Positions 1-64,000 of a stretch of DNA of 64,000 nt are shown here, piece by piece. Each line of letters begins with the position of its first letter. Position 1 is the first letter of the stretch. The DNA comes from Minisyncoccia bacterium (GTDB lineage: Bacteria > Patescibacteriota > Minisyncoccia > Phycocordibacterales > UBA9973). The stretch lies in contig JBGSSJ010000012.1 of assembly GCA_041737125.1 (NCBI GenBank), positions 2,637 through 66,636 on the forward strand. Reading direction: 5' to 3'. The notes below the pieces were generated by a model that saw nothing but the letters and a program-made list of their open reading frames with translations, was not told the origin of the DNA and did not search any database. A program made the translations under genes and the position numbers.

Positions 1-1224
1 GAAGGACGCGTTTGCATACTCGATGTCGCGAGGGCTATCTAAGTTCTTGATCAAACCTGAAGTCTCGTTCGGTAAGTCTATACCTGTCTTCTCGCCTATA
101 CCGTATGCTTTCATGTATTTGCGCATATCATCGTGGCCAAGCTTCTCTTCGACGAACACCATACCTGTGTTTAGTGACTGGTCGAGCACTGTCTGCATGG
201 ATGCAAGTCCGCGTGCTTTCATGTCGAAGTTATTTATCTCTTTCTTATTCACTATCACAACTCCTTTATCCATATATGTCGTCTCGGGAGTAACTACACC
301 TTTATCTAGAGCTGCAGCCATCACTAGTGGCTTGATAACTGATCCGAACTCAAACACACTCTCAACGATTGGATTCTTAAAATACTCGACACTATCTACT
401 TCGCGGAAATTATTCAAATCAAAGTCAGGCAAGCCTGCTATGGCATATATCTCCCCCGTATTCGGGTCTATAATCACACCACCTGCTTGATCGGCATCCC
501 ATTTATCAAGTGCATTTTTAAGCTCTCCTTCGAGTGTGTGCTGAGTTGAAGGCTCGATAGTAGTTATGATGTCACCTTGGCTCTTCTCTCCTGTGACAGT
601 GTCACTAATGTCAGAGAAGACTTCTGCAAAAAAGTTCACATATATCTCATCTTTAGGTTTGGATAATGTATCGTTGTAAAAGCGTTCGAGTCCATACTGA
701 CCAACTCTGTCATCTTCCTTGAAAGCAAGGAACCCTAGAGTCTGAGAAGCTAAGTTATTCCCAGGATAGAAGCGCCAGTTGTCCTTGTAAATAGACACGG
801 CAGGAATCTTCAGGCTACTTATGGCATCTGCTTGTTCTTTCGATAAATGGACTTGTATTTCTTCGTATGGATCATTCACTTTACTAGCACGTGCAATGAA
901 TGTGTCATAATCCATCTCTATGTATGGGTCGAGTGCTTTATAAAGCTCTTCTTTATCTGTCACATTTTTAGGATTTATAGCGACTTTGAATCCAGATGAC
1001 ATGGTGCCAGCTGCTACGAGCGAATTATCCTTCTTTGTGAAGAATATAGAACCTCTGTCGAATATGTTACCTGCAGGGGTCGCATATAGCTTATCTGCAC
1101 GCGCTTCATATTTGCTTGCATCGATAACTTGCACGTAGAAAAGCTTGAGTACAAGTACACAAGAAAAAACAAAGACGATTACTGAAATGGCCTTTATTCG
1201 AGATTGGAACAATGATGCTTTCAT
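1..1224 (-). CDS. ftsI: Class B penicillin-binding protein (FtsI-like transpeptidase), N-terminal ~408 aa; C-terminus lies beyond the window start
   Basis: Minus-strand frame is open from 1224 to the window edge; it is absent from the ORF track because it is truncated. My translation begins MKASLFQSRIKAISVIVF (N-terminal TM anchor) and contains a PBP dimerisation-like region and the SxxK active-site motif (GSVIKP). Its ATG overlaps the ftsL stop (TAATG). Position follows mraZ-rsmH-ftsL. Confidence 0.7.
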   Translation of the reverse strand, partial: MKASLFQSRIKAISVIVFVFSCVLVLKLFYVQVIDASKYEARADKLYATPAGNIFDRGSIFFTKKDNSLVAAGTMSSGFKVAINPKNVTDKEELYKALDPYIEMDYDTFIARASKVNDPYEEIQVHLSKEQADAISSLKIPAVSIYKDNWRFYPGNNLASQTLGFLAFKEDDRVGQYGLERFYNDTLSKPKDEIYVNFFAEVFSDISDTVTGEKSQGDIITTIEPSTQHTLEGELKNALDKWDADQAGGVIIDPNTGEIYAIAGLPDFDLNNFREVDSVEYFKNPIVESVFEFGSVIKPLVMAAALDKGVVTPETTYMDKGVVIVNKKEINNFDMKARGLASMQTVLDQSLNTGMVFVEEKLGHDDMRKYMKAYGIGEKTGIDLPNETSGLIKNLDSPRDIEYANASF

Positions 1225-1541
1225 TATCTTATAGCAACTTCTGTACTTGCGCGTGTAGCAAAGATGCTATTCTTCGCATCGACAAAGCCAAGCTCTGTAG
1301 CATAAGTCCTGTCTATCTTATTTGTACTTGCAAGATAAGTAAGCTCAAGTGTACCCACTTTATTAGTTAGATCTTTGGAAGTAGCCTCTAGTGATTTACG
1401 AGCAAGAACATTGAAAGTAATAGAACCAATAAGATAAACATAAGTTACAGAGAGGACTATAAGAGCGCTTATAAGTATACGAAGTATCATCTTCTGTGTG
1501 TATCTATCATTTACCATTTCTATTGTTTTTGTTTTGCTCAT
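1224..1541 (-). CDS. ftsL: Cell division protein FtsL-like (small bitopic membrane protein)
   Basis: 105 aa with a single N-terminal TM (ILRILISALIVLSVTYVYLIG) followed by a coiled-coil-like region. Located between rsmH and a class-B PBP as in the canonical division cluster. Confidence 0.6.
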   Translation of the reverse strand: MSKTKTIEMVNDRYTQKMILRILISALIVLSVTYVYLIGSITFNVLARKSLEATSKDLTNKVGTLELTYLASTNKIDRTYATELGFVDAKNSIFATRASTEVAIR

Positions 1542-1553
1542 ATTATTTTGTTA

Positions 1554-2447
1554 TTATATTTTTTCTATTATTCTTAATTTGGCTGAACGTGATCTTTTAT
1601 TTAAATTTATCTCTTCATCTGTAGGTATTATTGGCTTCTTGGTTATAATGTTTGCATATCCCTTTTGCTTTAATTCTACGAATGCCCTCTTCACTATTCG
1701 GTCCTCAAGGCTATGGAAAGTAATGATTGCTATTCTTCCGCCGATTGATAACTTATCAAAACCTTTCTCTATGACCTTCTCTAGATTAGTCAGTTCGCTA
1801 TTCGTGGCTATGCGGAGTGCTTGGAATGTGCGTGTGCTTGGATGAATTTTCAGTCCTCTGTATGATCTGCCGACAGCTTTATCTATAATTGCTACTAGGT
1901 CGAAAGTAGTCTCTATACTTTTCTCGCGTCTTGCTTCGACTATCGCTTTAGCTATTCTTCGAGAATACTTCTCTTCACCGAAGCCATAGATGATGTCTGC
2001 GAGTGTCTCTTCTCCCCAAGTGTTCACTATGTCACGGGCTGTCAAGTCTTCCTCTGTAGGATTTTTCTTCATGGTCATGAGCAATGGCTCGTCCCTCATG
2101 AATGAGAATCCACGACCGGCAATATCGAGCTCGAAAGATGATACACCAAGATCAAGCAGTATGCGGTCCACATGAGGCATATTGAGCTCAGCCAAGACTT
2201 TATCAATATCTTGGAAGCCAATAGTTCGGTAGACTACATCGTGGTCAACTTCACCTATCTGTGCTTTCGCGCGTGCGATAGCATCAGAGTCGAGGTCGAG
2301 TCCGATGATCTTCACACCGGAACCAAATCTACGAATGATTTCTGATGTATGTCCTCCACCGCCTAGTGTGCCGTCTACAATGATATCTCCGGACTTTATA
2401 GCGAGTCCATCGATTGTCTCATCTTTGAGTACGGGAATATGTGTCAT
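1554..2447 (-). CDS. rsmH: 16S rRNA (cytosine1402-N4)-methyltransferase RsmH (MraW)
   Basis: 297 aa; N-terminus MTHIPVLKDE and the SAM-binding motif DGTLGGGGHT are typical of RsmH; immediately downstream of mraZ. Confidence 0.9.
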   Translation of the reverse strand: MTHIPVLKDETIDGLAIKSGDIIVDGTLGGGGHTSEIIRRFGSGVKIIGLDLDSDAIARAKAQIGEVDHDVVYRTIGFQDIDKVLAELNMPHVDRILLDLGVSSFELDIAGRGFSFMRDEPLLMTMKKNPTEEDLTARDIVNTWGEETLADIIYGFGEEKYSRRIAKAIVEARREKSIETTFDLVAIIDKAVGRSYRGLKIHPSTRTFQALRIATNSELTNLEKVIEKGFDKLSIGGRIAIITFHSLEDRIVKRAFVELKQKGYANIITKKPIIPTDEEINLNKRSRSAKLRIIEKI

Positions 2448-2448
2448 A

Positions 2449-2883
2449 TTAAAGAACTCCTATCTGCCCTAATTTATCTGCGAGGGCGTCGGCTTGTCCA
2501 TCTACAATCTTCTTGTAATCATTCCAAGACTTTTCGTTCCAGATTTCTGCGCGATTCTGTACTCCGATAACTATCACCTTACTGGTAAGTCCTGAACGAT
2601 TCTTTAAATTATCCGGGATTAATATTCGGCCTTGAGAGTCCACATCAATCTGGACTGCCTGACCAAAGATAAATCTCGAAAAACTTCTATTATCGCTCGC
2701 TATCATCGAACCATCAGATAATTTACTTGCTATCTTCTCCCACTCTTTTGTAGTGAAAATGGAAAGACAATTATCAAGCCCTGGTGCTACAACAACACTC
2801 TTCCCCATTTCCTTTCGGAACTTTACTGGAAGTGACATTCTGTTTTTATCATCTAGTGTGTGAGTGTATTCTCCGATGAGCAT
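2449..2883 (-). CDS. mraZ: Transcriptional regulator MraZ
   Basis: Track ORF is 2449..2931, but the canonical MraZ N-terminus (MLIGEYTHTLDDKNRMSLPVKFR, DxxxR motif) begins at an internal Met at ~2883. The upstream 16 codons overlap the operator repeats and are probably not translated. Confidence 0.8.
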   Translation of the reverse strand: MLIGEYTHTLDDKNRMSLPVKFRKEMGKSVVVAPGLDNCLSIFTTKEWEKIASKLSDGSMIASDNRSFSRFIFGQAVQIDVDSQGRILIPDNLKNRSGLTSKVIVIGVQNRAEIWNEKSWNDYKKIVDGQADALADKLGQIGVL

Positions 2884-2926
2884 AATAATGAAGTGAAATA
2901 AGGTTATTTTTGTAAAATCTAGTTTT

Positions 2927-2992
2927 ACCACTTTATCCCACTTGGTTTAATTATAAACCACTTTGCCCCACAATACAACAAAAAATACCCAC
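2927..2992 (-). promoter_or_regulatory. Putative MraZ operator: five phased GTGG(G/T) boxes (plus-strand CCCAC/ACCAC at 2927, 2937, 2957, 2967, 2988) flanking a TATAAT-like -10 element (minus strand, 2950..2955)
   Basis: Minus-strand reading gives TTGTGGGTA...TTGTGGGGCAAAGTGGTTTATAATTAAACCAAGTGGGATAAAGTGGTAAAA. Box spacing of 10/20/21 bp keeps helical phase. MraZ is known to bind direct TGGGN / AAAGTGG repeats upstream of its own gene. Confidence 0.5.
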
Positions 2993-3240
2993 AAAACTGT
3001 GGATAACAATTAGAGGTAAATTTGACTTATATTGGAATTGTAGTATTATACTTTTTAGTTAGTTCTTTTGAAGGTTGGGTATACCAGTGGGGTTAAATAT
3101 AATTAACTCTACTTATAGATTTGACTAATCTTGTATTCTATAGAGTCAAGCTATATTAGGTAGGCCGAGGGCCAGCCCATACAAAGGAGCAGAGCCGTCC
3201 GGTATTTATACTGGATGGCTTTTTTTATTCATAAAATATT

Positions 3241-4749
3241 TTATTCTTTTGGTCTCATTATTGGGAAGAAGATTACATCCCTTAGATTTTTCTGTTCTGT
3301 GAATATTGCCACTAGTCTATCTATACCCATACCGAATCCTGTCATAGGAGGCATGCCATGCTCCATAGCTGTAAGAAAAGTCTCACTCACATCCATCGCT
3401 TCCGCATCACCTCCTTCTTTTGCTTTCGCTTGCGATACTAGTAGCTCGCGTTGTACTGTAGGGTCTACCAACTCTGCGTACTGATTCGTGATTTCCGCAC
3501 CGGCGATAATAAGCTGGCAAACTTTTGCAGTATTATTGGCATTCTGTTGAGCGAGTGGCTTCAAATCTCCTGGGAAGTCTGTGACGAATGTAGGATTGAT
3601 AATCTTCTTCCTTGAAGACTTCTTGTAAATCTTGTCGAGCAAGTTCCCTCTGCCTAATCTTTTCACTTCATCCTCATTTACTCCCCACTTGAGAGCTTGT
3701 GCTTGTGCATCTTCTAAGGTAATAGTTTCTATATCTATATCTGCATCACGTTTTAATAATTCACCGAAAGTTATGCGTGGCCACTCTCCACTTAAATCTA
3801 CATCAGTAATATTACCTTCATTATCATAAACCTTGAAAGTCGTCTTACCCATTACATCACTTGCTATGGACTTGATAAGTTCTTCTGTCCAAGCCATATT
3901 CGTATCTAGGCTCTGGTAAGCAGCATACCACTCAATCATAGTGAATTCTTGCAAGTGAGTAGGGTCAGATCCTTCATTCCTGAAATTCTTCCCTATCTCA
4001 TAGACGCGCTCATAACCTCCTACCATAAGCATCTTGTGCTCAAGCTCAAGTGCAATACGGAGAACCATATCCATATCATAATCATTGTGGTGAGTATTGA
4101 AAGTCTCTGCCATGGCACCACCTGCTTGGTTCTGTAGTATTGGTGTCTCTATTTCTAGGAAGTTCTTATTATCAAAAAAGGCTCTGATGAATTTAATAAT
4201 CTGGGAACGGATGATAAACCGATTATAAACTTCCGGGTCCATAAGTATATCTAAGTACCTCTTCCTGTAAGTCTCTTCTGTGTCTTGTAGTCCGTGCCAT
4301 TTATCTGGAAGTGGGAGGAGGGCTTTCGTAGCCATCTGCCACTCTTTGATCAGAATGCTCTGTTCCCCTCTTTGGGTAACAAAGAGTGAGCCAGTTACAG
4401 AAATGAAATCACCATTATCTATAGTATCTACGAATAGATTAAATACACTCTCTTCTAGTGTATCCCTCTTCAGTACAGCTTGGAGTTTGGCATCGCCGTC
4501 TTGTAGCACTACGAAAAGTATGGCTCCTTGTCCACGCACAATCATAACTCTACCTACTATGGAAATACTCTTCTCTTCTGAAAGAGGTGCTAACTTGTCA
4601 AAGGAACTTTTCACTTCCGCTATAGAGTAATCACGCGCAACCGACGCCGGGTATGGATCCATACCTGCTTCTTTTAATTTGTTTATTTTAACTATTCGAG
4701 CTTGTCTTAATTCTTCTATTGAGGCCATAGGTCTATTGTATATCAACAA
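3241..4749 (-). CDS. lysS: Lysyl-tRNA synthetase (class II)
   Basis: 502 aa; N-terminal OB-fold anticodon-binding region plus class II motifs (FRNEG, GGAMAETF..., GMGIDRLV). Confidence 0.9.
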   Translation of the reverse strand: MLIYNRPMASIEELRQARIVKINKLKEAGMDPYPASVARDYSIAEVKSSFDKLAPLSEEKSISIVGRVMIVRGQGAILFVVLQDGDAKLQAVLKRDTLEESVFNLFVDTIDNGDFISVTGSLFVTQRGEQSILIKEWQMATKALLPLPDKWHGLQDTEETYRKRYLDILMDPEVYNRFIIRSQIIKFIRAFFDNKNFLEIETPILQNQAGGAMAETFNTHHNDYDMDMVLRIALELEHKMLMVGGYERVYEIGKNFRNEGSDPTHLQEFTMIEWYAAYQSLDTNMAWTEELIKSIASDVMGKTTFKVYDNEGNITDVDLSGEWPRITFGELLKRDADIDIETITLEDAQAQALKWGVNEDEVKRLGRGNLLDKIYKKSSRKKIINPTFVTDFPGDLKPLAQQNANNTAKVCQLIIAGAEITNQYAELVDPTVQRELLVSQAKAKEGGDAEAMDVSETFLTAMEHGMPPMTGFGMGIDRLVAIFTEQKNLRDVIFFPIMRPKE

Positions 4750-5200
4750 TAGTGTATTTGGCTAGTCCCTTTGGAGTGTTGATAGAGACTACATCCTTTT
4801 TAGCTTTGCCGAAGAGTGCTTCACCGAGTGGTGACTTGTTGGATATTTTATTCTTGGACATGTCAGCTTCCTCTGCACCTACGATGCTGTAAGTCACTGT
4901 GTCTTTCGCACCTTCTTTCTTCACTACTACTGTAGTGCCTATTTCTACTTTATCACTGTGGTGCTTCTTCACGACGACAGCTGACTGAATCATATACTCA
5001 ATCTGATTTATGCGGTCCTCTGTTTTACCTTGATCCTCACGAGCTTGGTGGTATTCGGCATTCTCGGACAAATCACCCAAGGCTTTCGCTGCCTCTAAAG
5101 ATTCTAATATTTCTTTGCGCTTTACTGTTTTTAAATTGTTTAATTCTTCAATTAAAGCCTTCTTTTTTTCCTCTGTTATATAATGTATTTCATCCATCAC
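4733..5200 (-). CDS. greA: Transcription elongation factor GreA
   Basis: 155 aa; N-terminal coiled coil with the conserved acidic tip (LGDLSENAEY) and a C-terminal FKBP-like domain; overlaps the lysS start by 17 nt. Confidence 0.85.
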   Translation of the reverse strand: MMDEIHYITEEKKKALIEELNNLKTVKRKEILESLEAAKALGDLSENAEYHQAREDQGKTEDRINQIEYMIQSAVVVKKHHSDKVEIGTTVVVKKEGAKDTVTYSIVGAEEADMSKNKISNKSPLGEALFGKAKKDVVSINTPKGLAKYTIVDIQ

Positions 5201-5363
5201 GTATGAAGTAGTCTTTCGTAGACAGACGTACTTAATTAAAATAATAAATCAAAATATGGATCATGATGTGCCCTAATTCAAACCATCAAATAGAACATGT
5301 ATGACTTCATACGTGATCCATAATCGTCGTAGTATATAGGTTTTTGAATGATAAGTAAAGGGC

Positions 5364-7061
5364 TTACTTCAAATATTCTGGCGCATAGACGCTCATATAG
5401 TCTATGACTTCGCTCATAACTCGAGTCGCATTACCGGAAGCACTCTTTGGTCCGCGCTCAAGCAACACTGCAAATGAATAGCGTGGGTTTTCATATGGGA
5501 AATAACCAACAATCCATGAGTTCGTATTCGTATTGCCCAAGCCCACCTGTGCCGTACCAGACTTCGCAGCAACTTCGACAGAAGAGAGATTAAGCGCCAT
5601 ACCAGTACCCTCGGTCACAACTTTGCGCATACCACTCTTTATAATTTTCAACTTCTCTAAATCAAGCTCTATTACATCTTTCTTGTCTCTGAAGTTCGGA
5701 TCATCGTGTAAGACATGTGGTGTATACATCACACCATCATTGGCAATACCTGCGACAGCTTTCGCCATCTGTATAGGTGTGACTTGGAAGCCGTACTGAC
5801 CGATGGAAGTGTTGTAAGTGTCACCCACGCGCCATATATCACCTTTGAAAGTTTTCTCTTTCCACTCCGGTGTAGGTATGACTCCACCCTTCTCACCTGA
5901 GAGATCTACTCCAGTCTTCTCTGCAATTTTAAATAAACTTATGTACTCATCAATTTTCGCAATTCCTAGACCCTTCTGATCTTGGTATCCACCTCCAATC
6001 TGATAGAAATATATATCAGAAGATACAGCAATAGCTCTCTCCATATCTACATAACCGAATACTCCGTGATCTTTAAAAATAGACTTCTTGTCTGGAAAAT
6101 AAGGGTTAGGTATAGACATAGTACCATTGGAAAGAATCTGCTTAAAAGGACTAATAATCTCTTCTTTCAACGCTCCATATGCAACGAAAGGTTTAACAAT
6201 AGAGCCAGGACTGTATAGGCCTGCGATTGATCTATTCAAAAATACTTTCCTTTTATCAGAGAAGTAGCCACTGATTGTTTTCTTATCTTTACCTGCTGAT
6301 AATATTGTAGAGTTGTACTCAGGATAACTTGTAAGAGTCAGTAATTCTCCTGTCTTTATATCCATAATCACTCCGGCTCCACCAGAGAAATTTACACTTG
6401 TCGCCATGTTTGCAATAGACTCATACATTTTATTCTGTATCCGAGAGTCTATAGCAAGCTTTAGATTATCACCTGCTTTCGGTGGTGTAACTATGTTCTC
6501 AGAATGAATTTTACCTGCAACATCCATCTCAGTTATGCGGACGCCATTCTCTCCTATTATTTTATCATTATAGACCTTCTCTACACCGTCCTTACCGATG
6601 AAATCTTGTTGCCAATAATTGCCCGATGAATCTTTCGCAGGAATACTGACATAACCCAAAAGTGAACTGAAGCCACCCATGGTTGTATAAGTTCTACTTG
6701 GTGAAGAGAATTTATTTAGATCATTTACATCCCAAGTGTTCCATGCGAGAACCACATCATTCCTGTCATAAATAAGACCTCTGTCAGCAAAGATTGGCTG
6801 CTTAGATAGAGTATTGTTTTCACTTTTTTTATAAAGTTCCTCACCCTTGGCGATTTGCAGATTACCAAGCTGGAATAAGAATATAATAGTAACAGAGAAG
6901 AAGAATATTCCGAGCGATATAATAGATCGCTTTGGTATGGCTTTCTCTAGACGTCCTTCGAATTGTTGAGTATTAAAGTTCGGTAAATTCTTCGAGTCGA
7001 GAAATATCTCGTCTGGATCAATGCCTCCTATTATTTTTCTTCTTCTTTTAAAGTTGATCAT
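5364..7061 (-). CDS. mrdA: Class B penicillin-binding protein (PBP2/MrdA-like transpeptidase)
   Basis: 565 aa; N-terminal TM; transpeptidase motifs SxxK (SIVKP), SxN-like and KSGT; second class-B PBP in the window. Confidence 0.75.
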   Translation of the reverse strand: MINFKRRRKIIGGIDPDEIFLDSKNLPNFNTQQFEGRLEKAIPKRSIISLGIFFFSVTIIFLFQLGNLQIAKGEELYKKSENNTLSKQPIFADRGLIYDRNDVVLAWNTWDVNDLNKFSSPSRTYTTMGGFSSLLGYVSIPAKDSSGNYWQQDFIGKDGVEKVYNDKIIGENGVRITEMDVAGKIHSENIVTPPKAGDNLKLAIDSRIQNKMYESIANMATSVNFSGGAGVIMDIKTGELLTLTSYPEYNSTILSAGKDKKTISGYFSDKRKVFLNRSIAGLYSPGSIVKPFVAYGALKEEIISPFKQILSNGTMSIPNPYFPDKKSIFKDHGVFGYVDMERAIAVSSDIYFYQIGGGYQDQKGLGIAKIDEYISLFKIAEKTGVDLSGEKGGVIPTPEWKEKTFKGDIWRVGDTYNTSIGQYGFQVTPIQMAKAVAGIANDGVMYTPHVLHDDPNFRDKKDVIELDLEKLKIIKSGMRKVVTEGTGMALNLSSVEVAAKSGTAQVGLGNTNTNSWIVGYFPYENPRYSFAVLLERGPKSASGNATRVMSEVIDYMSVYAPEYLK

Positions 7062-7338
7062 TGTTGTATAAAATAATATTTTTCTTTAATGCTTCTACTA
7101 TTATGTAAGCGAAGCTAATAATAACCGACATCCACAGTGGTGATGCAAGCACTCGCACGCCATCCACACCATAGAGTCCATAAATCATAATATTTATTAT
7201 TATAAATTCGTAGAAATCATGAAATAAGAATAGACCGATGAAAGACAAAGGAATACTAATCCACCAAGGTAGTATAAATACAGAAATTAATAACAAGACA
7301 TCATATAATACCCTTTTCATGGAAGCATTATACTTCAA
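7048..7338 (-). CDS. Small polytopic membrane protein, possibly MreD-like (inferred from position immediately upstream of the PBP2 gene)
   Basis: 96 aa with three hydrophobic helices and no recognisable motif; the assignment rests on gene order only. Confidence 0.25.
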   Translation of the reverse strand: MKYNASMKRVLYDVLLLISVFILPWWISIPLSFIGLFLFHDFYEFIIINIMIYGLYGVDGVRVLASPLWMSVIISFAYIIVEALKKNIILYNNDQL

Positions 7339-7362
7339 AATATCTCAAATTGACAAATTATA

Positions 7363-8190
7363 TTATCTGTTTCTTATTTTGTTGTAGATTGAACGTAATA
7401 TCCAGAATATAATCAGAATAATTAGTCCATAGAAAACTATTTTTGACCCTAATATAAAGCCAAGTATAATAAGGAAGAATAATTTTACATTCGCTATAGG
7501 GCCTTCTGTATTCTCAGACACCGTACTTGCTTTTCCAGCAGCAATATTACTATCATATCTCTCTCGTGCAATTTTTTGCTTTTCTTTGGCTGCTTCTTTG
7601 TCTGCTTGTATTCTTGTATTATTCTCAACTCGGAAAGTTTCAATTACATTAAAATTTTCTGATACTTTCTCTGATACAGAAGCAGGCACTATCTTGTCTA
7701 TATCACCCACAGCTTGCTCTACTTGATTCTTGATTATATCTTTACTGGAAACGGGTACTCCATCAATAACTTTCACAGCAACAGGAACGAAAACATTATC
7801 TTTATCTGTCTCACTTACACTAAGGGAAATATTCTGTTTCAAATTTGCTGTACCTACAGTAGAAGTAATAATTTTCGCAGAAATAGAGTGGTCACCAGAA
7901 GTGACGACCCAAGGGATAGATACTTCTTTTAGAGAATTCTTCAGGGCTACAACTTCACGCACACCAAGCACTGTAGTCTTGTCATAGAATTCTACTTTTA
8001 CATTTAGATCTTTAGTTCCTCCATTCCATACTGCTGTATATATCTTAATAATATCTTTCTCTTTCAAGGGCTCACTTGAATACCATATAGAGCCAGGTAT
8101 TAGACCAGTAGTGACAACTGAAGTCTCCGCATAGGAGAAAGTAGGATTTAAAAATAATAGAGAAATAAGGATAATTAGATATTTACGCAT
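7363..8190 (-). CDS. Hypothetical secreted protein with C-terminal membrane anchor
   Basis: 275 aa; signal peptide (MRKYLIILISLLFLNPTFSYA), beta-rich middle, Lys/Glu-rich linker and C-terminal TM (LFFLIILGFILGSKIVFYGLIILIIFWIL). Confidence 0.4.
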   Translation of the reverse strand: MRKYLIILISLLFLNPTFSYAETSVVTTGLIPGSIWYSSEPLKEKDIIKIYTAVWNGGTKDLNVKVEFYDKTTVLGVREVVALKNSLKEVSIPWVVTSGDHSISAKIITSTVGTANLKQNISLSVSETDKDNVFVPVAVKVIDGVPVSSKDIIKNQVEQAVGDIDKIVPASVSEKVSENFNVIETFRVENNTRIQADKEAAKEKQKIARERYDSNIAAGKASTVSENTEGPIANVKLFFLIILGFILGSKIVFYGLIILIIFWILRSIYNKIRNR

Positions 8191-8193
8191 ATA

Positions 8194-9519
8194 TTATATT
8201 GTATCATCTTTTAAGATTTTATCACCCACCTTATACGCTTCGCCTGCTCCCATAGTCACAATTATATCTTTATTATTCATCTGTGGCAGAAATAATTCTA
8301 AATATTTATCTGTGCCTTCGAAATCATAGAATGCGTGAGCATTTGTTCCCTCTTTGTTTATACGCTCTACTAGAATATGTGAGGATATAGTGCCGTCATC
8401 TTCTTCGCGGGCGTGGTATATCGGTAATACAATTACAGCGTCAGCTTCCTTGAAGCTTGTAGCGAAGTCGGCTAGTAACAACTTAGTACGACTGAATAAA
8501 TGCGGCTGGAATATTACAGTTATAGCGTAGCCTTGCTCTTTCGGATAGAATTCGCGGAATCCTTGCAGTGTTGCCCTTATCTCTTTCGGATGGTGAGCAT
8601 AATCATCGTAAACCATTGCACCTGAACGAAGGGTGCCTTTGTGGTCGAAGCGGCGCCAAGTACCAGAGAATTCCATTAAAGATTTATCTATTTCTATACC
8701 TGGAACATCTAGTATTGAGCCCACAGCAGAAGCACAAGCTGCATTCTTCTTATTATGAAGACCTGGGATTTTCAATTTAAAATCAGGATTAAAAAAATCT
8801 TGATAATTTATAACTTTCGCATTTATACCTGTAACTACATCTTTTATATTCTTGTCATCTATATTACATACGACATATCCATCGCTTGGGACTTTCATCG
8901 CAAGAGTACGGAATGCACTTTTGATATCTTCTATATCTTTATAGTAATCCAAATGATCTTCGTCTACATTTGTTATGACCAAGATATTCGGATTTATATT
9001 TAGGAATGATCTTCTGTATTCACAAGATTCAACAACGAATAAATTACTATTCCCTTTCACAAAGTTAGTTCCATTCTTAAGCAAGCTACCTACCACCACT
9101 GTCGGGTCCTTACCTGCATCGTGTAATATGCCCGCTATCATACCGGTAGTTGTCGTCTTCCCGTGGGTTCCCGCTACTGCGACAGTGTATTTGTCTTTAC
9201 TGACTACTCCAAGCATTTCGGGATATGTAAGCACTGGCACACAGAGAGACTTTGCGTATTCTACGAGCTCAGGCCCAAGTGTCGTCCAAGCGATACTATA
9301 GACCACAAGCTCAGTGCCATCTGGTATAACAGAATCATCTTTACCAATCTTTGTATCTATCCCGATAGTGCGTAGTGAGGCTACCATGTCGAATTCCTCA
9401 AGATCATTCCCTGTGACAATCTTCCCCTCACCTATCATCATCCTCGCAATCGCTGAAATACCGATACCTCCGATACCGATAAAGTGGATATTTTTAATTT
9501 TAGTTAAATCTGGGTTCAT
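8194..9519 (-). CDS. murC: UDP-N-acetylmuramate--L-alanine ligase
   Basis: 441 aa; N-terminal HFIGIGGIGISAIA Rossmann motif typical of MurC and the Mur ligase P-loop GTHGKTTTTGMIAGIL. Confidence 0.85.
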   Translation of the reverse strand: MNPDLTKIKNIHFIGIGGIGISAIARMMIGEGKIVTGNDLEEFDMVASLRTIGIDTKIGKDDSVIPDGTELVVYSIAWTTLGPELVEYAKSLCVPVLTYPEMLGVVSKDKYTVAVAGTHGKTTTTGMIAGILHDAGKDPTVVVGSLLKNGTNFVKGNSNLFVVESCEYRRSFLNINPNILVITNVDEDHLDYYKDIEDIKSAFRTLAMKVPSDGYVVCNIDDKNIKDVVTGINAKVINYQDFFNPDFKLKIPGLHNKKNAACASAVGSILDVPGIEIDKSLMEFSGTWRRFDHKGTLRSGAMVYDDYAHHPKEIRATLQGFREFYPKEQGYAITVIFQPHLFSRTKLLLADFATSFKEADAVIVLPIYHAREEDDGTISSHILVERINKEGTNAHAFYDFEGTDKYLELFLPQMNNKDIIVTMGAGEAYKVGDKILKDDTI

Positions 9520-9520
9520 G

Positions 9521-10147
9521 TTATTTTAATATTACCTCATCTCCATTCCCTACAAAAGTATACTTATTATCTTCTACTATTATACCCTGTCCATCTCTTA
9601 GTATTCTTAGTGGGTACTTTAAGGTTTTAATTTTTTCTTTTATTATTTCTTCTGATTCATCTTTATAATGAACTTTTAAAACAAATGGTACATAATTAAG
9701 AGCAGTAAAATCTGTAACTTCAAAACGTAGCTTTCCTGTATTATCCCAGTCAGATACCTCTATTGTAGGACACATAATATAAGCTCCGGCGCTTGTTCCA
9801 ATATACACCCTTCCTTCATTAAGTAATTCTTTAAGAATATCAGCGAAACCATTTTCCTTAATAGCTCTTATGAGATAGAAACTATTCCCCCCTTCCATAT
9901 GAATAATGTTTTTATCTTTAAAAAAAGTTTTTATTTCTTCCTTAGTTTTACCTTCAATATCAAACTCCTCAAATTTATAATTAGTATTTAATATTATATT
10001 TTTTAAATTATTAAAAAATGATTTATCTCTATCTCCCTTAGATGCAGTGGTAATCCAACCAATCTTCATTTGGTCTTTAGGAATACCTGTAGCCTGATAG
10101 CCATACTTTAAAAGGAAACTTGAATCTGACCCTAAAATTATTTTCAT
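9521..10147 (-). CDS. Peptidase family S51 (dipeptidase E-like) / class I glutamine amidotransferase-like
   Basis: 208 aa; GTSAGA nucleophile-elbow motif and EGGNSFYL region typical of PepE-like S51 peptidases. Confidence 0.55.
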   Translation of the reverse strand: MKIILGSDSSFLLKYGYQATGIPKDQMKIGWITTASKGDRDKSFFNNLKNIILNTNYKFEEFDIEGKTKEEIKTFFKDKNIIHMEGGNSFYLIRAIKENGFADILKELLNEGRVYIGTSAGAYIMCPTIEVSDWDNTGKLRFEVTDFTALNYVPFVLKVHYKDESEEIIKEKIKTLKYPLRILRDGQGIIVEDNKYTFVGNGDEVILK

Positions 10148-10737
10148 AAATTTAATTCTCTATCTATAACTTCTATTAAGTTTTCTTCATTCAGAAACAA
10201 GAATGACTTGATGCCTAAACTTTCTGCTGAATCTACATTTGACTGCTGGTCATCGAAATACATGCACTCTTTGGGATCCAAGTTATTCTCAGTCATGACT
10301 AGCTCCCATGCTTTCGGGTCTGGCTTCACCAAGCCCGTCTGCCAAGAAAAGTAGACCTTATCTACGGCATCGTGCATCCACGGATAATGACCATAGTATT
10401 CAGCTCTTTCCTTGAAATTATTCGATAGTATAAATATTTTAATTCCTTTTTGTTTTAAGCTCTTTACGTATTCTATTATTGTATCAGATTGTACTTCAAA
10501 CTTGAACCAATAATCCCAGAAATCTTGCTCTTTCAAACCCAAATTCCATTCTTTAAAAACAGGCTCCCAGTAAGTAAATGCTGGCTTTGCATTGGGCTTC
10601 CTTACTTCTTCCATAATCATTTTTAATTTCGGTAAGAATACATCACTAGGTATGCCGAAATCTTTTGCAAACCTATCGCTAAGCTTCTCGCTCTGCAAAA
10701 ATATTCCATGCAAATCAAAAATAATAGCTTTTATCAT
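10144..10737 (-). CDS. HAD-superfamily hydrolase
   Basis: 197 aa; motif I FDLHG (DxHG variant of DxDG) at the N-terminus and FDDQQSN motif IV-like near the C-terminus. Confidence 0.5.
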   Translation of the reverse strand: MIKAIIFDLHGIFLQSEKLSDRFAKDFGIPSDVFLPKLKMIMEEVRKPNAKPAFTYWEPVFKEWNLGLKEQDFWDYWFKFEVQSDTIIEYVKSLKQKGIKIFILSNNFKERAEYYGHYPWMHDAVDKVYFSWQTGLVKPDPKAWELVMTENNLDPKECMYFDDQQSNVDSAESLGIKSFLFLNEENLIEVIDRELNL

Positions 10738-11354
10738 AAATCTTTAATATTACTATTTATCATTTTTACTATTTCGGGGAAAGTAGCGATGTCGAAGTGA
10801 CCATTCTTACTTTTATAAATAATAATTTTGGCATTTTTTAATTTATTCCTATACTTTTCTGCATGATCAACGGGTACACAATCATCGTCAGCCGAGAACA
10901 TCAAAGTGAGATTCTTGGAATTCTTCTCCAAAAGAGATAAATCTTTACCTAGTTTAAAACCACCCACCAAATCCTCTCCAATACAAGTATCATCAAAAGG
11001 TGGACAGACTAGGTATGTAGCTAGAATTTTCTTCGGAAATTTATTTTCAGATAAATACTGTGCAAGAAATATACCGCCCAAAGAACCTCCTATTAAGATA
11101 ACATTATTTCTTAAGTACGGTATGAATTTTTCAAAATGAATTTTCCATTCTTCGTATTTTGCATCTTCGCTAAGAGGCATTCTAGGTCTTAAGATTTCAA
11201 ATTTTTTACCTAATTTATCATCCATATAATCAGTAGCCCAACGTTTCTTCTTTTCAAAAGTAATAGATCTATCTTTTAGCCACAACAAATAATCTTTCCT
11301 GTTTCGAAAAGTCATACCTCCATGAATCATTAATATTTGTGGCTTTTTTTTCAT
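10734..11354 (-). CDS. Alpha/beta-fold serine hydrolase (YdeN/RBBP9-like)
   Basis: 206 aa; GxSxG nucleophile motif (IGGSLGG) and a C-terminal His. Confidence 0.5.
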   Translation of the reverse strand: MKKKPQILMIHGGMTFRNRKDYLLWLKDRSITFEKKKRWATDYMDDKLGKKFEILRPRMPLSEDAKYEEWKIHFEKFIPYLRNNVILIGGSLGGIFLAQYLSENKFPKKILATYLVCPPFDDTCIGEDLVGGFKLGKDLSLLEKNSKNLTLMFSADDDCVPVDHAEKYRNKLKNAKIIIYKSKNGHFDIATFPEIVKMINSNIKDL

Positions 11355-11355
11355 A

Positions 11356-12729
11356 TTATTTTAACTTCTTAATTATCTTCATAAATAAATCGTTTCTTTC
11401 ATATTCATTATTGAACATTCCAAATGACGCAAATGCTGAAGAGAATAAAACTATATCCCCTCTTTTCGCCACAGATAACGCCTTCTCTACTGCGTCTTTC
11501 AAATTATCAACTTTATTACTTTCAACTTTTAACTTTTTACTCATTAACTCATCCGTTCCCGTCCCACCAATCATCACCACAGCTTTACAATTCTTATTTA
11601 TAGCTTTCACCAGGTTCTCGAGTGGTAAATTCTTCGTGGCCCCACCACAGATTAGTACAATATTTTTCTTAGCACTTTCCGATAGGCCTTGATTAGCGGA
11701 AAGTGCTTCGATTCCTGCAATAGTCGCCTCTGGAGTTGTCGCATTATTGTCGTTATATATCTTTATCCCTTTTACAGTTTTTACATATTGAAGTCTGCCT
11801 TCCACGCCTTTGAAAGCTTTAACAGCTTTCTTTATCTTAACTTCGGGTATTTGGAACTGCTTCGCTACTTCTACAGCACAAGCCAAATTATCCCTCTGAT
11901 ACAAACCAGGCACAACGAAATCCCAATCTAATACATTTTTAGTCTTTACAACTATAACCTTACTCTTATTGCCTTCCGGTAAACTTTTTATTTCTTTATC
12001 TATTAACTTTTTTACCTTAGGTAATGTTATTAGTACATCTCCCTTCTTTTGATATTTAAATATATTTGCTTTGTCTTCGAAATACCTATTCATATCATCT
12101 TTATAGTAATTCATATGATCACACATGAAAGTGGTGAAAACGGAAATATTTGGGGAAATATTTGCATCACCGAAGCCTTGCAACTGCCATGAATCAAGCT
12201 CAAGTACTACAATGTCATTGCTCTTTACTTTATTTAAGAGTGGAAGAGTAGCCCCACCTCGCACATTACCACCCAAGTATATTTTACGTTTTAATAGCTT
12301 TTCATTACTTTTCAATATCTCGTATATAAGCATTGTAGTCATTGTCTTACCTCGAGTACCAGTCACACCGACCATAGTCACATCTTCTGCAAGCTCTGCA
12401 AATAATGAAGCATCTATCTTCACTGGAATTTTATTCTTCTGTGCTTCTTTAATATAAATAGAATCAAGTGGCACACCAGCAGACTTTATAATTATATCTT
12501 TACCTTGGAAGTCACTTAGTCTATGTTCACCTAAGACGAATTTAATGTTTGGATATTTTGCAAGTAATTTTATAGAAGTGGCGAGCCTTTCTCTTGACTT
12601 CAAATCAGTCACTATAAGTTGCGCACCACATTCTGCCAAGAATTGCGTATAGGCAATAGACCGCCCCAAGAGCCCAAGCCCCATGACAGTAATCTTTTTA
12701 TCTTTAAAGTATTCTTTATAATTTTTCAT
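11356..12729 (-). CDS. murD: UDP-N-acetylmuramoylalanine--D-glutamate ligase
   Basis: 457 aa; N-terminal VMGLGLLGRS Rossmann motif and the Mur ligase P-loop VTGTRGKTMTT. Confidence 0.8.
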   Translation of the reverse strand: MKNYKEYFKDKKITVMGLGLLGRSIAYTQFLAECGAQLIVTDLKSRERLATSIKLLAKYPNIKFVLGEHRLSDFQGKDIIIKSAGVPLDSIYIKEAQKNKIPVKIDASLFAELAEDVTMVGVTGTRGKTMTTMLIYEILKSNEKLLKRKIYLGGNVRGGATLPLLNKVKSNDIVVLELDSWQLQGFGDANISPNISVFTTFMCDHMNYYKDDMNRYFEDKANIFKYQKKGDVLITLPKVKKLIDKEIKSLPEGNKSKVIVVKTKNVLDWDFVVPGLYQRDNLACAVEVAKQFQIPEVKIKKAVKAFKGVEGRLQYVKTVKGIKIYNDNNATTPEATIAGIEALSANQGLSESAKKNIVLICGGATKNLPLENLVKAINKNCKAVVMIGGTGTDELMSKKLKVESNKVDNLKDAVEKALSVAKRGDIVLFSSAFASFGMFNNEYERNDLFMKIIKKLK

Positions 12730-14493
12730 TTAAAATAATTGCTTTTGCCATAATTCATAAAATCTCCCCTTCTTATTCATAAGTTCATCATATGAACCTT
12801 CCTCTATAATACCACCTTCTTCGATAACTATAATCTTATCCATTTCCTTAATAGTTGTAAGCCTATGAGCGATGACAACAGCAGTCACATTCTTGAAAAA
12901 TTTATGTAATGAATCTTTAATCTTTTCTTCAGATTCTAGATCGAGGTGTGAAGTAGCTTCATCTAGAAGTAGTATTGACGGCTCTTTAAAGATAGCACGA
13001 GCAATACCAAGTCGCTGGCGCTCACCACCAGAGAGCTTCACTCCATGCTCTCCTATTTTAGTATCTATGCCATTTGGTAGCTTGTGAACATAGTCCTTCA
13101 CATGGCCAATTTCTAAAGAATTTTCAAGTAGTTCTTTATCATCCTTTTTACTTGGTTGTGAAATTATTATATTTTCTTTTAAAGATAGATTGAATACTTC
13201 TGTATCTTGGGGGACAATGGATATATGTTTATAGAACTCATCCGGATGAATATCTTTGATTGATACATTGTCTATCTTTATATCTCCATGATAATCATCC
13301 CTTTCACGAATAAGTAGCTTGAACAACGTAGACTTCCCTGCACCCGAGAGCCCGACAATACCAATCTTCTGGCCTTTAGAAATTTTAAATGTAAGATTAT
13401 TTAAAGCTTTATTATCTTCATAATAAAAAGAAAGATTTTCTATTAATAAAGTATTCCATACTTTAGGAAATTCTTGAGTACCTATCTCTGGCACAACTTC
13501 TCTCCCTACAAGATCATACATTCTATAGATTGACTGCCTCGACACCATAACATCCTGACTTACATCAGTAATTTCTTTAATATTACTCCAAATTTTATCA
13601 AAATAAGCTGAGAACATAACAATAAGAGCTATATCGTATCTACCCTTAAATACAGAGTATACAATATAAGACAATACTGTCATCTTAAATACCTGAGAGA
13701 ATATTGCCATGAACCCACTTCTAAATTGGAACATTTTTATTCTATTCTTAAATGCACGAAAGAGATTATCTGTCAGATAAGCAACTTTATTCATCATTTC
13801 TTTACCTATATGTAGCACTCGGATAGTTCGTATATTACTCACAACTTCATATACATTCCCACTTAGTTGATCTTCGTGGATATTTACTTGGTGCGCAGCA
13901 CCAATACATCTCTTTTGTAAATATTTTGAAATTGAAAAATATACAATTAAAAAGACGAGCATTATTAAAGCTATCCAAGAATCAAACTCAAGTAATATGA
14001 ATGGGATACCGACAAAAGTAACAAAAGTTTCAATATAACTATTTATGTATGCATATAGGATATCTCTATAACTCATTGCTCCACGTTCTATACGTTTAAT
14101 TTTTATGCCGGAAGATTCCTTCTCATGCCATGCACTATCTTTAGATATAAGGACACCTAACATATACTTTTCTATATTTAAATACACATCCTGCGCTGTA
14201 GAAAAGACTAGCCTTTTTGCAATATATCTAAATAGATGCTGAATAATATAAGATATAACCCATAACATGAGGATAATAGACGCATGATTGAAATCAAGTG
14301 AATGTTCAGTTAATCCATTTACAACTAGCCCTAATGCATAGACTGGGTAAAGCCCAGCCACATCACCAGCTAATCTAAAAAAAGTACCAAGTACTATATA
14401 TTTTTTTCTATCTCCTGAGTACTTCCAAATATCTTTTATTAAACTTTTTAAAGAATATTGTATTCCTTTATCATTTGGATCTGATATTTTCAT
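12730..14493 (-). CDS. ABC exporter, fused permease/ATPase (MsbA-like type I exporter)
   Basis: 587 aa; six-TM N-terminal domain, Walker A GLSGAGKST, signature LSGGERQRLGIARA and Walker B ILLLDEATS. Confidence 0.8.
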   Translation of the reverse strand: MKISDPNDKGIQYSLKSLIKDIWKYSGDRKKYIVLGTFFRLAGDVAGLYPVYALGLVVNGLTEHSLDFNHASIILMLWVISYIIQHLFRYIAKRLVFSTAQDVYLNIEKYMLGVLISKDSAWHEKESSGIKIKRIERGAMSYRDILYAYINSYIETFVTFVGIPFILLEFDSWIALIMLVFLIVYFSISKYLQKRCIGAAHQVNIHEDQLSGNVYEVVSNIRTIRVLHIGKEMMNKVAYLTDNLFRAFKNRIKMFQFRSGFMAIFSQVFKMTVLSYIVYSVFKGRYDIALIVMFSAYFDKIWSNIKEITDVSQDVMVSRQSIYRMYDLVGREVVPEIGTQEFPKVWNTLLIENLSFYYEDNKALNNLTFKISKGQKIGIVGLSGAGKSTLFKLLIRERDDYHGDIKIDNVSIKDIHPDEFYKHISIVPQDTEVFNLSLKENIIISQPSKKDDKELLENSLEIGHVKDYVHKLPNGIDTKIGEHGVKLSGGERQRLGIARAIFKEPSILLLDEATSHLDLESEEKIKDSLHKFFKNVTAVVIAHRLTTIKEMDKIIVIEEGGIIEEGSYDELMNKKGRFYELWQKQLF

Positions 14494-14494
14494 A

Positions 14495-15679
14495 TTATTT
14501 TAAATATTTCTTTAATTCTTCTGTATCATCAAAATGGTTTTTGATGCCATTTATTTCTTGATAATTCTCATGGCCTTTGCCTGCGACGAGTATATAGTCG
14601 CCACTCTCTGCAAGCTCTACTGCTTTCTTTATTGCTTCCCTTCTATCAGAGATAATATGTACACCTCCGACTTCGCTCAGGGCTTCGCTGGATAAACCTT
14701 TCTTCATATCTTCTAATATGTCTTCAGGTTTTTCTGTGCGAGGATTATCAGATGTAATTATTATTATATCACTCATATCATAGCCGATTTTAGCCATTAT
14801 TGAGCGCTTTGTCTTATCCCTATCTCCTCCGCAACCAAAGACAGATATTATCTTCCCTTTCTTATTTTGGTTCATTTCATTTATTGTTCGTAGCACATTA
14901 GACAATGCATCTGGTGTATGCGCATAGTCGACTATTCCAGTCACACCAGCTGTGCTCGTGTAAGATTCGAATCTTCCTCGTGCAGGAGCGAGCTTCTTTA
15001 TCTCTTCTTTTACTTTTTCTTTATCTTCTCCAAGTAACACTGCTACAGAGTAAACAGCGAGTATATTATATGCATTGAACTCGCCCAATAATTTCGTCTC
15101 TAACTTATCAGAGAAGTCTGCTTCCTTTTTGAATCCATATTTATACGCTTTGGCTTCTATATCAGATAACATCTTCTCTCCATAACCATCATCGATATTC
15201 GAAAGTGCAAAAGCGTTACGAGGTAGCATTGTGAAGAACTTCTTCTTGGCTTTAAAGTAATTCTCGAAAGTTTTATGATAATCCAAATGATCATGAGTAA
15301 GGTTCGTATATACTCCACCAGCAAAATTAATCCCGGCTATTCTATCCTGTGCGATTGCATGGGAGGATACTTCCATGAAGCAGTACTCACAACCTGCCTC
15401 CACCATCTTATTTAATAAATTATTCAACTCTATAGGAAGCGGTGTTGTATTTCGAGCTTCTATTTCTTCATCATTTATCTTATTCACAACTGTGCCTATC
15501 ATTCCTACTTTATATCCTAAGTTACGGAAAAGCTGATACAGAAGAGTGACTGTAGTAGTCTTACCATTGGTACCTGTCACTCCGATAATCTTTATCTTCT
15601 TTGACGGATTACCATAGAAATGCAATCCTGCTAGGAAAGCAATAAATCTATGTTTTATTTTTTTAAAAAATTTATTCAT
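14495..15679 (-). CDS. murE: UDP-N-acetylmuramoyl-L-alanyl-D-glutamate--2,6-diaminopimelate ligase (short form)
   Basis: 394 aa; P-loop GVTGTNGKTTT and the MurE-specific DNPR motif (ITSDNPRTE). Confidence 0.7.
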   Translation of the reverse strand: MNKFFKKIKHRFIAFLAGLHFYGNPSKKIKIIGVTGTNGKTTTVTLLYQLFRNLGYKVGMIGTVVNKINDEEIEARNTTPLPIELNNLLNKMVEAGCEYCFMEVSSHAIAQDRIAGINFAGGVYTNLTHDHLDYHKTFENYFKAKKKFFTMLPRNAFALSNIDDGYGEKMLSDIEAKAYKYGFKKEADFSDKLETKLLGEFNAYNILAVYSVAVLLGEDKEKVKEEIKKLAPARGRFESYTSTAGVTGIVDYAHTPDALSNVLRTINEMNQNKKGKIISVFGCGGDRDKTKRSIMAKIGYDMSDIIIITSDNPRTEKPEDILEDMKKGLSSEALSEVGGVHIISDRREAIKKAVELAESGDYILVAGKGHENYQEINGIKNHFDDTEELKKYLK

Positions 15680-16268
15680 TACTTAATTTGTTTTGGAATA
15701 ATTTGATTGCTTTCTCTATGTCTTGCGAGACTTCTTTTATAGACTGATTACCATTTATTTTCTTAAGTTTTCCTAAACTGTCAAAATAGTTCACTGTCTT
15801 AGAAACCTGATCTTTATGCCATTTTATACGACTTAAGATAAATTTATTATCATCATCGGTACCACGTTTACGTCCAATAGAACGTTTAAATACTTCTTTG
15901 TCTGGAAGAGTTATATAAATAGCGAAAAACTTCTCCTTGTGTTCTTTCATTAATTTATTGAGTAGCTGACCTTCAGGCTTAAGACGTGGATTTCCTACAA
16001 ACAAAAGATTTTTATTCTTTGGTCTTTTCTCAATATTCTCAAGGAGGAACTTCTTCATCAGAGCTACCGGTGCAGGTAAGCCTTTGCTCACAGTTCTGCG
16101 TAGCCATTCCCCATCCTTACTTTTCTCTTTCTCAAGCTTTCGCCAATGCTTCCCAGATTCGACTGGTTTAAGGTTGTATTTATCAAGTATTACAAGTGCT
16201 TGAGTATCTTTACCTGAAGCAATTTGTCCAAGTAAGACAAGGTGGAAACCAAGTTGTTCTTTCTTCAT
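15672..16268 (-). CDS. P-loop nucleoside monophosphate kinase, adenylate kinase-like
   Basis: 198 aa; N-terminal LVLLGQIASGKDTQA resembles the adenylate kinase GxxGxGKGTQ P-loop; overlaps the murE start by 8 nt. Confidence 0.4.
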   Translation of the reverse strand: MKKEQLGFHLVLLGQIASGKDTQALVILDKYNLKPVESGKHWRKLEKEKSKDGEWLRRTVSKGLPAPVALMKKFLLENIEKRPKNKNLLFVGNPRLKPEGQLLNKLMKEHKEKFFAIYITLPDKEVFKRSIGRKRGTDDDNKFILSRIKWHKDQVSKTVNYFDSLGKLKKINGNQSIKEVSQDIEKAIKLFQNKLSNE

Positions 16269-16324
16269 ATAACTAATTTACCATAAAAATGGTCAAATAA
16301 AAACCCTTATGGTATAGTATTTTT

Positions 16325-17470
16325 ATGAAAATTCTAGCTATTGAGACATCCTGCGACGATACATGTATTGCTATTCTTGAGGTAAAAGAATTGAAAAATG
16401 CTGTCTCATTTAAGATACTTTCTAATGTAGTGAATTCCCAAACAATCCATGCAAGCTATGGAGGAGTATTCCCTATGATGGCAAAGCGTGAACATATCAA
16501 AAATATCGGTCCAGTATTTGATAGAGCCATGAAGGATGCGAAGAATCCAAAGATAGATATGATTGCGGTCACAGTAGGCCCGGGGCTTGAGCCTGCACTA
16601 TGGGTAGGTATTACTTTTGCTCAAGAATTAAGCACGAAGTTAAAAGTTCCAATCATACCTGTAAACCATATGGAAGGTCATATACTATCCATCTTCCCTA
16701 CAAAGATGAAAACTTTCACTATCAAGAAGGACGAGTCTATATTCCCAGTGCTTTCTTTGCTCGTGTCTGGAGGACACACAGAAATAGTATTGGCGAAAGA
16801 CTTCGGCAAATACAAAATTATCGGCCGTACTCGCGATGATGCTGTCGGTGAAGCATTTGATAAAGTCGCTCGTATGCTTGGATTGCCTTACCCTGGTGGA
16901 CCAGAAATCTCAAGATTAGCGAAAGAGGAGCGAGGTAATATTAATTCGGGAAGCCTTGCGCAGGCTGACGAGCCGAGCAGAGAAATTTTTCACCAGAAAA
17001 ATATTCGTGCTGACAGAAATAATATTCCGAGCGACATAAAGCTCCCCCGCCCTATGATGTATTCGAAAGATTACGACTTCTCCTTTTCTGGGCTCAAAAC
17101 TGCAGTACTATATATGATACGTGATGTATACAAAGGCAAACTTACAGACAAACAAAAGTCACAAATAGCAAAAGAATTCGAAGATGCCGCCATTGAAGTT
17201 CTAGTTCACAAGACTCTTCGTGCAGTGAAGCAATACAAAGTGAAAACTCTCATAGTAGGAGGTGGAGTATCTGCGAATACTTATCTAAAAGAGACTTTGA
17301 AAAATAAATTAAAAGAATTTGATAAAGAAATCAAAACACACTTCCCTGTGAAAGGCTTGTCGACTGATAATGCTCTCATGATAGCGATTGCCGGATATAT
17401 GAATCATATAAATAAGAAAAAGATGAGAGGCCAGGCAAAGCTTAAGGCTGTCGGAAATCTATCCTTATAA
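16325..17470 (+). CDS. tsaD: tRNA N6-adenosine threonylcarbamoyltransferase TsaD (Kae1/Gcp family), with a ~38-aa internal insertion
   Basis: 381 aa; MKILAIETSCDDTCIAIL N-terminus, HMEGH metal site, GGVSAN and FSFSGLKT motifs. An extra GC-richer segment (ERGNINSGSLAQADEPSREIFHQKNIRADRNNIPSDIK) lies between the GPEISRLAKE and PRPM blocks. Confidence 0.85.
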   Translation: MKILAIETSCDDTCIAILEVKELKNAVSFKILSNVVNSQTIHASYGGVFPMMAKREHIKNIGPVFDRAMKDAKNPKIDMIAVTVGPGLEPALWVGITFAQELSTKLKVPIIPVNHMEGHILSIFPTKMKTFTIKKDESIFPVLSLLVSGGHTEIVLAKDFGKYKIIGRTRDDAVGEAFDKVARMLGLPYPGGPEISRLAKEERGNINSGSLAQADEPSREIFHQKNIRADRNNIPSDIKLPRPMMYSKDYDFSFSGLKTAVLYMIRDVYKGKLTDKQKSQIAKEFEDAAIEVLVHKTLRAVKQYKVKTLIVGGGVSANTYLKETLKNKLKEFDKEIKTHFPVKGLSTDNALMIAIAGYMNHINKKKMRGQAKLKAVGNLSL

Positions 17471-17507
17471 TATTGGAAAAAAGTCTCCGAAATGCTATAT
17501 TTTATAT

Positions 17508-19697
17508 ATGAATGAAGAGCATAAAGACATAAATCCAAAACTATTATCCCCTTATAATCCGAATGATACAGAAGACCGTATTTATAAGCTTTGGGAAGAT
17601 AGTGGATTTTTTAATCCTGATGTTTGTATAGAACAAGGTGTAACGAAAGAAGATAGCGAGACTTTCTCTATCGTCCTCCCCCCTCCAAATGTTACAGGCA
17701 CTCTTCATATAGGTCATGCTTCGATGCTCACTATTGAAGATATCATGGTGCGCTTCGCTCGTATGCAAGGCAAGCGTACACTTTGGCTACCGGGTACAGA
17801 CCACGCAGCTATTGCTACACAATCCAAAGTTGAGAAAATATTAGAAAAAGAAGAAGGTAAAAGAAAAACTGATTTAGGGAGAGAAGAGTTCCTAAAGAAA
17901 GTGGAGCTATTCGCGCAAGATAGCCATGACACAATAGTATCCCAAATGAAGAAGATGGGTACTTCTGTCGACTGGTCTCGTGAAGCATATACACTAGATG
18001 ACACTCGTAACTTTGCTGTAAGAACAGCATTCAAGAGAATGTATGAAGACGGACTTATATACCGCGGACACAGAATTGTAAACTGGGACCCTAAAGGCCA
18101 GACTGTTATATCTGATGATGAAGTTATAAACGAAGAGCGCAAAGCGAAACTTTATACTTTCAAGTACAGCCATGACTTCCCTATTTCTATATCTACAACT
18201 CGTCCTGAGACAAAAGTTGGCGATGTCGCTGTCGCAGTGAATCCGACGGATGAACGATATAAGGAATACGTAGGCCAAGAATATGATGCTGTTTTTTGTG
18301 GAGTATCTATACACATAAAAGTTATCGCAGATGAGCAAGTAGAGAAAGAGTTCGGTACAGGAGCACTTGGAGTGACTCCAGCCCACAGCTCAATCGATGC
18401 AGATATCGCAACACGTCATAACTTGGGATCAAAACAAGTCATAAATGAATATGCGAAAATGATGGTAGGTGGTGAGAATATTCTCGGCAAGAAGACTACA
18501 GAAGCACGCGCAATAATAGTGGATTGGCTAAGTAATGAAGGCTTACTTGAAAAAGAGGAAGAAGTAATACAGAACGTACCCACAGCAGAGCGCACTGGTG
18601 GTATTATAGAACCGTTGCCGAAACTTCAATGGTTCATAAATGTAAATAAGCCTATAGCGTCACGAAATAATAAAACACTTAAAGAATTAATGCTCTCTGC
18701 CGTGAAAAGCCAAGATGTAAATATTATTCCTGATCGCTTTGAAAGAGTTTATTATAACTGGATAGAGAATCTACGGGACTGGTGTATATCTCGCCAAATA
18801 TGGTACGGCCACAGAATACCTGTCTGGTACAAAGAAGGAGAAATTTATTGTGGAATAGAAGCACCCGAGGGTGGCGATTGGGAGCAAGACCCTGATACCC
18901 TTGATACTTGGTTCTCATCGGGGCTTTGGACTTTCTCGACTTTAGGTTGGCCAGATATGGAAGCAAAGGATTTGCGAGACTACCATCCCACAAGTGTGCT
19001 TGAGACTGGGTACGATATTATATTCTTCTGGGTGGCACGCATGATACTCATGTCACAATACCTGCTCGGTGAAGTTCCATTCCGAACTGTATATCTTCAT
19101 GGACTTGTTCGAGATGCACAAGGGCGTAAGATGAGTAAATCACTCGGTAATATTATTGACCCGCTTGATGTCGCAGAAAAGTACGGAGCAGATGCTGTAC
19201 GCATGTCGCTTATTATAGGCACAGGTCCCGGGAATGATAGCAAAATGAGTGAAGACAAAATCAAAGCTTACAAGAATTATGCGAACAAGCTCTGGAATAT
19301 TACACGCTTCGTATTAACTAGTACAGATTATGTATACAATGGAGAATTTAATAATTTCACAGAGAAAGATCGTGAGCTAATACTCGATAGGAATACAATA
19401 CTAAAAGATATCACTAAAGACATGACTTCGTACCGCTTCTATCTTGCAGGCGAGAAGATATACCAATACACATGGGCACGTTTCGCTGATGTCATTATAG
19501 AAGAAAGTAAAAAGATACTAGAAAATGGTACAGAAGAAGAAAAAGAATCCAGAAAGCAATTCCTCCTCGATACACTGGTAAAGATAGTCATTACTCTCCA
19601 CCCTTTCATGCCATTCGTCACCGAAGAGATCTGGTCTATGATTCCAGTCGAGAATAAAAATTTACTCATGGTAACTCCATGGCCAGCTAATGACTGA
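17508..19697 (+). CDS. valS: Valyl-tRNA synthetase (short form lacking the C-terminal coiled-coil extension)
   Basis: 729 aa; PPPNVTGTLHIGHA (HIGH) and KMSKSLGN motifs; editing-domain-like insertion. Confidence 0.75.
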   Translation: MNEEHKDINPKLLSPYNPNDTEDRIYKLWEDSGFFNPDVCIEQGVTKEDSETFSIVLPPPNVTGTLHIGHASMLTIEDIMVRFARMQGKRTLWLPGTDHAAIATQSKVEKILEKEEGKRKTDLGREEFLKKVELFAQDSHDTIVSQMKKMGTSVDWSREAYTLDDTRNFAVRTAFKRMYEDGLIYRGHRIVNWDPKGQTVISDDEVINEERKAKLYTFKYSHDFPISISTTRPETKVGDVAVAVNPTDERYKEYVGQEYDAVFCGVSIHIKVIADEQVEKEFGTGALGVTPAHSSIDADIATRHNLGSKQVINEYAKMMVGGENILGKKTTEARAIIVDWLSNEGLLEKEEEVIQNVPTAERTGGIIEPLPKLQWFINVNKPIASRNNKTLKELMLSAVKSQDVNIIPDRFERVYYNWIENLRDWCISRQIWYGHRIPVWYKEGEIYCGIEAPEGGDWEQDPDTLDTWFSSGLWTFSTLGWPDMEAKDLRDYHPTSVLETGYDIIFFWVARMILMSQYLLGEVPFRTVYLHGLVRDAQGRKMSKSLGNIIDPLDVAEKYGADAVRMSLIIGTGPGNDSKMSEDKIKAYKNYANKLWNITRFVLTSTDYVYNGEFNNFTEKDRELILDRNTILKDITKDMTSYRFYLAGEKIYQYTWARFADVIIEESKKILENGTEEEKESRKQFLLDTLVKIVITLHPFMPFVTEEIWSMIPVENKNLLMVTPWPAND

Positions 19698-20403
19698 AGC
19701 TATAACAGATCCTAAAGTAATCTTATTTGCTATACTTGGGGGGCTTATGCCTGCCCTACTTTGGCTTTGGTTCTGGTTTAAAAATGAAGACAATGAAGAA
19801 AGAGAGCCTATAGTACTAATTGTAACTTCATTTATCTTGGGAGGCTTACTTGTCCTTATTGCAGGCTTTCTACAGAAGGCCACCTTGGGTCACATTACTG
19901 ACAAAAATTTACAGATTGTGGCATGGGCAGGTATAGAAGAAGCACTCAAGATGGCCGGTGTATTAGTTATAATAATGGGTACGAATATTATCAGGAGGCC
20001 AATAGATTACCCAATGTATTTCATAGCTGTTGCACTTGGATTCGCGGGGCTTGAGAATATTTTCTACTTACTGCATCCTATTAGTACAGATGGAACTGTT
20101 GTAGGATTACTCACTGGTAACCTTAGATACTTGGGCTCTACACTTCTTCACGCAATCGCAAGCTCGATGATGGGTAGCGCGCTAGGACTTGCATTCTATA
20201 CGAAGAGTATGCGAGGAGTTTATCTATTCTTTGGTCTGTTTTGTGCTATAATATTACACAGTGTTTTCAATTTTTATATAATGAAAAATGGTGGAGCGAA
20301 TTTCTTGAGTGTTTTTGGGTTTTTATGGGTCGTCGCAATTATTAATATACTTATTTTTGAAAAGTTAAGACGTATGGGGAGATATATTCCTGTACAACAA
20401 TAA
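19690..20403 (+). CDS. PrsW-family intramembrane protease-like membrane protein
   Basis: 237 aa polytopic; PrsW-like motifs EExxK (IEEALKM), FxxxH-like and HAIASS present. Confidence 0.45.
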   Translation: MTEAITDPKVILFAILGGLMPALLWLWFWFKNEDNEEREPIVLIVTSFILGGLLVLIAGFLQKATLGHITDKNLQIVAWAGIEEALKMAGVLVIIMGTNIIRRPIDYPMYFIAVALGFAGLENIFYLLHPISTDGTVVGLLTGNLRYLGSTLLHAIASSMMGSALGLAFYTKSMRGVYLFFGLFCAIILHSVFNFYIMKNGGANFLSVFGFLWVVAIINILIFEKLRRMGRYIPVQQ

Positions 20404-20408
20404 TATAT

Positions 20409-20894
20409 ATGCTTAAAAAGAAATCATTTTTAGAAAGACTTACTGGTAGTATGAAATTCGAAGACGAAGAAGAAGAAATTGATACTGAAAGTAAGACTAT
20501 TACTTTGGATAAAAATCCAAATAACAAAGAAGAGAAGAAAACTTCTAATTGGGAGGAAGAGGAGGAGGCACAGCTCACAGTAGACCTATATCAGACAAAT
20601 ACAGATATAGTAGTCCAGGCCATGATTGCAGGAGTCTTACCCGAGAACCTTTCTATAGTTATATCTCGAGATATGATAACCGTTAAAGGTAAAAGAGAGG
20701 AAAATAAAGCTATAAACACTGAGAATTATTTCGTGCAAGAATTGTATTGGGGATCATTCTCTCGTACTATTTCCCTACCAGAGGAGGTAGACCCTGAAGG
20801 CGCTGATGCAGTGGAAAAGCATGGCTTGCTCATCATAAAGATGCCGAAAATAAACAAAGACAAGAAGACTACACTAAAAGTAAAATCAATATAA
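20409..20894 (+). CDS. Small heat-shock protein, Hsp20/alpha-crystallin family
   Basis: 161 aa; acidic N-terminal arm followed by an alpha-crystallin domain (TVDLYQTNTDIVVQAMIAGV...GLLIIKMPK). Confidence 0.75.
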   Translation: MLKKKSFLERLTGSMKFEDEEEEIDTESKTITLDKNPNNKEEKKTSNWEEEEEAQLTVDLYQTNTDIVVQAMIAGVLPENLSIVISRDMITVKGKREENKAINTENYFVQELYWGSFSRTISLPEEVDPEGADAVEKHGLLIIKMPKINKDKKTTLKVKSI

Positions 20895-20895
20895 T

Positions 20896-20934
20896 AAAAA
20901 CTCCTCCCCGACCATGGTCGGGGAGGAGTTTTTA
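20896..20934. terminator. Bidirectional intrinsic terminator between convergent genes
   Basis: A-run, then a perfect 13-bp stem CTCCTCCCCGACC / GGTCGGGGAGGAG with loop ATG, then a T-run. Confidence 0.8.
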
Positions 20935-21711
20935 TTATTTTATAATATTACGAGGAGGTAGTGGTATGAACATACTCACTCGGTCTTTGTATTCTTTGAA
21001 ATCTGGATTCTCTTCCATCTTTTTCTCAAGGAGTGGTATGCCAGAAACTTTCAGAATAAGGAAAGTTATAGTGAGAGGCCCAATAATACCGAAAAGTCCG
21101 AAAGGTAAACCTAGAGCAATAATCCACAAGCCCCACCATTGTGTGACTTCACCAAAGTAATTTGGATGACGAGTATATGCCCACAAGCCACTCTGCATTA
21201 GCTTGCCTTTATTCTCAGGATTCTTTATGAATCTTGCTAACTGTGCATCCCCCACTGCTTCAAAGTAAAATCCTACAAGCCAAACAACCACACCTATAAC
21301 ATCAAACAGACTTATCACAGATGAAACACTTTTATTAATCAGTAACACTGGGAATACAATAAGAAAAAGTAGAGTTCCTTGTAAAATATACACTTGTAGG
21401 TAAGAGCGTAAAACGAACCACCTACCCCACTCTTTGCGCCAAGCCAGATAGCGATAATCCTCTGTTTTGCCTTTATTACGATTATAAATATGAGAAGCTA
21501 AACGCAAACCCCAAATACTCACAAGCAAACACACAATAAGCCCTCGCATAGTATGCATATCAGAAAGCGAGAATGACACCCATGCCATAAGCACAAAACC
21601 CAAACCCCATGCGACATCAGCTACATCATTCCTCTGTTTAATAAGAGAAATGACAAACCACATACTCATGTAAACGAGTAATACTAAACCGAGTATTATA
21701 TAGTAGTTCAT
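20935..21711 (-). CDS. DUF1295 / ICMT-like polytopic membrane protein (steroid-reductase / methyltransferase superfamily)
   Basis: 258 aa; multiple TM helices and a C-terminal RHPNYFGE motif characteristic of the family. Confidence 0.5.
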   Translation of the reverse strand: MNYYIILGLVLLVYMSMWFVISLIKQRNDVADVAWGLGFVLMAWVSFSLSDMHTMRGLIVCLLVSIWGLRLASHIYNRNKGKTEDYRYLAWRKEWGRWFVLRSYLQVYILQGTLLFLIVFPVLLINKSVSSVISLFDVIGVVVWLVGFYFEAVGDAQLARFIKNPENKGKLMQSGLWAYTRHPNYFGEVTQWWGLWIIALGLPFGLFGIIGPLTITFLILKVSGIPLLEKKMEENPDFKEYKDRVSMFIPLPPRNIIK

Positions 21712-22106
21712 AATCCTATTTTAGTTGAAATTAAATATGTAATAGCAGAGACCGAAGCAGCAAGAACTGCACCCCAAGCCAAATCCACAATAGTCACGAG
21801 TAGTGGCCAATCTTTCGCAACAGCTAAATTCGTCAGATCATAAGTCGCATAACAAACAAAACCAAACAATGCACCAAACAGAATTGCATGCATCAAAGAA
21901 CCTTTACTTACAGCAGGTGATATAACAAATACAATAAGTCCACCGATAAAAATAAGGTAGAATATAATCGCCGCAGCCCAATTCACATCTGGCTTCATAA
22001 GCATACCGATTTGTTCGCGATAGAAATTCTTCGCAATTACCCCAAGCCAAATCATATCAATAGCAAAGAAAACAGGTAAAGCAATAGCATAAAGTTTTAT
22101 AAACAT
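21708..22106 (-). CDS. Small integral membrane protein (DUF2177-like)
   Basis: 132 aa with four predicted TM helices; family assignment is from memory of the fold pattern only. Confidence 0.3.
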   Translation of the reverse strand: MFIKLYAIALPVFFAIDMIWLGVIAKNFYREQIGMLMKPDVNWAAAIIFYLIFIGGLIVFVISPAVSKGSLMHAILFGALFGFVCYATYDLTNLAVAKDWPLLVTIVDLAWGAVLAASVSAITYLISTKIGL

Positions 22107-22119
22107 AAATATATTTTGA

Positions 22120-22800
22120 TTAATTTTTAATTTCTTTTAATACGACCTTTATCAAGTTGTCTTCTATGAGCTTCGCATAACCTTCTTTGTTCGGATGGAT
22201 ACGGTCAGCTAGCATCAGATCTCCATCCAGGAATACACTTGCAACAAGGAAAGGCACAAGTGGTAAATTATACTTCTCGGACAAATCTTCATATACAGCA
22301 TCAAATTCTTTCTTATATTGGAATCCTGCATTAAGTGGTGACTGCATTTCAAGCATTAAAATTGTAGGTTTACTTTCGGCACTCTGTAGTATCTTGATGG
22401 TACTTTCCATATTATTTTTCATTTCTGTTACTGGTAGAGCACGTAATGCATCGTTGCCTCCTATACCCCATATAATCATGTCAGGATTTTGTTCTTTAAT
22501 AAAAGTTGCTCTTTCATTATTACCTTTCGTTGTCTCTCCGCTCACACCAGCGTTGATAACTTTCACATCGATGCCTTCCGCCTTCAGTCTCTCTTCTAGC
22601 TGGTAAGGATAACTCTCAGAGAGAGGTAGTCCATACCCCGCAGTCAGACTATCCCCAAAAGCAACTATAGTATACTTTGCACCAGGATTATTTTGTTTAA
22701 GATTTACTTCTTTCTTATCATCTTTCAATGTGAAATACCACAATGAAAATATTGCTAAAATTACAATAACAATTATTAGAATGATTTTAACGTTCTTCAT
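22120..22800 (-). CDS. SGNH/GDSL esterase (TesA-like, membrane-anchored or secreted)
   Basis: Track ORF is 22120..22854; the likely start is the internal Met (MKNVKIILIIV..., ~22800) preceding an N-terminal TM/signal. GDSL block I AFGDSLT, block III GGND and block V DRIHP are present. Confidence 0.7.
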   Translation of the reverse strand: MKNVKIILIIVIVILAIFSLWYFTLKDDKKEVNLKQNNPGAKYTIVAFGDSLTAGYGLPLSESYPYQLEERLKAEGIDVKVINAGVSGETTKGNNERATFIKEQNPDMIIWGIGGNDALRALPVTEMKNNMESTIKILQSAESKPTILMLEMQSPLNAGFQYKKEFDAVYEDLSEKYNLPLVPFLVASVFLDGDLMLADRIHPNKEGYAKLIEDNLIKVVLKEIKN

Positions 22801-25285
22801 ATGACAGTAATTCTCGAAGTGGCTTCTTATCACTTTTCCATAACACTTTGGCAAGTATAACCACGAATAGTATTATAGCACCTAATGCTATCAGCAACTC
22901 CACATTATAAAGGCTGGTACTTTCAATTTTAAAATAGTAGCGAGCAATAAATAAAGTGCCCAATATAGCTGTAAGATAGCCGAGCACTCCACTAAATAAA
23001 GTAGTAGAAATAGTCTCAAGATAGTACAATCTTTCGATGAATTTCTTCTTCGCACCTAGAGCCATCATCTGGGCGCTTTGCTTACGTCTTCCTTCGAAAG
23101 AAGAGATAATTAGAGTGACTATTAGGAAGAGCGCCAAAACCAAAGGTGGTATAGATATGACGAATATTATGACGAGTAATCCTCCTATTAAGCCTTCTGC
23201 AAATTTAGTAATTTCTGCTGTATCAATAATCGAGATATTTGGGAAGTTCTGTGCTAAGAATTTCGTAAAGTTGTTCTTCTCTAGACCATCTAGGTAATTG
23301 TAGCCGAAGAATGTGGCTGGATACTTCTCTAAATCTTTCGGATTAAATACAAAATAGAAAAATGGCAAGCCACTCCTAGAATCAGACTCCCTTATACTTG
23401 TCACCGTAGCCTCAACTTCAAAGCCTTGTATAGAGAATACAACTCTCGAGCCCATAACAATATCAGCTCTCTCAGCGAATTCTTTTTCCACAGAGACTTC
23501 ATTCACCTCCCCACTGAGCCATTTACCTTTCACTACTTTCTCATTCGGAAGTAAATCTTCACGATAAGTCAAATTGTATTCCCTGCCGAACTCACGACTA
23601 ACGGATCCATCAGCAAGCGCTATGCCCTTTTGTATATCTCTATCATCGATGAATAGTATACGTGCACCTACGTTCGGGAACAAAGTCACATCTTTGAAAT
23701 TCTCTTTTATACTCTCTGTCTGAGATTTCTGAATGTCTACTATATATACCGTAGGCAATCTCTCGCCCAAATCTTTCTGTATGAAAGTCGTAAGAGTAGA
23801 CTGAAGAAGTATAAGTAAAGACAGAGATGTAAGCGCTACGTAAAGTGAGGTTAAAGACACAATACCAAATAGTCCATCTTTATATTTATATGATATTAAG
23901 GTCCTAGTTAGGAATTTAAATTTACTCCTCTTCTTGTATAGAGTTAAGATTAAATAATAGAATAAGACAGCAAGTAGTACATATATAGCAATAATCGCAA
24001 AGATACTAATAAGCCCATAAAGGAAGCTCTCGAGTAAGAATATGGCTATTAGTACCAAAGGAATTAGAGTAGATAGAGTGATAATAATAAAATTACCAAA
24101 CACATTCTTCTCTTTAGGTTCTTGCCCGCCGGACAAAAGTATCTTTGGATTGAGGCGCATCAGACTGCGTAGACTAGGGATGAATGAAGCAAATGAAATA
24201 CTAAAAACTACAAACAAAGTAAGGATAGTAGGAATAAGTAGGTCGACTAATGGTAGCTCTAAATCAAAATTTAAGAAAATATATTCACGAATGAAGTTAA
24301 ATATAATAAGTGACAATCCTCCACCTAGCAAAGTAGATAATATAAGTATGTAGAATAATGAAAGCGATAGAGTGAGTCCGAGCTTCTTCTTTTCAAATCC
24401 TATGGCGAGTAATACTGCGAAACTTTTCCTCATGATAGTAAGTAAGTAAAGCATGCCTGCATAGATATTTACTGCTGCCAAAATACAGGAGAGTAATACT
24501 GCAAGCACAAGGAATTGCTCCACGAGGGAAAGACCTTCAACGAAACCAGGCTCTGATATACCTGCTATATCTACACTTACCCCTCGCATTTCCTCTCTGT
24601 CGATTATTTTAGTCAGGTTATCCTTACTAGTATCCTCAATAATATAAGTATAAGTGTACTCTGCTCTTAATAATGACTTGTCTATACTAGCGCGATTAAA
24701 ACCTTCCTTACTAATGAGAACTTGAGGTAAGAAATTAAATCCTGATAGTAGTGACTTACTATCCTTCTCTATGATTCCTATTACTTTGTAATTTTTATTT
24801 GCATAGATTATATCCTCTCCGACTGATACATCGAGCTTTGTCTGTGCATTCTTGTCGATGTATATCTCATCCTCTTTTGGAGTGACATAAGTCGATCCTT
24901 CTATACTTAGGCCTCCGTAGACTGGATAGCTATTATCCACAACAGATAAAGATACAGGAGTATTCAAATCCCCTTTCGTAAGAATACCTGAGAAGTCATA
25001 CTGACTGGATTTATCAATAACTTTAATATCTTGCCCCAGGATATCACCCAAACTCTTGTCGTCGAGTTCATAATTGGACTCAATCGATATGTCCCCACCG
25101 ATTAATTCTTTATTCTTATCTTCCAAGAACATTGAACTAGAATTCGTAAAAAGTAACACTGTGAAAACTATCAGCGTAGTAAAAGTAAGCGACAAAAAAG
25201 GTAAGATGAACTTCTTCCATTCACGTGAGACAATACGCAAACTAAATTTAAATATAGTTTTAAAATTATACACTTTTTCTTTCAT
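22787..25285 (-). CDS. ABC transporter permease with two FtsX-like domains (YbbP/MacB-like)
   Basis: 832 aa; two repeats each of a large periplasmic domain followed by a four-TM FtsX-like bundle; directly follows the ABC ATPase gene. Confidence 0.7.
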   Translation of the reverse strand: MKEKVYNFKTIFKFSLRIVSREWKKFILPFLSLTFTTLIVFTVLLFTNSSSMFLEDKNKELIGGDISIESNYELDDKSLGDILGQDIKVIDKSSQYDFSGILTKGDLNTPVSLSVVDNSYPVYGGLSIEGSTYVTPKEDEIYIDKNAQTKLDVSVGEDIIYANKNYKVIGIIEKDSKSLLSGFNFLPQVLISKEGFNRASIDKSLLRAEYTYTYIIEDTSKDNLTKIIDREEMRGVSVDIAGISEPGFVEGLSLVEQFLVLAVLLSCILAAVNIYAGMLYLLTIMRKSFAVLLAIGFEKKKLGLTLSLSLFYILILSTLLGGGLSLIIFNFIREYIFLNFDLELPLVDLLIPTILTLFVVFSISFASFIPSLRSLMRLNPKILLSGGQEPKEKNVFGNFIIITLSTLIPLVLIAIFLLESFLYGLISIFAIIAIYVLLAVLFYYLILTLYKKRSKFKFLTRTLISYKYKDGLFGIVSLTSLYVALTSLSLLILLQSTLTTFIQKDLGERLPTVYIVDIQKSQTESIKENFKDVTLFPNVGARILFIDDRDIQKGIALADGSVSREFGREYNLTYREDLLPNEKVVKGKWLSGEVNEVSVEKEFAERADIVMGSRVVFSIQGFEVEATVTSIRESDSRSGLPFFYFVFNPKDLEKYPATFFGYNYLDGLEKNNFTKFLAQNFPNISIIDTAEITKFAEGLIGGLLVIIFVISIPPLVLALFLIVTLIISSFEGRRKQSAQMMALGAKKKFIERLYYLETISTTLFSGVLGYLTAILGTLFIARYYFKIESTSLYNVELLIALGAIILFVVILAKVLWKSDKKPLRELLSYEER

Positions 25286-25994
25286 GTTTTATTTCGTGTA
25301 AATTTTTATCTTTCAATTCTATTATACGGTCCATTTTCTCTGCTATATTCATGTCATGAGTAATTATGATTAAAGTCTTCCCTCTCTTATCCACTTCGCG
25401 GAGTAATAGATCAAGCACTCTTCCACCAGTCTTGCCATCGAGGCTTCCTGTCGGCTCATCGGCTAGTATTATATCTGCATTCGATGCTAGAGCTCGCGCA
25501 ATAGCGACTCTCTGTCGCTCGCCACCGGAAAGCGTGGATGGGAAAGAGTGAGCCCTGTCTTTAAGCCCAACCTCTTGGAGTAGAGTGTTCGTAATATCTT
25601 CAATATCTTTAGCAGTAAAAGTGCCCCGGATATCTAGCGGCGCGGAAATATTCTCGAATGAATTAAACGGACTGACTAATTCGAAAGATTGGAAAATGAT
25701 TGATACCTGCTTATTTCTGTATTCTGATAGTTCGTCGAGCGACAGAGTGTTTATCATGCGATTCTTCACATGTATCTCCCCTTCTGTCGGCCTGTCGAGC
25801 CCTGCAAGTAGCGATAGCAATGTGGACTTACCACTACCTGAAGCCCCTACTATAGCCACCTTCTCCCCGTCCTTTATCTGTAAGCTAGTATCCTCGAATA
25901 TAACTAAAGGTGTGTCATTATCATTAAACTCTTTCTTTAAATTTTTTATCTCTATTATTGTATTTTTATCCATATAATATACCCATCTTACCAT
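25266..25994 (-). CDS. ABC transporter ATP-binding protein (YbbA/LolD/MacB-type)
   Basis: 242 aa; Walker A GASGSGKST, signature LSGGERQRVAIARA, Walker B IILADEPTG. Confidence 0.85.
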   Translation of the reverse strand: MVRWVYYMDKNTIIEIKNLKKEFNDNDTPLVIFEDTSLQIKDGEKVAIVGASGSGKSTLLSLLAGLDRPTEGEIHVKNRMINTLSLDELSEYRNKQVSIIFQSFELVSPFNSFENISAPLDIRGTFTAKDIEDITNTLLQEVGLKDRAHSFPSTLSGGERQRVAIARALASNADIILADEPTGSLDGKTGGRVLDLLLREVDKRGKTLIIITHDMNIAEKMDRIIELKDKNLHEIKHERKSV

Positions 25995-26029
25995 TTATCC
26001 CCCAAACAGCCAAAACCCCAAAAAACATT

Positions 26030-26071
26030 CCGACATTCTCAAGAATGTCGGAATGTTTTTTAACGAAGTAA
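26030..26071. terminator. Orphan bidirectional hairpin terminator (A-run, 14-bp perfect stem, T-run) at the left edge of the GC-richer phoH block
   Basis: AAAAAACATTCCGACATTC-TCAA-GAATGTCGGAATGTTTTTT. Confidence 0.65.
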
Positions 26072-26203
26072 TGGTTTGACGTATACCAGGAAAAATGTAA
26101 ATATGTATGAAAATGAGCATATAATTTGCTCTAGGGGTGATTAAATAACATCCTGATGCCATATTGGAAGCGAAAGCAATTATTCAAATAAAAATTCTTT
26201 GAC

Positions 26204-27199
26204 ATGGTAGAGACTATCATTAATCTCGAAACGGTTAACCCTATTGATTTCTTTGGGGTAAACAATGTAAAATTAGACCTTCTGAAAAAGAAGTTTCCAC
26301 TGCTAAAAATACTCGGCAGGGGCACGCAAATAAAACTTAGTGGCTCGCCGGAGCAAATTGCAAGTGCACGGGAAAAAATTGAATTGGTAATACAGTACCT
26401 GGAACGAAACGCCCACCTGACAGATAATTATTTTGAAACTATTTTAGGTGGAGATGATCAGGAAGTAGTTGACAATTTTGTTGAACGTAATCCCAATGAT
26501 GTTTTAGTATTTGGTCCTAACGGAAAAAACGTAAGGCCGAGAACCGCTAACCAAAAAAGTATGGTTGAAGCATCAGATACCAGTGACATTGTTTTTGCTT
26601 TAGGACCTGCAGGTACCGGTAAAACTTATACAGCAGTGGCATTGGCTGTGAGGGCGCTGAAAAACAAATCGGTAAAAAAGATCATCCTTACAAGGCCTGC
26701 AATAGAAGCTGGTGAAAATCTTGGCTTTCTACCCGGAGACTTGAAGGAGAAAATTGATCCTTATTTAAGGCCTTTGTATGACGCCCTGGATGATATGATT
26801 CCTGCAGATAAGTTGGGTTATTACATGAGTACGCGCACTATTGAAATTGCACCACTTGCTTATATGCGTGGCCGTACACTTGATAATGCCTATATTATTC
26901 TCGATGAAGCTCAGAACTCAACCGATCTACAATTAAAAATGTTTCTTACCCGTATTGGTGCCAATGCAAAGGCTATTATTACAGGCGATATGACGCAGGT
27001 GGACCTTCCCAAAAATCAAAGAAGCGGACTTATTAAGGCAAATCGCATTCTACAAAACATAAAAGGTATCGCCCATATTGAATTGAATGAAGAAGATGTG
27101 GTAAGGCACCGTTTGGTAAAATCAATTATTAATGCTTATGCTAAAGAAAAAGAGCGCGAGGACAATGTAGAGGCATCCACGGCGAACACTCGTAGTTAA
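26204..27199 (+). CDS. phoH: PhoH-like ATPase
   Basis: 331 aa; Walker A GPAGTGKT; Walker B ILDEAQN; ITGDMTQVDLP motif. GC content and codon choice differ from flanking genes. Confidence 0.85.
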   Translation: MVETIINLETVNPIDFFGVNNVKLDLLKKKFPLLKILGRGTQIKLSGSPEQIASAREKIELVIQYLERNAHLTDNYFETILGGDDQEVVDNFVERNPNDVLVFGPNGKNVRPRTANQKSMVEASDTSDIVFALGPAGTGKTYTAVALAVRALKNKSVKKIILTRPAIEAGENLGFLPGDLKEKIDPYLRPLYDALDDMIPADKLGYYMSTRTIEIAPLAYMRGRTLDNAYIILDEAQNSTDLQLKMFLTRIGANAKAIITGDMTQVDLPKNQRSGLIKANRILQNIKGIAHIELNEEDVVRHRLVKSIINAYAKEKEREDNVEASTANTRS

Positions 27200-27221
27200 T
27201 AAAAAATAGAGAAGAATACAA

Positions 27222-27254
27222 AGCCGCATTCCTACCCCGGATTGCGGCTTTTTT
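27222..27254 (+). terminator. Intrinsic terminator downstream of phoH
   Basis: AGCCGCATTCC-TACCCC-GGATTGCGGCT followed by TTTTTT. A second hairpin (ATAGCAAGGA-CTA-TCCTTGCTAT, 27274..27296) lies between it and the tRNA-Phe 3' end. Confidence 0.65.
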
Positions 27255-27304
27255 GAATTAATATTGTTTAATAAATAGCAAGGACTATCCTTGCTATTTT
27301 TAAT

Positions 27305-27380
27305 TGGTGCCGAGGACCAGAGTTGAACTGGTGACATCTCCCTCTTCAGGGGAGCGCTCTACCAACTGAGCTACCTCGGC
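27305..27380 (-). tRNA. tRNA-Phe (anticodon GAA), CCA encoded
   Basis: Reverse complement GCCGAGGTAGCTCAGTTGGTAGAGCGCTCCCCTGAAGAGGGAGATGTCACCAGTTCAACTCTGGTCCTCGGCACCA folds into a canonical cloverleaf with a GAA anticodon. Confidence 0.9.
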
Positions 27381-27395
27381 ATATTATTATTTGTT

Positions 27396-27524
27396 AAAAA
27401 CCAAACTCGTTATCATATCTGTCGCTTGTCTTACCAAAACAGCTATCCGAACATATACTTTTATCCCTTAAACCAACCTCGTTATCATATCTGTCGCTTG
27501 TCTTACCAAAACAGCTATCTCGGC
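27396..27524. repeat. Two ~57-bp direct repeats with 72-bp period, 42/42 identical core (27406..27447 and 27478..27519); each ends in a degenerate copy of the tRNA-Phe 5' acceptor/D-arm
   Basis: The core CTCGTTATCATATCTGTCGCTTGTCTTACCAAAACAGCTATC occurs twice. Its end TACCAAAACAGCTATCTCGGC can be compared with the tRNA sequence TACCAACTGAGCTACCTCGGC. Confidence 0.7.
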
Positions 27525-27547
27525 AAGAAACTATCTAGGCTAAAAAA

Positions 27548-27847
27548 TTATCTTTGATTCAATAATTTAATTAATTCATCCATCTGCTTGCTATCACCTA
27601 AACCTTTTGAAATATCACTTATATTCCCCATGTTTGATACACCACCTGAATATATATTCAACATGTTACCCATAAGAGGCTTCACGAAGTAATATGCCCC
27701 GAAAGAGAACAAGATAATGACAGTCCAATAGCCTATTCGATAGATAGCCGCCCATTTCTGATTGCGAACTACCTTCTTTAGCATCTCATTATTCTCTTTT
27801 GCAATGACTAAACTCTCTTCCAAGAGTCTTTTTGTCTCAGGATCCAT
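27548..27847 (-). CDS. Hypothetical small membrane protein
   Basis: 99 aa; one central TM (WAAIYRIGYWTVIILFSFGAYYFV); located between two tRNA genes. Confidence 0.35.
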   Translation of the reverse strand: MDPETKRLLEESLVIAKENNEMLKKVVRNQKWAAIYRIGYWTVIILFSFGAYYFVKPLMGNMLNIYSGGVSNMGNISDISKGLGDSKQMDELIKLLNQR

Positions 27848-27886
27848 ACGCTAAACTTTAGCATATTTGAGATAAAAATAAAAGTG

Positions 27887-27958
27887 TGCCTCCACTCCGA
27901 ATCGAACGGGGATCTATTCCTTAGGACGGAACTGTTCTATCCATTGAACTATGGAGGC
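27887..27958 (-). tRNA. tRNA-Arg (anticodon CCT), CCA not encoded
   Basis: Reverse complement GCCTCCATAGTTCAATGGATAGAACAGTTCCGTCCTAAGGAATAGATCCCCGTTCGATTCGGAGTGGAGGCA gives a cloverleaf with a 7/7 acceptor stem, a T-loop TTCGATT and an anticodon loop GTCCTAA. One C-A mismatch sits in the T-stem. Confidence 0.7.
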
Positions 27959-27965
27959 TATATAT

Positions 27966-27991
27966 AAAAGCACCATTTCTGGTGCTTTTAT
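27966..27991. terminator. Bidirectional hairpin terminator downstream of the glutaredoxin-like gene
   Basis: AAAAGCACCA-TTTC-TGGTGCTTTT. Confidence 0.6.
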
Positions 27992-28020
27992 AATACGTCA
28001 AAAATGTATAAAATGCTACT

Positions 28021-28269
28021 CTATAGACCTAGAAGCTGGTCGATCTTCGGCTGATTGAAGCCGACAACCATTTCATCCCCGATGAAGATTACAGGCACAC
28101 CCATCTGGCCACTCTTCTGTACCATTTCCTTCCTCTTCTCTAAATCAGCGGCTACATCGTAGTCCACATATTCTATATTCTTCTCTTTAAAATAGTCTTT
28201 CGCTTTGTGGCAAAAGTGACATGATGGAGTACTATATACAATTACTTTATTCATAATTTTTACACCCAA
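28021..28269 (-). CDS. Glutaredoxin-like protein (NrdH/Grx family thioredoxin fold)
   Basis: 82 aa; CHFC redox motif at the N-terminus of helix 1; GVPVIFIGDEMVVG glutaredoxin signature. Confidence 0.75.
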   Translation of the reverse strand: MGVKIMNKVIVYSTPSCHFCHKAKDYFKEKNIEYVDYDVAADLEKRKEMVQKSGQMGVPVIFIGDEMVVGFNQPKIDQLLGL

Positions 28270-28385
28270 AAATAGGGCAAATAATTTCTAATGACACTCA
28301 TTATATCATAACAATAATTATTGCAACACTTGACAGAGGTGCTATCAGCGGGACCGTGAATACACTTATCGAAGCTATTTTGGTG

Positions 28386-28456
28386 TGCGGGATACGAGAA
28401 TCGAACTCGTGTCTCATCCTTGGGAAGGACGCATCATACCACTAAACTAATCCCGC
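28386..28456 (-). tRNA. tRNA-Gly (anticodon CCC), CCA not encoded
   Basis: Reverse complement GCGGGATTAGTTTAGTGGTATGATGCGTCCTTCCCAAGGATGAGACACGAGTTCGATTCTCGTATCCCGCA has a 7/7 acceptor stem, a perfect T-arm ACGAG-TTCGATT-CTCGT and an anticodon loop TTCCCAA. The D-stem is weak (wobble pairs). Confidence 0.7.
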
Positions 28457-28489
28457 AAATATATTGGTCGGGCTAAACTAATCCCGCAA
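28443..28489. repeat. 17-bp perfect direct repeat CTAAACTAATCCCGCAA: copy 1 is the 5' end of tRNA-Gly, copy 2 lies 30 bp upstream of the gene
   Basis: Copies at 28443..28459 and 28473..28489, separated by 13 bp (ATATTGGTCGGG...). Confidence 0.7.
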
Positions 28490-28491
28490 TA

Positions 28492-28875
28492 TTAATCTCT
28501 ATTAAAAAACCTTTTTAGGAATGCACGGAAGCCGTGCTCTTTCATGCTTTCTTCTGTGTTTTCTTCTTTCGGAGTATCATCTACTATGACGACCATCCTC
28601 TCTCCTGGCTTTACTACTTGGAACTTGTCGCGGACAGATTCCTCTATACCCTCTTCGGTATTTAGCTTCTCTATATCCGAAGAAAGTAGGCTCTCGCGCT
28701 CTCGAAGTTCCTCAATCTTCTTTAATTCTGAGATTTTATTCTTGTGCGTATCCCGCTCCTTCTGTATAAGATCTATCATATTATAAGCAAAAACAACCAC
28801 TATAATCAAAAGTACAAGTAGCGTAAGTGGTGAGTGCCAAAATGAGTATTTATTTTTCTCCTTGAATTGTGCCAT
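28492..28875 (-). CDS. Septum formation initiator family protein (FtsB/DivIC-like)
   Basis: 127 aa; short cytoplasmic N-terminus, one TM (LTLLVLLIIVVVFAY), coiled coil (ISELKKIEELRERESLL...) and a C-terminal beta region with PGE motif-like VKPGERMVVI. Confidence 0.55.
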   Translation of the reverse strand: MAQFKEKNKYSFWHSPLTLLVLLIIVVVFAYNMIDLIQKERDTHKNKISELKKIEELRERESLLSSDIEKLNTEEGIEESVRDKFQVVKPGERMVVIVDDTPKEENTEESMKEHGFRAFLKRFFNRD

Positions 28876-29005
28876 AAAATATGTATAATTATAACATGAT
28901 TTTTAATGCTAAAAATAAAAAGAGGATAGAGCGCACTTTTGCTGTAATCTCAATCATAGTTATCGTAAGTATGATTTTGCTTTACTTGCCTATCTTCCAG
29001 TAATA

Positions 29006-30802
29006 CTAACTGCCGCTTCGCATCATTTTTAGAAAGACATCATGAGAGATGTTTATTTTTCCTCTGCCTGCCATCTTCTTCTTACCTTTCTTCTGCTTCT
29101 CTCTTAGCTTCATTTTACGTGTTATGTCCCCTCCATACATGTGCTGGGTGACATCTTTCATGAAAGCACTGACTGACTCAGAAGAGATTATTCTTCCTAA
29201 GGCTTTACCTTGGATCTTAAATGCGAACTGCTGACGAGGTATAACCTTCTTTAATTTCTCTACTTGGCTCTTTGCATCTTCTTCTACACGACGTCTTGAT
29301 ACCACCCTTGTGAAAGCAACCATTGGTTCGTCGGCTACAAGTATATCTAGGCGCACTACATCGGCCGGCTTGTATTCACCTATATCATAAGAGATAGAAG
29401 CATAACCAGAAGTCAGACTTTTCAACTCGTCAAAGAAATCACGCATGAGTTCACGAAGTGGCATTTCCAAATCTATAGACGAGCGACTATCCCCGAAATT
29501 ATCTGTCATTTTTACTTCAGCTTCATGCTCATAAAAGAAAGGCATCAAGTTACTAACATACTTAGAAGGAACAATAATCTTCACATCCACCCATGGTTCG
29601 AAAACTTGCTTTATATTTCCATCATCCGGGAATAAGTGGGGGGAGTATATCATCTGTTCCTTATCATTCTTTAATATCACTTTATATGTAATTGAAGGCA
29701 TAGTCACCACAAGCTCTAAGTCGAATTCACGATTAAGTCTCTCCGTTACAATTTCTAGGTGAAGCATTCCTAGGAAACCACACCGAAATCCGCGACCTAG
29801 ACTACCTGAAGTTTCTTCTTCATATGAGAATGAAGAGTCAGAAAGTTTTAATCTAGAGAGAGCTTGCTTGAGTTCTGGGAAGTCGTCGGCAGACTCAGGA
29901 TATACTGATGCCCATACCACCGGGAAAGGGTTCATATACCCAGGAAGTGCAGGTAACGGGCGCTTTGTATACGTAATAGTGTCTCCGACAGATGCAATAC
30001 CGGGCTTTTTAATACCGGTTACAATATATCCAATCTCTCCACCATTAATTGTATCTCTTGGAAATTCTTCAGGAGAGAAAGTCCCCACCTCAAGTGAAAT
30101 AAACTTTTCATTTGAAATAGCAAAGAGGAGCGATTCACCTTTCTTGAAACTTCCATCTATCACACGCACATATACTATAACTCCGCGATGATTATCGTAT
30201 TTAAAGTCAAAGACAAGTGCTCTCCCTGAAGTACTCTCTTCTACAACGACTGGTGGTGGAATTCTTTTTACGAGTTCTGTAAGTAGATTATCTACTCCTT
30301 GGCCAGTCTTCCCAGATACTTCTAGTATTGTATCTGGATCTATATCTAGGAGTAGAGCGAGCTCCATTTTTACTTCATATACACGAGCAAGTGGTGAATC
30401 TACTTTCGAAAGTACTGGGATGATCACAAGCCCTGATTCGCGTGCCATACCTAGTGTAGTAAGTGTCTGTGCTTGGACTCCCTGAGTACAATCCACAAGA
30501 AGTATAGAGCCTTCTACGGCCTTAAGTGCACGCGAAACTTCATAAGAGAAGTCAATATGTCCTGGTGTATCAATAAGGTTTAGGATATATTTCTCTCCAT
30601 CAACGGTATACTCCATACGCACCGGCTGCATCTTGATAGTAATGCCACGTTCACGTTCGAGCTCCATGGAGTCGAGGACTTGGTCTTTCATTTTGCGTTT
30701 CTCTATAGTACCTGTAACTTCAAGCATACGGTCTGCCAGTGTTGATTTGCCGTGGTCAATATGAGCTATGATACTGAAATTTCTTATAGATTTAATATCC
30801 AT
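29006..30802 (-). CDS. lepA: Translation elongation factor 4 (LepA)
   Basis: 598 aa; G-domain motifs AHIDHGKST and DTPGH, and the LepA-specific C-terminal domain. Confidence 0.9.
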   Translation of the reverse strand: MDIKSIRNFSIIAHIDHGKSTLADRMLEVTGTIEKRKMKDQVLDSMELERERGITIKMQPVRMEYTVDGEKYILNLIDTPGHIDFSYEVSRALKAVEGSILLVDCTQGVQAQTLTTLGMARESGLVIIPVLSKVDSPLARVYEVKMELALLLDIDPDTILEVSGKTGQGVDNLLTELVKRIPPPVVVEESTSGRALVFDFKYDNHRGVIVYVRVIDGSFKKGESLLFAISNEKFISLEVGTFSPEEFPRDTINGGEIGYIVTGIKKPGIASVGDTITYTKRPLPALPGYMNPFPVVWASVYPESADDFPELKQALSRLKLSDSSFSYEEETSGSLGRGFRCGFLGMLHLEIVTERLNREFDLELVVTMPSITYKVILKNDKEQMIYSPHLFPDDGNIKQVFEPWVDVKIIVPSKYVSNLMPFFYEHEAEVKMTDNFGDSRSSIDLEMPLRELMRDFFDELKSLTSGYASISYDIGEYKPADVVRLDILVADEPMVAFTRVVSRRRVEEDAKSQVEKLKKVIPRQQFAFKIQGKALGRIISSESVSAFMKDVTQHMYGGDITRKMKLREKQKKGKKKMAGRGKINISHDVFLKMMRSGS

Positions 30803-30840
30803 AAATCTATACTAGCAGAAAAAGCCTTAAATTAAAAGGT

Positions 30841-32598
30841 TTAACTTATAAATCCTCCGACTTGATGATTCCACAAACTAGCATATTTACCACCTTTAGC
30901 TATAAGTTCTTTATGAGTTCCATTCTCTATAATATGCCCTTCTTCGAGGACCAATATTCTGTCCATCTTCTGAATCGTAGAGAGGCGGTGAGCTATAACA
31001 ATAGTAGTTTTACCTTTCATAAGTTCTGCTAATGCTTCCTGGATATACTTTTCACTGACGCTATCAAGGGCACTTGTAGCTTCATCGAGTATAAGAACTG
31101 GCGCATTTTTAATCATTGCACGAGCTATAGCCACACGTTGGCGCTCACCACCAGAGAGCTTCACTCCGCGCTCACCGACATATGTATCATATCCATTACT
31201 TAATCTTTCTATAAATTCCGAAGCATAGGCTTTCTTCGCGACTTCTCTTACTTCTTCATCTGTTGCGTCTTGTTTACCGTAAGCAATATTCTCGCGAATT
31301 GTTCTATGAAATAGAACTGATTCTTGTGGCACATATGATATAACACTACGCAAATCATCTTGAGTAATGTTACGAATATCCTGTCCGTCGATAGTAATAG
31401 ATCCCTTCGATACATCCATAAATCGCAATATTAAGTTTATGATTGTGGACTTCCCTGCTCCAGAGTGACCTACTATGCCGATGCGCTCACCCGGCTTGAT
31501 ATCCAAATCAAAGTTATGTAACACAGGCTTGCCATTCTCATAAATGAAATCTACCTTGTCGAATACAAGATGCCCTTCCTTTATCTTTACTTCTTCTGGA
31601 TTTTCAGGATCTTTAATTTCTAATTTTGTATCAAATATATCTACTACTTCTTTCATGTCAGAAGCATGCTTCATAAATCTAGTAAGAGAATTACCTAGAT
31701 TCCACAGACGTTCCGCTATCATTATTAGATAAGTTTGCACTAAAACAACAGTTCCAGTACTCATCTCATTCTTGAGCCATAAATTTACTGTTATATATAG
31801 CATGGCACTTTGGAAAATAAAAACCAACATTGACTGTATAAAATCAATTCTATTCCCGAAGAACCATGATTTTTTAGCTTTTGTAGCAGCATCGTCCGTC
31901 AAATCTTTAAAAGAAGCTTCCTCTTTTTTACCTGCTGAGAAAATCTTTACAGCTAAAATATTACCAAAAACATCAGCCAACCTTCCTCCTATCTTGGAAT
32001 CAGCTTGTGCTTCTATGAAATCATATTTCATTTTACGTCTTACGAAAAACAACACCACGCCTATAAAAACAATAATAAATGATAGGAATAGCAAGGTTAT
32101 AGATAGTGAACTCTCAAATAAAACAATAAAAATCGCAATAAAAGATATAAGAACACTCCAAAAATCATAGATAAAAATATCATACATTGTCTCGAATGAT
32201 GAAGAGAACTTGCGAGATTTGGTTACAAGACTGCCAGAAAAATTATTAGAGAAAAAAGATTGAGAATGACCTTGAATCTTTTTAAAAGTAAAATTCCGAA
32301 GCTCCCTTGCTACATTAATCTCAAACCATAGATGTAGGTGCTTCGCACCTCGACCTATTAAATGAGCAACTAAGTTTAAAAGAATGATCAAGATAATTAA
32401 GTTTAAAAGAGGAGTAGAGTATATACTTCTCTCTAATGTATCTATTGAAATAATATCAATAATCTTCTTAAAATAAAAAGGGCGTATTATGTCTACTACT
32501 GTTCTTACAGCAAAAATAAAAAGTAAAGAGAAAAATACGAGTTTATATTTTCGCATTTGAGGCCAGACGTATTTAAATATACCTTTAAATAAGGACAT
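30841..32598 (-). CDS. ABC exporter, fused permease/ATPase (MsbA-like), adjacent to murJ
   Basis: 585 aa; six-TM domain, Walker A GHSGAGKST, signature LSGGERQRVAIARA, Walker B LILDEATS. Confidence 0.8.
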   Translation of the reverse strand: MSLFKGIFKYVWPQMRKYKLVFFSLLFIFAVRTVVDIIRPFYFKKIIDIISIDTLERSIYSTPLLNLIILIILLNLVAHLIGRGAKHLHLWFEINVARELRNFTFKKIQGHSQSFFSNNFSGSLVTKSRKFSSSFETMYDIFIYDFWSVLISFIAIFIVLFESSLSITLLFLSFIIVFIGVVLFFVRRKMKYDFIEAQADSKIGGRLADVFGNILAVKIFSAGKKEEASFKDLTDDAATKAKKSWFFGNRIDFIQSMLVFIFQSAMLYITVNLWLKNEMSTGTVVLVQTYLIMIAERLWNLGNSLTRFMKHASDMKEVVDIFDTKLEIKDPENPEEVKIKEGHLVFDKVDFIYENGKPVLHNFDLDIKPGERIGIVGHSGAGKSTIINLILRFMDVSKGSITIDGQDIRNITQDDLRSVISYVPQESVLFHRTIRENIAYGKQDATDEEVREVAKKAYASEFIERLSNGYDTYVGERGVKLSGGERQRVAIARAMIKNAPVLILDEATSALDSVSEKYIQEALAELMKGKTTIVIAHRLSTIQKMDRILVLEEGHIIENGTHKELIAKGGKYASLWNHQVGGFIS

Positions 32599-32638
32599 TT
32601 TGTTATATTAGCAGAAAATACTAAGTAATAAAAGGCTC

Positions 32639-34327
32639 TTAAAGGACCCCTTGCTCCGGAGCAACTACGCGCTCACGCCAGAACTTATGACTAAGAGCAG
32701 CTACAAGGTCTGCTAATTCTTTATTTTTCATCATGGTAAGGGTAAATATACCAAAGCTAATTCCTATTAATCCTGAAAGGAAGCCTTGCATGAACACACC
32801 AAAACCAGTAGATAGTGTAAACACATCATCCAAAATACCCAAGGCTACATATGAAGCAAGCCCCATAATGAAAGAACTTACAAAGCTCTGGAAAAATGTT
32901 GTATATATGCCAGAACATTTTTTCTCCAAGAAATCTTTTTTGAAAAATACCCACAACAAAAATAGATTAAGTAATGATCCACAAGCGTAAGCAAGTGGAA
33001 GAGCAAGCATCATTGTGCCTGGCACATCGGTCACACGTAGTAGGGCTTCTATTTCAGTTAATACATACGGATTACTTTTGAATATATATAAGAATAGATA
33101 GGCGAAGACAATAATCATAAATGAGGAAATGATATTTAGGAATAATGGCTTCTTCGTATTACCTGTCGCATAGTAACCTCGGACGAATAGTAGCACCAAA
33201 CTCTGTGACACGAGTGATATTATGAAGAGCGCGGCGGCCGCCGCTGTAAGCCTTGTGTCTGCCCAACTAAATGTCTCAGATCCCAAAACTACACGCACTA
33301 TCTGAGCACGAAGCACTATCATAAGAGTAATCACAGGTAGTGACCAAAATATAATCTGACGAGTCGCAGAGATAATATGCTTGATAAAGCTTTCCATGTC
33401 CTTCATAGAGAAAGATTTTACAAGCACAGGAAAAGCAGCGACAGAATAAGATATACCTATTATTCCTACAGGTACTGATTGTAAATTGTAAGAGAAAGTA
33501 AAAAGTGATATAGTCCCGTCTTTCAAAGTAGAAGCCATAGCAATGAGAACTACGAAAGCCAAGCTATTACAAGATAGTGCCAGAGTCCTTGGTGCGGATA
33601 ACTTTATAACTTGTACCACTTCCTTCCAATTTATACTGGAGATAAATTTAGGGAAGAATCCATGTTTAATCACAACAGGTATCTGTATAAGTAAATGCAT
33701 GATAGCACCGATAATTACACCCATAGCTAAACCATATACACCCCATATTGGATAGATGAATATAATCCCAACCAAAATACCAACATTATAGAGTATAGGC
33801 GACAAAGAGAAGACAAAGAAATTTTTGAAAAGCTGTGTAACAGTACCGATAAGATTCGAAAGCCCTATGAATATAGGAGAAAGCAACATTATGCGACTAG
33901 TAGTCACAAGTAGATCAAACTGACTCTCAGTAAAACCAGGGGCAATGAATTTCGCTATGTAAGGCATAAGTATAGCGACAACCACACTAATACCCACCAT
34001 GAAAATCATATAAACACTGAAAATATTATTCAAGAACTTCTTAGCATAATTTTCTCCATCTGGACCATTATGAATTTTGTCCACCAGAAACGGCATCAGC
34101 ACTGTAATAGATGCAAGTGATGCAACGGATATATATAGGAAGTCAGGAATACGGAAAGCAGCATAATATATATCAAGAGTAGGCCCAGCTCCTATGATGT
34201 GAGCAAGTGTTCTATCACGAACAAGACCAAGTAATTGTGATATAAATGCGAAACTACCAAGCAAGAGTGCAGCCTCATTCACTCCATGGAATTCTTTATT
34301 CAGAAATGTCAGTATCTTCTTTACCAT
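32639..34327 (-). CDS. murJ: Lipid II flippase MurJ (MviN family)
   Basis: 562 aa with ~14 TM helices; N-terminal GSFAFISQLLGLVRDRTLAHIIGAGPTLDIYYAAFRIPDF matches the MurJ signature region. Confidence 0.8.
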   Translation of the reverse strand: MVKKILTFLNKEFHGVNEAALLLGSFAFISQLLGLVRDRTLAHIIGAGPTLDIYYAAFRIPDFLYISVASLASITVLMPFLVDKIHNGPDGENYAKKFLNNIFSVYMIFMVGISVVVAILMPYIAKFIAPGFTESQFDLLVTTSRIMLLSPIFIGLSNLIGTVTQLFKNFFVFSLSPILYNVGILVGIIFIYPIWGVYGLAMGVIIGAIMHLLIQIPVVIKHGFFPKFISSINWKEVVQVIKLSAPRTLALSCNSLAFVVLIAMASTLKDGTISLFTFSYNLQSVPVGIIGISYSVAAFPVLVKSFSMKDMESFIKHIISATRQIIFWSLPVITLMIVLRAQIVRVVLGSETFSWADTRLTAAAAALFIISLVSQSLVLLFVRGYYATGNTKKPLFLNIISSFMIIVFAYLFLYIFKSNPYVLTEIEALLRVTDVPGTMMLALPLAYACGSLLNLFLLWVFFKKDFLEKKCSGIYTTFFQSFVSSFIMGLASYVALGILDDVFTLSTGFGVFMQGFLSGLIGISFGIFTLTMMKNKELADLVAALSHKFWRERVVAPEQGVL

Positions 34328-34333
34328 TTACTA

Positions 34334-36691
34334 TTATTGTTGGCCTTGTAATGGTAATTTGGCTGGTTGTTTTGCGGCTTCCTTTTTATCTTCTGTTTTT
34401 TCTTCTGTAGGTGCTACAACTGGATTATCTATGGATTTAATAGCATTCTTTATTTCTTCATTGTCAGGAATAATCTTGGCTAGAATTTCGTACTGTGCGA
34501 GTGCATCACTCTTACGTCCTACTTTAGAGTAAGATTGTCCCAACAAGAATCTAGCATTTAGATAAGTTGGATCTAGTATTACAGCTTGTTCGAAAGCTCC
34601 AATAGCTTCTTGGTATTGTGAGTTATTTGAACGTAGTAAACCTAATCTGAAGAATATAGTTGGATCATTTGGGTTTACTTGAGCTGCTCTCTCAGCCTGC
34701 TTTATGGCCCCAGCCAAGTTCCCTTCATTAGTTTCTATCTGAGCAAGAAGGAATATAGCATCAGTATAGTTTGGCTTAAGAGTTAGAGCTTCATTTATAT
34801 ATCTACGAGCTTCTGTATTATTTTTATTTATAATTTCTAGAGCTGCTTTAGATAGTAAGATGGAAGGATTATGAGGAGCGAGTTTTTGCGCACTAGTATA
34901 AGCAGATAGAGCTTTATCATAACTACCCTCTATAGCAAGCGGCACGAGAGAACTATACATATTACCCAAATTAACATGATTTATATATTGATTTGGATTC
35001 TGTCTCACAGCAAGTATAGCAGACTGTTCGGCTAGATTTACTAATCTCTGAATATTGGACTTCAAGAGATCTTCAGAAACATTCTTCTCATTTAATTGAA
35101 GACCTATGTGATTGACATATATACCAGAGATAGTTCTGTAGTAAATATCATTCTCATCTAGACGTATAGCACTACCAAGCAATTGCTCACCTTTTACCAA
35201 AGATTCTATTGTATTATTTACTGTTGAACCTTTTGAGAAATAAGCTATAGAGATGAATTTCTCTGTATAAACATATGCAGTGGCAAGCGTTAATACCATG
35301 AGACACATAATTCCAAGGATTGAGAAGAAGCTATGGCGTGGATCACCTAAGAAAGAAAATTCTCTTACTTTTATTAATTGAGCTTGTACCATCAACCCTA
35401 TTAATATTCCACTTGATACAAATGCAATTGAAAATATTACTATACTAGGAGTATAGAATATAATAGTGAACCACGAATAGATTGCAGTGATGAAAGTTAT
35501 GAATGTAAAATAATTCGACGAAGTACTATTGAACATGTTACGGAATGACTTAGCGCTTCTCTTTATGAGAACACCTAGGAAAAGTAACCATGAGAGTATA
35601 CCTACAATACCAACAGTCGCAGCGAAAGTCATAAGTGAACTAAAGCCATTATTAAAATCTATATTCCAGTATTGAGAAAGTACGACTTCTTTTGGTTGCC
35701 ATAGCGCCCAGTTATGCACAAAAGTATTTGGCCCTGTACCGAAGAATGGATTGTGCTTAATGGCTTCAAGTGCAATACCAGATGTAGTAGACACAAGTGG
35801 CCTCACAACTAAGTTTGGTATATTTATATACTGTGAAGTAAAACTATATATAGGATTATTTGCGAATATAAATAGTAAAGATAATAATATTACAACAAGA
35901 GTAGTAAATGGAAATCTCTTCTTGTTCTCAGTAGAGACATTATTATCTTGCGATTGTTGTATTGACACTTTATATACGAACAAGACTAGAGCAAACAATC
36001 CAATCATAATCCAAACAATCGAGAAATTAATGATTACAAGGAAGAATAAACCAGATACTAACAAGAAGTACTGTAGGAACAACATAAAACCCTTATTTTT
36101 CATAAATTCAATCGTAAACAGTACAAGTAATATAATCAATCCAAAGAATAATCCGAAATCATTCCAAGAACCGAACAAGTTGCCATTTGATACACCACTT
36201 AGCAAACCCGGGGCAAATCGATCAAAACCTATAAAGATATGGACCAACTCAAATACAGATAGTATTGTCGCGCCCAAGAAAAGTAACATGTAGAAATACC
36301 ACAACCTTTTCTCTTTTTGGAAATGAACAGAAGATAGGAAGAACAGTATGAAAAGTACAAGCATTGAGCTAGCAGTACCTACTTCAAACCCACTACCAAA
36401 GATCGATATATACTTAGATGAGGAGAAAAAAGATGCAATCAAAAATACGACAGGTATAGCCCCTGCAAATAACAAAATATTATCTTTAGGCAAAGAGAAC
36501 TTACCTTCACCTAAACGTGCCATAAGCCAGAATGCTAAAGAAAGGACCGCTCCTATAGATAATAGGAAACCCTTATTTGCATCGAGGGTAATCGGTACAT
36601 AAGGTATGAATAAGAATAATGACAAGAACAATGTTCCAAGAATTGTCCCAAATGATAATTTATCGAATAATTCAACTTTTTTAGATTCCAT
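34334..36691 (-). CDS. O-antigen ligase/polymerase-like (Wzy_C/WaaL-type) polytopic membrane protein with C-terminal TPR repeats
   Basis: 785 aa; ~12 TM helices with a periplasmic loop containing AIKHNPFFGTGPNTF (H-N...GxG motif of the O-antigen ligase family); the C-terminal ~300 aa form tandem TPR-like repeats (A..Y..A....P.N). Confidence 0.6.
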   Translation of the reverse strand: MESKKVELFDKLSFGTILGTLFLSLFLFIPYVPITLDANKGFLLSIGAVLSLAFWLMARLGEGKFSLPKDNILLFAGAIPVVFLIASFFSSSKYISIFGSGFEVGTASSMLVLFILFFLSSVHFQKEKRLWYFYMLLFLGATILSVFELVHIFIGFDRFAPGLLSGVSNGNLFGSWNDFGLFFGLIILLVLFTIEFMKNKGFMLFLQYFLLVSGLFFLVIINFSIVWIMIGLFALVLFVYKVSIQQSQDNNVSTENKKRFPFTTLVVILLSLLFIFANNPIYSFTSQYINIPNLVVRPLVSTTSGIALEAIKHNPFFGTGPNTFVHNWALWQPKEVVLSQYWNIDFNNGFSSLMTFAATVGIVGILSWLLFLGVLIKRSAKSFRNMFNSTSSNYFTFITFITAIYSWFTIIFYTPSIVIFSIAFVSSGILIGLMVQAQLIKVREFSFLGDPRHSFFSILGIMCLMVLTLATAYVYTEKFISIAYFSKGSTVNNTIESLVKGEQLLGSAIRLDENDIYYRTISGIYVNHIGLQLNEKNVSEDLLKSNIQRLVNLAEQSAILAVRQNPNQYINHVNLGNMYSSLVPLAIEGSYDKALSAYTSAQKLAPHNPSILLSKAALEIINKNNTEARRYINEALTLKPNYTDAIFLLAQIETNEGNLAGAIKQAERAAQVNPNDPTIFFRLGLLRSNNSQYQEAIGAFEQAVILDPTYLNARFLLGQSYSKVGRKSDALAQYEILAKIIPDNEEIKNAIKSIDNPVVAPTEEKTEDKKEAAKQPAKLPLQGQQ

Positions 36692-36744
36692 AATTTTATA
36701 AAAATATAATAATAATTAATTATACCTAAATAGCCTCAATAAAG

Positions 36745-39576
36745 CTATACCACGATATTCACCAACCTCCCTTTCACATATATAACCCTCTTTACTTCCC
36801 TACCTTCTATCCATGGCATTATTACCTTGTCTTCTAATGCTTGTTTTTTGATTATTTCTTCATTCATATCTGAGTCTATCATCATCTCTGTACGCACTTT
36901 ACCATTAACTTGAACAACTATTTTGAAATTGCTGTCTATAACTTTCTTCTTATCCCACTTTGGCCACTTCGAGACATGTATGGATTTCTTACTAATCCAA
37001 AGCTCTTCAGTTATATGCGGAGCGAATGGTGAGAGTATCTGCAGAAATAATTCAAAATCTTTCTTTGATATACTTTTCGTCTTCTCTACTTCATTAATGA
37101 AAACCATCATTGCAGATATAGCAGTATTGAAACTCATAGACTCAATATCTTCTGTAACTTTCTTGATTGTTTTATGGAGAAGTGTTTCTAATTCTTTATC
37201 CGTCTTACTTGCAAAACTATTACCACTAATACGCCAAACTTTCTCCAAGAATCTTCTGGAGCCTATAATACTCTCAGTACTCCAGGACACTGCTTGATCG
37301 AATGGCCCTATGAACATCTCATATATACGTAAAGTATCAGCCCCGTATAGCTTTACTATATCTTTCGGGTCAATTGTATTACCTACTGATTTAGACATTT
37401 TTACTCCTCCCTCGGCAAGTATCATGCCATGGGAAGTGCGCTTCATATATGGCTCACTTGTAGGGACAAGCTTCAAATCATATAAGAACTTATGCCAGAA
37501 GCGAGAGTACAGTAAGTGCAGTGTCGTATGCTCCATACCACCGTTATACCAATCTACACCATTCTTCATCCAAGCCCGGAGAGCCTTCTTTGATGCGAGT
37601 TCTTTATTATTCTTCGGATCTGTGTACCTTAGGAAGTACCATGAGCTCCCTGCCCAGTTCGGCATTGTGTCAGTCTCCCTTTTGGCTTTGCCTTTACACT
37701 TTGGGCACTTTGTATTGACCCATTTATGCATGATAGCAAGTGGACTCTCGCCATTATCTGTTGGCACATAAGACTTCACTTTTGGTAAAGTTACCGGTAA
37801 ATCTTTCTCTGGTACAGGGACATAACCGCACTTTTCGCAGTGTATTATAGGTATTGGTTCACCCCAGTACCTCTGACGGGAGAATATCCAATCACGAAGT
37901 TTGTATTTTGTTACAATTTTACCACCAACTGCTTTCGTAATTTCTTTTTGAGCATCTACGTTTGATAAATCATTAAACTTACCGGAATTCACTAATATAC
38001 CTTCGTTTGTATAAGCTTGATCTTTCCCCAACATATTATTCCAGAAAATTACAGCTTCCTCTTTATCGATAATTTTTTCTACTTCTTCTTTAGTAAGCCA
38101 TACTATGTCATGTAAATTCTTCTCATTGTCACTTGTATCTTCTTTCTTTCCATCTATTAATTCAAAATATGCTCCTACTACATTTGCCCATCTATTCTCT
38201 TTTTTGTGAGGTGCATAGAATTGTGCATGAGCTCTACCCAATGTACTTATGAATTTTATATTCTGGTATCCAGTTTCTTCTCTTATTTCACGAGCACCAG
38301 CAATATGAGGATCTTCACCATCAGTTCCACCTATTACGAAAGTCTTCCAATTCTGAGTCTTCCACATTAAGCACAGATACTTATCTTCTGACCAATGCTT
38401 CACTATAGATACAATAGTATCTCTTTTTACAAAAGGTTGATCTTTCCTTATTGCACTCTCACCTTCAGTTGTTATAAAAAGTGGGGCGACAACTTGGCGA
38501 ATCTCTTGATTATATTTCTTCGCAAATAGGAAATCACGTTCATCGTGTGCAGGCACAGCCATAACAGCACCAGTACCATAATTCACCAATACATAATCTG
38601 CAATCCATACAGGTACTTCTTCCCAATTTGCAGGATTTATAGCTTTAATACCTTTCACTTCAACCCCAGTCTTTTCTTTGTCTTCTGCGGTGCGATCGAG
38701 TTCTGACTTTTTCTTTACATCTAAAATATATTTCTCTACTTCATTCCAATTTGAAATTTGTGGTTTCAGTTTATTAACTAATTCATGTTCAGGTGCAAGA
38801 ACAACATAGGTCACACCAAAAAGTGTATCGGCTCTTGTTGTAAATACTTTAATTTTCTCTGGAGAATTTTTTATAGAAAATTCTATTTCACTTCCTTCAC
38901 TCTTCCCTATCCAGTTCCTTTGTTGAATTTTTATCTTCTCTAAATAATCCACATCATCTAGATCTTTATCTAGTCTATCTGCATACTTAGTAATGGCTAG
39001 CATCCATTGCTCTTTCTCCCTCTTCTCTGTATCTCCACCACAGCGCTCACATTTGCCATTTACCACTTCTTCATTGGCAAGGCCTATCTTACAATTCAAG
39101 CACCAGTTTATAAAGGTCTTCGACTTATAAGCCAAACCCTTTTTATACATTTGAAGGAAGATCCACTGTGTCCACTTATAATATTTCGGATCAGTAGTAT
39201 TTACTTCACGTGACCAGTCGAAAGAGAATCCAATGGATTTAAGTTGCTTACGGAACATATCAGTATTCTGTTTGGTTACTTTCTCTGGCTGTATACCTGT
39301 CTTTATTGCGTAATTCTCTGTAGGTAAGCCGAAGGCATCCCAGCCTATTGGGTAGAGAACGTTGTAGCCTTCCATTCTGCGCTTCCTTGAAATTATATCC
39401 ATCGCAGTATTCGAGCGTATGTGGCCCACATGAAGTCCCGCTCCAGATGGGTATGGGAATTCTATAAGTCCGTAGAACCTTTTACCTTTGCCTCCGTTCT
39501 TTGCATGATAAATTTTCTTTTTATCCCAAGCCGCTTGATGTTTCTTTTCAATTTTATTATGGTCGTAGTTTTTCAT
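36745..39576 (-). CDS. leuS: Leucyl-tRNA synthetase with an inserted Nudix-hydrolase-like domain
   Basis: 943 aa; HVGH and KMSKS class I motifs; editing-domain motifs TTRADT and GTGAVMAVPAHDERD; conserved RDWIFSRQRYWGEPIPI. A ~134-aa insertion between the editing domain and the RDW block carries a Nudix box. Confidence 0.85.
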   Translation of the reverse strand: MKNYDHNKIEKKHQAAWDKKKIYHAKNGGKGKRFYGLIEFPYPSGAGLHVGHIRSNTAMDIISRKRRMEGYNVLYPIGWDAFGLPTENYAIKTGIQPEKVTKQNTDMFRKQLKSIGFSFDWSREVNTTDPKYYKWTQWIFLQMYKKGLAYKSKTFINWCLNCKIGLANEEVVNGKCERCGGDTEKREKEQWMLAITKYADRLDKDLDDVDYLEKIKIQQRNWIGKSEGSEIEFSIKNSPEKIKVFTTRADTLFGVTYVVLAPEHELVNKLKPQISNWNEVEKYILDVKKKSELDRTAEDKEKTGVEVKGIKAINPANWEEVPVWIADYVLVNYGTGAVMAVPAHDERDFLFAKKYNQEIRQVVAPLFITTEGESAIRKDQPFVKRDTIVSIVKHWSEDKYLCLMWKTQNWKTFVIGGTDGEDPHIAGAREIREETGYQNIKFISTLGRAHAQFYAPHKKENRWANVVGAYFELIDGKKEDTSDNEKNLHDIVWLTKEEVEKIIDKEEAVIFWNNMLGKDQAYTNEGILVNSGKFNDLSNVDAQKEITKAVGGKIVTKYKLRDWIFSRQRYWGEPIPIIHCEKCGYVPVPEKDLPVTLPKVKSYVPTDNGESPLAIMHKWVNTKCPKCKGKAKRETDTMPNWAGSSWYFLRYTDPKNNKELASKKALRAWMKNGVDWYNGGMEHTTLHLLYSRFWHKFLYDLKLVPTSEPYMKRTSHGMILAEGGVKMSKSVGNTIDPKDIVKLYGADTLRIYEMFIGPFDQAVSWSTESIIGSRRFLEKVWRISGNSFASKTDKELETLLHKTIKKVTEDIESMSFNTAISAMMVFINEVEKTKSISKKDFELFLQILSPFAPHITEELWISKKSIHVSKWPKWDKKKVIDSNFKIVVQVNGKVRTEMMIDSDMNEEIIKKQALEDKVIMPWIEGREVKRVIYVKGRLVNIVV
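38029..38430 (-). other. Nudix-hydrolase-like domain inserted in LeuRS (aa ~383-516); Nudix box at nt ~38263..38331
   Basis: GGTDGEDPHIAGAREIREETGY matches G-x4/5-E-x7-REUxEExGU (Nudix signature with one spacing deviation), flanked by beta-strand-like sequence typical of the Nudix fold. Confidence 0.6.
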
Positions 39577-39584
39577 AGAAAATC

Positions 39585-40142
39585 TTATTTATTAAACTTC
39601 TTTACTGCAAGCCATATGAGTAAACCAAGAGCGATACCAAGTATTGCGACTTTGGATAATCTATCTGCAAGTGACCAGTAGCGCATAGAAGCAATAATAA
39701 GGGATAATACCCCACCCCAAGCAAAAGCTACAGATAGTATAGAAATAGTGATGAATCCAGTCGAAACTATAAGGAATACTCCAAAAATAATCAGAGTGAT
39801 GAAAACTTTCTTCTCATAAGATTCACGAGCTTTGTCATAATTCAACTGATTCGTATAATTAGAATTACAATAACCATCTATTGTAGTTTTACCTTTTTCA
39901 TTAGGATAAGCATTCTCTGTCCACTGTCCTCCAGCAGAGACGCATTTATCTTTCGTTTTTATCTCTTCTACTACTTGGGCTGGCTTTATGTAATCCTCAT
40001 AAACTGGCTCTTTATACACCAGAGAAACAGTATAATTTGCAAATAAATTTATAACAATAATAATAGCGAAAATTATTGAAACATGAACGAACCTCGGTGT
40101 CTTCTTTTCTATTATTTGATTTTGATTTATTTGTGTATCCAT
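39585..40142 (-). CDS. Hypothetical membrane protein (N-terminal TM, cysteine-containing extracytoplasmic domain, C-terminal three-TM bundle)
   Basis: 185 aa; hydrophobic segments at aa ~20-40 and ~110-185. Confidence 0.35.
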   Translation of the reverse strand: MDTQINQNQIIEKKTPRFVHVSIIFAIIIVINLFANYTVSLVYKEPVYEDYIKPAQVVEEIKTKDKCVSAGGQWTENAYPNEKGKTTIDGYCNSNYTNQLNYDKARESYEKKVFITLIIFGVFLIVSTGFITISILSVAFAWGGVLSLIIASMRYWSLADRLSKVAILGIALGLLIWLAVKKFNK

Positions 40143-40185
40143 AATCTGGATTATATCAGAAAATTAGTATATAATATAGCCTATT

Positions 40186-40731
40186 ATGGAACATCTTACG
40201 AAGAAATCCGAAGCAACGCTCGGGCATGCAGCAGCGAATGCTACTAGGTGGATAGGCTCTACCAGATCCCTAATCATCCACACTATCCTATTTGCAGGAG
40301 CTTTTTCTTTAGTATTCTTTGGTTTTGAATTTGATAAAATCCTCCTTGTGGTAACGACTATTGTATCTCTCGAAGCTATATATCTATCTATCTTCATCCA
40401 AATAAGTGTAAACAATCAAGCTAAGCACTTGGAAGAAGTGGCTGAAGATGTCGGTGAAATCCAGGAGGATGTCGAAGGAATTGAGAAAGATATCGATGAG
40501 ATTCAGGAAGACGTGGATGAAATCCAGGAAGATGTGGAAGGTATTGAGAAAGATATCGATGAGATTCAGGAAGACGTGGATGAAATCCAGGAAGATGTAA
40601 GCGAAGAAGATGAGGAAGAAACAATTATAAAACAAGATGAGGCTATGCTCTCTCGCATTGAGAATACACTACAAATACTTATAAAAGATATAGAAGACCT
40701 AAAGAAGCAGCAAGAAAATAAAAACAAGTAA
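40186..40731 (+). CDS. DUF1003-like membrane protein with a C-terminal acidic tandem-repeat/coiled-coil tail
   Basis: 181 aa; two TM helices flanking an SxxxQNRQ-like region (ISVNNQAKH), then EIQEDVEGIEKDIDEIQEDVD repeated. Confidence 0.4.
   Translation: MEHLTKKSEATLGHAAANATRWIGSTRSLIIHTILFAGAFSLVFFGFEFDKILLVVTTIVSLEAIYLSIFIQISVNNQAKHLEEVAEDVGEIQEDVEGIEKDIDEIQEDVDEIQEDVEGIEKDIDEIQEDVDEIQEDVSEEDEEETIIKQDEAMLSRIENTLQILIKDIEDLKKQQENKNK
40456..40600 (+). repeat. 63-bp (21-codon) in-frame tandem repeat, ~2.3 copies, encoding EIQEDVEGIEKDIDEIQEDVD
   Basis: GAAATCCAGGAGGATGTCGAAGGAATTGAGAAAGATATCGATGAGATTCAGGAAGACGTGGAT is repeated with a few synonymous changes. Confidence 0.8.
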
Positions 40732-40754
40732 TTAATTACTTGTTTTTATTTTAT

Positions 40755-41342
40755 CTAATTTTGTTCTAAATTTATTTCTACCTGTCCTTGGCGAAGTATT
40801 TCTACTTTGCCATTCGAGAGCCTTATCAAGGTCGACGGCTTGGCTATACGCGTACTATCATTCACATACAAATCAATATTCTCTCCGAAGTAGCTCTCTG
40901 CCTCTCTTATATTTCGAGCAGGCTCGAGACCTTGCGGATTCGCACTAGGAGCTACAAGTGAGCCTACAGTATTTATAAGGTTGAACAAATCTTCATTCTT
41001 CGCATCTACCATGCGCACTGCTAGAGTATTCCTCCCTCTGTGCAAATAGAACAATGCATCATCATTACTATCAAGTACTACACTCACCTTATCTGGCCAT
41101 ATAGTCTCGAGTATTTTCCTATCTTCTTCACTTAGTTCTACTCCAAGTTTAGTTAAATGTTCATATGAACTTATGAGTACTATGCAAGGCTTATCTGTAT
41201 CACGACCGCGTACTTGGTACAGCTTCTCTACGGCACCCTCATCAAGAGCGCTTGCAAGTACTCCATAAATAGTGTCGGTCAGTGCGACGACTAATCCTCC
41301 ACCTTTTATGACATCTATTGCTTGTATCCAATTACTTTTCAT
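40755..41342 (-). CDS. tsaC: L-threonylcarbamoyladenylate synthase (TsaC/YrdC/Sua5 family)
   Basis: 195 aa; YrdC fold motifs (GGLVVALTDTIYGV, KPCIVLISS, GSLVAPSANP). Confidence 0.75.
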   Translation of the reverse strand: MKSNWIQAIDVIKGGGLVVALTDTIYGVLASALDEGAVEKLYQVRGRDTDKPCIVLISSYEHLTKLGVELSEEDRKILETIWPDKVSVVLDSNDDALFYLHRGRNTLAVRMVDAKNEDLFNLINTVGSLVAPSANPQGLEPARNIREAESYFGENIDLYVNDSTRIAKPSTLIRLSNGKVEILRQGQVEINLEQN

Positions 41343-41351
41343 AAATTTATA

Positions 41352-41729
41352 TTAAGAACTTATAGCAGACAGAGCATTTACTTTCGCTGCTACGATGAAG
41401 TCATTATGGGAAAGCCCACCTATAGCATGAGTAGATAGTACGACGCTCACATTCTTATAATCTGTCAGGTGTATATCTGGATGGTGGCCTTCCTGCTCGG
41501 CAATAGCGCCAACTTTGTCGACGAAATCAAGCGCTTCCTTGAAGTCCGCGAATGCATAATGCTTCTCTATACTATCCCCATCTTTCGACACTTCATAACC
41601 TTCCACTTCTTTTATTAATAAATCCACCTCCTCTTTTATCAGAGGTGCTACCCCACCCTCACACGCTATACACTTTTGTTCTGTTAGATTCATGTACTTA
41701 TTATATACGTAAAGAGTCTTATTTGACAA
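41352..41729 (-). CDS. Pterin-4-alpha-carbinolamine dehydratase (PCD/DCoH)
   Basis: 125 aa; conserved EGHHPD active-site motif. Confidence 0.75.
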   Translation of the reverse strand: MSNKTLYVYNKYMNLTEQKCIACEGGVAPLIKEEVDLLIKEVEGYEVSKDGDSIEKHYAFADFKEALDFVDKVGAIAEQEGHHPDIHLTDYKNVSVVLSTHAIGGLSHNDFIVAAKVNALSAISS

Positions 41730-41769
41730 GGTTATTTATATGTATTAGAATATACACGAACATATGTTC
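41723..41769 (+). promoter_or_regulatory. Near-consensus sigma-70 promoter (TTGACA-17 bp-TAGAAT) with a perfect 12-bp palindrome GAACATATGTTC at the predicted start site, upstream of the sigma-factor gene
   Basis: -35 TTGACA at 41723..41728; -10 TAGAAT at 41746..41751; palindrome at 41758..41769; a small GC hairpin (GCCCG-TGTAC-CGGGC) sits just before the ATG. Confidence 0.45.
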
Positions 41770-41808
41770 ATCTAACAATTCTAAAACGCCCGTGTACCGG
41801 GCTAGGTT

Positions 41809-42672
41809 ATGAGGCAATTAAAAATCGGAACCAAGATTACGAATCGGGATTCGCAGGCAGTAGAAAAGTATCTTCAGGAAATTTCCAAAATCGGCATGAT
41901 CACGCCCGAAGAGGAAACCATTTTGGCCCAACGGATCAAAATGGGTGATCAGCGTGCTTTGGAGCGCCTGACAGCAGCTAACCTTCGTTTTGTGGTCTCC
42001 GTAGCAAAACAGTATCAGCACCAAGGTTTAGCCTTAAGTGACTTGATAAATGAAGGCAACCTGGGACTAATAAAAGCAGCACAGCGCTTTGATGAAACCA
42101 AGGGTTTCAAATTCATCTCCTACGCTGTGTGGTGGATTCGCCAATCAATTTTGCAGGCTTTGGCAGAGCAAGGACGACTTGTTCGCATTCCTCAAAATAA
42201 AATTGGGGTGTATAACAAGGCAAATAGAGCCTACGCAGTTTTCGAACAAGACCATGAACGCGAACCTTCCACTGAAGAACTCGCTGAAATTCTCGAAATG
42301 AGCGAAACCGAAATCAACAACATTTTCCAGAGTAACATCCATCACAAAAGCCTAGATGCAACAGCTGAAGGTGCGCCAGAAGATGCTGGTACTCCTGGTG
42401 ATTTGTTGGAGGCGAGCGAGGACACTGATGACGACATTATGAAGGATTCGCTCCGCGAAGAAATCCGCCTGGTGCTGAAATCCCTCAGCCCTCGCGAAGC
42501 CGAAATTGTTTATGCTTACTTTGGGCTCGATGGCGAAAATGGTGTAACCATTGAGCAGATTGGTCAGAAGTACGATCTTACTAAAGAACGTATCCGCCAA
42601 ATCAAAGAACGGGCAATCAAACGCCTGCAAAAAGCACGTTACAGTAACTCGCTTAAAGCCTACCTCGGGTAG
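41809..42672 (+). CDS. rpoD: RNA polymerase primary sigma factor, short Bacteroidetes-type sigma-A form (regions 1.2, 2, 3, 4 only)
   Basis: 287 aa; starts MRQLKIGTKITNRDSQAVEKYLQEI and ends LKAYLG; region 2 DLINEGNLGLIKAAQRFDETKGFKFISYAVWWIRQ; region 4 HTH. From memory of flavobacterial SigA sequences, the length and both termini match the Bacteroidetes primary sigma factor. GC ~45% versus ~36% flanks. Confidence 0.8.
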   Translation: MRQLKIGTKITNRDSQAVEKYLQEISKIGMITPEEETILAQRIKMGDQRALERLTAANLRFVVSVAKQYQHQGLALSDLINEGNLGLIKAAQRFDETKGFKFISYAVWWIRQSILQALAEQGRLVRIPQNKIGVYNKANRAYAVFEQDHEREPSTEELAEILEMSETEINNIFQSNIHHKSLDATAEGAPEDAGTPGDLLEASEDTDDDIMKDSLREEIRLVLKSLSPREAEIVYAYFGLDGENGVTIEQIGQKYDLTKERIRQIKERAIKRLQKARYSNSLKAYLG

Positions 42673-42759
42673 TAAGCGAAAAATAAAAACCCAAATCTAA
42701 AAACAAATTGCAATGGCTAGACTCAAAAAGTCCGGCCATTTAATTTGCCTAATTTTTTA

Positions 42760-43512
42760 TTAAACTTTCGCTATATTCGCAACTATCGCCTTATGATCAC
42801 TCACACCTTCTACTAATTTCACATTTGTAATTTGATACTGTGGAGTGCTGAAGAGTCCGTCCACCACATATAGTGCTTCACGACTACGGACATCAGGACC
42901 CTTGTGCAAGTTAGCATCTAGAGTCGAATCATATTCAAGGGGAATATTATCTTTATATTTATTTGCAAACATTGCAAATGTCTCACGTCCGCGTGGAGCA
43001 TTGAAGTCGCCACAGAGAATGAGATCATCGAACTGCGAAAGTATACCTAGCAACTTCTGTGCTTGTTCTAACTGGAATGAAGTAGGTGTACCTTTATGAC
43101 TTACAGCTAAGTGCGTATTTGCTATGCGATACATCTTGCCCTCTATCATCATCTCTGACCATAACACGAGCTGATTAGATACATGAGAAGCAATCAACAG
43201 ATCAGCCGAACGCACCCAATTAGGGATATTATCCTCCGTTCCGTTGTAATACTCAGAATGCGATACACTTTCGAAACGTGTAAAGATAGCAATGCCTTGA
43301 GTATGAGTTGTCTCCCCTTTTGTCCGAGGTGATGGGTGAATGGACATCGGTTTGAAAGTTCCTTTCATTCCTAGAGCCTCTTCAAAGCGAGGTATGTCTA
43401 CATCGTATATTTCCTGGAAGCAAACTACGTCGGGCTTCTCAGACACAAGAAAAGGCACTATTCTCTCATAGTGCATATCCATTTCTATATTTAGTGAAAT
43501 AAATTTAATCAT
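42760..43512 (-). CDS. Endonuclease/exonuclease/phosphatase (EEP) family protein
   Basis: 250 aa; N-terminal (V)CFQE and C-terminal GDFN and SDHKA motifs typical of the EEP fold. Confidence 0.65.
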   Translation of the reverse strand: MIKFISLNIEMDMHYERIVPFLVSEKPDVVCFQEIYDVDIPRFEEALGMKGTFKPMSIHPSPRTKGETTHTQGIAIFTRFESVSHSEYYNGTEDNIPNWVRSADLLIASHVSNQLVLWSEMMIEGKMYRIANTHLAVSHKGTPTSFQLEQAQKLLGILSQFDDLILCGDFNAPRGRETFAMFANKYKDNIPLEYDSTLDANLHKGPDVRSREALYVVDGLFSTPQYQITNVKLVEGVSDHKAIVANIAKV

Positions 43513-44625
43513 TTATATTTTAAATTCTATAACGTCTCCGTCTTTGACTATATAATCCTTCCCTTCTGTACGCACTTTCCCTTTTGCACGTGCATCAGCA
43601 TAGCTACCTGCATCGAGCAGATCCTGGAAGTACACTACTTCTGCACGTATGAACTTATCCTTGAAGTCTGTATGTATAGCCATACCAGCGACTGGTGCAG
43701 TACTTCCATGCTTGATAGTCCATGCACGAGTCTCATCCTCACCTGTAGTGAAATATGTATCGAGTCCGAGTAATTTGTAGCCCTCTTTGATAAGGCTATC
43801 TATGCCATCATCCTGCCCTCCCAATTCCTTCCTGAAGACTTCCTTCTCTTCCCCTTCGAAATCTTTCAGCTCTTCTTCTATCTTCGCATCGAGCACCACA
43901 TAGCGTGAACCCATGCTCATTATGTAGTCAGTAAGTTCTTTGAATATTTCTGGATTAGTCTCATCCAAGTTCTTTGATCCACCTCTTTTGTTTAGTCCGT
44001 AGATGAAAGGTTTGAGTGTCAGCAAGTTCAGCATTTTCACTTTCTCAAGTTCGACTTCTTCGAAGCTGACAGTGTTCGCAAGCTTACCTGCCTCAAACGC
44101 AGCTTCGAGCTTTACAAGTGCATTGTTCTCGATGACGGCTTCCTTGTCGCCCTTCTTTATCTCACGTACCAAATTATTCTTCCTTTTGATAACAGTTTCA
44201 AGGTCGGCAAGTATAAGCTCGAGGTTGATTACTTCTATATCACGAAGCGGATCTATATCGCCATAAACATGGATGACTTCATTGCCACCTTCGCTCTTCA
44301 GTGGGAATATGCGCACCATCTCGAGTATCGCATCTACTTCGCGGATATTGGATAAGAATTTATTCCCCAAGCCTTCGCCAGCCGAAGCTCCCTTCACAAG
44401 CCCTGCGATATCCACGAACTCTATCACAGGAGGAATGGTCTTCCTCGAGTTTGAGAATTCAGACAAGTTCCATATACGCTCATCAGGCACAGGAACAATA
44501 CCCACGGATGGGTCGATAGTACAGAATGGGTAATTCTCCGCAGGAACACCCTTCTTCGTCAAAGCATTAAAAAGCGTCGATTTCCCGACATTTGGTAGAC
44601 CTACAATTCCAATAGATAGTGACAT
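43513..44625 (-). CDS. ychF: Ribosome-binding ATPase YchF (Obg-like)
   Basis: 370 aa; G1 GLPNVGKST, the YchF hallmark NYPFCTIDP, and a C-terminal TGS domain. Confidence 0.9.
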   Translation of the reverse strand: MSLSIGIVGLPNVGKSTLFNALTKKGVPAENYPFCTIDPSVGIVPVPDERIWNLSEFSNSRKTIPPVIEFVDIAGLVKGASAGEGLGNKFLSNIREVDAILEMVRIFPLKSEGGNEVIHVYGDIDPLRDIEVINLELILADLETVIKRKNNLVREIKKGDKEAVIENNALVKLEAAFEAGKLANTVSFEEVELEKVKMLNLLTLKPFIYGLNKRGGSKNLDETNPEIFKELTDYIMSMGSRYVVLDAKIEEELKDFEGEEKEVFRKELGGQDDGIDSLIKEGYKLLGLDTYFTTGEDETRAWTIKHGSTAPVAGMAIHTDFKDKFIRAEVVYFQDLLDAGSYADARAKGKVRTEGKDYIVKDGDVIEFKI

Positions 44626-44681
44626 ACTTAAAATATAGCAGAAAAAAGGAATATTTCAAAAAAATATTATTCTCCTATATA

Positions 44682-46178
44682 TTATATGGACTTAATTTGT
44701 TCTTTCTTGTGATCTTCGATAGCTTTATCTACTTCATCTAGATCACCTTCTATGGCTTCTTTAATTTCTTTTTCTTCTTTGGATAGAATGCGAGTATGGC
44801 GAGTATTTTGTAATATTTCCAGATGTTTCTCTAGGCGCTTTTTTAACAAAAGAAGTATTTTTGAATGGTCACCTCTAACAAGAGCACTGCGAACTATAAT
44901 TTTCTTGTGGAGCCTATCATATTGACGTCCGAGCTTAAATGCACCAATAATCAAAACTATTACTAGTACGATAATTAAATATATTACAGGCACATCAACT
45001 GCCAACATGTTGATAGTGTATGGATCCTTCGCAGGTGCAAGTGGTTGTAATGGTTGTACTTGCTCTACTGGTGCGATAGTTGCAGTGAAAATTCCAACTG
45101 ATTCCACACTGTTACCTGCGCGATCAAATGCTACTAATTTCACAGTATGGTTCCCCGCTATACTATAAGGAAGGCTGTAGTTGCCATCAACAAAATCTGC
45201 ATAATCCACCTTCTTTACCAATACATCATTTATGTAAATTTCATAATAATCTAATCCTGAAGTTTCATCTATGATATCAGCATTTATGTTGAGGACTTTC
45301 TTAGTATCATCATAGATAAAGGTAACATCATTCTTCTTCGGAATAGTAGTATCTATTCTTGCTATATATGTACTAGTCGGACCCCATTTCCCATCTTTCT
45401 GTGCGCGTACTTTGAAGTACCAAATTCCATCTTTCAAGTTTTTCACAGACCTTTCGCTTGTTGCAGGGCTTATTGTCACGCGAGGAACACCCGCAATATT
45501 ACTATCAATACCTGTTTGTACAGAAGTTATCCCTGTTGGTAATTTCCATTTGAATATTGGATTATTATCCTTATACCACAATTCCTGAGATGGATGAGTG
45601 AGTGATGTCACATTTAATGTGATGAGTGATGGTTGTGGTGCGGGTACGTCAGCAACAACCGGCTCCTCCTTTTGCACTATAGAGAGAGTCTTGCCTGTTT
45701 TACTATTTAAGACATCAGTACCAAACCCATCATCCGCACGAACAGCAGAGTCAGAGAAGATTAAGTCAGCCTGGCCAGCTTTCTTTGCTTTCACAACGAA
45801 AGAGAGTGCAGTGCCACTTGAGCCATTGAATCCCGGAGTAGGGATACCTCCATTGAAAGTAATAATTCCACTAACATTCGAATATGCAGGCTCCTCTACC
45901 CACAAGGAGAATACTGAGCCTCCTTTATTTATAGATACTACCTCAAGTAAATCACTTGGATATATAATTTTCGCTTCGGCATTATTGATCGGTACACCTT
46001 CTGAATTTATCACTACTGATAGTGTCGTTATACCTCCAGGCGAAAGACTGGTCGAAGAAGAATTAATTTTAAGTGTAGCCGCGTCTACAGTACTTGATAC
46101 AAAGAATGAAATAAGTAGCAGGCAAAAGAATGCTAATTTAGTTTTTAGTAGATTTTTTATATCCATAGAAGATCCCAC
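44682..46178 (-). CDS. Secreted, C-terminally membrane-anchored protein with an N-terminal cohesin-like domain, beta-sandwich repeats and a cytoplasmic coiled-coil tail
   Basis: 498 aa; signal peptide; N-terminal ~140 aa (TLKINSSS...GGITTLSVVINSEGVPINNAEAKIIYPSDLLEVV...SLWVEEPAY) is paralogous to the upstream 219-aa protein; TM VIYLIIVLVIVLIIGAF near the C-terminus; overlaps the upstream gene by 41 nt. Confidence 0.45.
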   Translation of the reverse strand: MGSSMDIKNLLKTKLAFFCLLLISFFVSSTVDAATLKINSSSTSLSPGGITTLSVVINSEGVPINNAEAKIIYPSDLLEVVSINKGGSVFSLWVEEPAYSNVSGIITFNGGIPTPGFNGSSGTALSFVVKAKKAGQADLIFSDSAVRADDGFGTDVLNSKTGKTLSIVQKEEPVVADVPAPQPSLITLNVTSLTHPSQELWYKDNNPIFKWKLPTGITSVQTGIDSNIAGVPRVTISPATSERSVKNLKDGIWYFKVRAQKDGKWGPTSTYIARIDTTIPKKNDVTFIYDDTKKVLNINADIIDETSGLDYYEIYINDVLVKKVDYADFVDGNYSLPYSIAGNHTVKLVAFDRAGNSVESVGIFTATIAPVEQVQPLQPLAPAKDPYTINMLAVDVPVIYLIIVLVIVLIIGAFKLGRQYDRLHKKIIVRSALVRGDHSKILLLLKKRLEKHLEILQNTRHTRILSKEEKEIKEAIEGDLDEVDKAIEDHKKEQIKSI

Positions 46179-46797
46179 CCAACAAAATAATTACTAATAA
46201 TATTATAACATTGTTATTCATACTAAATCCAGGGAAAATTGTCTTCTCTTCTGTCGGTTCTTCTATTTTACCATCAACTTCTTCTGTAGTAATTTGTGAA
46301 TCTTTTACCACAAGATTTAAAGACATCGATTTTACTATAGTTGATTCTTCTGTCCCCTTTCCATCATTTAAATATGTCTTCACTCCACTCCATGTCATGT
46401 CTATATTACCTGACACTGCAGTACGTAGGTGTAAGGTCAAAACGAGGCCTTCTTTTGCGAGTCCCTCAGGAGTACCACCTACAAAACGAACCGTCTTTCC
46501 CTTCGAATTATATACTGGTTCTACCGGCCACATAGAGAGAGCTGAGCCTTGTTTACTTACTTCTACTGACAAGGAGTCGGCAATAGAGCCTTGTAGAGAC
46601 ACAGTTCCTTCGATAACATTTAAATTCTTCCCTTGTGGATCTATACGTACCTCTACCACTGTTGTAGTATCCCCATCTTTGCTAGTAGGTACCACTTTAT
46701 AGCTTAGTTGGGCTGCCAGTAAATCCTGTGGTACTACGCACAACAAAAAGCTGATTATAAATGCGTATGCTATATGTGATGAGAATATTTTATACAT
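46138..46797 (-). CDS. Secreted, C-terminally membrane-anchored protein with a cohesin-like domain
   Basis: 219 aa; signal peptide; ~130-aa beta-rich domain (KVVPTS...VVEVRIDPQGKNLNVIEGTVSLQGSIADSLSVEV...SMWPVEPVY); Glu/Thr linker; C-terminal TM VIILLVIILLGGIFYGY; begins 7 nt after the giant gene stop. Confidence 0.45.
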   Translation of the reverse strand: MYKIFSSHIAYAFIISFLLCVVPQDLLAAQLSYKVVPTSKDGDTTTVVEVRIDPQGKNLNVIEGTVSLQGSIADSLSVEVSKQGSALSMWPVEPVYNSKGKTVRFVGGTPEGLAKEGLVLTLHLRTAVSGNIDMTWSGVKTYLNDGKGTEESTIVKSMSLNLVVKDSQITTEEVDGKIEEPTEEKTIFPGFSMNNNVIILLVIILLGGIFYGYKKSTKN

Positions 46798-46803
46798 AAT
46801 TAA

Positions 46804-49800
46804 TTATTGTTTTTTAAAGGCGATAGGTTTCTTGCCCCATTGATAAAGAAGGATAGAAAAGTCGACTGAATTTACTTGTTTGTCTAGATTTATATCAGCA
46901 CAAGGGTTATTAAATGGGGATGTTGTTTTCCAGAAAGAAAGCATTATAGAGAAGTCTACTGAATTTACTTTTCCATCATGGTTTAAGTCTGCACCAATAC
47001 ATGCATTCGTTAAAATAGGTGCTACAGATGCCCCACCTCCACCACCTCCCCCTCCACCAGGCGGTGTGACTGAAGTATCGGTACTCGCTGCAAATGACTG
47101 AGATGCAGTTGAGGAATCTGATCCGAACAATACATCCAAATGGAAGTAATAATCACCAGCAATAGGTACAGTCGAGTTCAATGTTGTATCAAAATTTTCT
47201 AATGGCTGAATTAATTTCGCCGCAGTAGAACTAAATATATCATTCCCTCCTCCGCATGTATTGAGTACTGAATCAGTAACACACCATGTGTATTGATATT
47301 CATATGCAGTAGATCCTTCATTCGTAATACGAACTGCAGTAGATATACTTGGAACAATCAAATCAGTAAAGCTCTGAATCAATACTTGCGCAGGAGATCC
47401 AGGAGTACCACTTACTTCACCTGAAGCGACACTCGTGCCAATAATATTTTTCGCATATACTCGGAAATCATACGAGTTATTATTCGCAAGTCCTGTAACT
47501 GTAACAGAAGGAGTAGTACTTACACTATCAGCAAATACAGTCCATGTACCCAATGTCGTAAGTTTATATTCTATAACATAATCAGTTATCGCAGAGCCTC
47601 CATTGGAAAGTGGTGCTGACCAAGACAAGCTTACACTACTATCATCAATGATTGCTGCTAAGTTAGTCGGCGCCCCTGGGACACTCGCAGGAGTTACTCC
47701 AGAACTTGATCCAGAAGACACACCCGTACCGAGAGCATTTGTAGCAGTGACACTAAATGTATAAGTGACTCCATTCGTAAGCCCTGTGAATATTGCAGTC
47801 GTTGTCGCGCTTGTCATTGTAGCGCCGCCTGGACTTGCCGTAATAGTATATGAAGTTATCGGTGAGCCGCCATTTGAAGCTGGAGCAGACCAAGACACAA
47901 TAACGCTCGTATCCGCTGCTTCACCAGCTACGTTCGTAGGAGCTCCTGGAACAGTTGCAGGAGTTACGGAATTACTTGCACTAGATGCAACACTTGTCCC
48001 AACTGCATTAGTTGCAGTGAAAGTGAATGTATATGTCACTCCATTTGTAAGTCCTGTCACAGTGATCGGTGAAGTACCTCCAGTTGCAGTATGTCCACCA
48101 ATGTTTGAAGTAATAGTATACGAAGTGACTGCTGATCCTCCATTGTTCACTGGAGGTGTGAATGTAATAGTTGCTTCGCCATTCCCAGCAACTGCAGTTA
48201 TGCTTGTAGGCGCATCAGGTACAGTCGCAGGCACAATTGAGTTACTTGTTCCTGAAGAAGTACTTGTTCCCATAATATTTGTTGCAGTCACAGTGAATGT
48301 ATAGGTTGTACCATTAGTAAGTCCTGTGACTGTGATTGGTGAACTACCTCCAGTAGCAGTATGACCTCCAACATTTGAAGTGACTGTGTATGAAGTTATC
48401 GCAGATCCACCGTTATTTACTGGAGGTGTGAATGTGATAGTAGCTTCACCATTACCTCGAACTGCAGTTATAGATGTCGGTGCATCCGGAACAGTCGCCG
48501 GAGTTACAGAATTAGTTGTCGCTGAAGCAATTCCTGTACCCACACTATTCGTCGCAGTCACAGTAAATGTATATGTCACTCCATTTGTAAGTCCTGTGAC
48601 TGTGATTGGTGAACTACCTCCAGTTGCAGTATGACCTAAGTTTGAAGTAACTGTATAGATTGTTATGGCAGAGCCGCCATTTGAAGATGGAGCAGTGAAT
48701 GTAATTGTTGCTTGTCCATTACCTGCTGTTGCAGTACCGATAGTAGGAGCTCCTGGTACACTGACCGGAGTTACTGAATTACTAGAACTTGATGCAACAC
48801 TAGTCCCCACATCATTTGTGGCAGTCACTGTGAATGTATATGTCACTCCATTCGTAAGTCCGACAACTACCAAAGGAGATGACCCTCCTGTTGCTGTATG
48901 ACCAAGGTTTGAAGTTACTGTGTAGCTTGTGATTGCTGATCCGCCATTATTTACTGGGGGTGTAAATGTGATAACTGCTTCGCCATTGCCCGCTGTTGCA
49001 GTCCCTATAATAGGAGCATCAGGAACTGTAGCTGGAGTAATAGTATTACTTGGATCTGAAGCGACACTAGTACCTACCGCATTTGTCGCAGTCACTGTAA
49101 ATGTATACGAGACACTATTTGTAAGCCCCGTGACTGTAATTGGAGAGCCGTTACTTGTTGCAGTAAATCCTCCAGGACTTGAAGTCACTGTATAACTTGT
49201 GATTGTAGATCCGCCATTATTCACAGGAGGTGTAAATGTAATTGTCGCTTCACCATTACCCCTGACTGCAATTATAGAAGTAGGTGCGTCAGGAACAGTC
49301 GCCGGAGTTACTGCATTACTTGCAGTTGATGCAACACTCGTGCCTACGGCATTGGTTGCAGTCACAGTAAATGTATATGCGACTCCGTTAGTAAGTCCTG
49401 TGACTACAAGTGGTGAACTACCACCTGTAGTAAAGTGTCCTCCAATACTTGAGGTCACTGTGTATGAAGTTATTGCAGATCCGCCATTTGATATAGGTGC
49501 GTCAAATGTGATAGTTGCTTGTCCATTACTAGAAACTGCAACTATATTTGTCGGTGCATCTGGAACAGTCGCCGGAGTTACAGCGTTGGTCGTGCCTGAA
49601 GCAACACTTGTACCATTTGCATTTGTGGCAGTCACAGTGAACGTGTACGTTGTACCGTTTGTAAGTCCAGTGATTGTTATCGGAGATGTCCCACCACTTG
49701 TAGTAAATCCTCCCGGACTTGAAGTGACTGTGTAGCTTGTAATTACAGAACCACCATTATTTACTGGAGGTGTGAATGTGATAGTTGCTTGACCGTTACC

Positions 49801-52800
49801 CGCTGTTGCAGTGCCTATGATAGGTGCGTCCGGAATCGTTGAAGGAACCACACTATTACTTGTAGCAGATGAGGCACCTGTTCCTGCACTATTCGTAGCA
49901 GTCACTGTAAATGTATACGTTACTCCGTTTGTAAGACCTGTGACTGTGATTGGTGAAGTACCTCCGGTTGCAGTGTGACCAAGATTTGAAGTAACTGTGT
50001 ATGAAGTTACCACAGACCCTCCATTATTTAATGGAGGTGTGAATGTAATAACTGCTTCGCCATTGCCTCCAGTTGCTGTACCTATTGTAGGTGCATCTGG
50101 AACTGTTGCAGGAGTTACAGCATTGGTTGTCGCAGAGGCAACGCTTGTACCATTTGCATTTGTTGCGGTCACAGTAAATGTGTATGAAGTACCGTTTGTA
50201 AGTCCGGTTACCGTGATTGGTGACGTACCTCCTGTAGCAGTGTGTCCAAGATTTGAAGTAACTGTGTAGCTTGTGATTGCAGAGCCACCATTATTTACTG
50301 GAGGTGTGAATGTAATAGTTGCTTGACCATTACCTGGTGTGGCAGTACCAATGATCGGGGCATCTGGAATAGTTTGATAACTAAAGTAAGGATACGATGA
50401 TGCTTCATCGATGGACCAAATAAGTGAAGTGAAATCCCATCCGACAAAAGTAGCTTCTTCTTTCATTTCTGTACTAGTCTTCCCCGTTATCCCAGCTGGA
50501 TCAACACCATTTCCGACACCGTCCCCAGTTGCATATCCTGATGTTGTTGTGTCCCAATAATTTGAAACATATGTCCCTCCAAGTGGATTCCCAGTTACTC
50601 CACCAGTGTACTGAAGTGAAGCTGCACCTGCTGCGCCCGTTCCACCTGTTGAACCTCCAGATCCGCCTACTCCAGCACTTCCGCCTGTACCACCTGTCGC
50701 ACCGTTTGTTTTCGTTCCAGATGGTGCTCCTGTTGCATATGTATTAGTAATAATTGTCGTATTATGACTTCCTAATAGTCCACCCACATACGCAGACCCT
50801 CCTGCACCACCGGCACCACCGGCACCACCATTTCCATTTACTCCAAGTGCTCCTCCTCCTTGAGCGCCTCCTGCGCCGCCCACTCCACCAACACCACCCA
50901 CTCCTGGAGTACCCCCAATTGCAGTAATAGACCCACGCTGGTAGGCATTTGTAATCGCTCCCGTATTTTGCCCGACTAATCCTCCGACAAACACAGCATC
51001 ACCCGCACCTCCTGCACCACCGGCTCCACCGATTGTTCCATTTCCACCATTTCCAGAAACACCTGATCCACCAGCACCTCCTTCACCGCCAGTACCTCCG
51101 ACTGCTCCCGCTGCACCCACACCACCTGTTACTAAAATATTTCCTGATGCATAACTTGTATTAAAATTCCCAGTAGTGATATTCGCTCCCACAAGTCCAC
51201 CCACATAACTTGCGCCAGAAGCACCACCAGCACCTCCTCCTATTGATGCTCCTCCTGCACCACCTGCAAGTGTTCCTCCATTTCCTCCTCTTCCTCCTGC
51301 GCCAGATGCCCCAGCACTTCCACCGTTTCCACCAACAGTAGTGACGTCGCCGGCTGACCAAGAAAATTGAATAATGCCGGCTGTAAAATTATATCCAACG
51401 AGTCCTCCGGCATACAAAGCTCCACCTGCGCCTCCTGCAGCCGTAGTACCACTTCCGCCACCTGCGCCTCCTGCGCCAGAGACACCACCGGTTCCCCCAT
51501 TTCCACTCAATCCTGCAGCCCCACCCACGCCACCAGTGGCTCCATTTACGCTAACATCTCCTAATGCATAGGTAGTATACAATGTTCCAATATTGTATCC
51601 TGCAAATCCTCCACCGTACGTGATACCTCCTGCAGCACCAACAGTTCTTGCACCTGAAGCTCCACCGGTACCACCAGTACCAGAGACATCTCCTGCTCCA
51701 CCTGTCCCACCATTTCCTCCCGCACCACCGACACCTCCTGTGCCCCCTACAAGAGTGAGCGATCCTGTAGAGTAAGAATCCTTAATCGTTCGTGCGGTAT
51801 TATTGAATCCAGTAAATCCTCCACCATAAGCAAGACCTGCGGCACCAGCTGCCCCACCGTTTCCAGCTACTCCACCGACACCTCCGTTGCCACTTACACC
51901 AACTGACCCAGAGGCACCATTGCCTCCAGTTCCACCAGCTCCTCCGGTGCCAGTAATACCGACAACATTACTTGTTGTATATGAAGAGAGAAAAATATTT
52001 CCATCGTTATACCCGACAAATCCACCAGCATACATAACACCTGATGCGCCACCTGCTCCACCTACCCAACCTATGCCACCAGCACTTGATGGGCTTGATA
52101 CTCCTCCATTTCCACCAATTCCACCATTGCCTCCATTCCCGCTTGTTGATGAGACCGTAGTACCAAGCGAATAACTAGTAAGAATTGTATTTGTCGTATT
52201 GACATTAAATCCTGCTAGTCCTCCAGAAGCTGAGACTCCACCTCCACCTGCGGGACCTCCGGCCCCACCAGTTCCTCCTATGTGTGAAGTTCCAAGCGAA
52301 CCATTTCCTCCAGTACCACCATTTGATCCATGTGCTCCATTACCCCCGATCGCAGTCACAGAACCAGTTGCATATGAATTTAAAATAATTCCTGTTGCCG
52401 CATTATTTCCGACAAGTCCACCAGCATACCCCAAACCACCTGCAGCACCACTCCCCCCTGCGCCTCCTGTCGCAGCTGTACCACCAGAGACTGTACTACT
52501 TGCCCCACCCGAAGCTCCATTACTTGATACTCCGGCATTCCCTCCGATAGAAGAGACAGCACCTGTTGCATAAGAACTTCCTTCTATAATTCCTGTATTA
52601 TTTCCGATCAATCCACCAGCATAGCTTGCGCCTCCTGTACCTGCGGTACCACCGGCTCCTCCTACTCCTCCGAGCGCACCAGATCCTGCAATTCCTCCAG
52701 CAACACTTGTAGCTGCATTACCACCTGTACCTCCTGTCGATGTAACATTACGCGTAGCATAACTTGTAGTAATAGTAACAGTACTTCCTAGCTGAGCAAT

Positions 52801-55800
52801 TAATCCTCCTGCGTAAGAAACTCCTCCTGCACCACCTGCACCAGCTGCGACACTCGCTCCTCCTGCACCACCAGCACCACCAGCACCAGGAATCCCAGAG
52901 GCTCTTCCATTTCCACCAAGTCCGCCAAACGACTCCACTGTATTGCCAGTCGAATATGCATGGAAATAATTACTTCCTCCTCCTGCCGCCATATTACTAT
53001 ACCCCACAAGTCCTCCAGCATTTGATTCACCTCCTATACCTCCTGACCCACCTGCACCAGAGGCACCACCTGCTGCACTTGTTGCGCCGTTTGCTCCATT
53101 TCCTCCGATATTTCCTGTACTTCCTGTGCCCCCAGTACTACTAACATTTCCTGTTGCATATGAATTAATAATGTCACTAAGTCCAGCACCTATTCTATTA
53201 TTTCCGATCAATCCACCAGCATAACTTGCACCTCCCACTGCACCAACCACAGCGCCACCACCTGTGCCACCTGCTACTGTTGATCGTGATGCGCCACCGT
53301 TCCCTGATATTCCTGAAATTCCAGCTGTTCCTCCAGTAGAGGAAACATTTCCTGTTGCATATGTATCTAAATAATTACTTGCACCGGTCGTGAAGTTACT
53401 GAAACCTACGAGCCCTCCAGCATTTGCTTCACCTCCGACACCAGCTAATCCTGCCAATGCACCAGGCGCACCTGCATGAGTACTTGTTCCTAGAGAACCA
53501 TCTCCACCATTGCCACCAAGACCTCCATTTCCCCCGAGCCCACCAACAACAGTGATGCTTCCTGTTGCATACGAATCACTAATTCGTACTATTTGTGTTG
53601 TTCCAGTCATACGACCAACAAGTCCTCCTCCGTATGCTAGCCCACCAGCTCCACCTGCGCCACCTGCTCCACCGAGTGCAGAGACTCCACTTGAAATAGT
53701 ACTACCAGAAGTACCTCCAGTCCCCCCATTACCACCAGTTCCGCCAGTACCAGCAGTTGCAGAAAAAGAAATTGACGAATAAGAATTATCTCGAATAATT
53801 CCGAGATTGTCTCCCACCAATCCTCCTACTGCTCGTACACCACCTGTACCACCAATACCTCCAAGAGCTCCAACTCCGCCATTAAATGCCCCTACACCAC
53901 TTCCTCCATTACCACCATTTCCGCCTGTTCCACCACTTTGTTCAAAACCTGAAATAGAAATCAGTGTTGAATATGAGTCTGATACTGCACCTGTTGATGT
54001 GCTTGATCCTAAAAGTCCTCCAATAAATGATCCTTGTGAAGCTCCACCTGCGCCGCCTGCACCACCTGCGCCACCTGCTCCACCTGTTGCCAATCCTGAA
54101 CCTCCATCCCCTCCATTACCTCCATTACCAGGAGTTCCGCCTGTCACCACAATATTACCTGCGCCGGATCCACTATCGACGGTTGCATGCGAAGAAATGA
54201 CATCAGACGTTGTGGATCCAACAAGACCCCCTGCATGAATTATACTTGATTGGTTTCCAGCACCACCAGCACTTCCTGCTGTTCCAGAGTTGATACTTGC
54301 ACTTATTCCATGTGCACCATTGCCTCCATTTCCTCCAGTAATATTGAGAGTTGTTTTTGAGTATGAGTTTGCTTGAATAATTCCAGTGCTATATCCTACT
54401 AATCCTCCAACATAGATACCTCCACCAAAACTTCCTACACCACCTGTTCCATTTAATCCATCAAGCGCTGTGCCCGTACCAATACCACCAATACCACCTA
54501 GAGCACCATGCCCCGCAGAACCACCCACCACTACGATAGTTCCTGTTTCTGCATATGATGAGGTAATTGTTCCTAAACTACTTTGCCCTACAAGTCCTCC
54601 TACGTGCAATGCCGTAGAGGCGGTTGTCGCACCTGAACCACCAGCACCACCATTTCCTGCAACACCTCCGATATGATTCGTACCAAGAGATCCATCACCG
54701 CCATTTCCGCCCTGTCCTCCGTTCCCGCCATTACCTCCTGTTCCTGTCATACTGACTGTCGCATAGGAACTATTAATAATTCCATTTGCTGTGTTGTTTC
54801 TTCCTACTAATCCTCCCAGTGAAAGACTTCCCCCTACGCCTCCTGCTCCACCGATACCACCAGCTGCAGCAGTTCCATTTGTTATAGCTCCAGAAGCACC
54901 AGCAGCGCCTCCTATTCCACCATTTCCTCCAGCTCCTGAAACCGCAACGAGAGATCCTGTTGTATGATAACTTGTTTCAATTCCAATAGAAGAATCCCCT
55001 ACTAATCCTCCTGTAAAGTTTGCACCACCTGCACCACCTATAGCTCCTGCACCACCTGCACCACCTATAGCAGCTCCTCCTCCAGATCCTCCTGAGCCTC
55101 CATTACCACCCGTTCCCCCTATACCAGATGTACCAGAAACAGTATTACTAGAGTATGCATTAATTATCTCACCTATATTTGAAAATCCGACAAGTCCTCC
55201 TGCATACGAGGCGCCTCCAACACCACCAACTCCTCCTATAGCTCCTGCTCCACCGACAGAATTATTTCCACCTACACCGCCTGATCCTGCATTTCCTCCT
55301 GCACCTGCATTTCCTGCACTTGCCATCACTGTACCTGTGGCATATGAATTATCAATATATGCATTTGTTGTAGTAAATCCGATAAGTCCTCCACTATACG
55401 CAGAGCCGCCAGTACCACCGGCTCCACCTACTGCTCCTGCTCCACCAAATATATTATTTATAGTTCCGTCACCACCATTTCCACCACTTGCACCATCCCC
55501 CCCCGTAGCTCCATTTACAGTAACTGAACCTGTTGCATATGAATTTCTTACTACGTATCCAGCACCGGCATTATATCCGACAAGTCCTCCACCATATATT
55601 GCATTACCAGATCCTCCGGCTCCTCCTGCTCCTCCAATAGAACCATTAGCACCTGATGTTCCGGTCGTTCCATTAGCTGCGACTCCACCATTTGCAACGA
55701 CATCATTTGTAGAATGTACAGTATCAATAAGAACATTACTAAGGGAGACATACCCTACAGCACCTCCTGCATGAACTGCACCTGTTACCCACCCAGCACC

Positions 55801-58800
55801 ACCTGCCCCACTTGTACCATTTCTTCCACTTCCTCCCCCACCAGTTCCTCCTGTAGCGCCTGTTCCACCAGATCCTCCAACACCAGCAAAAGTCACAGTA
55901 ATAGTTCCACCACTTGCTTGTGATGAAGAAATATTACCATTACCTTGGCCTGCTATCCCACCTATATATACTGCACCACCTACGTTTCCGGAGCCACCGT
56001 TTCCACCAACACCTCCAGCATGTCCACCAGTTCCAAGTGACCCATTTCCACCAGTACCACCATCTCCTCCCATACCTGCACTTGCTCCATTTCCAGTAAG
56101 ACTTCCTATAACACTCAGATTTGAAATAACTCCAGAAAAGTTAACACCAAAAAATGCAGTATTATCACCAGTAATACCTCCGATATATGTCGCACCTCCT
56201 ATTCCACCTGGACCACCGGTTCCACCACTTGCTGCAGTACCTCCGGCAATATTTCCAGATGCACCAGCCGTGCCACCTACCCCACCGTTTCCACCAACTC
56301 CTCCACTTACTGTAATAGTTGTAATTGTATATGTAAGATCTTTAATCACTCCAGCATTAGACCCCGTTATTCCTCCGCCGTACGCAGCTCCTCCAGTGCC
56401 TCCTGTAACACCCACAGCACCAGTTCCTCCTATTGCTCCACTTCCACCAGCACCACCAGGTGCTCCACCTCCGCCTATTCCACCTGCACCCCCAGTTGAA
56501 GTAATTGTCCCTATAGTATGTGGAGTAGAAAGTGTCGTACTCACCAATCCATTAAACCCAATAATACCTCCAGCATAACTAGCCCCACCGACACCACCGA
56601 AACCACCATTGCCCACATATGCAACACCTGCAAGACCTGCGACTCCCGGACCACTTGATCCTGGAGTACCGCTTGCTCCAGAATTTCCGCCGGCTCCTCC
56701 TATAGCTTCAATATTTCCAGAAGCATATGATCCAGAAGCAACAGTTGCAATATTGTATCCGACAACACCTCCACTTGAAGCAAGACCTCCAGCTCCACCA
56801 GAATTACCTAATGTTGCTGCACCTCCCGCAACAGCATTACTTGAATTACCACCATTTGCGCCTGATCCTCCTAAACCTCCAACTCCTCCGATGGCAGTTG
56901 CATTCCCTGTTGCATATGAACCACCAAGAACAATTCCATTTGTTGAATTATATCCCAGCAATCCACCTGCATATCCTGCACCCGCAGCGCCCCCGATTCC
57001 AAGACTTCCACCACCAGAAGCTCCGATAGTTCCACTTCCACCTGTTCCACCTGCGCTACCGATACCACCTGTTCCACCAGTTGAGATAGTGTTGCCCGTA
57101 GCATATGAATTATTGATAACACCGTTACTAAACCCAACAAGTCCTCCAGCAGAAGAATAACCTGCAGTAGCACTCGTCGCTCCATTTCCTCCTATTGCAC
57201 GGACTCCACCTGCACCACCTGCGCCGGCATTCCCAGAATTTCCACCAATAGAAAACACATCAACTTCTGAGTATGAATAAATAACACTTCCAGAAGAATT
57301 TTGTCCTACAATACCACCTGCAAAAGATAGCCCTCCTGCAGCGCCAGCTATTCCCGCTCCGCCAGCACCACCTATAGCATTTGTTCCACCCGCTCCGCCA
57401 CTGGACCCATCTGCACCATTACCACCAGAGCCTGCAGTGGAATAAACTGACCCTATCTCTGAATATGAATTAGATATTGTTGAAGTATTAAATCCTGCGA
57501 TTCCCCCTGAGTATGCAGTACCACCCACTCCACCTGCGCCACCAACAGAACCAGCAGCACCGACATGACTTGCACCACCTAGAGACCCGTTCCCTGCTGC
57601 GCCTCCAATTGCGCCACTTTTACCAGAAGATGCAGTCGCAGTAACTACACTTGTCGTATAATAATTTGTAATAAAATTCGCATTATGTCCTACAACACCA
57701 CCAGCATATGCAAGTGCACCTGCACCTCCTGCACCACCTGCACCACCTGATGCAGCGATTCCTGAATTAACTGTTGCAGTTGTTGCACCTCCTGCACCTC
57801 CTGCACCACCATCACCTGGAGTTCCACTCGTTGATGTTACTGCACCAGATGTAAGAATTAATGTTTCTGAAGTAATAACTCCAGTACTTTGACCCGCAAC
57901 TCCTCCTGCAAAAGAAGCTCCTCCAACTCCTCCTGCCGCGCCTGCGCCTCCTGCGCCGCCGATGGCATTCGTTCCGCCTGCAGCACCGGCACCGCCTGCA
58001 CCACCATTTCCTCCTGCACCACCAGTAACAATGACATCACCTGTTGAATAACTAGATGCTATCGGTCCCAAAATATATTGTCCTACCACTCCTCCTCCAT
58101 ATCCGGCACCGCCTATACCACCGACAGCTCCTGCACCACCTACTCCACCTGTCACACCTACAGCACCTACTCCTCCATTTCCTCCGTTTCCACCTATACC
58201 TCCAGCACCACCAGTTGCATTTACTGTTCCTGTTCCGTAAGAAAATAGTACTTGTCCGTTAAGATTGTAGCCAATAACACCACCAACATATGCAGCACCT
58301 CCAACTGCTCCAGCACTTCCTGCAATACCAGCAAGACTAGTGCCACCATTTCCACCAAGTGCTCCATTTCCACCTGAGCCACCTGTACCAGTTACTGTGC
58401 TCGTTGAATAATCATTTGTTAATGTGGACCCTGAGTTATATCCAATAACACCTCCCACATATGCAGCACCTCCCACAGTTGCAATAGCACCTGCTCCACT
58501 AAGAGCTCCAGCACCACCAGCTCCACCGGCACCGGCATTCCCACCAGCACCTGCAGTTCCAGTTATAGTCCCTGTTGTGTGATAACTATGACTTGTTACA
58601 TTTGTATTTACACCAACTACACCTCCAATATAAACATCACCTGCAGCACCCGCATTGGCACCTGCAATTCCAGGCAAACCAATAAGACCTGAAACTCCTG
58701 CACCACCACTCCCACCTCCGCCACCTAGTCCTATTACTTGGTTTTCAGAATATGAATATTGAATTATCCCTGTATTACGTCCTGCGAGACCACCAACCTG

Positions 58801-61800
58801 TGCGAAAGTTACAAATGCTGATCCTCCTACACCAGAGGCACCGCCTGCACCTGAAGCTCCGCTAGCCCCCTTTACTCCACCTGAGCCCCCTGTACCACCA
58901 GCACCACCTGAGCCAGCAACTCCGGTAATAACTCCTGTTGTTGCATATGAAGAAAGAATAACTCCAGCATTAAGTCCAGCAAGACCACCAACATACGCTC
59001 CACCTCCTGCACCTCCTGCACCAGCAGCACCTCCTGCACCTCCTGCATGTGCTGCACCAAGAGAAGCACTTCCTCCTGCGCCGCCTGATTGTCCATTTTT
59101 ACCATTTGATCCAGTTCCGGTCACATTGCTTGTTGAATAGTTTGAGCCTATATCTCCGATAATAATTCCAGCTGAAGCATTCTGTCCTACAAGTCCTCCA
59201 GCATGCGCAAGTGACCCTGCACCACCTGCGCCGCCTATTCCACCTATAGCAGCAGTTCCTGTTGTAGCAGTCGCACTTGCACCACCTATACCACCGGTTG
59301 AACTAGTTCCACTTTCTCCACCGAATGCTTCTACATCTCCTGTTGCATATGAAGCGCCTTCAATAATTCCTGAATTATTCCCCACTAAACCACCAACATA
59401 AGTGACTCCACCGAGAGCACCCGCTGCTCCTGCTCCACCTGCTCCACCAATCGCTGCGCCTCCGCCGGCACCCCCAACACCTGCTGTTCCCGCATTTCCC
59501 CCTGTTCCTCCAGTTCCAGTAACAGAACCTGTCGTATATGAAGCGTCAATTACTCCTGTATTAATCCAACCAGCAAGTCCGCCAACATAACTAATACCTC
59601 CCACGCCTGGAGCACCAGCTGCACCACCTGCTCCACCGATACCTGTTCCAGAGTTTGTTCCACCATTACCAGCTGCACCTGAGTCACCACCTGTACCACC
59701 TACACCGATAACTGTCGCCGAACTACTTGATGTTGTTATATTTCCTTGAGCAGAGAAACCGACAAGTCCACCTACATATGATATTGCTCCCGCACCACCT
59801 GCAAGAGTTCCACCTCCCGCACCTGCGACTGTTGCGCCACTTGTTGTATTTCCACCAGCACCACCCGAACCTGATGCACCACCTGCACCACCAGTCCCTG
59901 TAATAAAACCTGATACACTTGCACTGGTGATAGTTCCTGCATTATATCCAGCAAGCCCACCGACGTAGACGATAGACCCCGCTCCGCCAATTGTTCCTGT
60001 ACCTCCCGCTGTAGGTGTTACTCCAGATGTTCCTGTGGCACCATTTGAACCTGTCGCGCCAGATACTCCGACAGCCGTTATAGAAGCATTCGTAAGTACT
60101 ACATTTTCAATTAGGTTTGTTGTATATCCAAAAAGTCCGACATATGCGAGTGTTGTTGTATTAATAAAAAGATTGCTTATCGCATAATTGTCACCATTAA
60201 AATTCCCTGTAAATGGAGTTGTATTTGTTCCGATTGGAATAAATCCGACCCCTGCATTCCATCCTGAAGTCACACTTGCATTAATTGCATTATTTAATTT
60301 GTATGAACTAGCAAGATTAGTTCTCGCTCCTTGTAATCCGTACACATCAAAAACCATAAATGGATCAGTGCTGATTCCCATCCCTGTATATCGTCGAAAT
60401 GTTCCTGCACTTACTGAAAAATTTCCTGTTACAGAAAATGTATCGTTGAGTGGATCAGGTGCAGTAAAGGTAGCTGCGGAAGTTTGAATGTAATCACCAG
60501 ACAACCCACCAGAATTATTTATTATAAGATTTGCATTCTGAGTAATAGTTCCTGTATATCCAGATATAGTAAGAGAGCCTATAGTAAAAGCTTGATCTAT
60601 AATTGCACCATTTGAACCTGTATCAAAAATAACGTTCGTTTCAAAATCAGGTATAGAAGCTCCGCTTGCACCACCAGATGTGGCAGACCAACTAGATGTA
60701 CTACTCCAATTTGCACCAGCTGCTCCTACCCAATATCTTGTAGTGATAGGGTCAACAACTTGATCAATGGTAAGGTCTCCAATAATTTTCAAATCAAATG
60801 TTTCTAAAGGAGTAGAGAGCCCTGATAAAATTATCCTATATTTACCATCTTCAGCAATGACAGGGAAAGCAGCGATAAATTCTCCATCAACAGTATAGAC
60901 TTCAACTGTCACAGCACTACCATCATGAGTAGGCTTTGCATACAAAGTTATATCATTTCCATTATCGAGAAACGTATCAAACGTAACTCGTACAAATTGT
61001 CCGTCTAGAATATCTGCAAAAATTTGATCTCTATATTTTATTGCATCGAAAATATCTTCAAGAATATTTTTATCAGAATCCAGACGAATACCATCTGAAA
61101 TAAAAATAATTTCAAATGTCTGAGTAGAGAGGTGCGGTACTACCCAACTCACGTGATCTATATATTCATCTTCGTCATCGTCGTACGAGACGAATTCCAT
61201 ATTTTCATCTCCATTATTGGTCCATTTTATTTTTATTTGATCTTCTTGTCCTACTTTAAATATTTCTGAAATTTCTATACGGACCGGAACGTCAACCATA
61301 GGAGCTACAGCATCTTGCTCGGGAGTAGACGAAACTACTACTACTTTACCGTTATCTATTACTTGCTCCTCGATAGTTGGTAGGCGACTCGTTTCTTCGC
61401 CAAGTGATGGAGGTATTTCTTCGCTAATTGCTTCCAATGCACTTGAGCCTCCACTATTATCTATATCTTCATTCTTCTCTTCTTCGCTCTCTATAATAAT
61501 TTCTGTTACTACTTCTGGTTCTTCAATTATCTCAGTACTATCTTCATTTACTATTTCTATTACTTCCTCTTCAGCTACTTCAGGCTCGGAAATTGTTTCT
61601 ATAATATCTTCTGTTGTTACTTCTTGTTCTACAGTTACTTCTTCCGTATCTTCTATTATTTCTGTAACAGGTAGCACAGCTTCGATGGTGGGATCATTTG
61701 TAGTAACCTGAATCATTTCTACAGTTTCTTCATTGGTTGTGGATTCAATTATTACTTCATCTTGCGCATCAACAGTAAAATAAAAACTACACAATAAAAA

Positions 61801-61854
61801 AATTGCGAAGAGAAATGATAAAATTTTATTATATTTAAAAGCACAAAGCGACAT
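46804..61854 (-). CDS. Giant secreted surface protein (5,016 aa): signal peptide, acidic E/T/I-rich linker, ~450-aa N-terminal domain, ~3,200 aa of GLUG-like Gly-rich repeats, 11 FN3-like repeats, a small C-terminal domain, a Gly9 linker and a C-terminal dockerin
   Basis: One uninterrupted 15,051-nt ORF. N-terminus MSLCAFKYNKILSFLFAIFLLCSFYFTVDA. Recurring (Y)VGGLVG-N-G-I--SYATG units separated by G/A/S/T-rich spacers. FN3-like units PDAPTIGTATAGNGQATITFTPP...YTFTVTATN x11. Tail ...DLNHDGKVNSVDFSIML...DINLDKQVNSVDFSILL. Confidence 0.85.
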   Translation of the reverse strand: MSLCAFKYNKILSFLFAIFLLCSFYFTVDAQDEVIIESTTNEETVEMIQVTTNDPTIEAVLPVTEIIEDTEEVTVEQEVTTEDIIETISEPEVAEEEVIEIVNEDSTEIIEEPEVVTEIIIESEEEKNEDIDNSGGSSALEAISEEIPPSLGEETSRLPTIEEQVIDNGKVVVVSSTPEQDAVAPMVDVPVRIEISEIFKVGQEDQIKIKWTNNGDENMEFVSYDDDEDEYIDHVSWVVPHLSTQTFEIIFISDGIRLDSDKNILEDIFDAIKYRDQIFADILDGQFVRVTFDTFLDNGNDITLYAKPTHDGSAVTVEVYTVDGEFIAAFPVIAEDGKYRIILSGLSTPLETFDLKIIGDLTIDQVVDPITTRYWVGAAGANWSSTSSWSATSGGASGASIPDFETNVIFDTGSNGAIIDQAFTIGSLTISGYTGTITQNANLIINNSGGLSGDYIQTSAATFTAPDPLNDTFSVTGNFSVSAGTFRRYTGMGISTDPFMVFDVYGLQGARTNLASSYKLNNAINASVTSGWNAGVGFIPIGTNTTPFTGNFNGDNYAISNLFINTTTLAYVGLFGYTTNLIENVVLTNASITAVGVSGATGSNGATGTSGVTPTAGGTGTIGGAGSIVYVGGLAGYNAGTITSASVSGFITGTGGAGGASGSGGAGGNTTSGATVAGAGGGTLAGGAGAISYVGGLVGFSAQGNITTSSSSATVIGVGGTGGDSGAAGNGGTNSGTGIGGAGGAAGAPGVGGISYVGGLAGWINTGVIDASYTTGSVTGTGGTGGNAGTAGVGGAGGGAAIGGAGGAGAAGALGGVTYVGGLVGNNSGIIEGASYATGDVEAFGGESGTSSTGGIGGASATATTGTAAIGGIGGAGGAGSLAHAGGLVGQNASAGIIIGDIGSNYSTSNVTGTGSNGKNGQSGGAGGSASLGAAHAGGAGGAAGAGGAGGGAYVGGLAGLNAGVILSSYATTGVITGVAGSGGAGGTGGSGGVKGASGASGAGGASGVGGSAFVTFAQVGGLAGRNTGIIQYSYSENQVIGLGGGGGSGGAGVSGLIGLPGIAGANAGAAGDVYIGGVVGVNTNVTSHSYHTTGTITGTAGAGGNAGAGGAGGAGALSGAGAIATVGGAAYVGGVIGYNSGSTLTNDYSTSTVTGTGGSGGNGALGGNGGTSLAGIAGSAGAVGGAAYVGGVIGYNLNGQVLFSYGTGTVNATGGAGGIGGNGGNGGVGAVGVTGGVGGAGAVGGIGGAGYGGGVVGQYILGPIASSYSTGDVIVTGGAGGNGGAGGAGAAGGTNAIGGAGGAGAAGGVGGASFAGGVAGQSTGVITSETLILTSGAVTSTSGTPGDGGAGGAGGATTATVNSGIAASGGAGGAGGAGALAYAGGVVGHNANFITNYYTTSVVTATASSGKSGAIGGAAGNGSLGGASHVGAAGSVGGAGGVGGTAYSGGIAGFNTSTISNSYSEIGSVYSTAGSGGNGADGSSGGAGGTNAIGGAGGAGIAGAAGGLSFAGGIVGQNSSGSVIYSYSEVDVFSIGGNSGNAGAGGAGGVRAIGGNGATSATAGYSSAGGLVGFSNGVINNSYATGNTISTGGTGGIGSAGGTGGSGTIGASGGGSLGIGGAAGAGYAGGLLGYNSTNGIVLGGSYATGNATAIGGVGGLGGSGANGGNSSNAVAGGAATLGNSGGAGGLASSGGVVGYNIATVASGSYASGNIEAIGGAGGNSGASGTPGSSGPGVAGLAGVAYVGNGGFGGVGGASYAGGIIGFNGLVSTTLSTPHTIGTITSTGGAGGIGGGGAPGGAGGSGAIGGTGAVGVTGGTGGAAYGGGITGSNAGVIKDLTYTITTITVSGGVGGNGGVGGTAGASGNIAGGTAASGGTGGPGGIGGATYIGGITGDNTAFFGVNFSGVISNLSVIGSLTGNGASAGMGGDGGTGGNGSLGTGGHAGGVGGNGGSGNVGGAVYIGGIAGQGNGNISSSQASGGTITVTFAGVGGSGGTGATGGTGGGGSGRNGTSGAGGAGWVTGAVHAGGAVGYVSLSNVLIDTVHSTNDVVANGGVAANGTTGTSGANGSIGGAGGAGGSGNAIYGGGLVGYNAGAGYVVRNSYATGSVTVNGATGGDGASGGNGGDGTINNIFGGAGAVGGAGGTGGSAYSGGLIGFTTTNAYIDNSYATGTVMASAGNAGAGGNAGSGGVGGNNSVGGAGAIGGVGGVGGASYAGGLVGFSNIGEIINAYSSNTVSGTSGIGGTGGNGGSGGSGGGAAIGGAGGAGAIGGAGGANFTGGLVGDSSIGIETSYHTTGSLVAVSGAGGNGGIGGAAGASGAITNGTAAAGGIGGAGGVGGSLSLGGLVGRNNTANGIINSSYATVSMTGTGGNGGNGGQGGNGGDGSLGTNHIGGVAGNGGAGGSGATTASTALHVGGLVGQSSLGTITSSYAETGTIVVVGGSAGHGALGGIGGIGTGTALDGLNGTGGVGSFGGGIYVGGLVGYSTGIIQANSYSKTTLNITGGNGGNGAHGISASINSGTAGSAGGAGNQSSIIHAGGLVGSTTSDVISSHATVDSGSGAGNIVVTGGTPGNGGNGGDGGSGLATGGAGGAGGAGGAGGASQGSFIGGLLGSSTSTGAVSDSYSTLISISGFEQSGGTGGNGGNGGSGVGAFNGGVGALGGIGGTGGVRAVGGLVGDNLGIIRDNSYSSISFSATAGTGGTGGNGGTGGTSGSTISSGVSALGGAGGAGGAGGLAYGGGLVGRMTGTTQIVRISDSYATGSITVVGGLGGNGGLGGNGGDGSLGTSTHAGAPGALAGLAGVGGEANAGGLVGFSNFTTGASNYLDTYATGNVSSTGGTAGISGISGNGGASRSTVAGGTGGGAVVGAVGGASYAGGLIGNNRIGAGLSDIINSYATGNVSSTGGTGSTGNIGGNGANGATSAAGGASGAGGSGGIGGESNAGGLVGYSNMAAGGGSNYFHAYSTGNTVESFGGLGGNGRASGIPGAGGAGGAGGASVAAGAGGAGGVSYAGGLIAQLGSTVTITTSYATRNVTSTGGTGGNAATSVAGGIAGSGALGGVGGAGGTAGTGGASYAGGLIGNNTGIIEGSSYATGAVSSIGGNAGVSSNGASGGASSTVSGGTAATGGAGGSGAAGGLGYAGGLVGNNAATGIILNSYATGSVTAIGGNGAHGSNGGTGGNGSLGTSHIGGTGGAGGPAGGGGVSASGGLAGFNVNTTNTILTSYSLGTTVSSTSGNGGNGGIGGNGGVSSPSSAGGIGWVGGAGGASGVMYAGGFVGYNDGNIFLSSYTTSNVVGITGTGGAGGTGGNGASGSVGVSGNGGVGGVAGNGGAAGAAGLAYGGGFTGFNNTARTIKDSYSTGSLTLVGGTGGVGGAGGNGGTGGAGDVSGTGGTGGASGARTVGAAGGITYGGGFAGYNIGTLYTTYALGDVSVNGATGGVGGAAGLSGNGGTGGVSGAGGAGGGSGTTAAGGAGGALYAGGLVGYNFTAGIIQFSWSAGDVTTVGGNGGSAGASGAGGRGGNGGTLAGGAGGASIGGGAGGASGASYVGGLVGANITTGNFNTSYASGNILVTGGVGAAGAVGGTGGEGGAGGSGVSGNGGNGTIGGAGGAGGAGDAVFVGGLVGQNTGAITNAYQRGSITAIGGTPGVGGVGGVGGAGGAQGGGALGVNGNGGAGGAGGAGGSAYVGGLLGSHNTTIITNTYATGAPSGTKTNGATGGTGGSAGVGGSGGSTGGTGAAGAASLQYTGGVTGNPLGGTYVSNYWDTTTSGYATGDGVGNGVDPAGITGKTSTEMKEEATFVGWDFTSLIWSIDEASSYPYFSYQTIPDAPIIGTATPGNGQATITFTPPVNNGGSAITSYTVTSNLGHTATGGTSPITVTGLTNGTSYTFTVTATNANGTSVASATTNAVTPATVPDAPTIGTATGGNGEAVITFTPPLNNGGSVVTSYTVTSNLGHTATGGTSPITVTGLTNGVTYTFTVTATNSAGTGASSATSNSVVPSTIPDAPIIGTATAGNGQATITFTPPVNNGGSVITSYTVTSSPGGFTTSGGTSPITITGLTNGTTYTFTVTATNANGTSVASGTTNAVTPATVPDAPTNIVAVSSNGQATITFDAPISNGGSAITSYTVTSSIGGHFTTGGSSPLVVTGLTNGVAYTFTVTATNAVGTSVASTASNAVTPATVPDAPTSIIAVRGNGEATITFTPPVNNGGSTITSYTVTSSPGGFTATSNGSPITVTGLTNSVSYTFTVTATNAVGTSVASDPSNTITPATVPDAPIIGTATAGNGEAVITFTPPVNNGGSAITSYTVTSNLGHTATGGSSPLVVVGLTNGVTYTFTVTATNDVGTSVASSSSNSVTPVSVPGAPTIGTATAGNGQATITFTAPSSNGGSAITIYTVTSNLGHTATGGSSPITVTGLTNGVTYTFTVTATNSVGTGIASATTNSVTPATVPDAPTSITAVRGNGEATITFTPPVNNGGSAITSYTVTSNVGGHTATGGSSPITVTGLTNGTTYTFTVTATNIMGTSTSSGTSNSIVPATVPDAPTSITAVAGNGEATITFTPPVNNGGSAVTSYTITSNIGGHTATGGTSPITVTGLTNGVTYTFTFTATNAVGTSVASSASNSVTPATVPGAPTNVAGEAADTSVIVSWSAPASNGGSPITSYTITASPGGATMTSATTTAIFTGLTNGVTYTFSVTATNALGTGVSSGSSSGVTPASVPGAPTNLAAIIDDSSVSLSWSAPLSNGGSAITDYVIEYKLTTLGTWTVFADSVSTTPSVTVTGLANNNSYDFRVYAKNIIGTSVASGEVSGTPGSPAQVLIQSFTDLIVPSISTAVRITNEGSTAYEYQYTWCVTDSVLNTCGGGNDIFSSTAAKLIQPLENFDTTLNSTVPIAGDYYFHLDVLFGSDSSTASQSFAASTDTSVTPPGGGGGGGGGASVAPILTNACIGADLNHDGKVNSVDFSIMLSFWKTTSPFNNPCADINLDKQVNSVDFSILLYQWGKKPIAFKKQ
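46807..47031 (-). other. C-terminal dockerin module (duplicated Ca2+-binding segment) of the giant protein
   Basis: Two F-hand-like repeats, D-L-N-H-D-G-K-V-N-S-V-D-F-S-I-M-L and D-I-N-L-D-K-Q-V-N-S-V-D-F-S-I-L-L, ~30 aa apart, preceded by a GGGGGGGGG linker. Confidence 0.75.
47395..50350 (-). repeat. Eleven tandem ~267-bp coding repeats (FN3-like domains), several near-identical at nucleotide level
   Basis: Visible as periodic, near-identical spurious plus-strand ORFs (e.g. ...DPPLFTGGVNVIVASPLP...VAVTVNVY...) and as the protein repeat PDAPxIGTATAGNG(E/Q)ATITFTPPVNNGGSAITSYTVTSN...GLTNGVTYTFTVTATN. Confidence 0.85.
50450..60130 (-). repeat. ~9.7 kb of degenerate tandem coding repeats (period ~60-70 codons) encoding GLUG-like motifs plus GGxGGxGG spacers
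   Basis: Minus strand is dominated by GGN/GCN/ACN/AGY codons, so the plus strand reads as Pro-rich spurious ORFs. Motif VGGLVG...SYATG recurs dozens of times. Confidence 0.8.
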
Positions 61855-61976
61855 ATGTATATTATATCAATAAAATGCTTATTATTTTGTAAAAAAAATA
61901 CAAAATGTGTTAATAAGTAACATATTTTCGAAGAAAAAAGTTTGTTTTTAAAAAATATTTCTTATATAATATTCAA

Positions 61977-62537
61977 ATGCCAAACAATGCCAAAAAAAAT
62001 GTTTATAAACAGAAAGAATTTCAAATTTATTTATTATGGAAATCTTTACCCGCTCATGTACACGGAATGAAGAGAGCAGAACTAGAATCTTCAGGTTTTA
62101 CTGATCCACTTATTTTAAAAATTTTAAAAATTAAAAATCAAACAGAATTTGCAAAAAAATTTAATATTAAAGACCTTGGAACATTAACAGACTGGAACAA
62201 TAAAATTAAAAAAGAGAACATAGCCTCCCCTATTTTGGTTAATAACTTTGAAGAACAATTATCAAATATTAATAAGCAAATAATTTTACCTCAAATAGAT
62301 GAATTGAAACAAATAATAATAGAACAAAATAAAACTATATTTCTTTTAAAAAATGAAAATCTTTCATTAAAAAGTAAACTTAAACCCCGCGTAAAAATCA
62401 GAAAAGAAAAAGAAATAATATCCTCAGTATCAATAGACGAGACACGAATTGATTCCTTATCAAAGAAAAATAATCCCAAAGAAATAATAAAAGGTAGTAG
62501 TATCTTTCAACAAATTAAAAACCTATTTCTAGGCTAG
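61977..62537 (+). CDS. Hypothetical Lys-rich protein transcribed divergently from the giant gene
   Basis: 186 aa; basic, helical/coiled-coil-like; no recognisable motif. Confidence 0.3.
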   Translation: MPNNAKKNVYKQKEFQIYLLWKSLPAHVHGMKRAELESSGFTDPLILKILKIKNQTEFAKKFNIKDLGTLTDWNNKIKKENIASPILVNNFEEQLSNINKQIILPQIDELKQIIIEQNKTIFLLKNENLSLKSKLKPRVKIRKEKEIISSVSIDETRIDSLSKKNNPKEIIKGSSIFQQIKNLFLG

Positions 62538-62562
62538 AAATAGGTTTTTAATTACAAAATAG

Positions 62563-63990
62563 CTATTTATCAAAATCATCTCCCTTTTGATGTTCTATCT
62601 GATTGAGTTGTATAGTCTTAAACCTATCGAATATATCTTTCTCTTGCTCATATCTCATAATCATATCTGACGCATGGTAAGCACCCAAGTAATGCGACAT
62701 AACTACATAAGTAGACCCTATGTTGTAGAGTTTCTTCGCATCATTTACGAAGTGGCTAGTGGTAATGATTATGCCGTCTTTATTCTTGTCCCTATAGTAC
62801 TTCGTTAGGAGCATGTTCGTATTGAAGTCCGGAATTGTAGAAATTATTTTACTTGCTTTCGTTATGCCTATCTCATCTAGGAAGTCCACATCTTCTGCGT
62901 CACCGAATTTGAAATTAATATTCATTTTCTCTGCACCAGATATCGATTCCGGATTATGGTCTACGACCAAATATGTCGCCTTTAACCTCTGTGCTATTTT
63001 TACGAATTCATAACCTACTCTGCCATAGCCAAAGATGATGACATCGTATGAATTATTCTCATCGGTCTTGTTCTCGTAATTATTCTTCCTAATTTCCAGG
63101 AATGACAGGAGTGGCTTCACCTTGTTATAAATCTGATCCGCATAGAGGACAAGATATGTAGAGCCCGCAATAGTGATAATACCTACGAGCGTTATGAGCG
63201 ATACAGCTTGCCTATCTATGTGCCCGAGTGATAAGCCTAGTGCCATAAGTATCAGAGAGAATTCGCTTATCTGAGCGACAGTAAGCCCCGCCATAAAGCC
63301 CGTCCTCTTCCGGAACCCAAGTAAATTCATCAAGATGAAAACAATTATTGGATTACCGACGAGCACAAAGAGCGAGAGGATGATAGCTGGCATCATCGAC
63401 AAGCCGAGCTCCCCTAGCATAAGGTGCGAGCCCAAGAGAATGAAGAATAATACAATGAAAAAGTCGCGTAATGACTTCATCCTAGAACTAATCTCGAATG
63501 AATAATTTGAAGCTGATAATGTGACGCCTGCGATAAGCGCACCGATTTCTATAGAAAATCCGATCTTATAGAACAATCCTGCGAGAACCAATCCCCAAGT
63601 CACAGAAAAGAGAAATAATAATTCCTGAGATTTCGCTATATTATTAAAAAGTTTCGGTAGTATATACTTGGAAACGAAATACAAAACGATACTTACACCG
63701 ATACCTTTTAATAATAGAATGAGAAATGTACCTCCGATGTTGCCCCCAGTTATAGCGTAAGTCCCTAAGAATGGAACTATCACAAGGAGTAATGTCGCCA
63801 CCAAGTCCTGCACGAGTAGGAAGCCAATGGAAATTTTGCCGTATAGTTTCTCCAAGTCTCCCCTATCTGATAATAATTTGAGTATGATAATAGTACTACT
63901 AAAAGTAAGAGCAATCGATCCGTAAAGTGAAGTAATCTTATCGAATCCTAGTAACTTCATAATTATGAAGCCTATAACTGAAGTGAACAC
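62563..63990 (-). CDS. CPA2-family monovalent cation:proton antiporter (KefB/KefC-like) with C-terminal TrkA-N (RCK) domain; N-terminus beyond window end
   Basis: At least 475 aa; polytopic membrane domain followed by a Rossmann motif (IIFGYGRVGYEFVKIAQRL) typical of TrkA-N; the reading frame runs to the window edge. Confidence 0.65.
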   Translation of the reverse strand: MFTSVIGFIIMKLLGFDKITSLYGSIALTFSSTIIILKLLSDRGDLEKLYGKISIGFLLVQDLVATLLLVIVPFLGTYAITGGNIGGTFLILLLKGIGVSIVLYFVSKYILPKLFNNIAKSQELLFLFSVTWGLVLAGLFYKIGFSIEIGALIAGVTLSASNYSFEISSRMKSLRDFFIVLFFILLGSHLMLGELGLSMMPAIILSLFVLVGNPIIVFILMNLLGFRKRTGFMAGLTVAQISEFSLILMALGLSLGHIDRQAVSLITLVGIITIAGSTYLVLYADQIYNKVKPLLSFLEIRKNNYENKTDENNSYDVIIFGYGRVGYEFVKIAQRLKATYLVVDHNPESISGAEKMNINFKFGDAEDVDFLDEIGITKASKIISTIPDFNTNMLLTKYYRDKNKDGIIITTSHFVNDAKKLYNIGSTYVVMSHYLGAYHASDMIMRYEQEKDIFDRFKTIQLNQIEHQKGDDFDK

Positions 63991-64000
63991 TATCTGACCC

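What the first reader, a model, noticed from the sequence alone, without database searches (positions are those of the whole stretch)
50450..60130. ~3,200-aa array of GLUG-like motifs embedded in poly-Gly/Ala/Ser/Thr spacers
The central two thirds of the giant protein is a degenerate repeat. Each unit is (Y)(V/A)GG(L/I/V)(V/A)G-N-G-I--(S/N)Y(A/S)TG-V... followed by 20-40 residues of GGxGGxGG low complexity. The hydrophobic core resembles the GLUG motif of large streptococcal surface proteases and adhesins. The spacers resemble PGRS-like Gly repeats but are not Gly-X-Y collagen triplets. Such an array would form a very long, probably beta-helical or fibrous stalk. Its degenerate rather than exact nature suggests an old repeat expansion, not an assembly artefact.
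Basis: partly seen in the sequence, partly recalled or inferred. Interest (0 to 1): 0.6.

Follow-up and report, generated by a model that had tools for sequence, protein, structure and literature searches.

The report
Giant GLUG / poly-glycine surface fibre
The repeat is real: 49 copies of a 65-residue unit (a GLUG beta-strand core plus a glycine-triplet segment) form the shaft of a 5,016-residue secreted protein of an ultra-small (Patescibacteria/CPR) bacterium, a conserved but apparently undescribed variant of a known adhesin-type repeat.

Summary
Observation confirmed. Window 46804-61854 (-) is one intact 5,016-aa ORF. Residues 628-3775 hold 49 units spaced 65.0±4.0 aa. Each unit is a ~28-aa core (xxYxGGLVGxN..I..SYxTG.V) plus a 37±4-aa spacer with 48% Gly. 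Isolated cores hit only Pfam GLUG (23 of 50). Long pieces give no hit, probably because of HMMER's bias filter. The spacers are ordered (GGX)3-4 – linker – (XGG)5 triplet runs. They contain no RTX motif and almost no Pro.

Two full-length orthologues are colinear unit for unit at 62-67% identity. One of them reads UGA as Gly. Spacer glycines are 91% conserved in register, so the array is old and constrained, not an artefact. At least 27 species genomes, nearly all labelled CPR, carry arrays with the same 63-69-aa period, followed by FN3 arrays.

Canonical GLUG arrays have a ~28-aa period. AlphaFold (pLDDT 80) models cores as beta strands and spacers as non-alpha, non-beta segments. The best PDB match is a polyproline-II-bundle antifreeze protein, but a second model left the spacers at low confidence.

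The C-terminal dockerin sits beside two conserved membrane-anchored proteins with a cohesin-like domain.

Best reading: the rigid shaft of a surface-anchored attachment fibre. It is a new variant of a known kind.

The parts
46804..61854 (-). Giant ORF, 5,016 aa, ATG to TAA-class stop, no in-frame stop under table 11
61765..61854 (-). Sec-type signal peptide (aa 1-30: basic n-region, hydrophobic ILSFLFAIFLLCSFYF, VDA|Q cleavage-like site)
   Evidence: read directly from the translation
61375..61764 (-). Acidic low-complexity region (aa 31-160; 36 Glu in 130 residues, I/T/V-rich)
60733..61374 (-). N-terminal domain(s) without a Pfam or NCBIfam family (aa 161-374). Conserved in the orthologues and in P0001 and P0010. 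Candidate distal tip.
59974..60732 (-). Beta-helix 'head' (aa 375-627) with the PIG..F.G.F.G....ISNL...YVGLFGY signature and the first GLUG-like core at aa 569
   Evidence: Homologues carry PF07581 and PF05342. AF2 pLDDT is ~90. The best PDB match is 3n6z (putative IgA1 protease), followed by IgA1 proteases.
50530..59973 (-). The array: 49 units (aa 628-3775) of a 28-aa GLUG core plus a 37±4-aa (GGX)3-4 – linker – (XGG)5 spacer; period 65.0±4.0 aa
50371..50529 (-). Tail cap of the GLUG domain (aa 3776-3828: ...YWDTTTSG...GKTSTEMK...WDF..W...YPYF)
   Evidence: translation; conserved in both orthologues
47407..50370 (-). Eleven FN3 domains at 89-90-aa spacing (aa 3829-4816)
   Evidence: Pfam fn3 E 4.3e-100 with 11 stretches; TRF 270-nt period; spacing measured
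47047..47406 (-). Domain of unknown family (aa 4817-4936)
   Evidence: no Pfam or NCBIfam hit
46990..47046 (-). Linker with a poly-Gly run (aa 4937-4955)
   Evidence: translation
46807..46989 (-). C-terminal type I dockerin with two Ca-loop-like segments (DLNHDGKVNSVD, DINLDKQVNSVD)
   Evidence: PF00404 at 31.2 bits against a cut-off of 22.9. Nearly identical tails occur in L060 and L083.
46138..46797 (-). 219-aa protein starting 6 nt downstream of the giant gene: signal peptide, ~135-aa cohesin-like domain, C-terminal TM helix
44682..46178 (-). 498-aa protein: signal peptide, cohesin-like domain (Pfam Cohesin, sub-threshold), Ig-like middle part, TM helix, charged tail

Best explanation
The array is the rigid shaft of a cell-surface fibre of a Patescibacteria (CPR) bacterium.

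The protein is exported by Sec. I infer that its C-terminal dockerin plugs into the cohesin-like domains of two membrane-anchored proteins encoded immediately downstream. Eleven FN3 domains and the GLUG array would then project the N-terminal domains away from the cell for contact with a host cell or substrate.

In the shaft, the 28-aa GLUG cores would stack as rungs of a right-handed beta-solenoid that continues the IgA1-protease-like head. Each 37-aa spacer would leave the solenoid and return as a hairpin of two glycine-triplet segments, (GGX)3-4 and (XGG)5. These would most likely adopt polyglycine/polyproline-II conformation. Hairpins of successive units would pack into a continuous PPII layer alongside the solenoid.

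Shown: the repeat anatomy, GLUG identity of the cores, head fold, triplet order, strict conservation of unit number and spacer register, the CPR-wide family, the dockerin, and the conserved three-gene order.

Inferred: the PPII hairpin packing, the cohesin-dockerin anchoring, the orientation, and the adhesive role.
For: Repeat and GLUG identity:
- establish the repeat and its GLUG cores.
- The head plus cores match 3n6z (probability 1.0) and IgA1 proteases.

Spacer order and model:
- Spacers show period-3 Gly autocorrelation.
- Anchored from the unit end they read X-G-G five times, with X mostly A, I or V. In a helix with three residues per turn this puts X on one face.
- AF2 of 5.5 units gives pLDDT 80.3 and pTM 0.75. 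Strands occur only in the cores.
- pLDDT is 82-94 in the two Gly-triplet segments and dips once per unit at the mid-spacer linker.
- The best PDB structural match is the nine-PPII-helix springtail antifreeze protein 7jjv (E 2.3e-4, probability 0.93). Snow-flea AFP 2pne also appears, then right-handed beta-helices.

Constraint across orthologues:
- The CAZFTF01 orthologue is colinear over 3,711 aa at 62.5% identity with 30 gaps of 8 aa or less.
- Spacer glycines are 91% conserved in register, against 34-40% when shifted by 1-2 residues. There are only 14 small gaps in 1,775 spacer positions.
- 45 of 48 units match their positional counterpart best.
- The JBBTSS01 orthologue aligns 1-5016 at 66.9% identity, with 13 gaps in the array.

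Family:
- About 35 loci from at least 27 genomes, nearly all labelled CPR, have ORFs with 10-33 cores at median spacing 63-69 aa and 43-50% Gly spacers.
- All six C-terminal flanks tested carry 6-19 FN3 domains.

Anchor:
- The dockerin scores above its cut-off.
- The two downstream proteins each have a signal peptide, a shared domain and a TM helix.
- The isolated domain hits Pfam Cohesin at E 0.0016 over profile positions 2-123 of 139.
- The same gene order with near-identical dockerin tails occurs in L060 and L083.

Literature:
- Giant surface proteins with fibronectin domains are proposed as host-attachment fibres in the CPR predator Vampirococcus (PMC8080830).
- A PPII bundle interleaved with beta-solenoid layers is solved in the phage S16 gp38 adhesin tip (bioRxiv 10.1101/2023.11.25.568672).
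Against: - The second AF2 model (head plus the first four units, with an alignment of mostly spacer-less homologues) gave pLDDT below 50 for every spacer. The ordered-spacer prediction therefore depends on the alignment.
- Model coordinates could not be inspected. PPII geometry is inferred from DSSP 'other' plus Foldseek hits with low TM-scores (0.12 and 0.31).
- AlphaFold is known to draw confident PGII sandwiches for PE_PGRS proteins that other programs call disordered (PMC11939664), and none of those has been solved.
- The cohesin assignment is below Pfam's cut-off (19.0 against 24.1 bits). A profile search of PDB sequences found no cohesin.
- There is no expression, localisation or binding data.
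Confidence: 0.55

Rival explanations
1. The spacers are intrinsically disordered, flexible glycine linkers. The GLUG cores either stack with floppy loops protruding, or the whole region acts as an entropic spring or bristle.
For: Low-complexity composition with 48% Gly. The second AF2 model gave pLDDT 25-48 for all four spacers. No domain family matches the spacers.
Against: - In-register conservation of 91% of spacer glycines, and almost no indels across orthologues at 62-67% identity.
- Constant 63-69-aa period across CPR lineages.
- Ordered (GGX)n – linker – (XGG)5 anatomy.
- The first AF2 model is confident in exactly the two triplet segments.
Confidence: 0.2
2. The spacers are 'glycinised' GLUG rungs. 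The 65-aa unit descends from two ancestral ~28-aa rungs, and the array is a uniform beta-solenoid of ~100 rungs in which every second rung is Gly-rich.
For: HMMER aligns a complete canonical GLUG unit of ordinary GLUG proteins opposite the spacer. The mid-spacer motif x-H/A-[AIV]-G-G-x-G-G resembles the core start x-[YH]-[AV]-G-G-L-V-G. The spacer of 37 aa is close to one rung plus a turn.
Against: Period-3 rather than period-2 residue pattern. DSSP assigns no strands in the spacers of the confident model. PPII-bundle proteins outrank beta-helices in the fold search. The evolutionary part (origin from a rung) is compatible with the best explanation; only the structural part competes with it.
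Confidence: 0.15
3. The spacers form Ca2+-binding beta-roll turns of the RTX type, as once proposed for PE_PGRS.
For: Gly-rich repeats with some GGNGGDG strings. PE_PGRS was once proposed to form such rolls (PMC5054227, listed).
Against: Zero matches to GGxGxDxUx or to the relaxed D/N form in 3,120 residues. Asp is 0.7% of spacer residues.
Confidence: 0.02
4. The array is an assembly artefact, a chimera or a decaying pseudogene.
For: Highly repetitive, with GC 0.50 against 0.35-0.40 in the flanks. The source is a metagenome.
Against: - 5,016 codons are open.
- The longest exact repeat is 28 nt.
- Two independently assembled orthologues have the same length and order.
- The GC shift follows from Gly and Ala codons.
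Confidence: 0.01
5. The flat Gly/Ala PPII surface is an ice- or crystal-binding face, and the protein is an antifreeze or ice-adhesion fibre.
For: The best structural matches are springtail and snow-flea antifreeze proteins.
Against: The matches reflect the PPII fold, not function. No habitat data were examined, and nothing in the window or the family loci links the protein to cold.
Confidence: 0.03

Closest known systems
GLUG-motif beta-helix domain (Pfam PF07581), as in the N-terminal domain of streptococcal M26 IgA1 proteases (PDB 6xja, 6xjb, 7jgj, 7uvk) and BACOVA_03286 (3n6z)
   Same: The core sequence matches the GLUG HMM. The head and tail signatures are present. The head plus cores resemble 3n6z and IgA1 proteases structurally. 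Giant GLUG arrays with up to 69 cores exist in thousands of proteins.
   Different: Canonical arrays have a 26-34-aa period with no Gly spacer; none of the best 150 representatives had a median spacing of 50-80 aa. Here every core is followed by a 37-aa (GGX)n segment. There is no protease domain.
Glycine-rich polyproline-II helix bundle domains (snow-flea and springtail antifreeze proteins 2pne and 7jjv; phage S16 gp38 adhesin tip 6F45; Obg N-domain; ALK/LTK glycine-rich domain)
   Same: GGX/GXX triplet runs of 9-15 residues joined by short turns. These are the best Foldseek hits for the model. In gp38 the PPII helices are interleaved with beta-solenoid layers.
   Different: The domains described have 8-14 PPII helices. 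This array would have roughly 100, in strict alternation with GLUG rungs. There is no detectable sequence homology, and the PPII conformation here is only predicted.
Mycobacterial PE_PGRS proteins
   Same: GGA-GGX repeat composition. AlphaFold predicts ordered PGII sandwiches for them (PMC11939664).
   Different: There is no PE domain and no regular alternation with a beta motif in PE_PGRS. This protein has a Sec signal peptide, a CPR host lineage, and a positionally conserved array.
Cohesin-dockerin anchoring of cellulosomal and non-cellulosomal surface proteins
   Same: A C-terminal type I dockerin above Pfam's cut-off. Adjacent genes encode secreted, membrane-anchored proteins whose shared domain best matches Pfam Cohesin.
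   Different: The cohesin match is sub-threshold. There are no glycoside hydrolases or scaffoldin. Binding is untested.
Giant surface proteins of CPR episymbionts (for example Vampirococcus lugosii, 1,392-4,163 aa, with fibronectin and other adhesion domains)
   Same: Giant, secreted, FN3-containing, in an ultra-small bacterium; proposed to form surface fibres for host attachment (PMC8080830).
   Different: That paper does not describe a GLUG / poly-Gly array. No searchable paper holds 'GLUG' together with any CPR name.

Membership tests
GLUG motif (Pfam PF07581) | Sequence match to the PF07581 HMM at or above the gathering score (20.5 bits) | tested here: met
   Isolated cores: 8 of 8 hit only Glug, 5 of them at 20.9-28.4 bits. 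23 of 50 cores hit at E<=0.01 and no other family is hit. Long pieces give no hit, probably because of the bias filter.
GLUG motif (Pfam PF07581) | Part of a right-handed beta-helix domain with the head seen in IgA1-protease-type proteins | tested here: met
   The AF2 head has pLDDT ~90. Foldseek finds 3n6z at probability 1.0 (E 0.023, 281 columns), then 7jgj, 7uvk, 6xjb and 6xja. Head homologues carry PF07581 and PF05342.
GLUG motif (Pfam PF07581) | Canonical tandem period of about 27-30 residues | tested here: not met
   The period here is 65.0±4.0 aa. The 150 best representatives have median spacings of 26-45 aa, with a median of 28.
Glycine-rich PPII-helix bundle | Runs with Gly at every third position (GXX/GGX), 9 or more residues long, joined by short turns | tested here: met
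   Autocorrelation is 0.33, 0.27 and 0.29 at lags 3, 6 and 9. There are 88 runs of 9-42 residues. The (XGG)5 register is seen.
Glycine-rich PPII-helix bundle | Backbone in PPII conformation, packed in hydrogen-bonded layers | tested here: inconclusive
   AF2 model 1 is confident, has no alpha or beta in the spacers, and best matches 7jjv (E 2.3e-4, probability 0.93, TM 0.12/0.31). Model 2 has spacers at pLDDT below 50.
PE_PGRS | N-terminal PE domain | tested here: not met
   No PE family in aa 1-600 at E<=1. A Sec-type signal peptide is present instead.
RTX / beta-roll | Tandem GGxGxDxUx nonapeptides | tested here: not met
   0 matches, including the D/N-relaxed form.
Collagen-like triple helix | Gly-X-Y triplets with Pro-rich X/Y | tested here: not met
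   Two Gly per triplet; Pro is 0.6-0.7%.
Dockerin type I (PF00404) | HMM match above the cut-off; duplicated Ca-binding loop segment | tested here: met
   31.2 bits against 22.9. The two D-x-N-x-D-G/K-x-V-N-x-x-D segments are visible.
Cohesin (PF00963), for the two downstream proteins | HMM match above the cut-off (24.1 bits) | tested here: inconclusive
   The isolated domain of the 498-aa protein scores 19.0 bits, E 0.0016, over profile positions 2-123 of 139, and is the only hit. The whole protein scores E 0.08. The PDB profile search found no cohesin.
Fibronectin type III (PF00041) | HMM match above the cut-off | tested here: met
   E 4.3e-100 with 11 stretches.

The most novel reading that the evidence does not exclude
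The array would be a previously unrecognised fibrous protein architecture. It would be a beta-solenoid carrying a continuous two-segment-per-rung polyglycine-II 'keel' of roughly 100 PPII helices. That would be the largest natural PPII assembly by an order of magnitude. It appears specific to CPR bacteria and is held at a fixed length by selection. It would serve as the dockerin-anchored host-contact fibre of these episymbionts.
Probability: 0.3. Interest if true: 0.75.

Novelty: new variant of a known kind. Interest (0 to 1): 0.6.

Why it matters
The gene is 15 kb and would take up a noticeable share of a small CPR genome. For scale, two CPR chromosomes that carry the family are 0.83 and 0.98 Mb.

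Unit number and spacer register have stayed fixed between relatives that differ even in genetic code. That implies strong selection on the physical length and shape of the product. This makes it a good candidate for the long-sought host-contact apparatus of episymbiotic bacteria.

Structurally, it offers a natural test of whether GGX repeats really form ordered polyglycine-II assemblies. This question is still open for PE_PGRS proteins.

Practically, default HMMER filters hide the GLUG cores. P0001, a fragment of the orthologous gene, carries no Pfam annotation in the database, so family members may go unannotated.

Tried and rejected
- Pfam and NCBIfam on long pieces of the array gave no hits. 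I attribute this to the bias filter and worked around it with isolated cores.
- TRF did not detect the ~195-nt period.
- The word-index homologue search with a 5-unit piece returned 3 junk Gly-rich hits.
- An alignment of overlapping 5-unit windows aligned out of register and was discarded.
- The exhaustive HMMER search with a 2-unit profile returned only canonical GLUG arrays among its best 150. The same filter probably removes spacer-bearing proteins, so their rarity cannot be inferred from that search.
- Variable-gap DNA patterns were not usable for collection scans because of the plain-base start rule. A fixed 51-nt pattern was designed and validated locally instead.
- The viral contig scan gave 24 single hits, none with GLUG cores.
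- BFVD fold search found nothing significant.
- PDB sequence searches with the head, the unit profile and the cohesin-like profile gave only marginal hits.
- No flanking-gene synteny was found with the L001 contig.
- RTX, collagen and PE_PGRS membership were rejected.
- The alignment of spacers alone failed in the tool.

Full report
**The gene.** The minus strand of the window carries one uninterrupted ORF, 46804..61854, of 5,016 codons. GC rises from 0.35-0.40 in the flanks to about 0.50 inside it, with strong negative GC skew on the plus strand. That is what a coding strand full of GGN and GCN codons gives. The neighbours are housekeeping genes: YchF, sigma-70, LeuRS, MurJ, LepA, Mur ligases, a PBP and MraW. 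TGA ends 4 of 42 ORFs, so the window uses the standard code. The best named relatives of its LepA are 'Patescibacteria group bacterium' at 80-81% identity.

**The observation.** The coordinates given (50450-60130) correspond to residues ~575-3801.
- I located 49 cores between aa 628 and 3747, plus a head core at aa 569. Start-to-start spacing is 65.0±4.0 residues.
- A strict core motif occurs 40 times, against 0.39 expected from shuffles.
- The consensus of a 24-row, two-unit alignment is xxYxGGLVGxNxxGxIxxSYxTGxVxxxGG, followed by GGx runs.
- Pfam found nothing in 1,600-1,710-residue pieces. Isolated 28-31-residue cores hit only PF07581 Glug: 8 of 8 in a first test with 5 above the gathering score, and 23 of 50 at E<=0.01 with no competing family. 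I attribute the negative result on long pieces to HMMER's composition-bias filter.

**Not an artefact.** DNA copies are 60-76% identical. TRF does not see the ~195-nt period. The longest exact direct repeat in 9.7 kb is 28 nt.

Two independently assembled orthologues settle the question.
- Contig CAZFTF010000010.1 (labelled Candidatus Peribacteria; loci L001 and L086) aligns colinearly with window residues 282-3992 at 62.5% identity, with 30 gaps of at most 8 residues. Its reading frame holds 109 TGA and no TAA or TAG in 3,734 codons. 97 of the 109 TGA lie opposite Gly in the window protein. That genome therefore reads UGA as glycine, as reported for Absconditabacteria and Gracilibacteria (PMC8080830).
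- Contig JBBTSS010000011.1 (Patescibacteria group; L100 plus L083) aligns over residues 1-5016 at 66.9% identity, with 13 small gaps in the whole array.
- Orthologous units are 61.7% identical. Paralogous units are 42% identical. 45 of 48 units find their best match at the same ordinal position.

The expansion therefore predates the divergence of these lineages, and unit number has not changed since.

**Anatomy of the spacer.**
- Spacers are 37±4 residues long, with 48% Gly, 17% Ala, 0.7% Pro and 0.7% Asp.
- Gly autocorrelation is 0.33, 0.27 and 0.29 at lags 3, 6 and 9, and negative at lags 1-2.
- Read from the unit's end, the last 15 residues are X-G-G five times, with X mostly A, I or V. Upstream lies a (GGX)3 block, and about six variable residues sit between the two.
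- There are no RTX nonapeptides. These are not collagen triplets, because each triplet has two Gly and almost no Pro.
- Against the CAZFTF01 orthologue, spacer glycines are 91% conserved in register. This drops to 34-40% if the alignment is shifted by one or two residues. Only 14 small gaps fall in 1,775 spacer positions.

A free, disordered low-complexity linker would not be expected to keep register like this.

**Structure predictions.**

*Model 1.* This covered residues 3076-3438 (5.5 units), with an alignment of nine non-overlapping paralogous windows.
- It reached pLDDT 80.3 and pTM 0.75.
- DSSP strands are confined to the cores.
- The two Gly-triplet segments have pLDDT 82-94. Confidence dips once per unit at the mid-spacer linker.
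- Foldseek against the PDB ranked the nine-PPII-helix springtail antifreeze protein 7jjv first (E 2.3e-4, probability 0.93). Snow-flea AFP 2pne was also listed, followed by right-handed beta-helices and IgA1 protease at E 0.1-1. TM-scores are low, as expected if no solved protein combines both elements.

*Model 2.* This covered the head plus four units, with an alignment of head homologues that mostly lack spacers.
- It gave a confident head (about 90) and cores at 73-89, but spacers below 50.
- Its best PDB matches were 3n6z (putative IgA1 protease of Bacteroides ovatus, probability 1.0) and streptococcal or Gemella IgA1 proteases.

The GLUG beta-helix assignment is therefore solid. The ordered-PPII reading of the spacers is supported but depends on the alignment, and I could not inspect coordinates.

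**How unusual is it?**
- An exhaustive HMMER search with the two-unit profile found 14,626 proteins at E<=1e-3 and 302 at E<=1e-30, up to 6,742 residues long.
- In all of the best 150, my core HMM finds a median spacing of 26-45 residues, typically 28. These are canonical GLUG arrays without Gly spacers.
- HMMER aligns a whole canonical unit opposite the spacer. This suggests that the 65-residue unit may descend from two rungs.
- That search probably filtered out spacer-bearing proteins. I therefore designed a fixed DNA pattern for GGxGGxGG..YxGGhxG. It matches 7 sites here, 2 in L001, and only 2 sites in the 150 canonical proteins.
- Loci with several hits are almost all labelled Saccharibacteria, Falkowbacteria, Kaiserbacteria, Peribacteria, Patescibacteria group or unclassified.
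- About 35 loci from at least 27 assemblies contain ORFs, often open across the full 8 kb, with 10-33 cores at median spacing 63-69 residues and 43-50% Gly in the spacers. The pattern does not fix the period, so this is an independent regularity.
- All six C-terminal flanks examined carry 6-19 FN3 domains.
- Viral contigs have no such arrays.

**Ends of the protein and neighbours.**
- The N-terminus is a Sec-type signal peptide. It is followed by an acidic region and about 215 residues without a known family.
- After the array come a conserved tail cap, eleven FN3 domains at 89-90-residue spacing, an unassigned domain, a poly-Gly run and a type I dockerin above Pfam's cut-off.
- Six nucleotides downstream starts a 219-residue protein, followed by a 498-residue protein. 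Both have a signal peptide, a shared ~135-residue domain (BLASTP E 3e-9) and a C-terminal transmembrane helix.
- The isolated domain of the larger protein hits Pfam Cohesin as its only match. It scores E 0.0016 and 19.0 bits against a cut-off of 24.1, covering profile positions 2-123 of 139.
- The same order (giant gene ending in a near-identical dockerin, then the 219-residue homologue, then the 498-residue homologue) is present in L060 and L083.
- A PDB sequence-profile search did not recover cohesins, so this assignment is suggestive only.

**Interpretation.** I propose a surface fibre with four parts.
- A C-terminal dockerin is held by membrane-anchored cohesin-like partners.
- Eleven FN3 domains form a jointed stalk.
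- The GLUG array forms a rigid rod.
- The N-terminal domains form the distal, probably adhesive, tip.

With the standard 4.8 Å rise per beta-solenoid rung, 50 rungs give about 24 nm. The figure is about 48 nm if each spacer adds a rung. Eleven FN3 domains add roughly 40 nm. These lengths are inferences from known geometry, not measurements.

The spacer's two-segment anatomy is what a hairpin excursion from one solenoid corner requires. Period-3 placement of A, I or V puts these side chains on one face of a helix with three residues per turn.

A solved precedent for PPII helices interleaved with beta-solenoid layers exists in the phage S16 gp38 receptor-binding tip. The natural PPII bundles described in that survey have 8-14 helices (bioRxiv 10.1101/2023.11.25.568672). 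PE_PGRS proteins share the GGA-GGX composition and are predicted, not shown, to form PGII sandwiches (PMC11939664).

**Literature and novelty.** No paper in the searchable library holds 'GLUG' together with any CPR name. 'GLUG motif' occurs in two unrelated papers. I therefore rate this a new variant of a known kind. The GLUG repeat and giant CPR surface proteins are known. The strict GLUG / glycine-triplet alternation, its CPR-wide conservation and the dockerin / cohesin-like cassette appear undescribed.

Noticed in passing
L001 10001-21203 (contig CAZFTF010000010.1, also L086): The orthologous giant gene has 109 in-frame TGA and no TAA or TAG in 3,734 codons. 97 TGA lie opposite Gly in the window protein, so that genome reads UGA as Gly (code 25), while the window uses the standard code. 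Public gene calls there shatter the gene into dozens of 30-140-aa fragments.
   Followed up: yes
window 44682-46797 (-): Two secreted, membrane-anchored proteins with a shared cohesin-like domain lie directly downstream of the dockerin-tailed giant gene. The same three-gene order occurs in L060 and L083.
   Followed up: partly
L100 + L083 (JBBTSS010000011.1): This full-length orthologue (5,056 aa) has a single in-frame TGA, opposite Gly3515 of the window protein. It could be a sequencing error, a split gene, or sparse use of UGA as Gly.
   Followed up: partly
window 36745-39576 (-): The leucyl-tRNA synthetase (943 aa) carries a NUDIX domain (aa 396-501, 34.2 bits against a cut-off of 21.1) inserted after the editing domain.
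   Followed up: no
L090 and L095 (CAYZPC010000003.1): A contig labelled 'uncultured archaeon' carries the same 65-aa-period array followed by FN3 domains, but its C-terminus has no dockerin-like loops. It could be mislabelled, or a transfer to a DPANN-type archaeon.
   Followed up: no
window 50401-60129 (protein-level): Pfam's GLUG model finds nothing in the intact Gly-rich pieces but does hit isolated cores. HMMER's default bias filter probably hides the GLUG cores, so standard annotation may leave this protein family unannotated.
   Followed up: yes
window 47407-50370 (-): The eleven FN3 domains form their own tandem DNA repeat (270-nt period, 9 copies at 70% identity by TRF). They are much more uniform than the GLUG units.
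   Followed up: partly
window 27305-28456 (-): A cluster of three tRNA genes: Phe-GAA, Arg-CCU and Gly-CCC.
   Followed up: no
window 61375-61764 (-): The mature N-terminus is an acidic low-complexity stretch (36 Glu in 130 residues, with I, T and V). It is less conserved than the rest of the protein in the orthologues. Its function is unknown.
   Followed up: no
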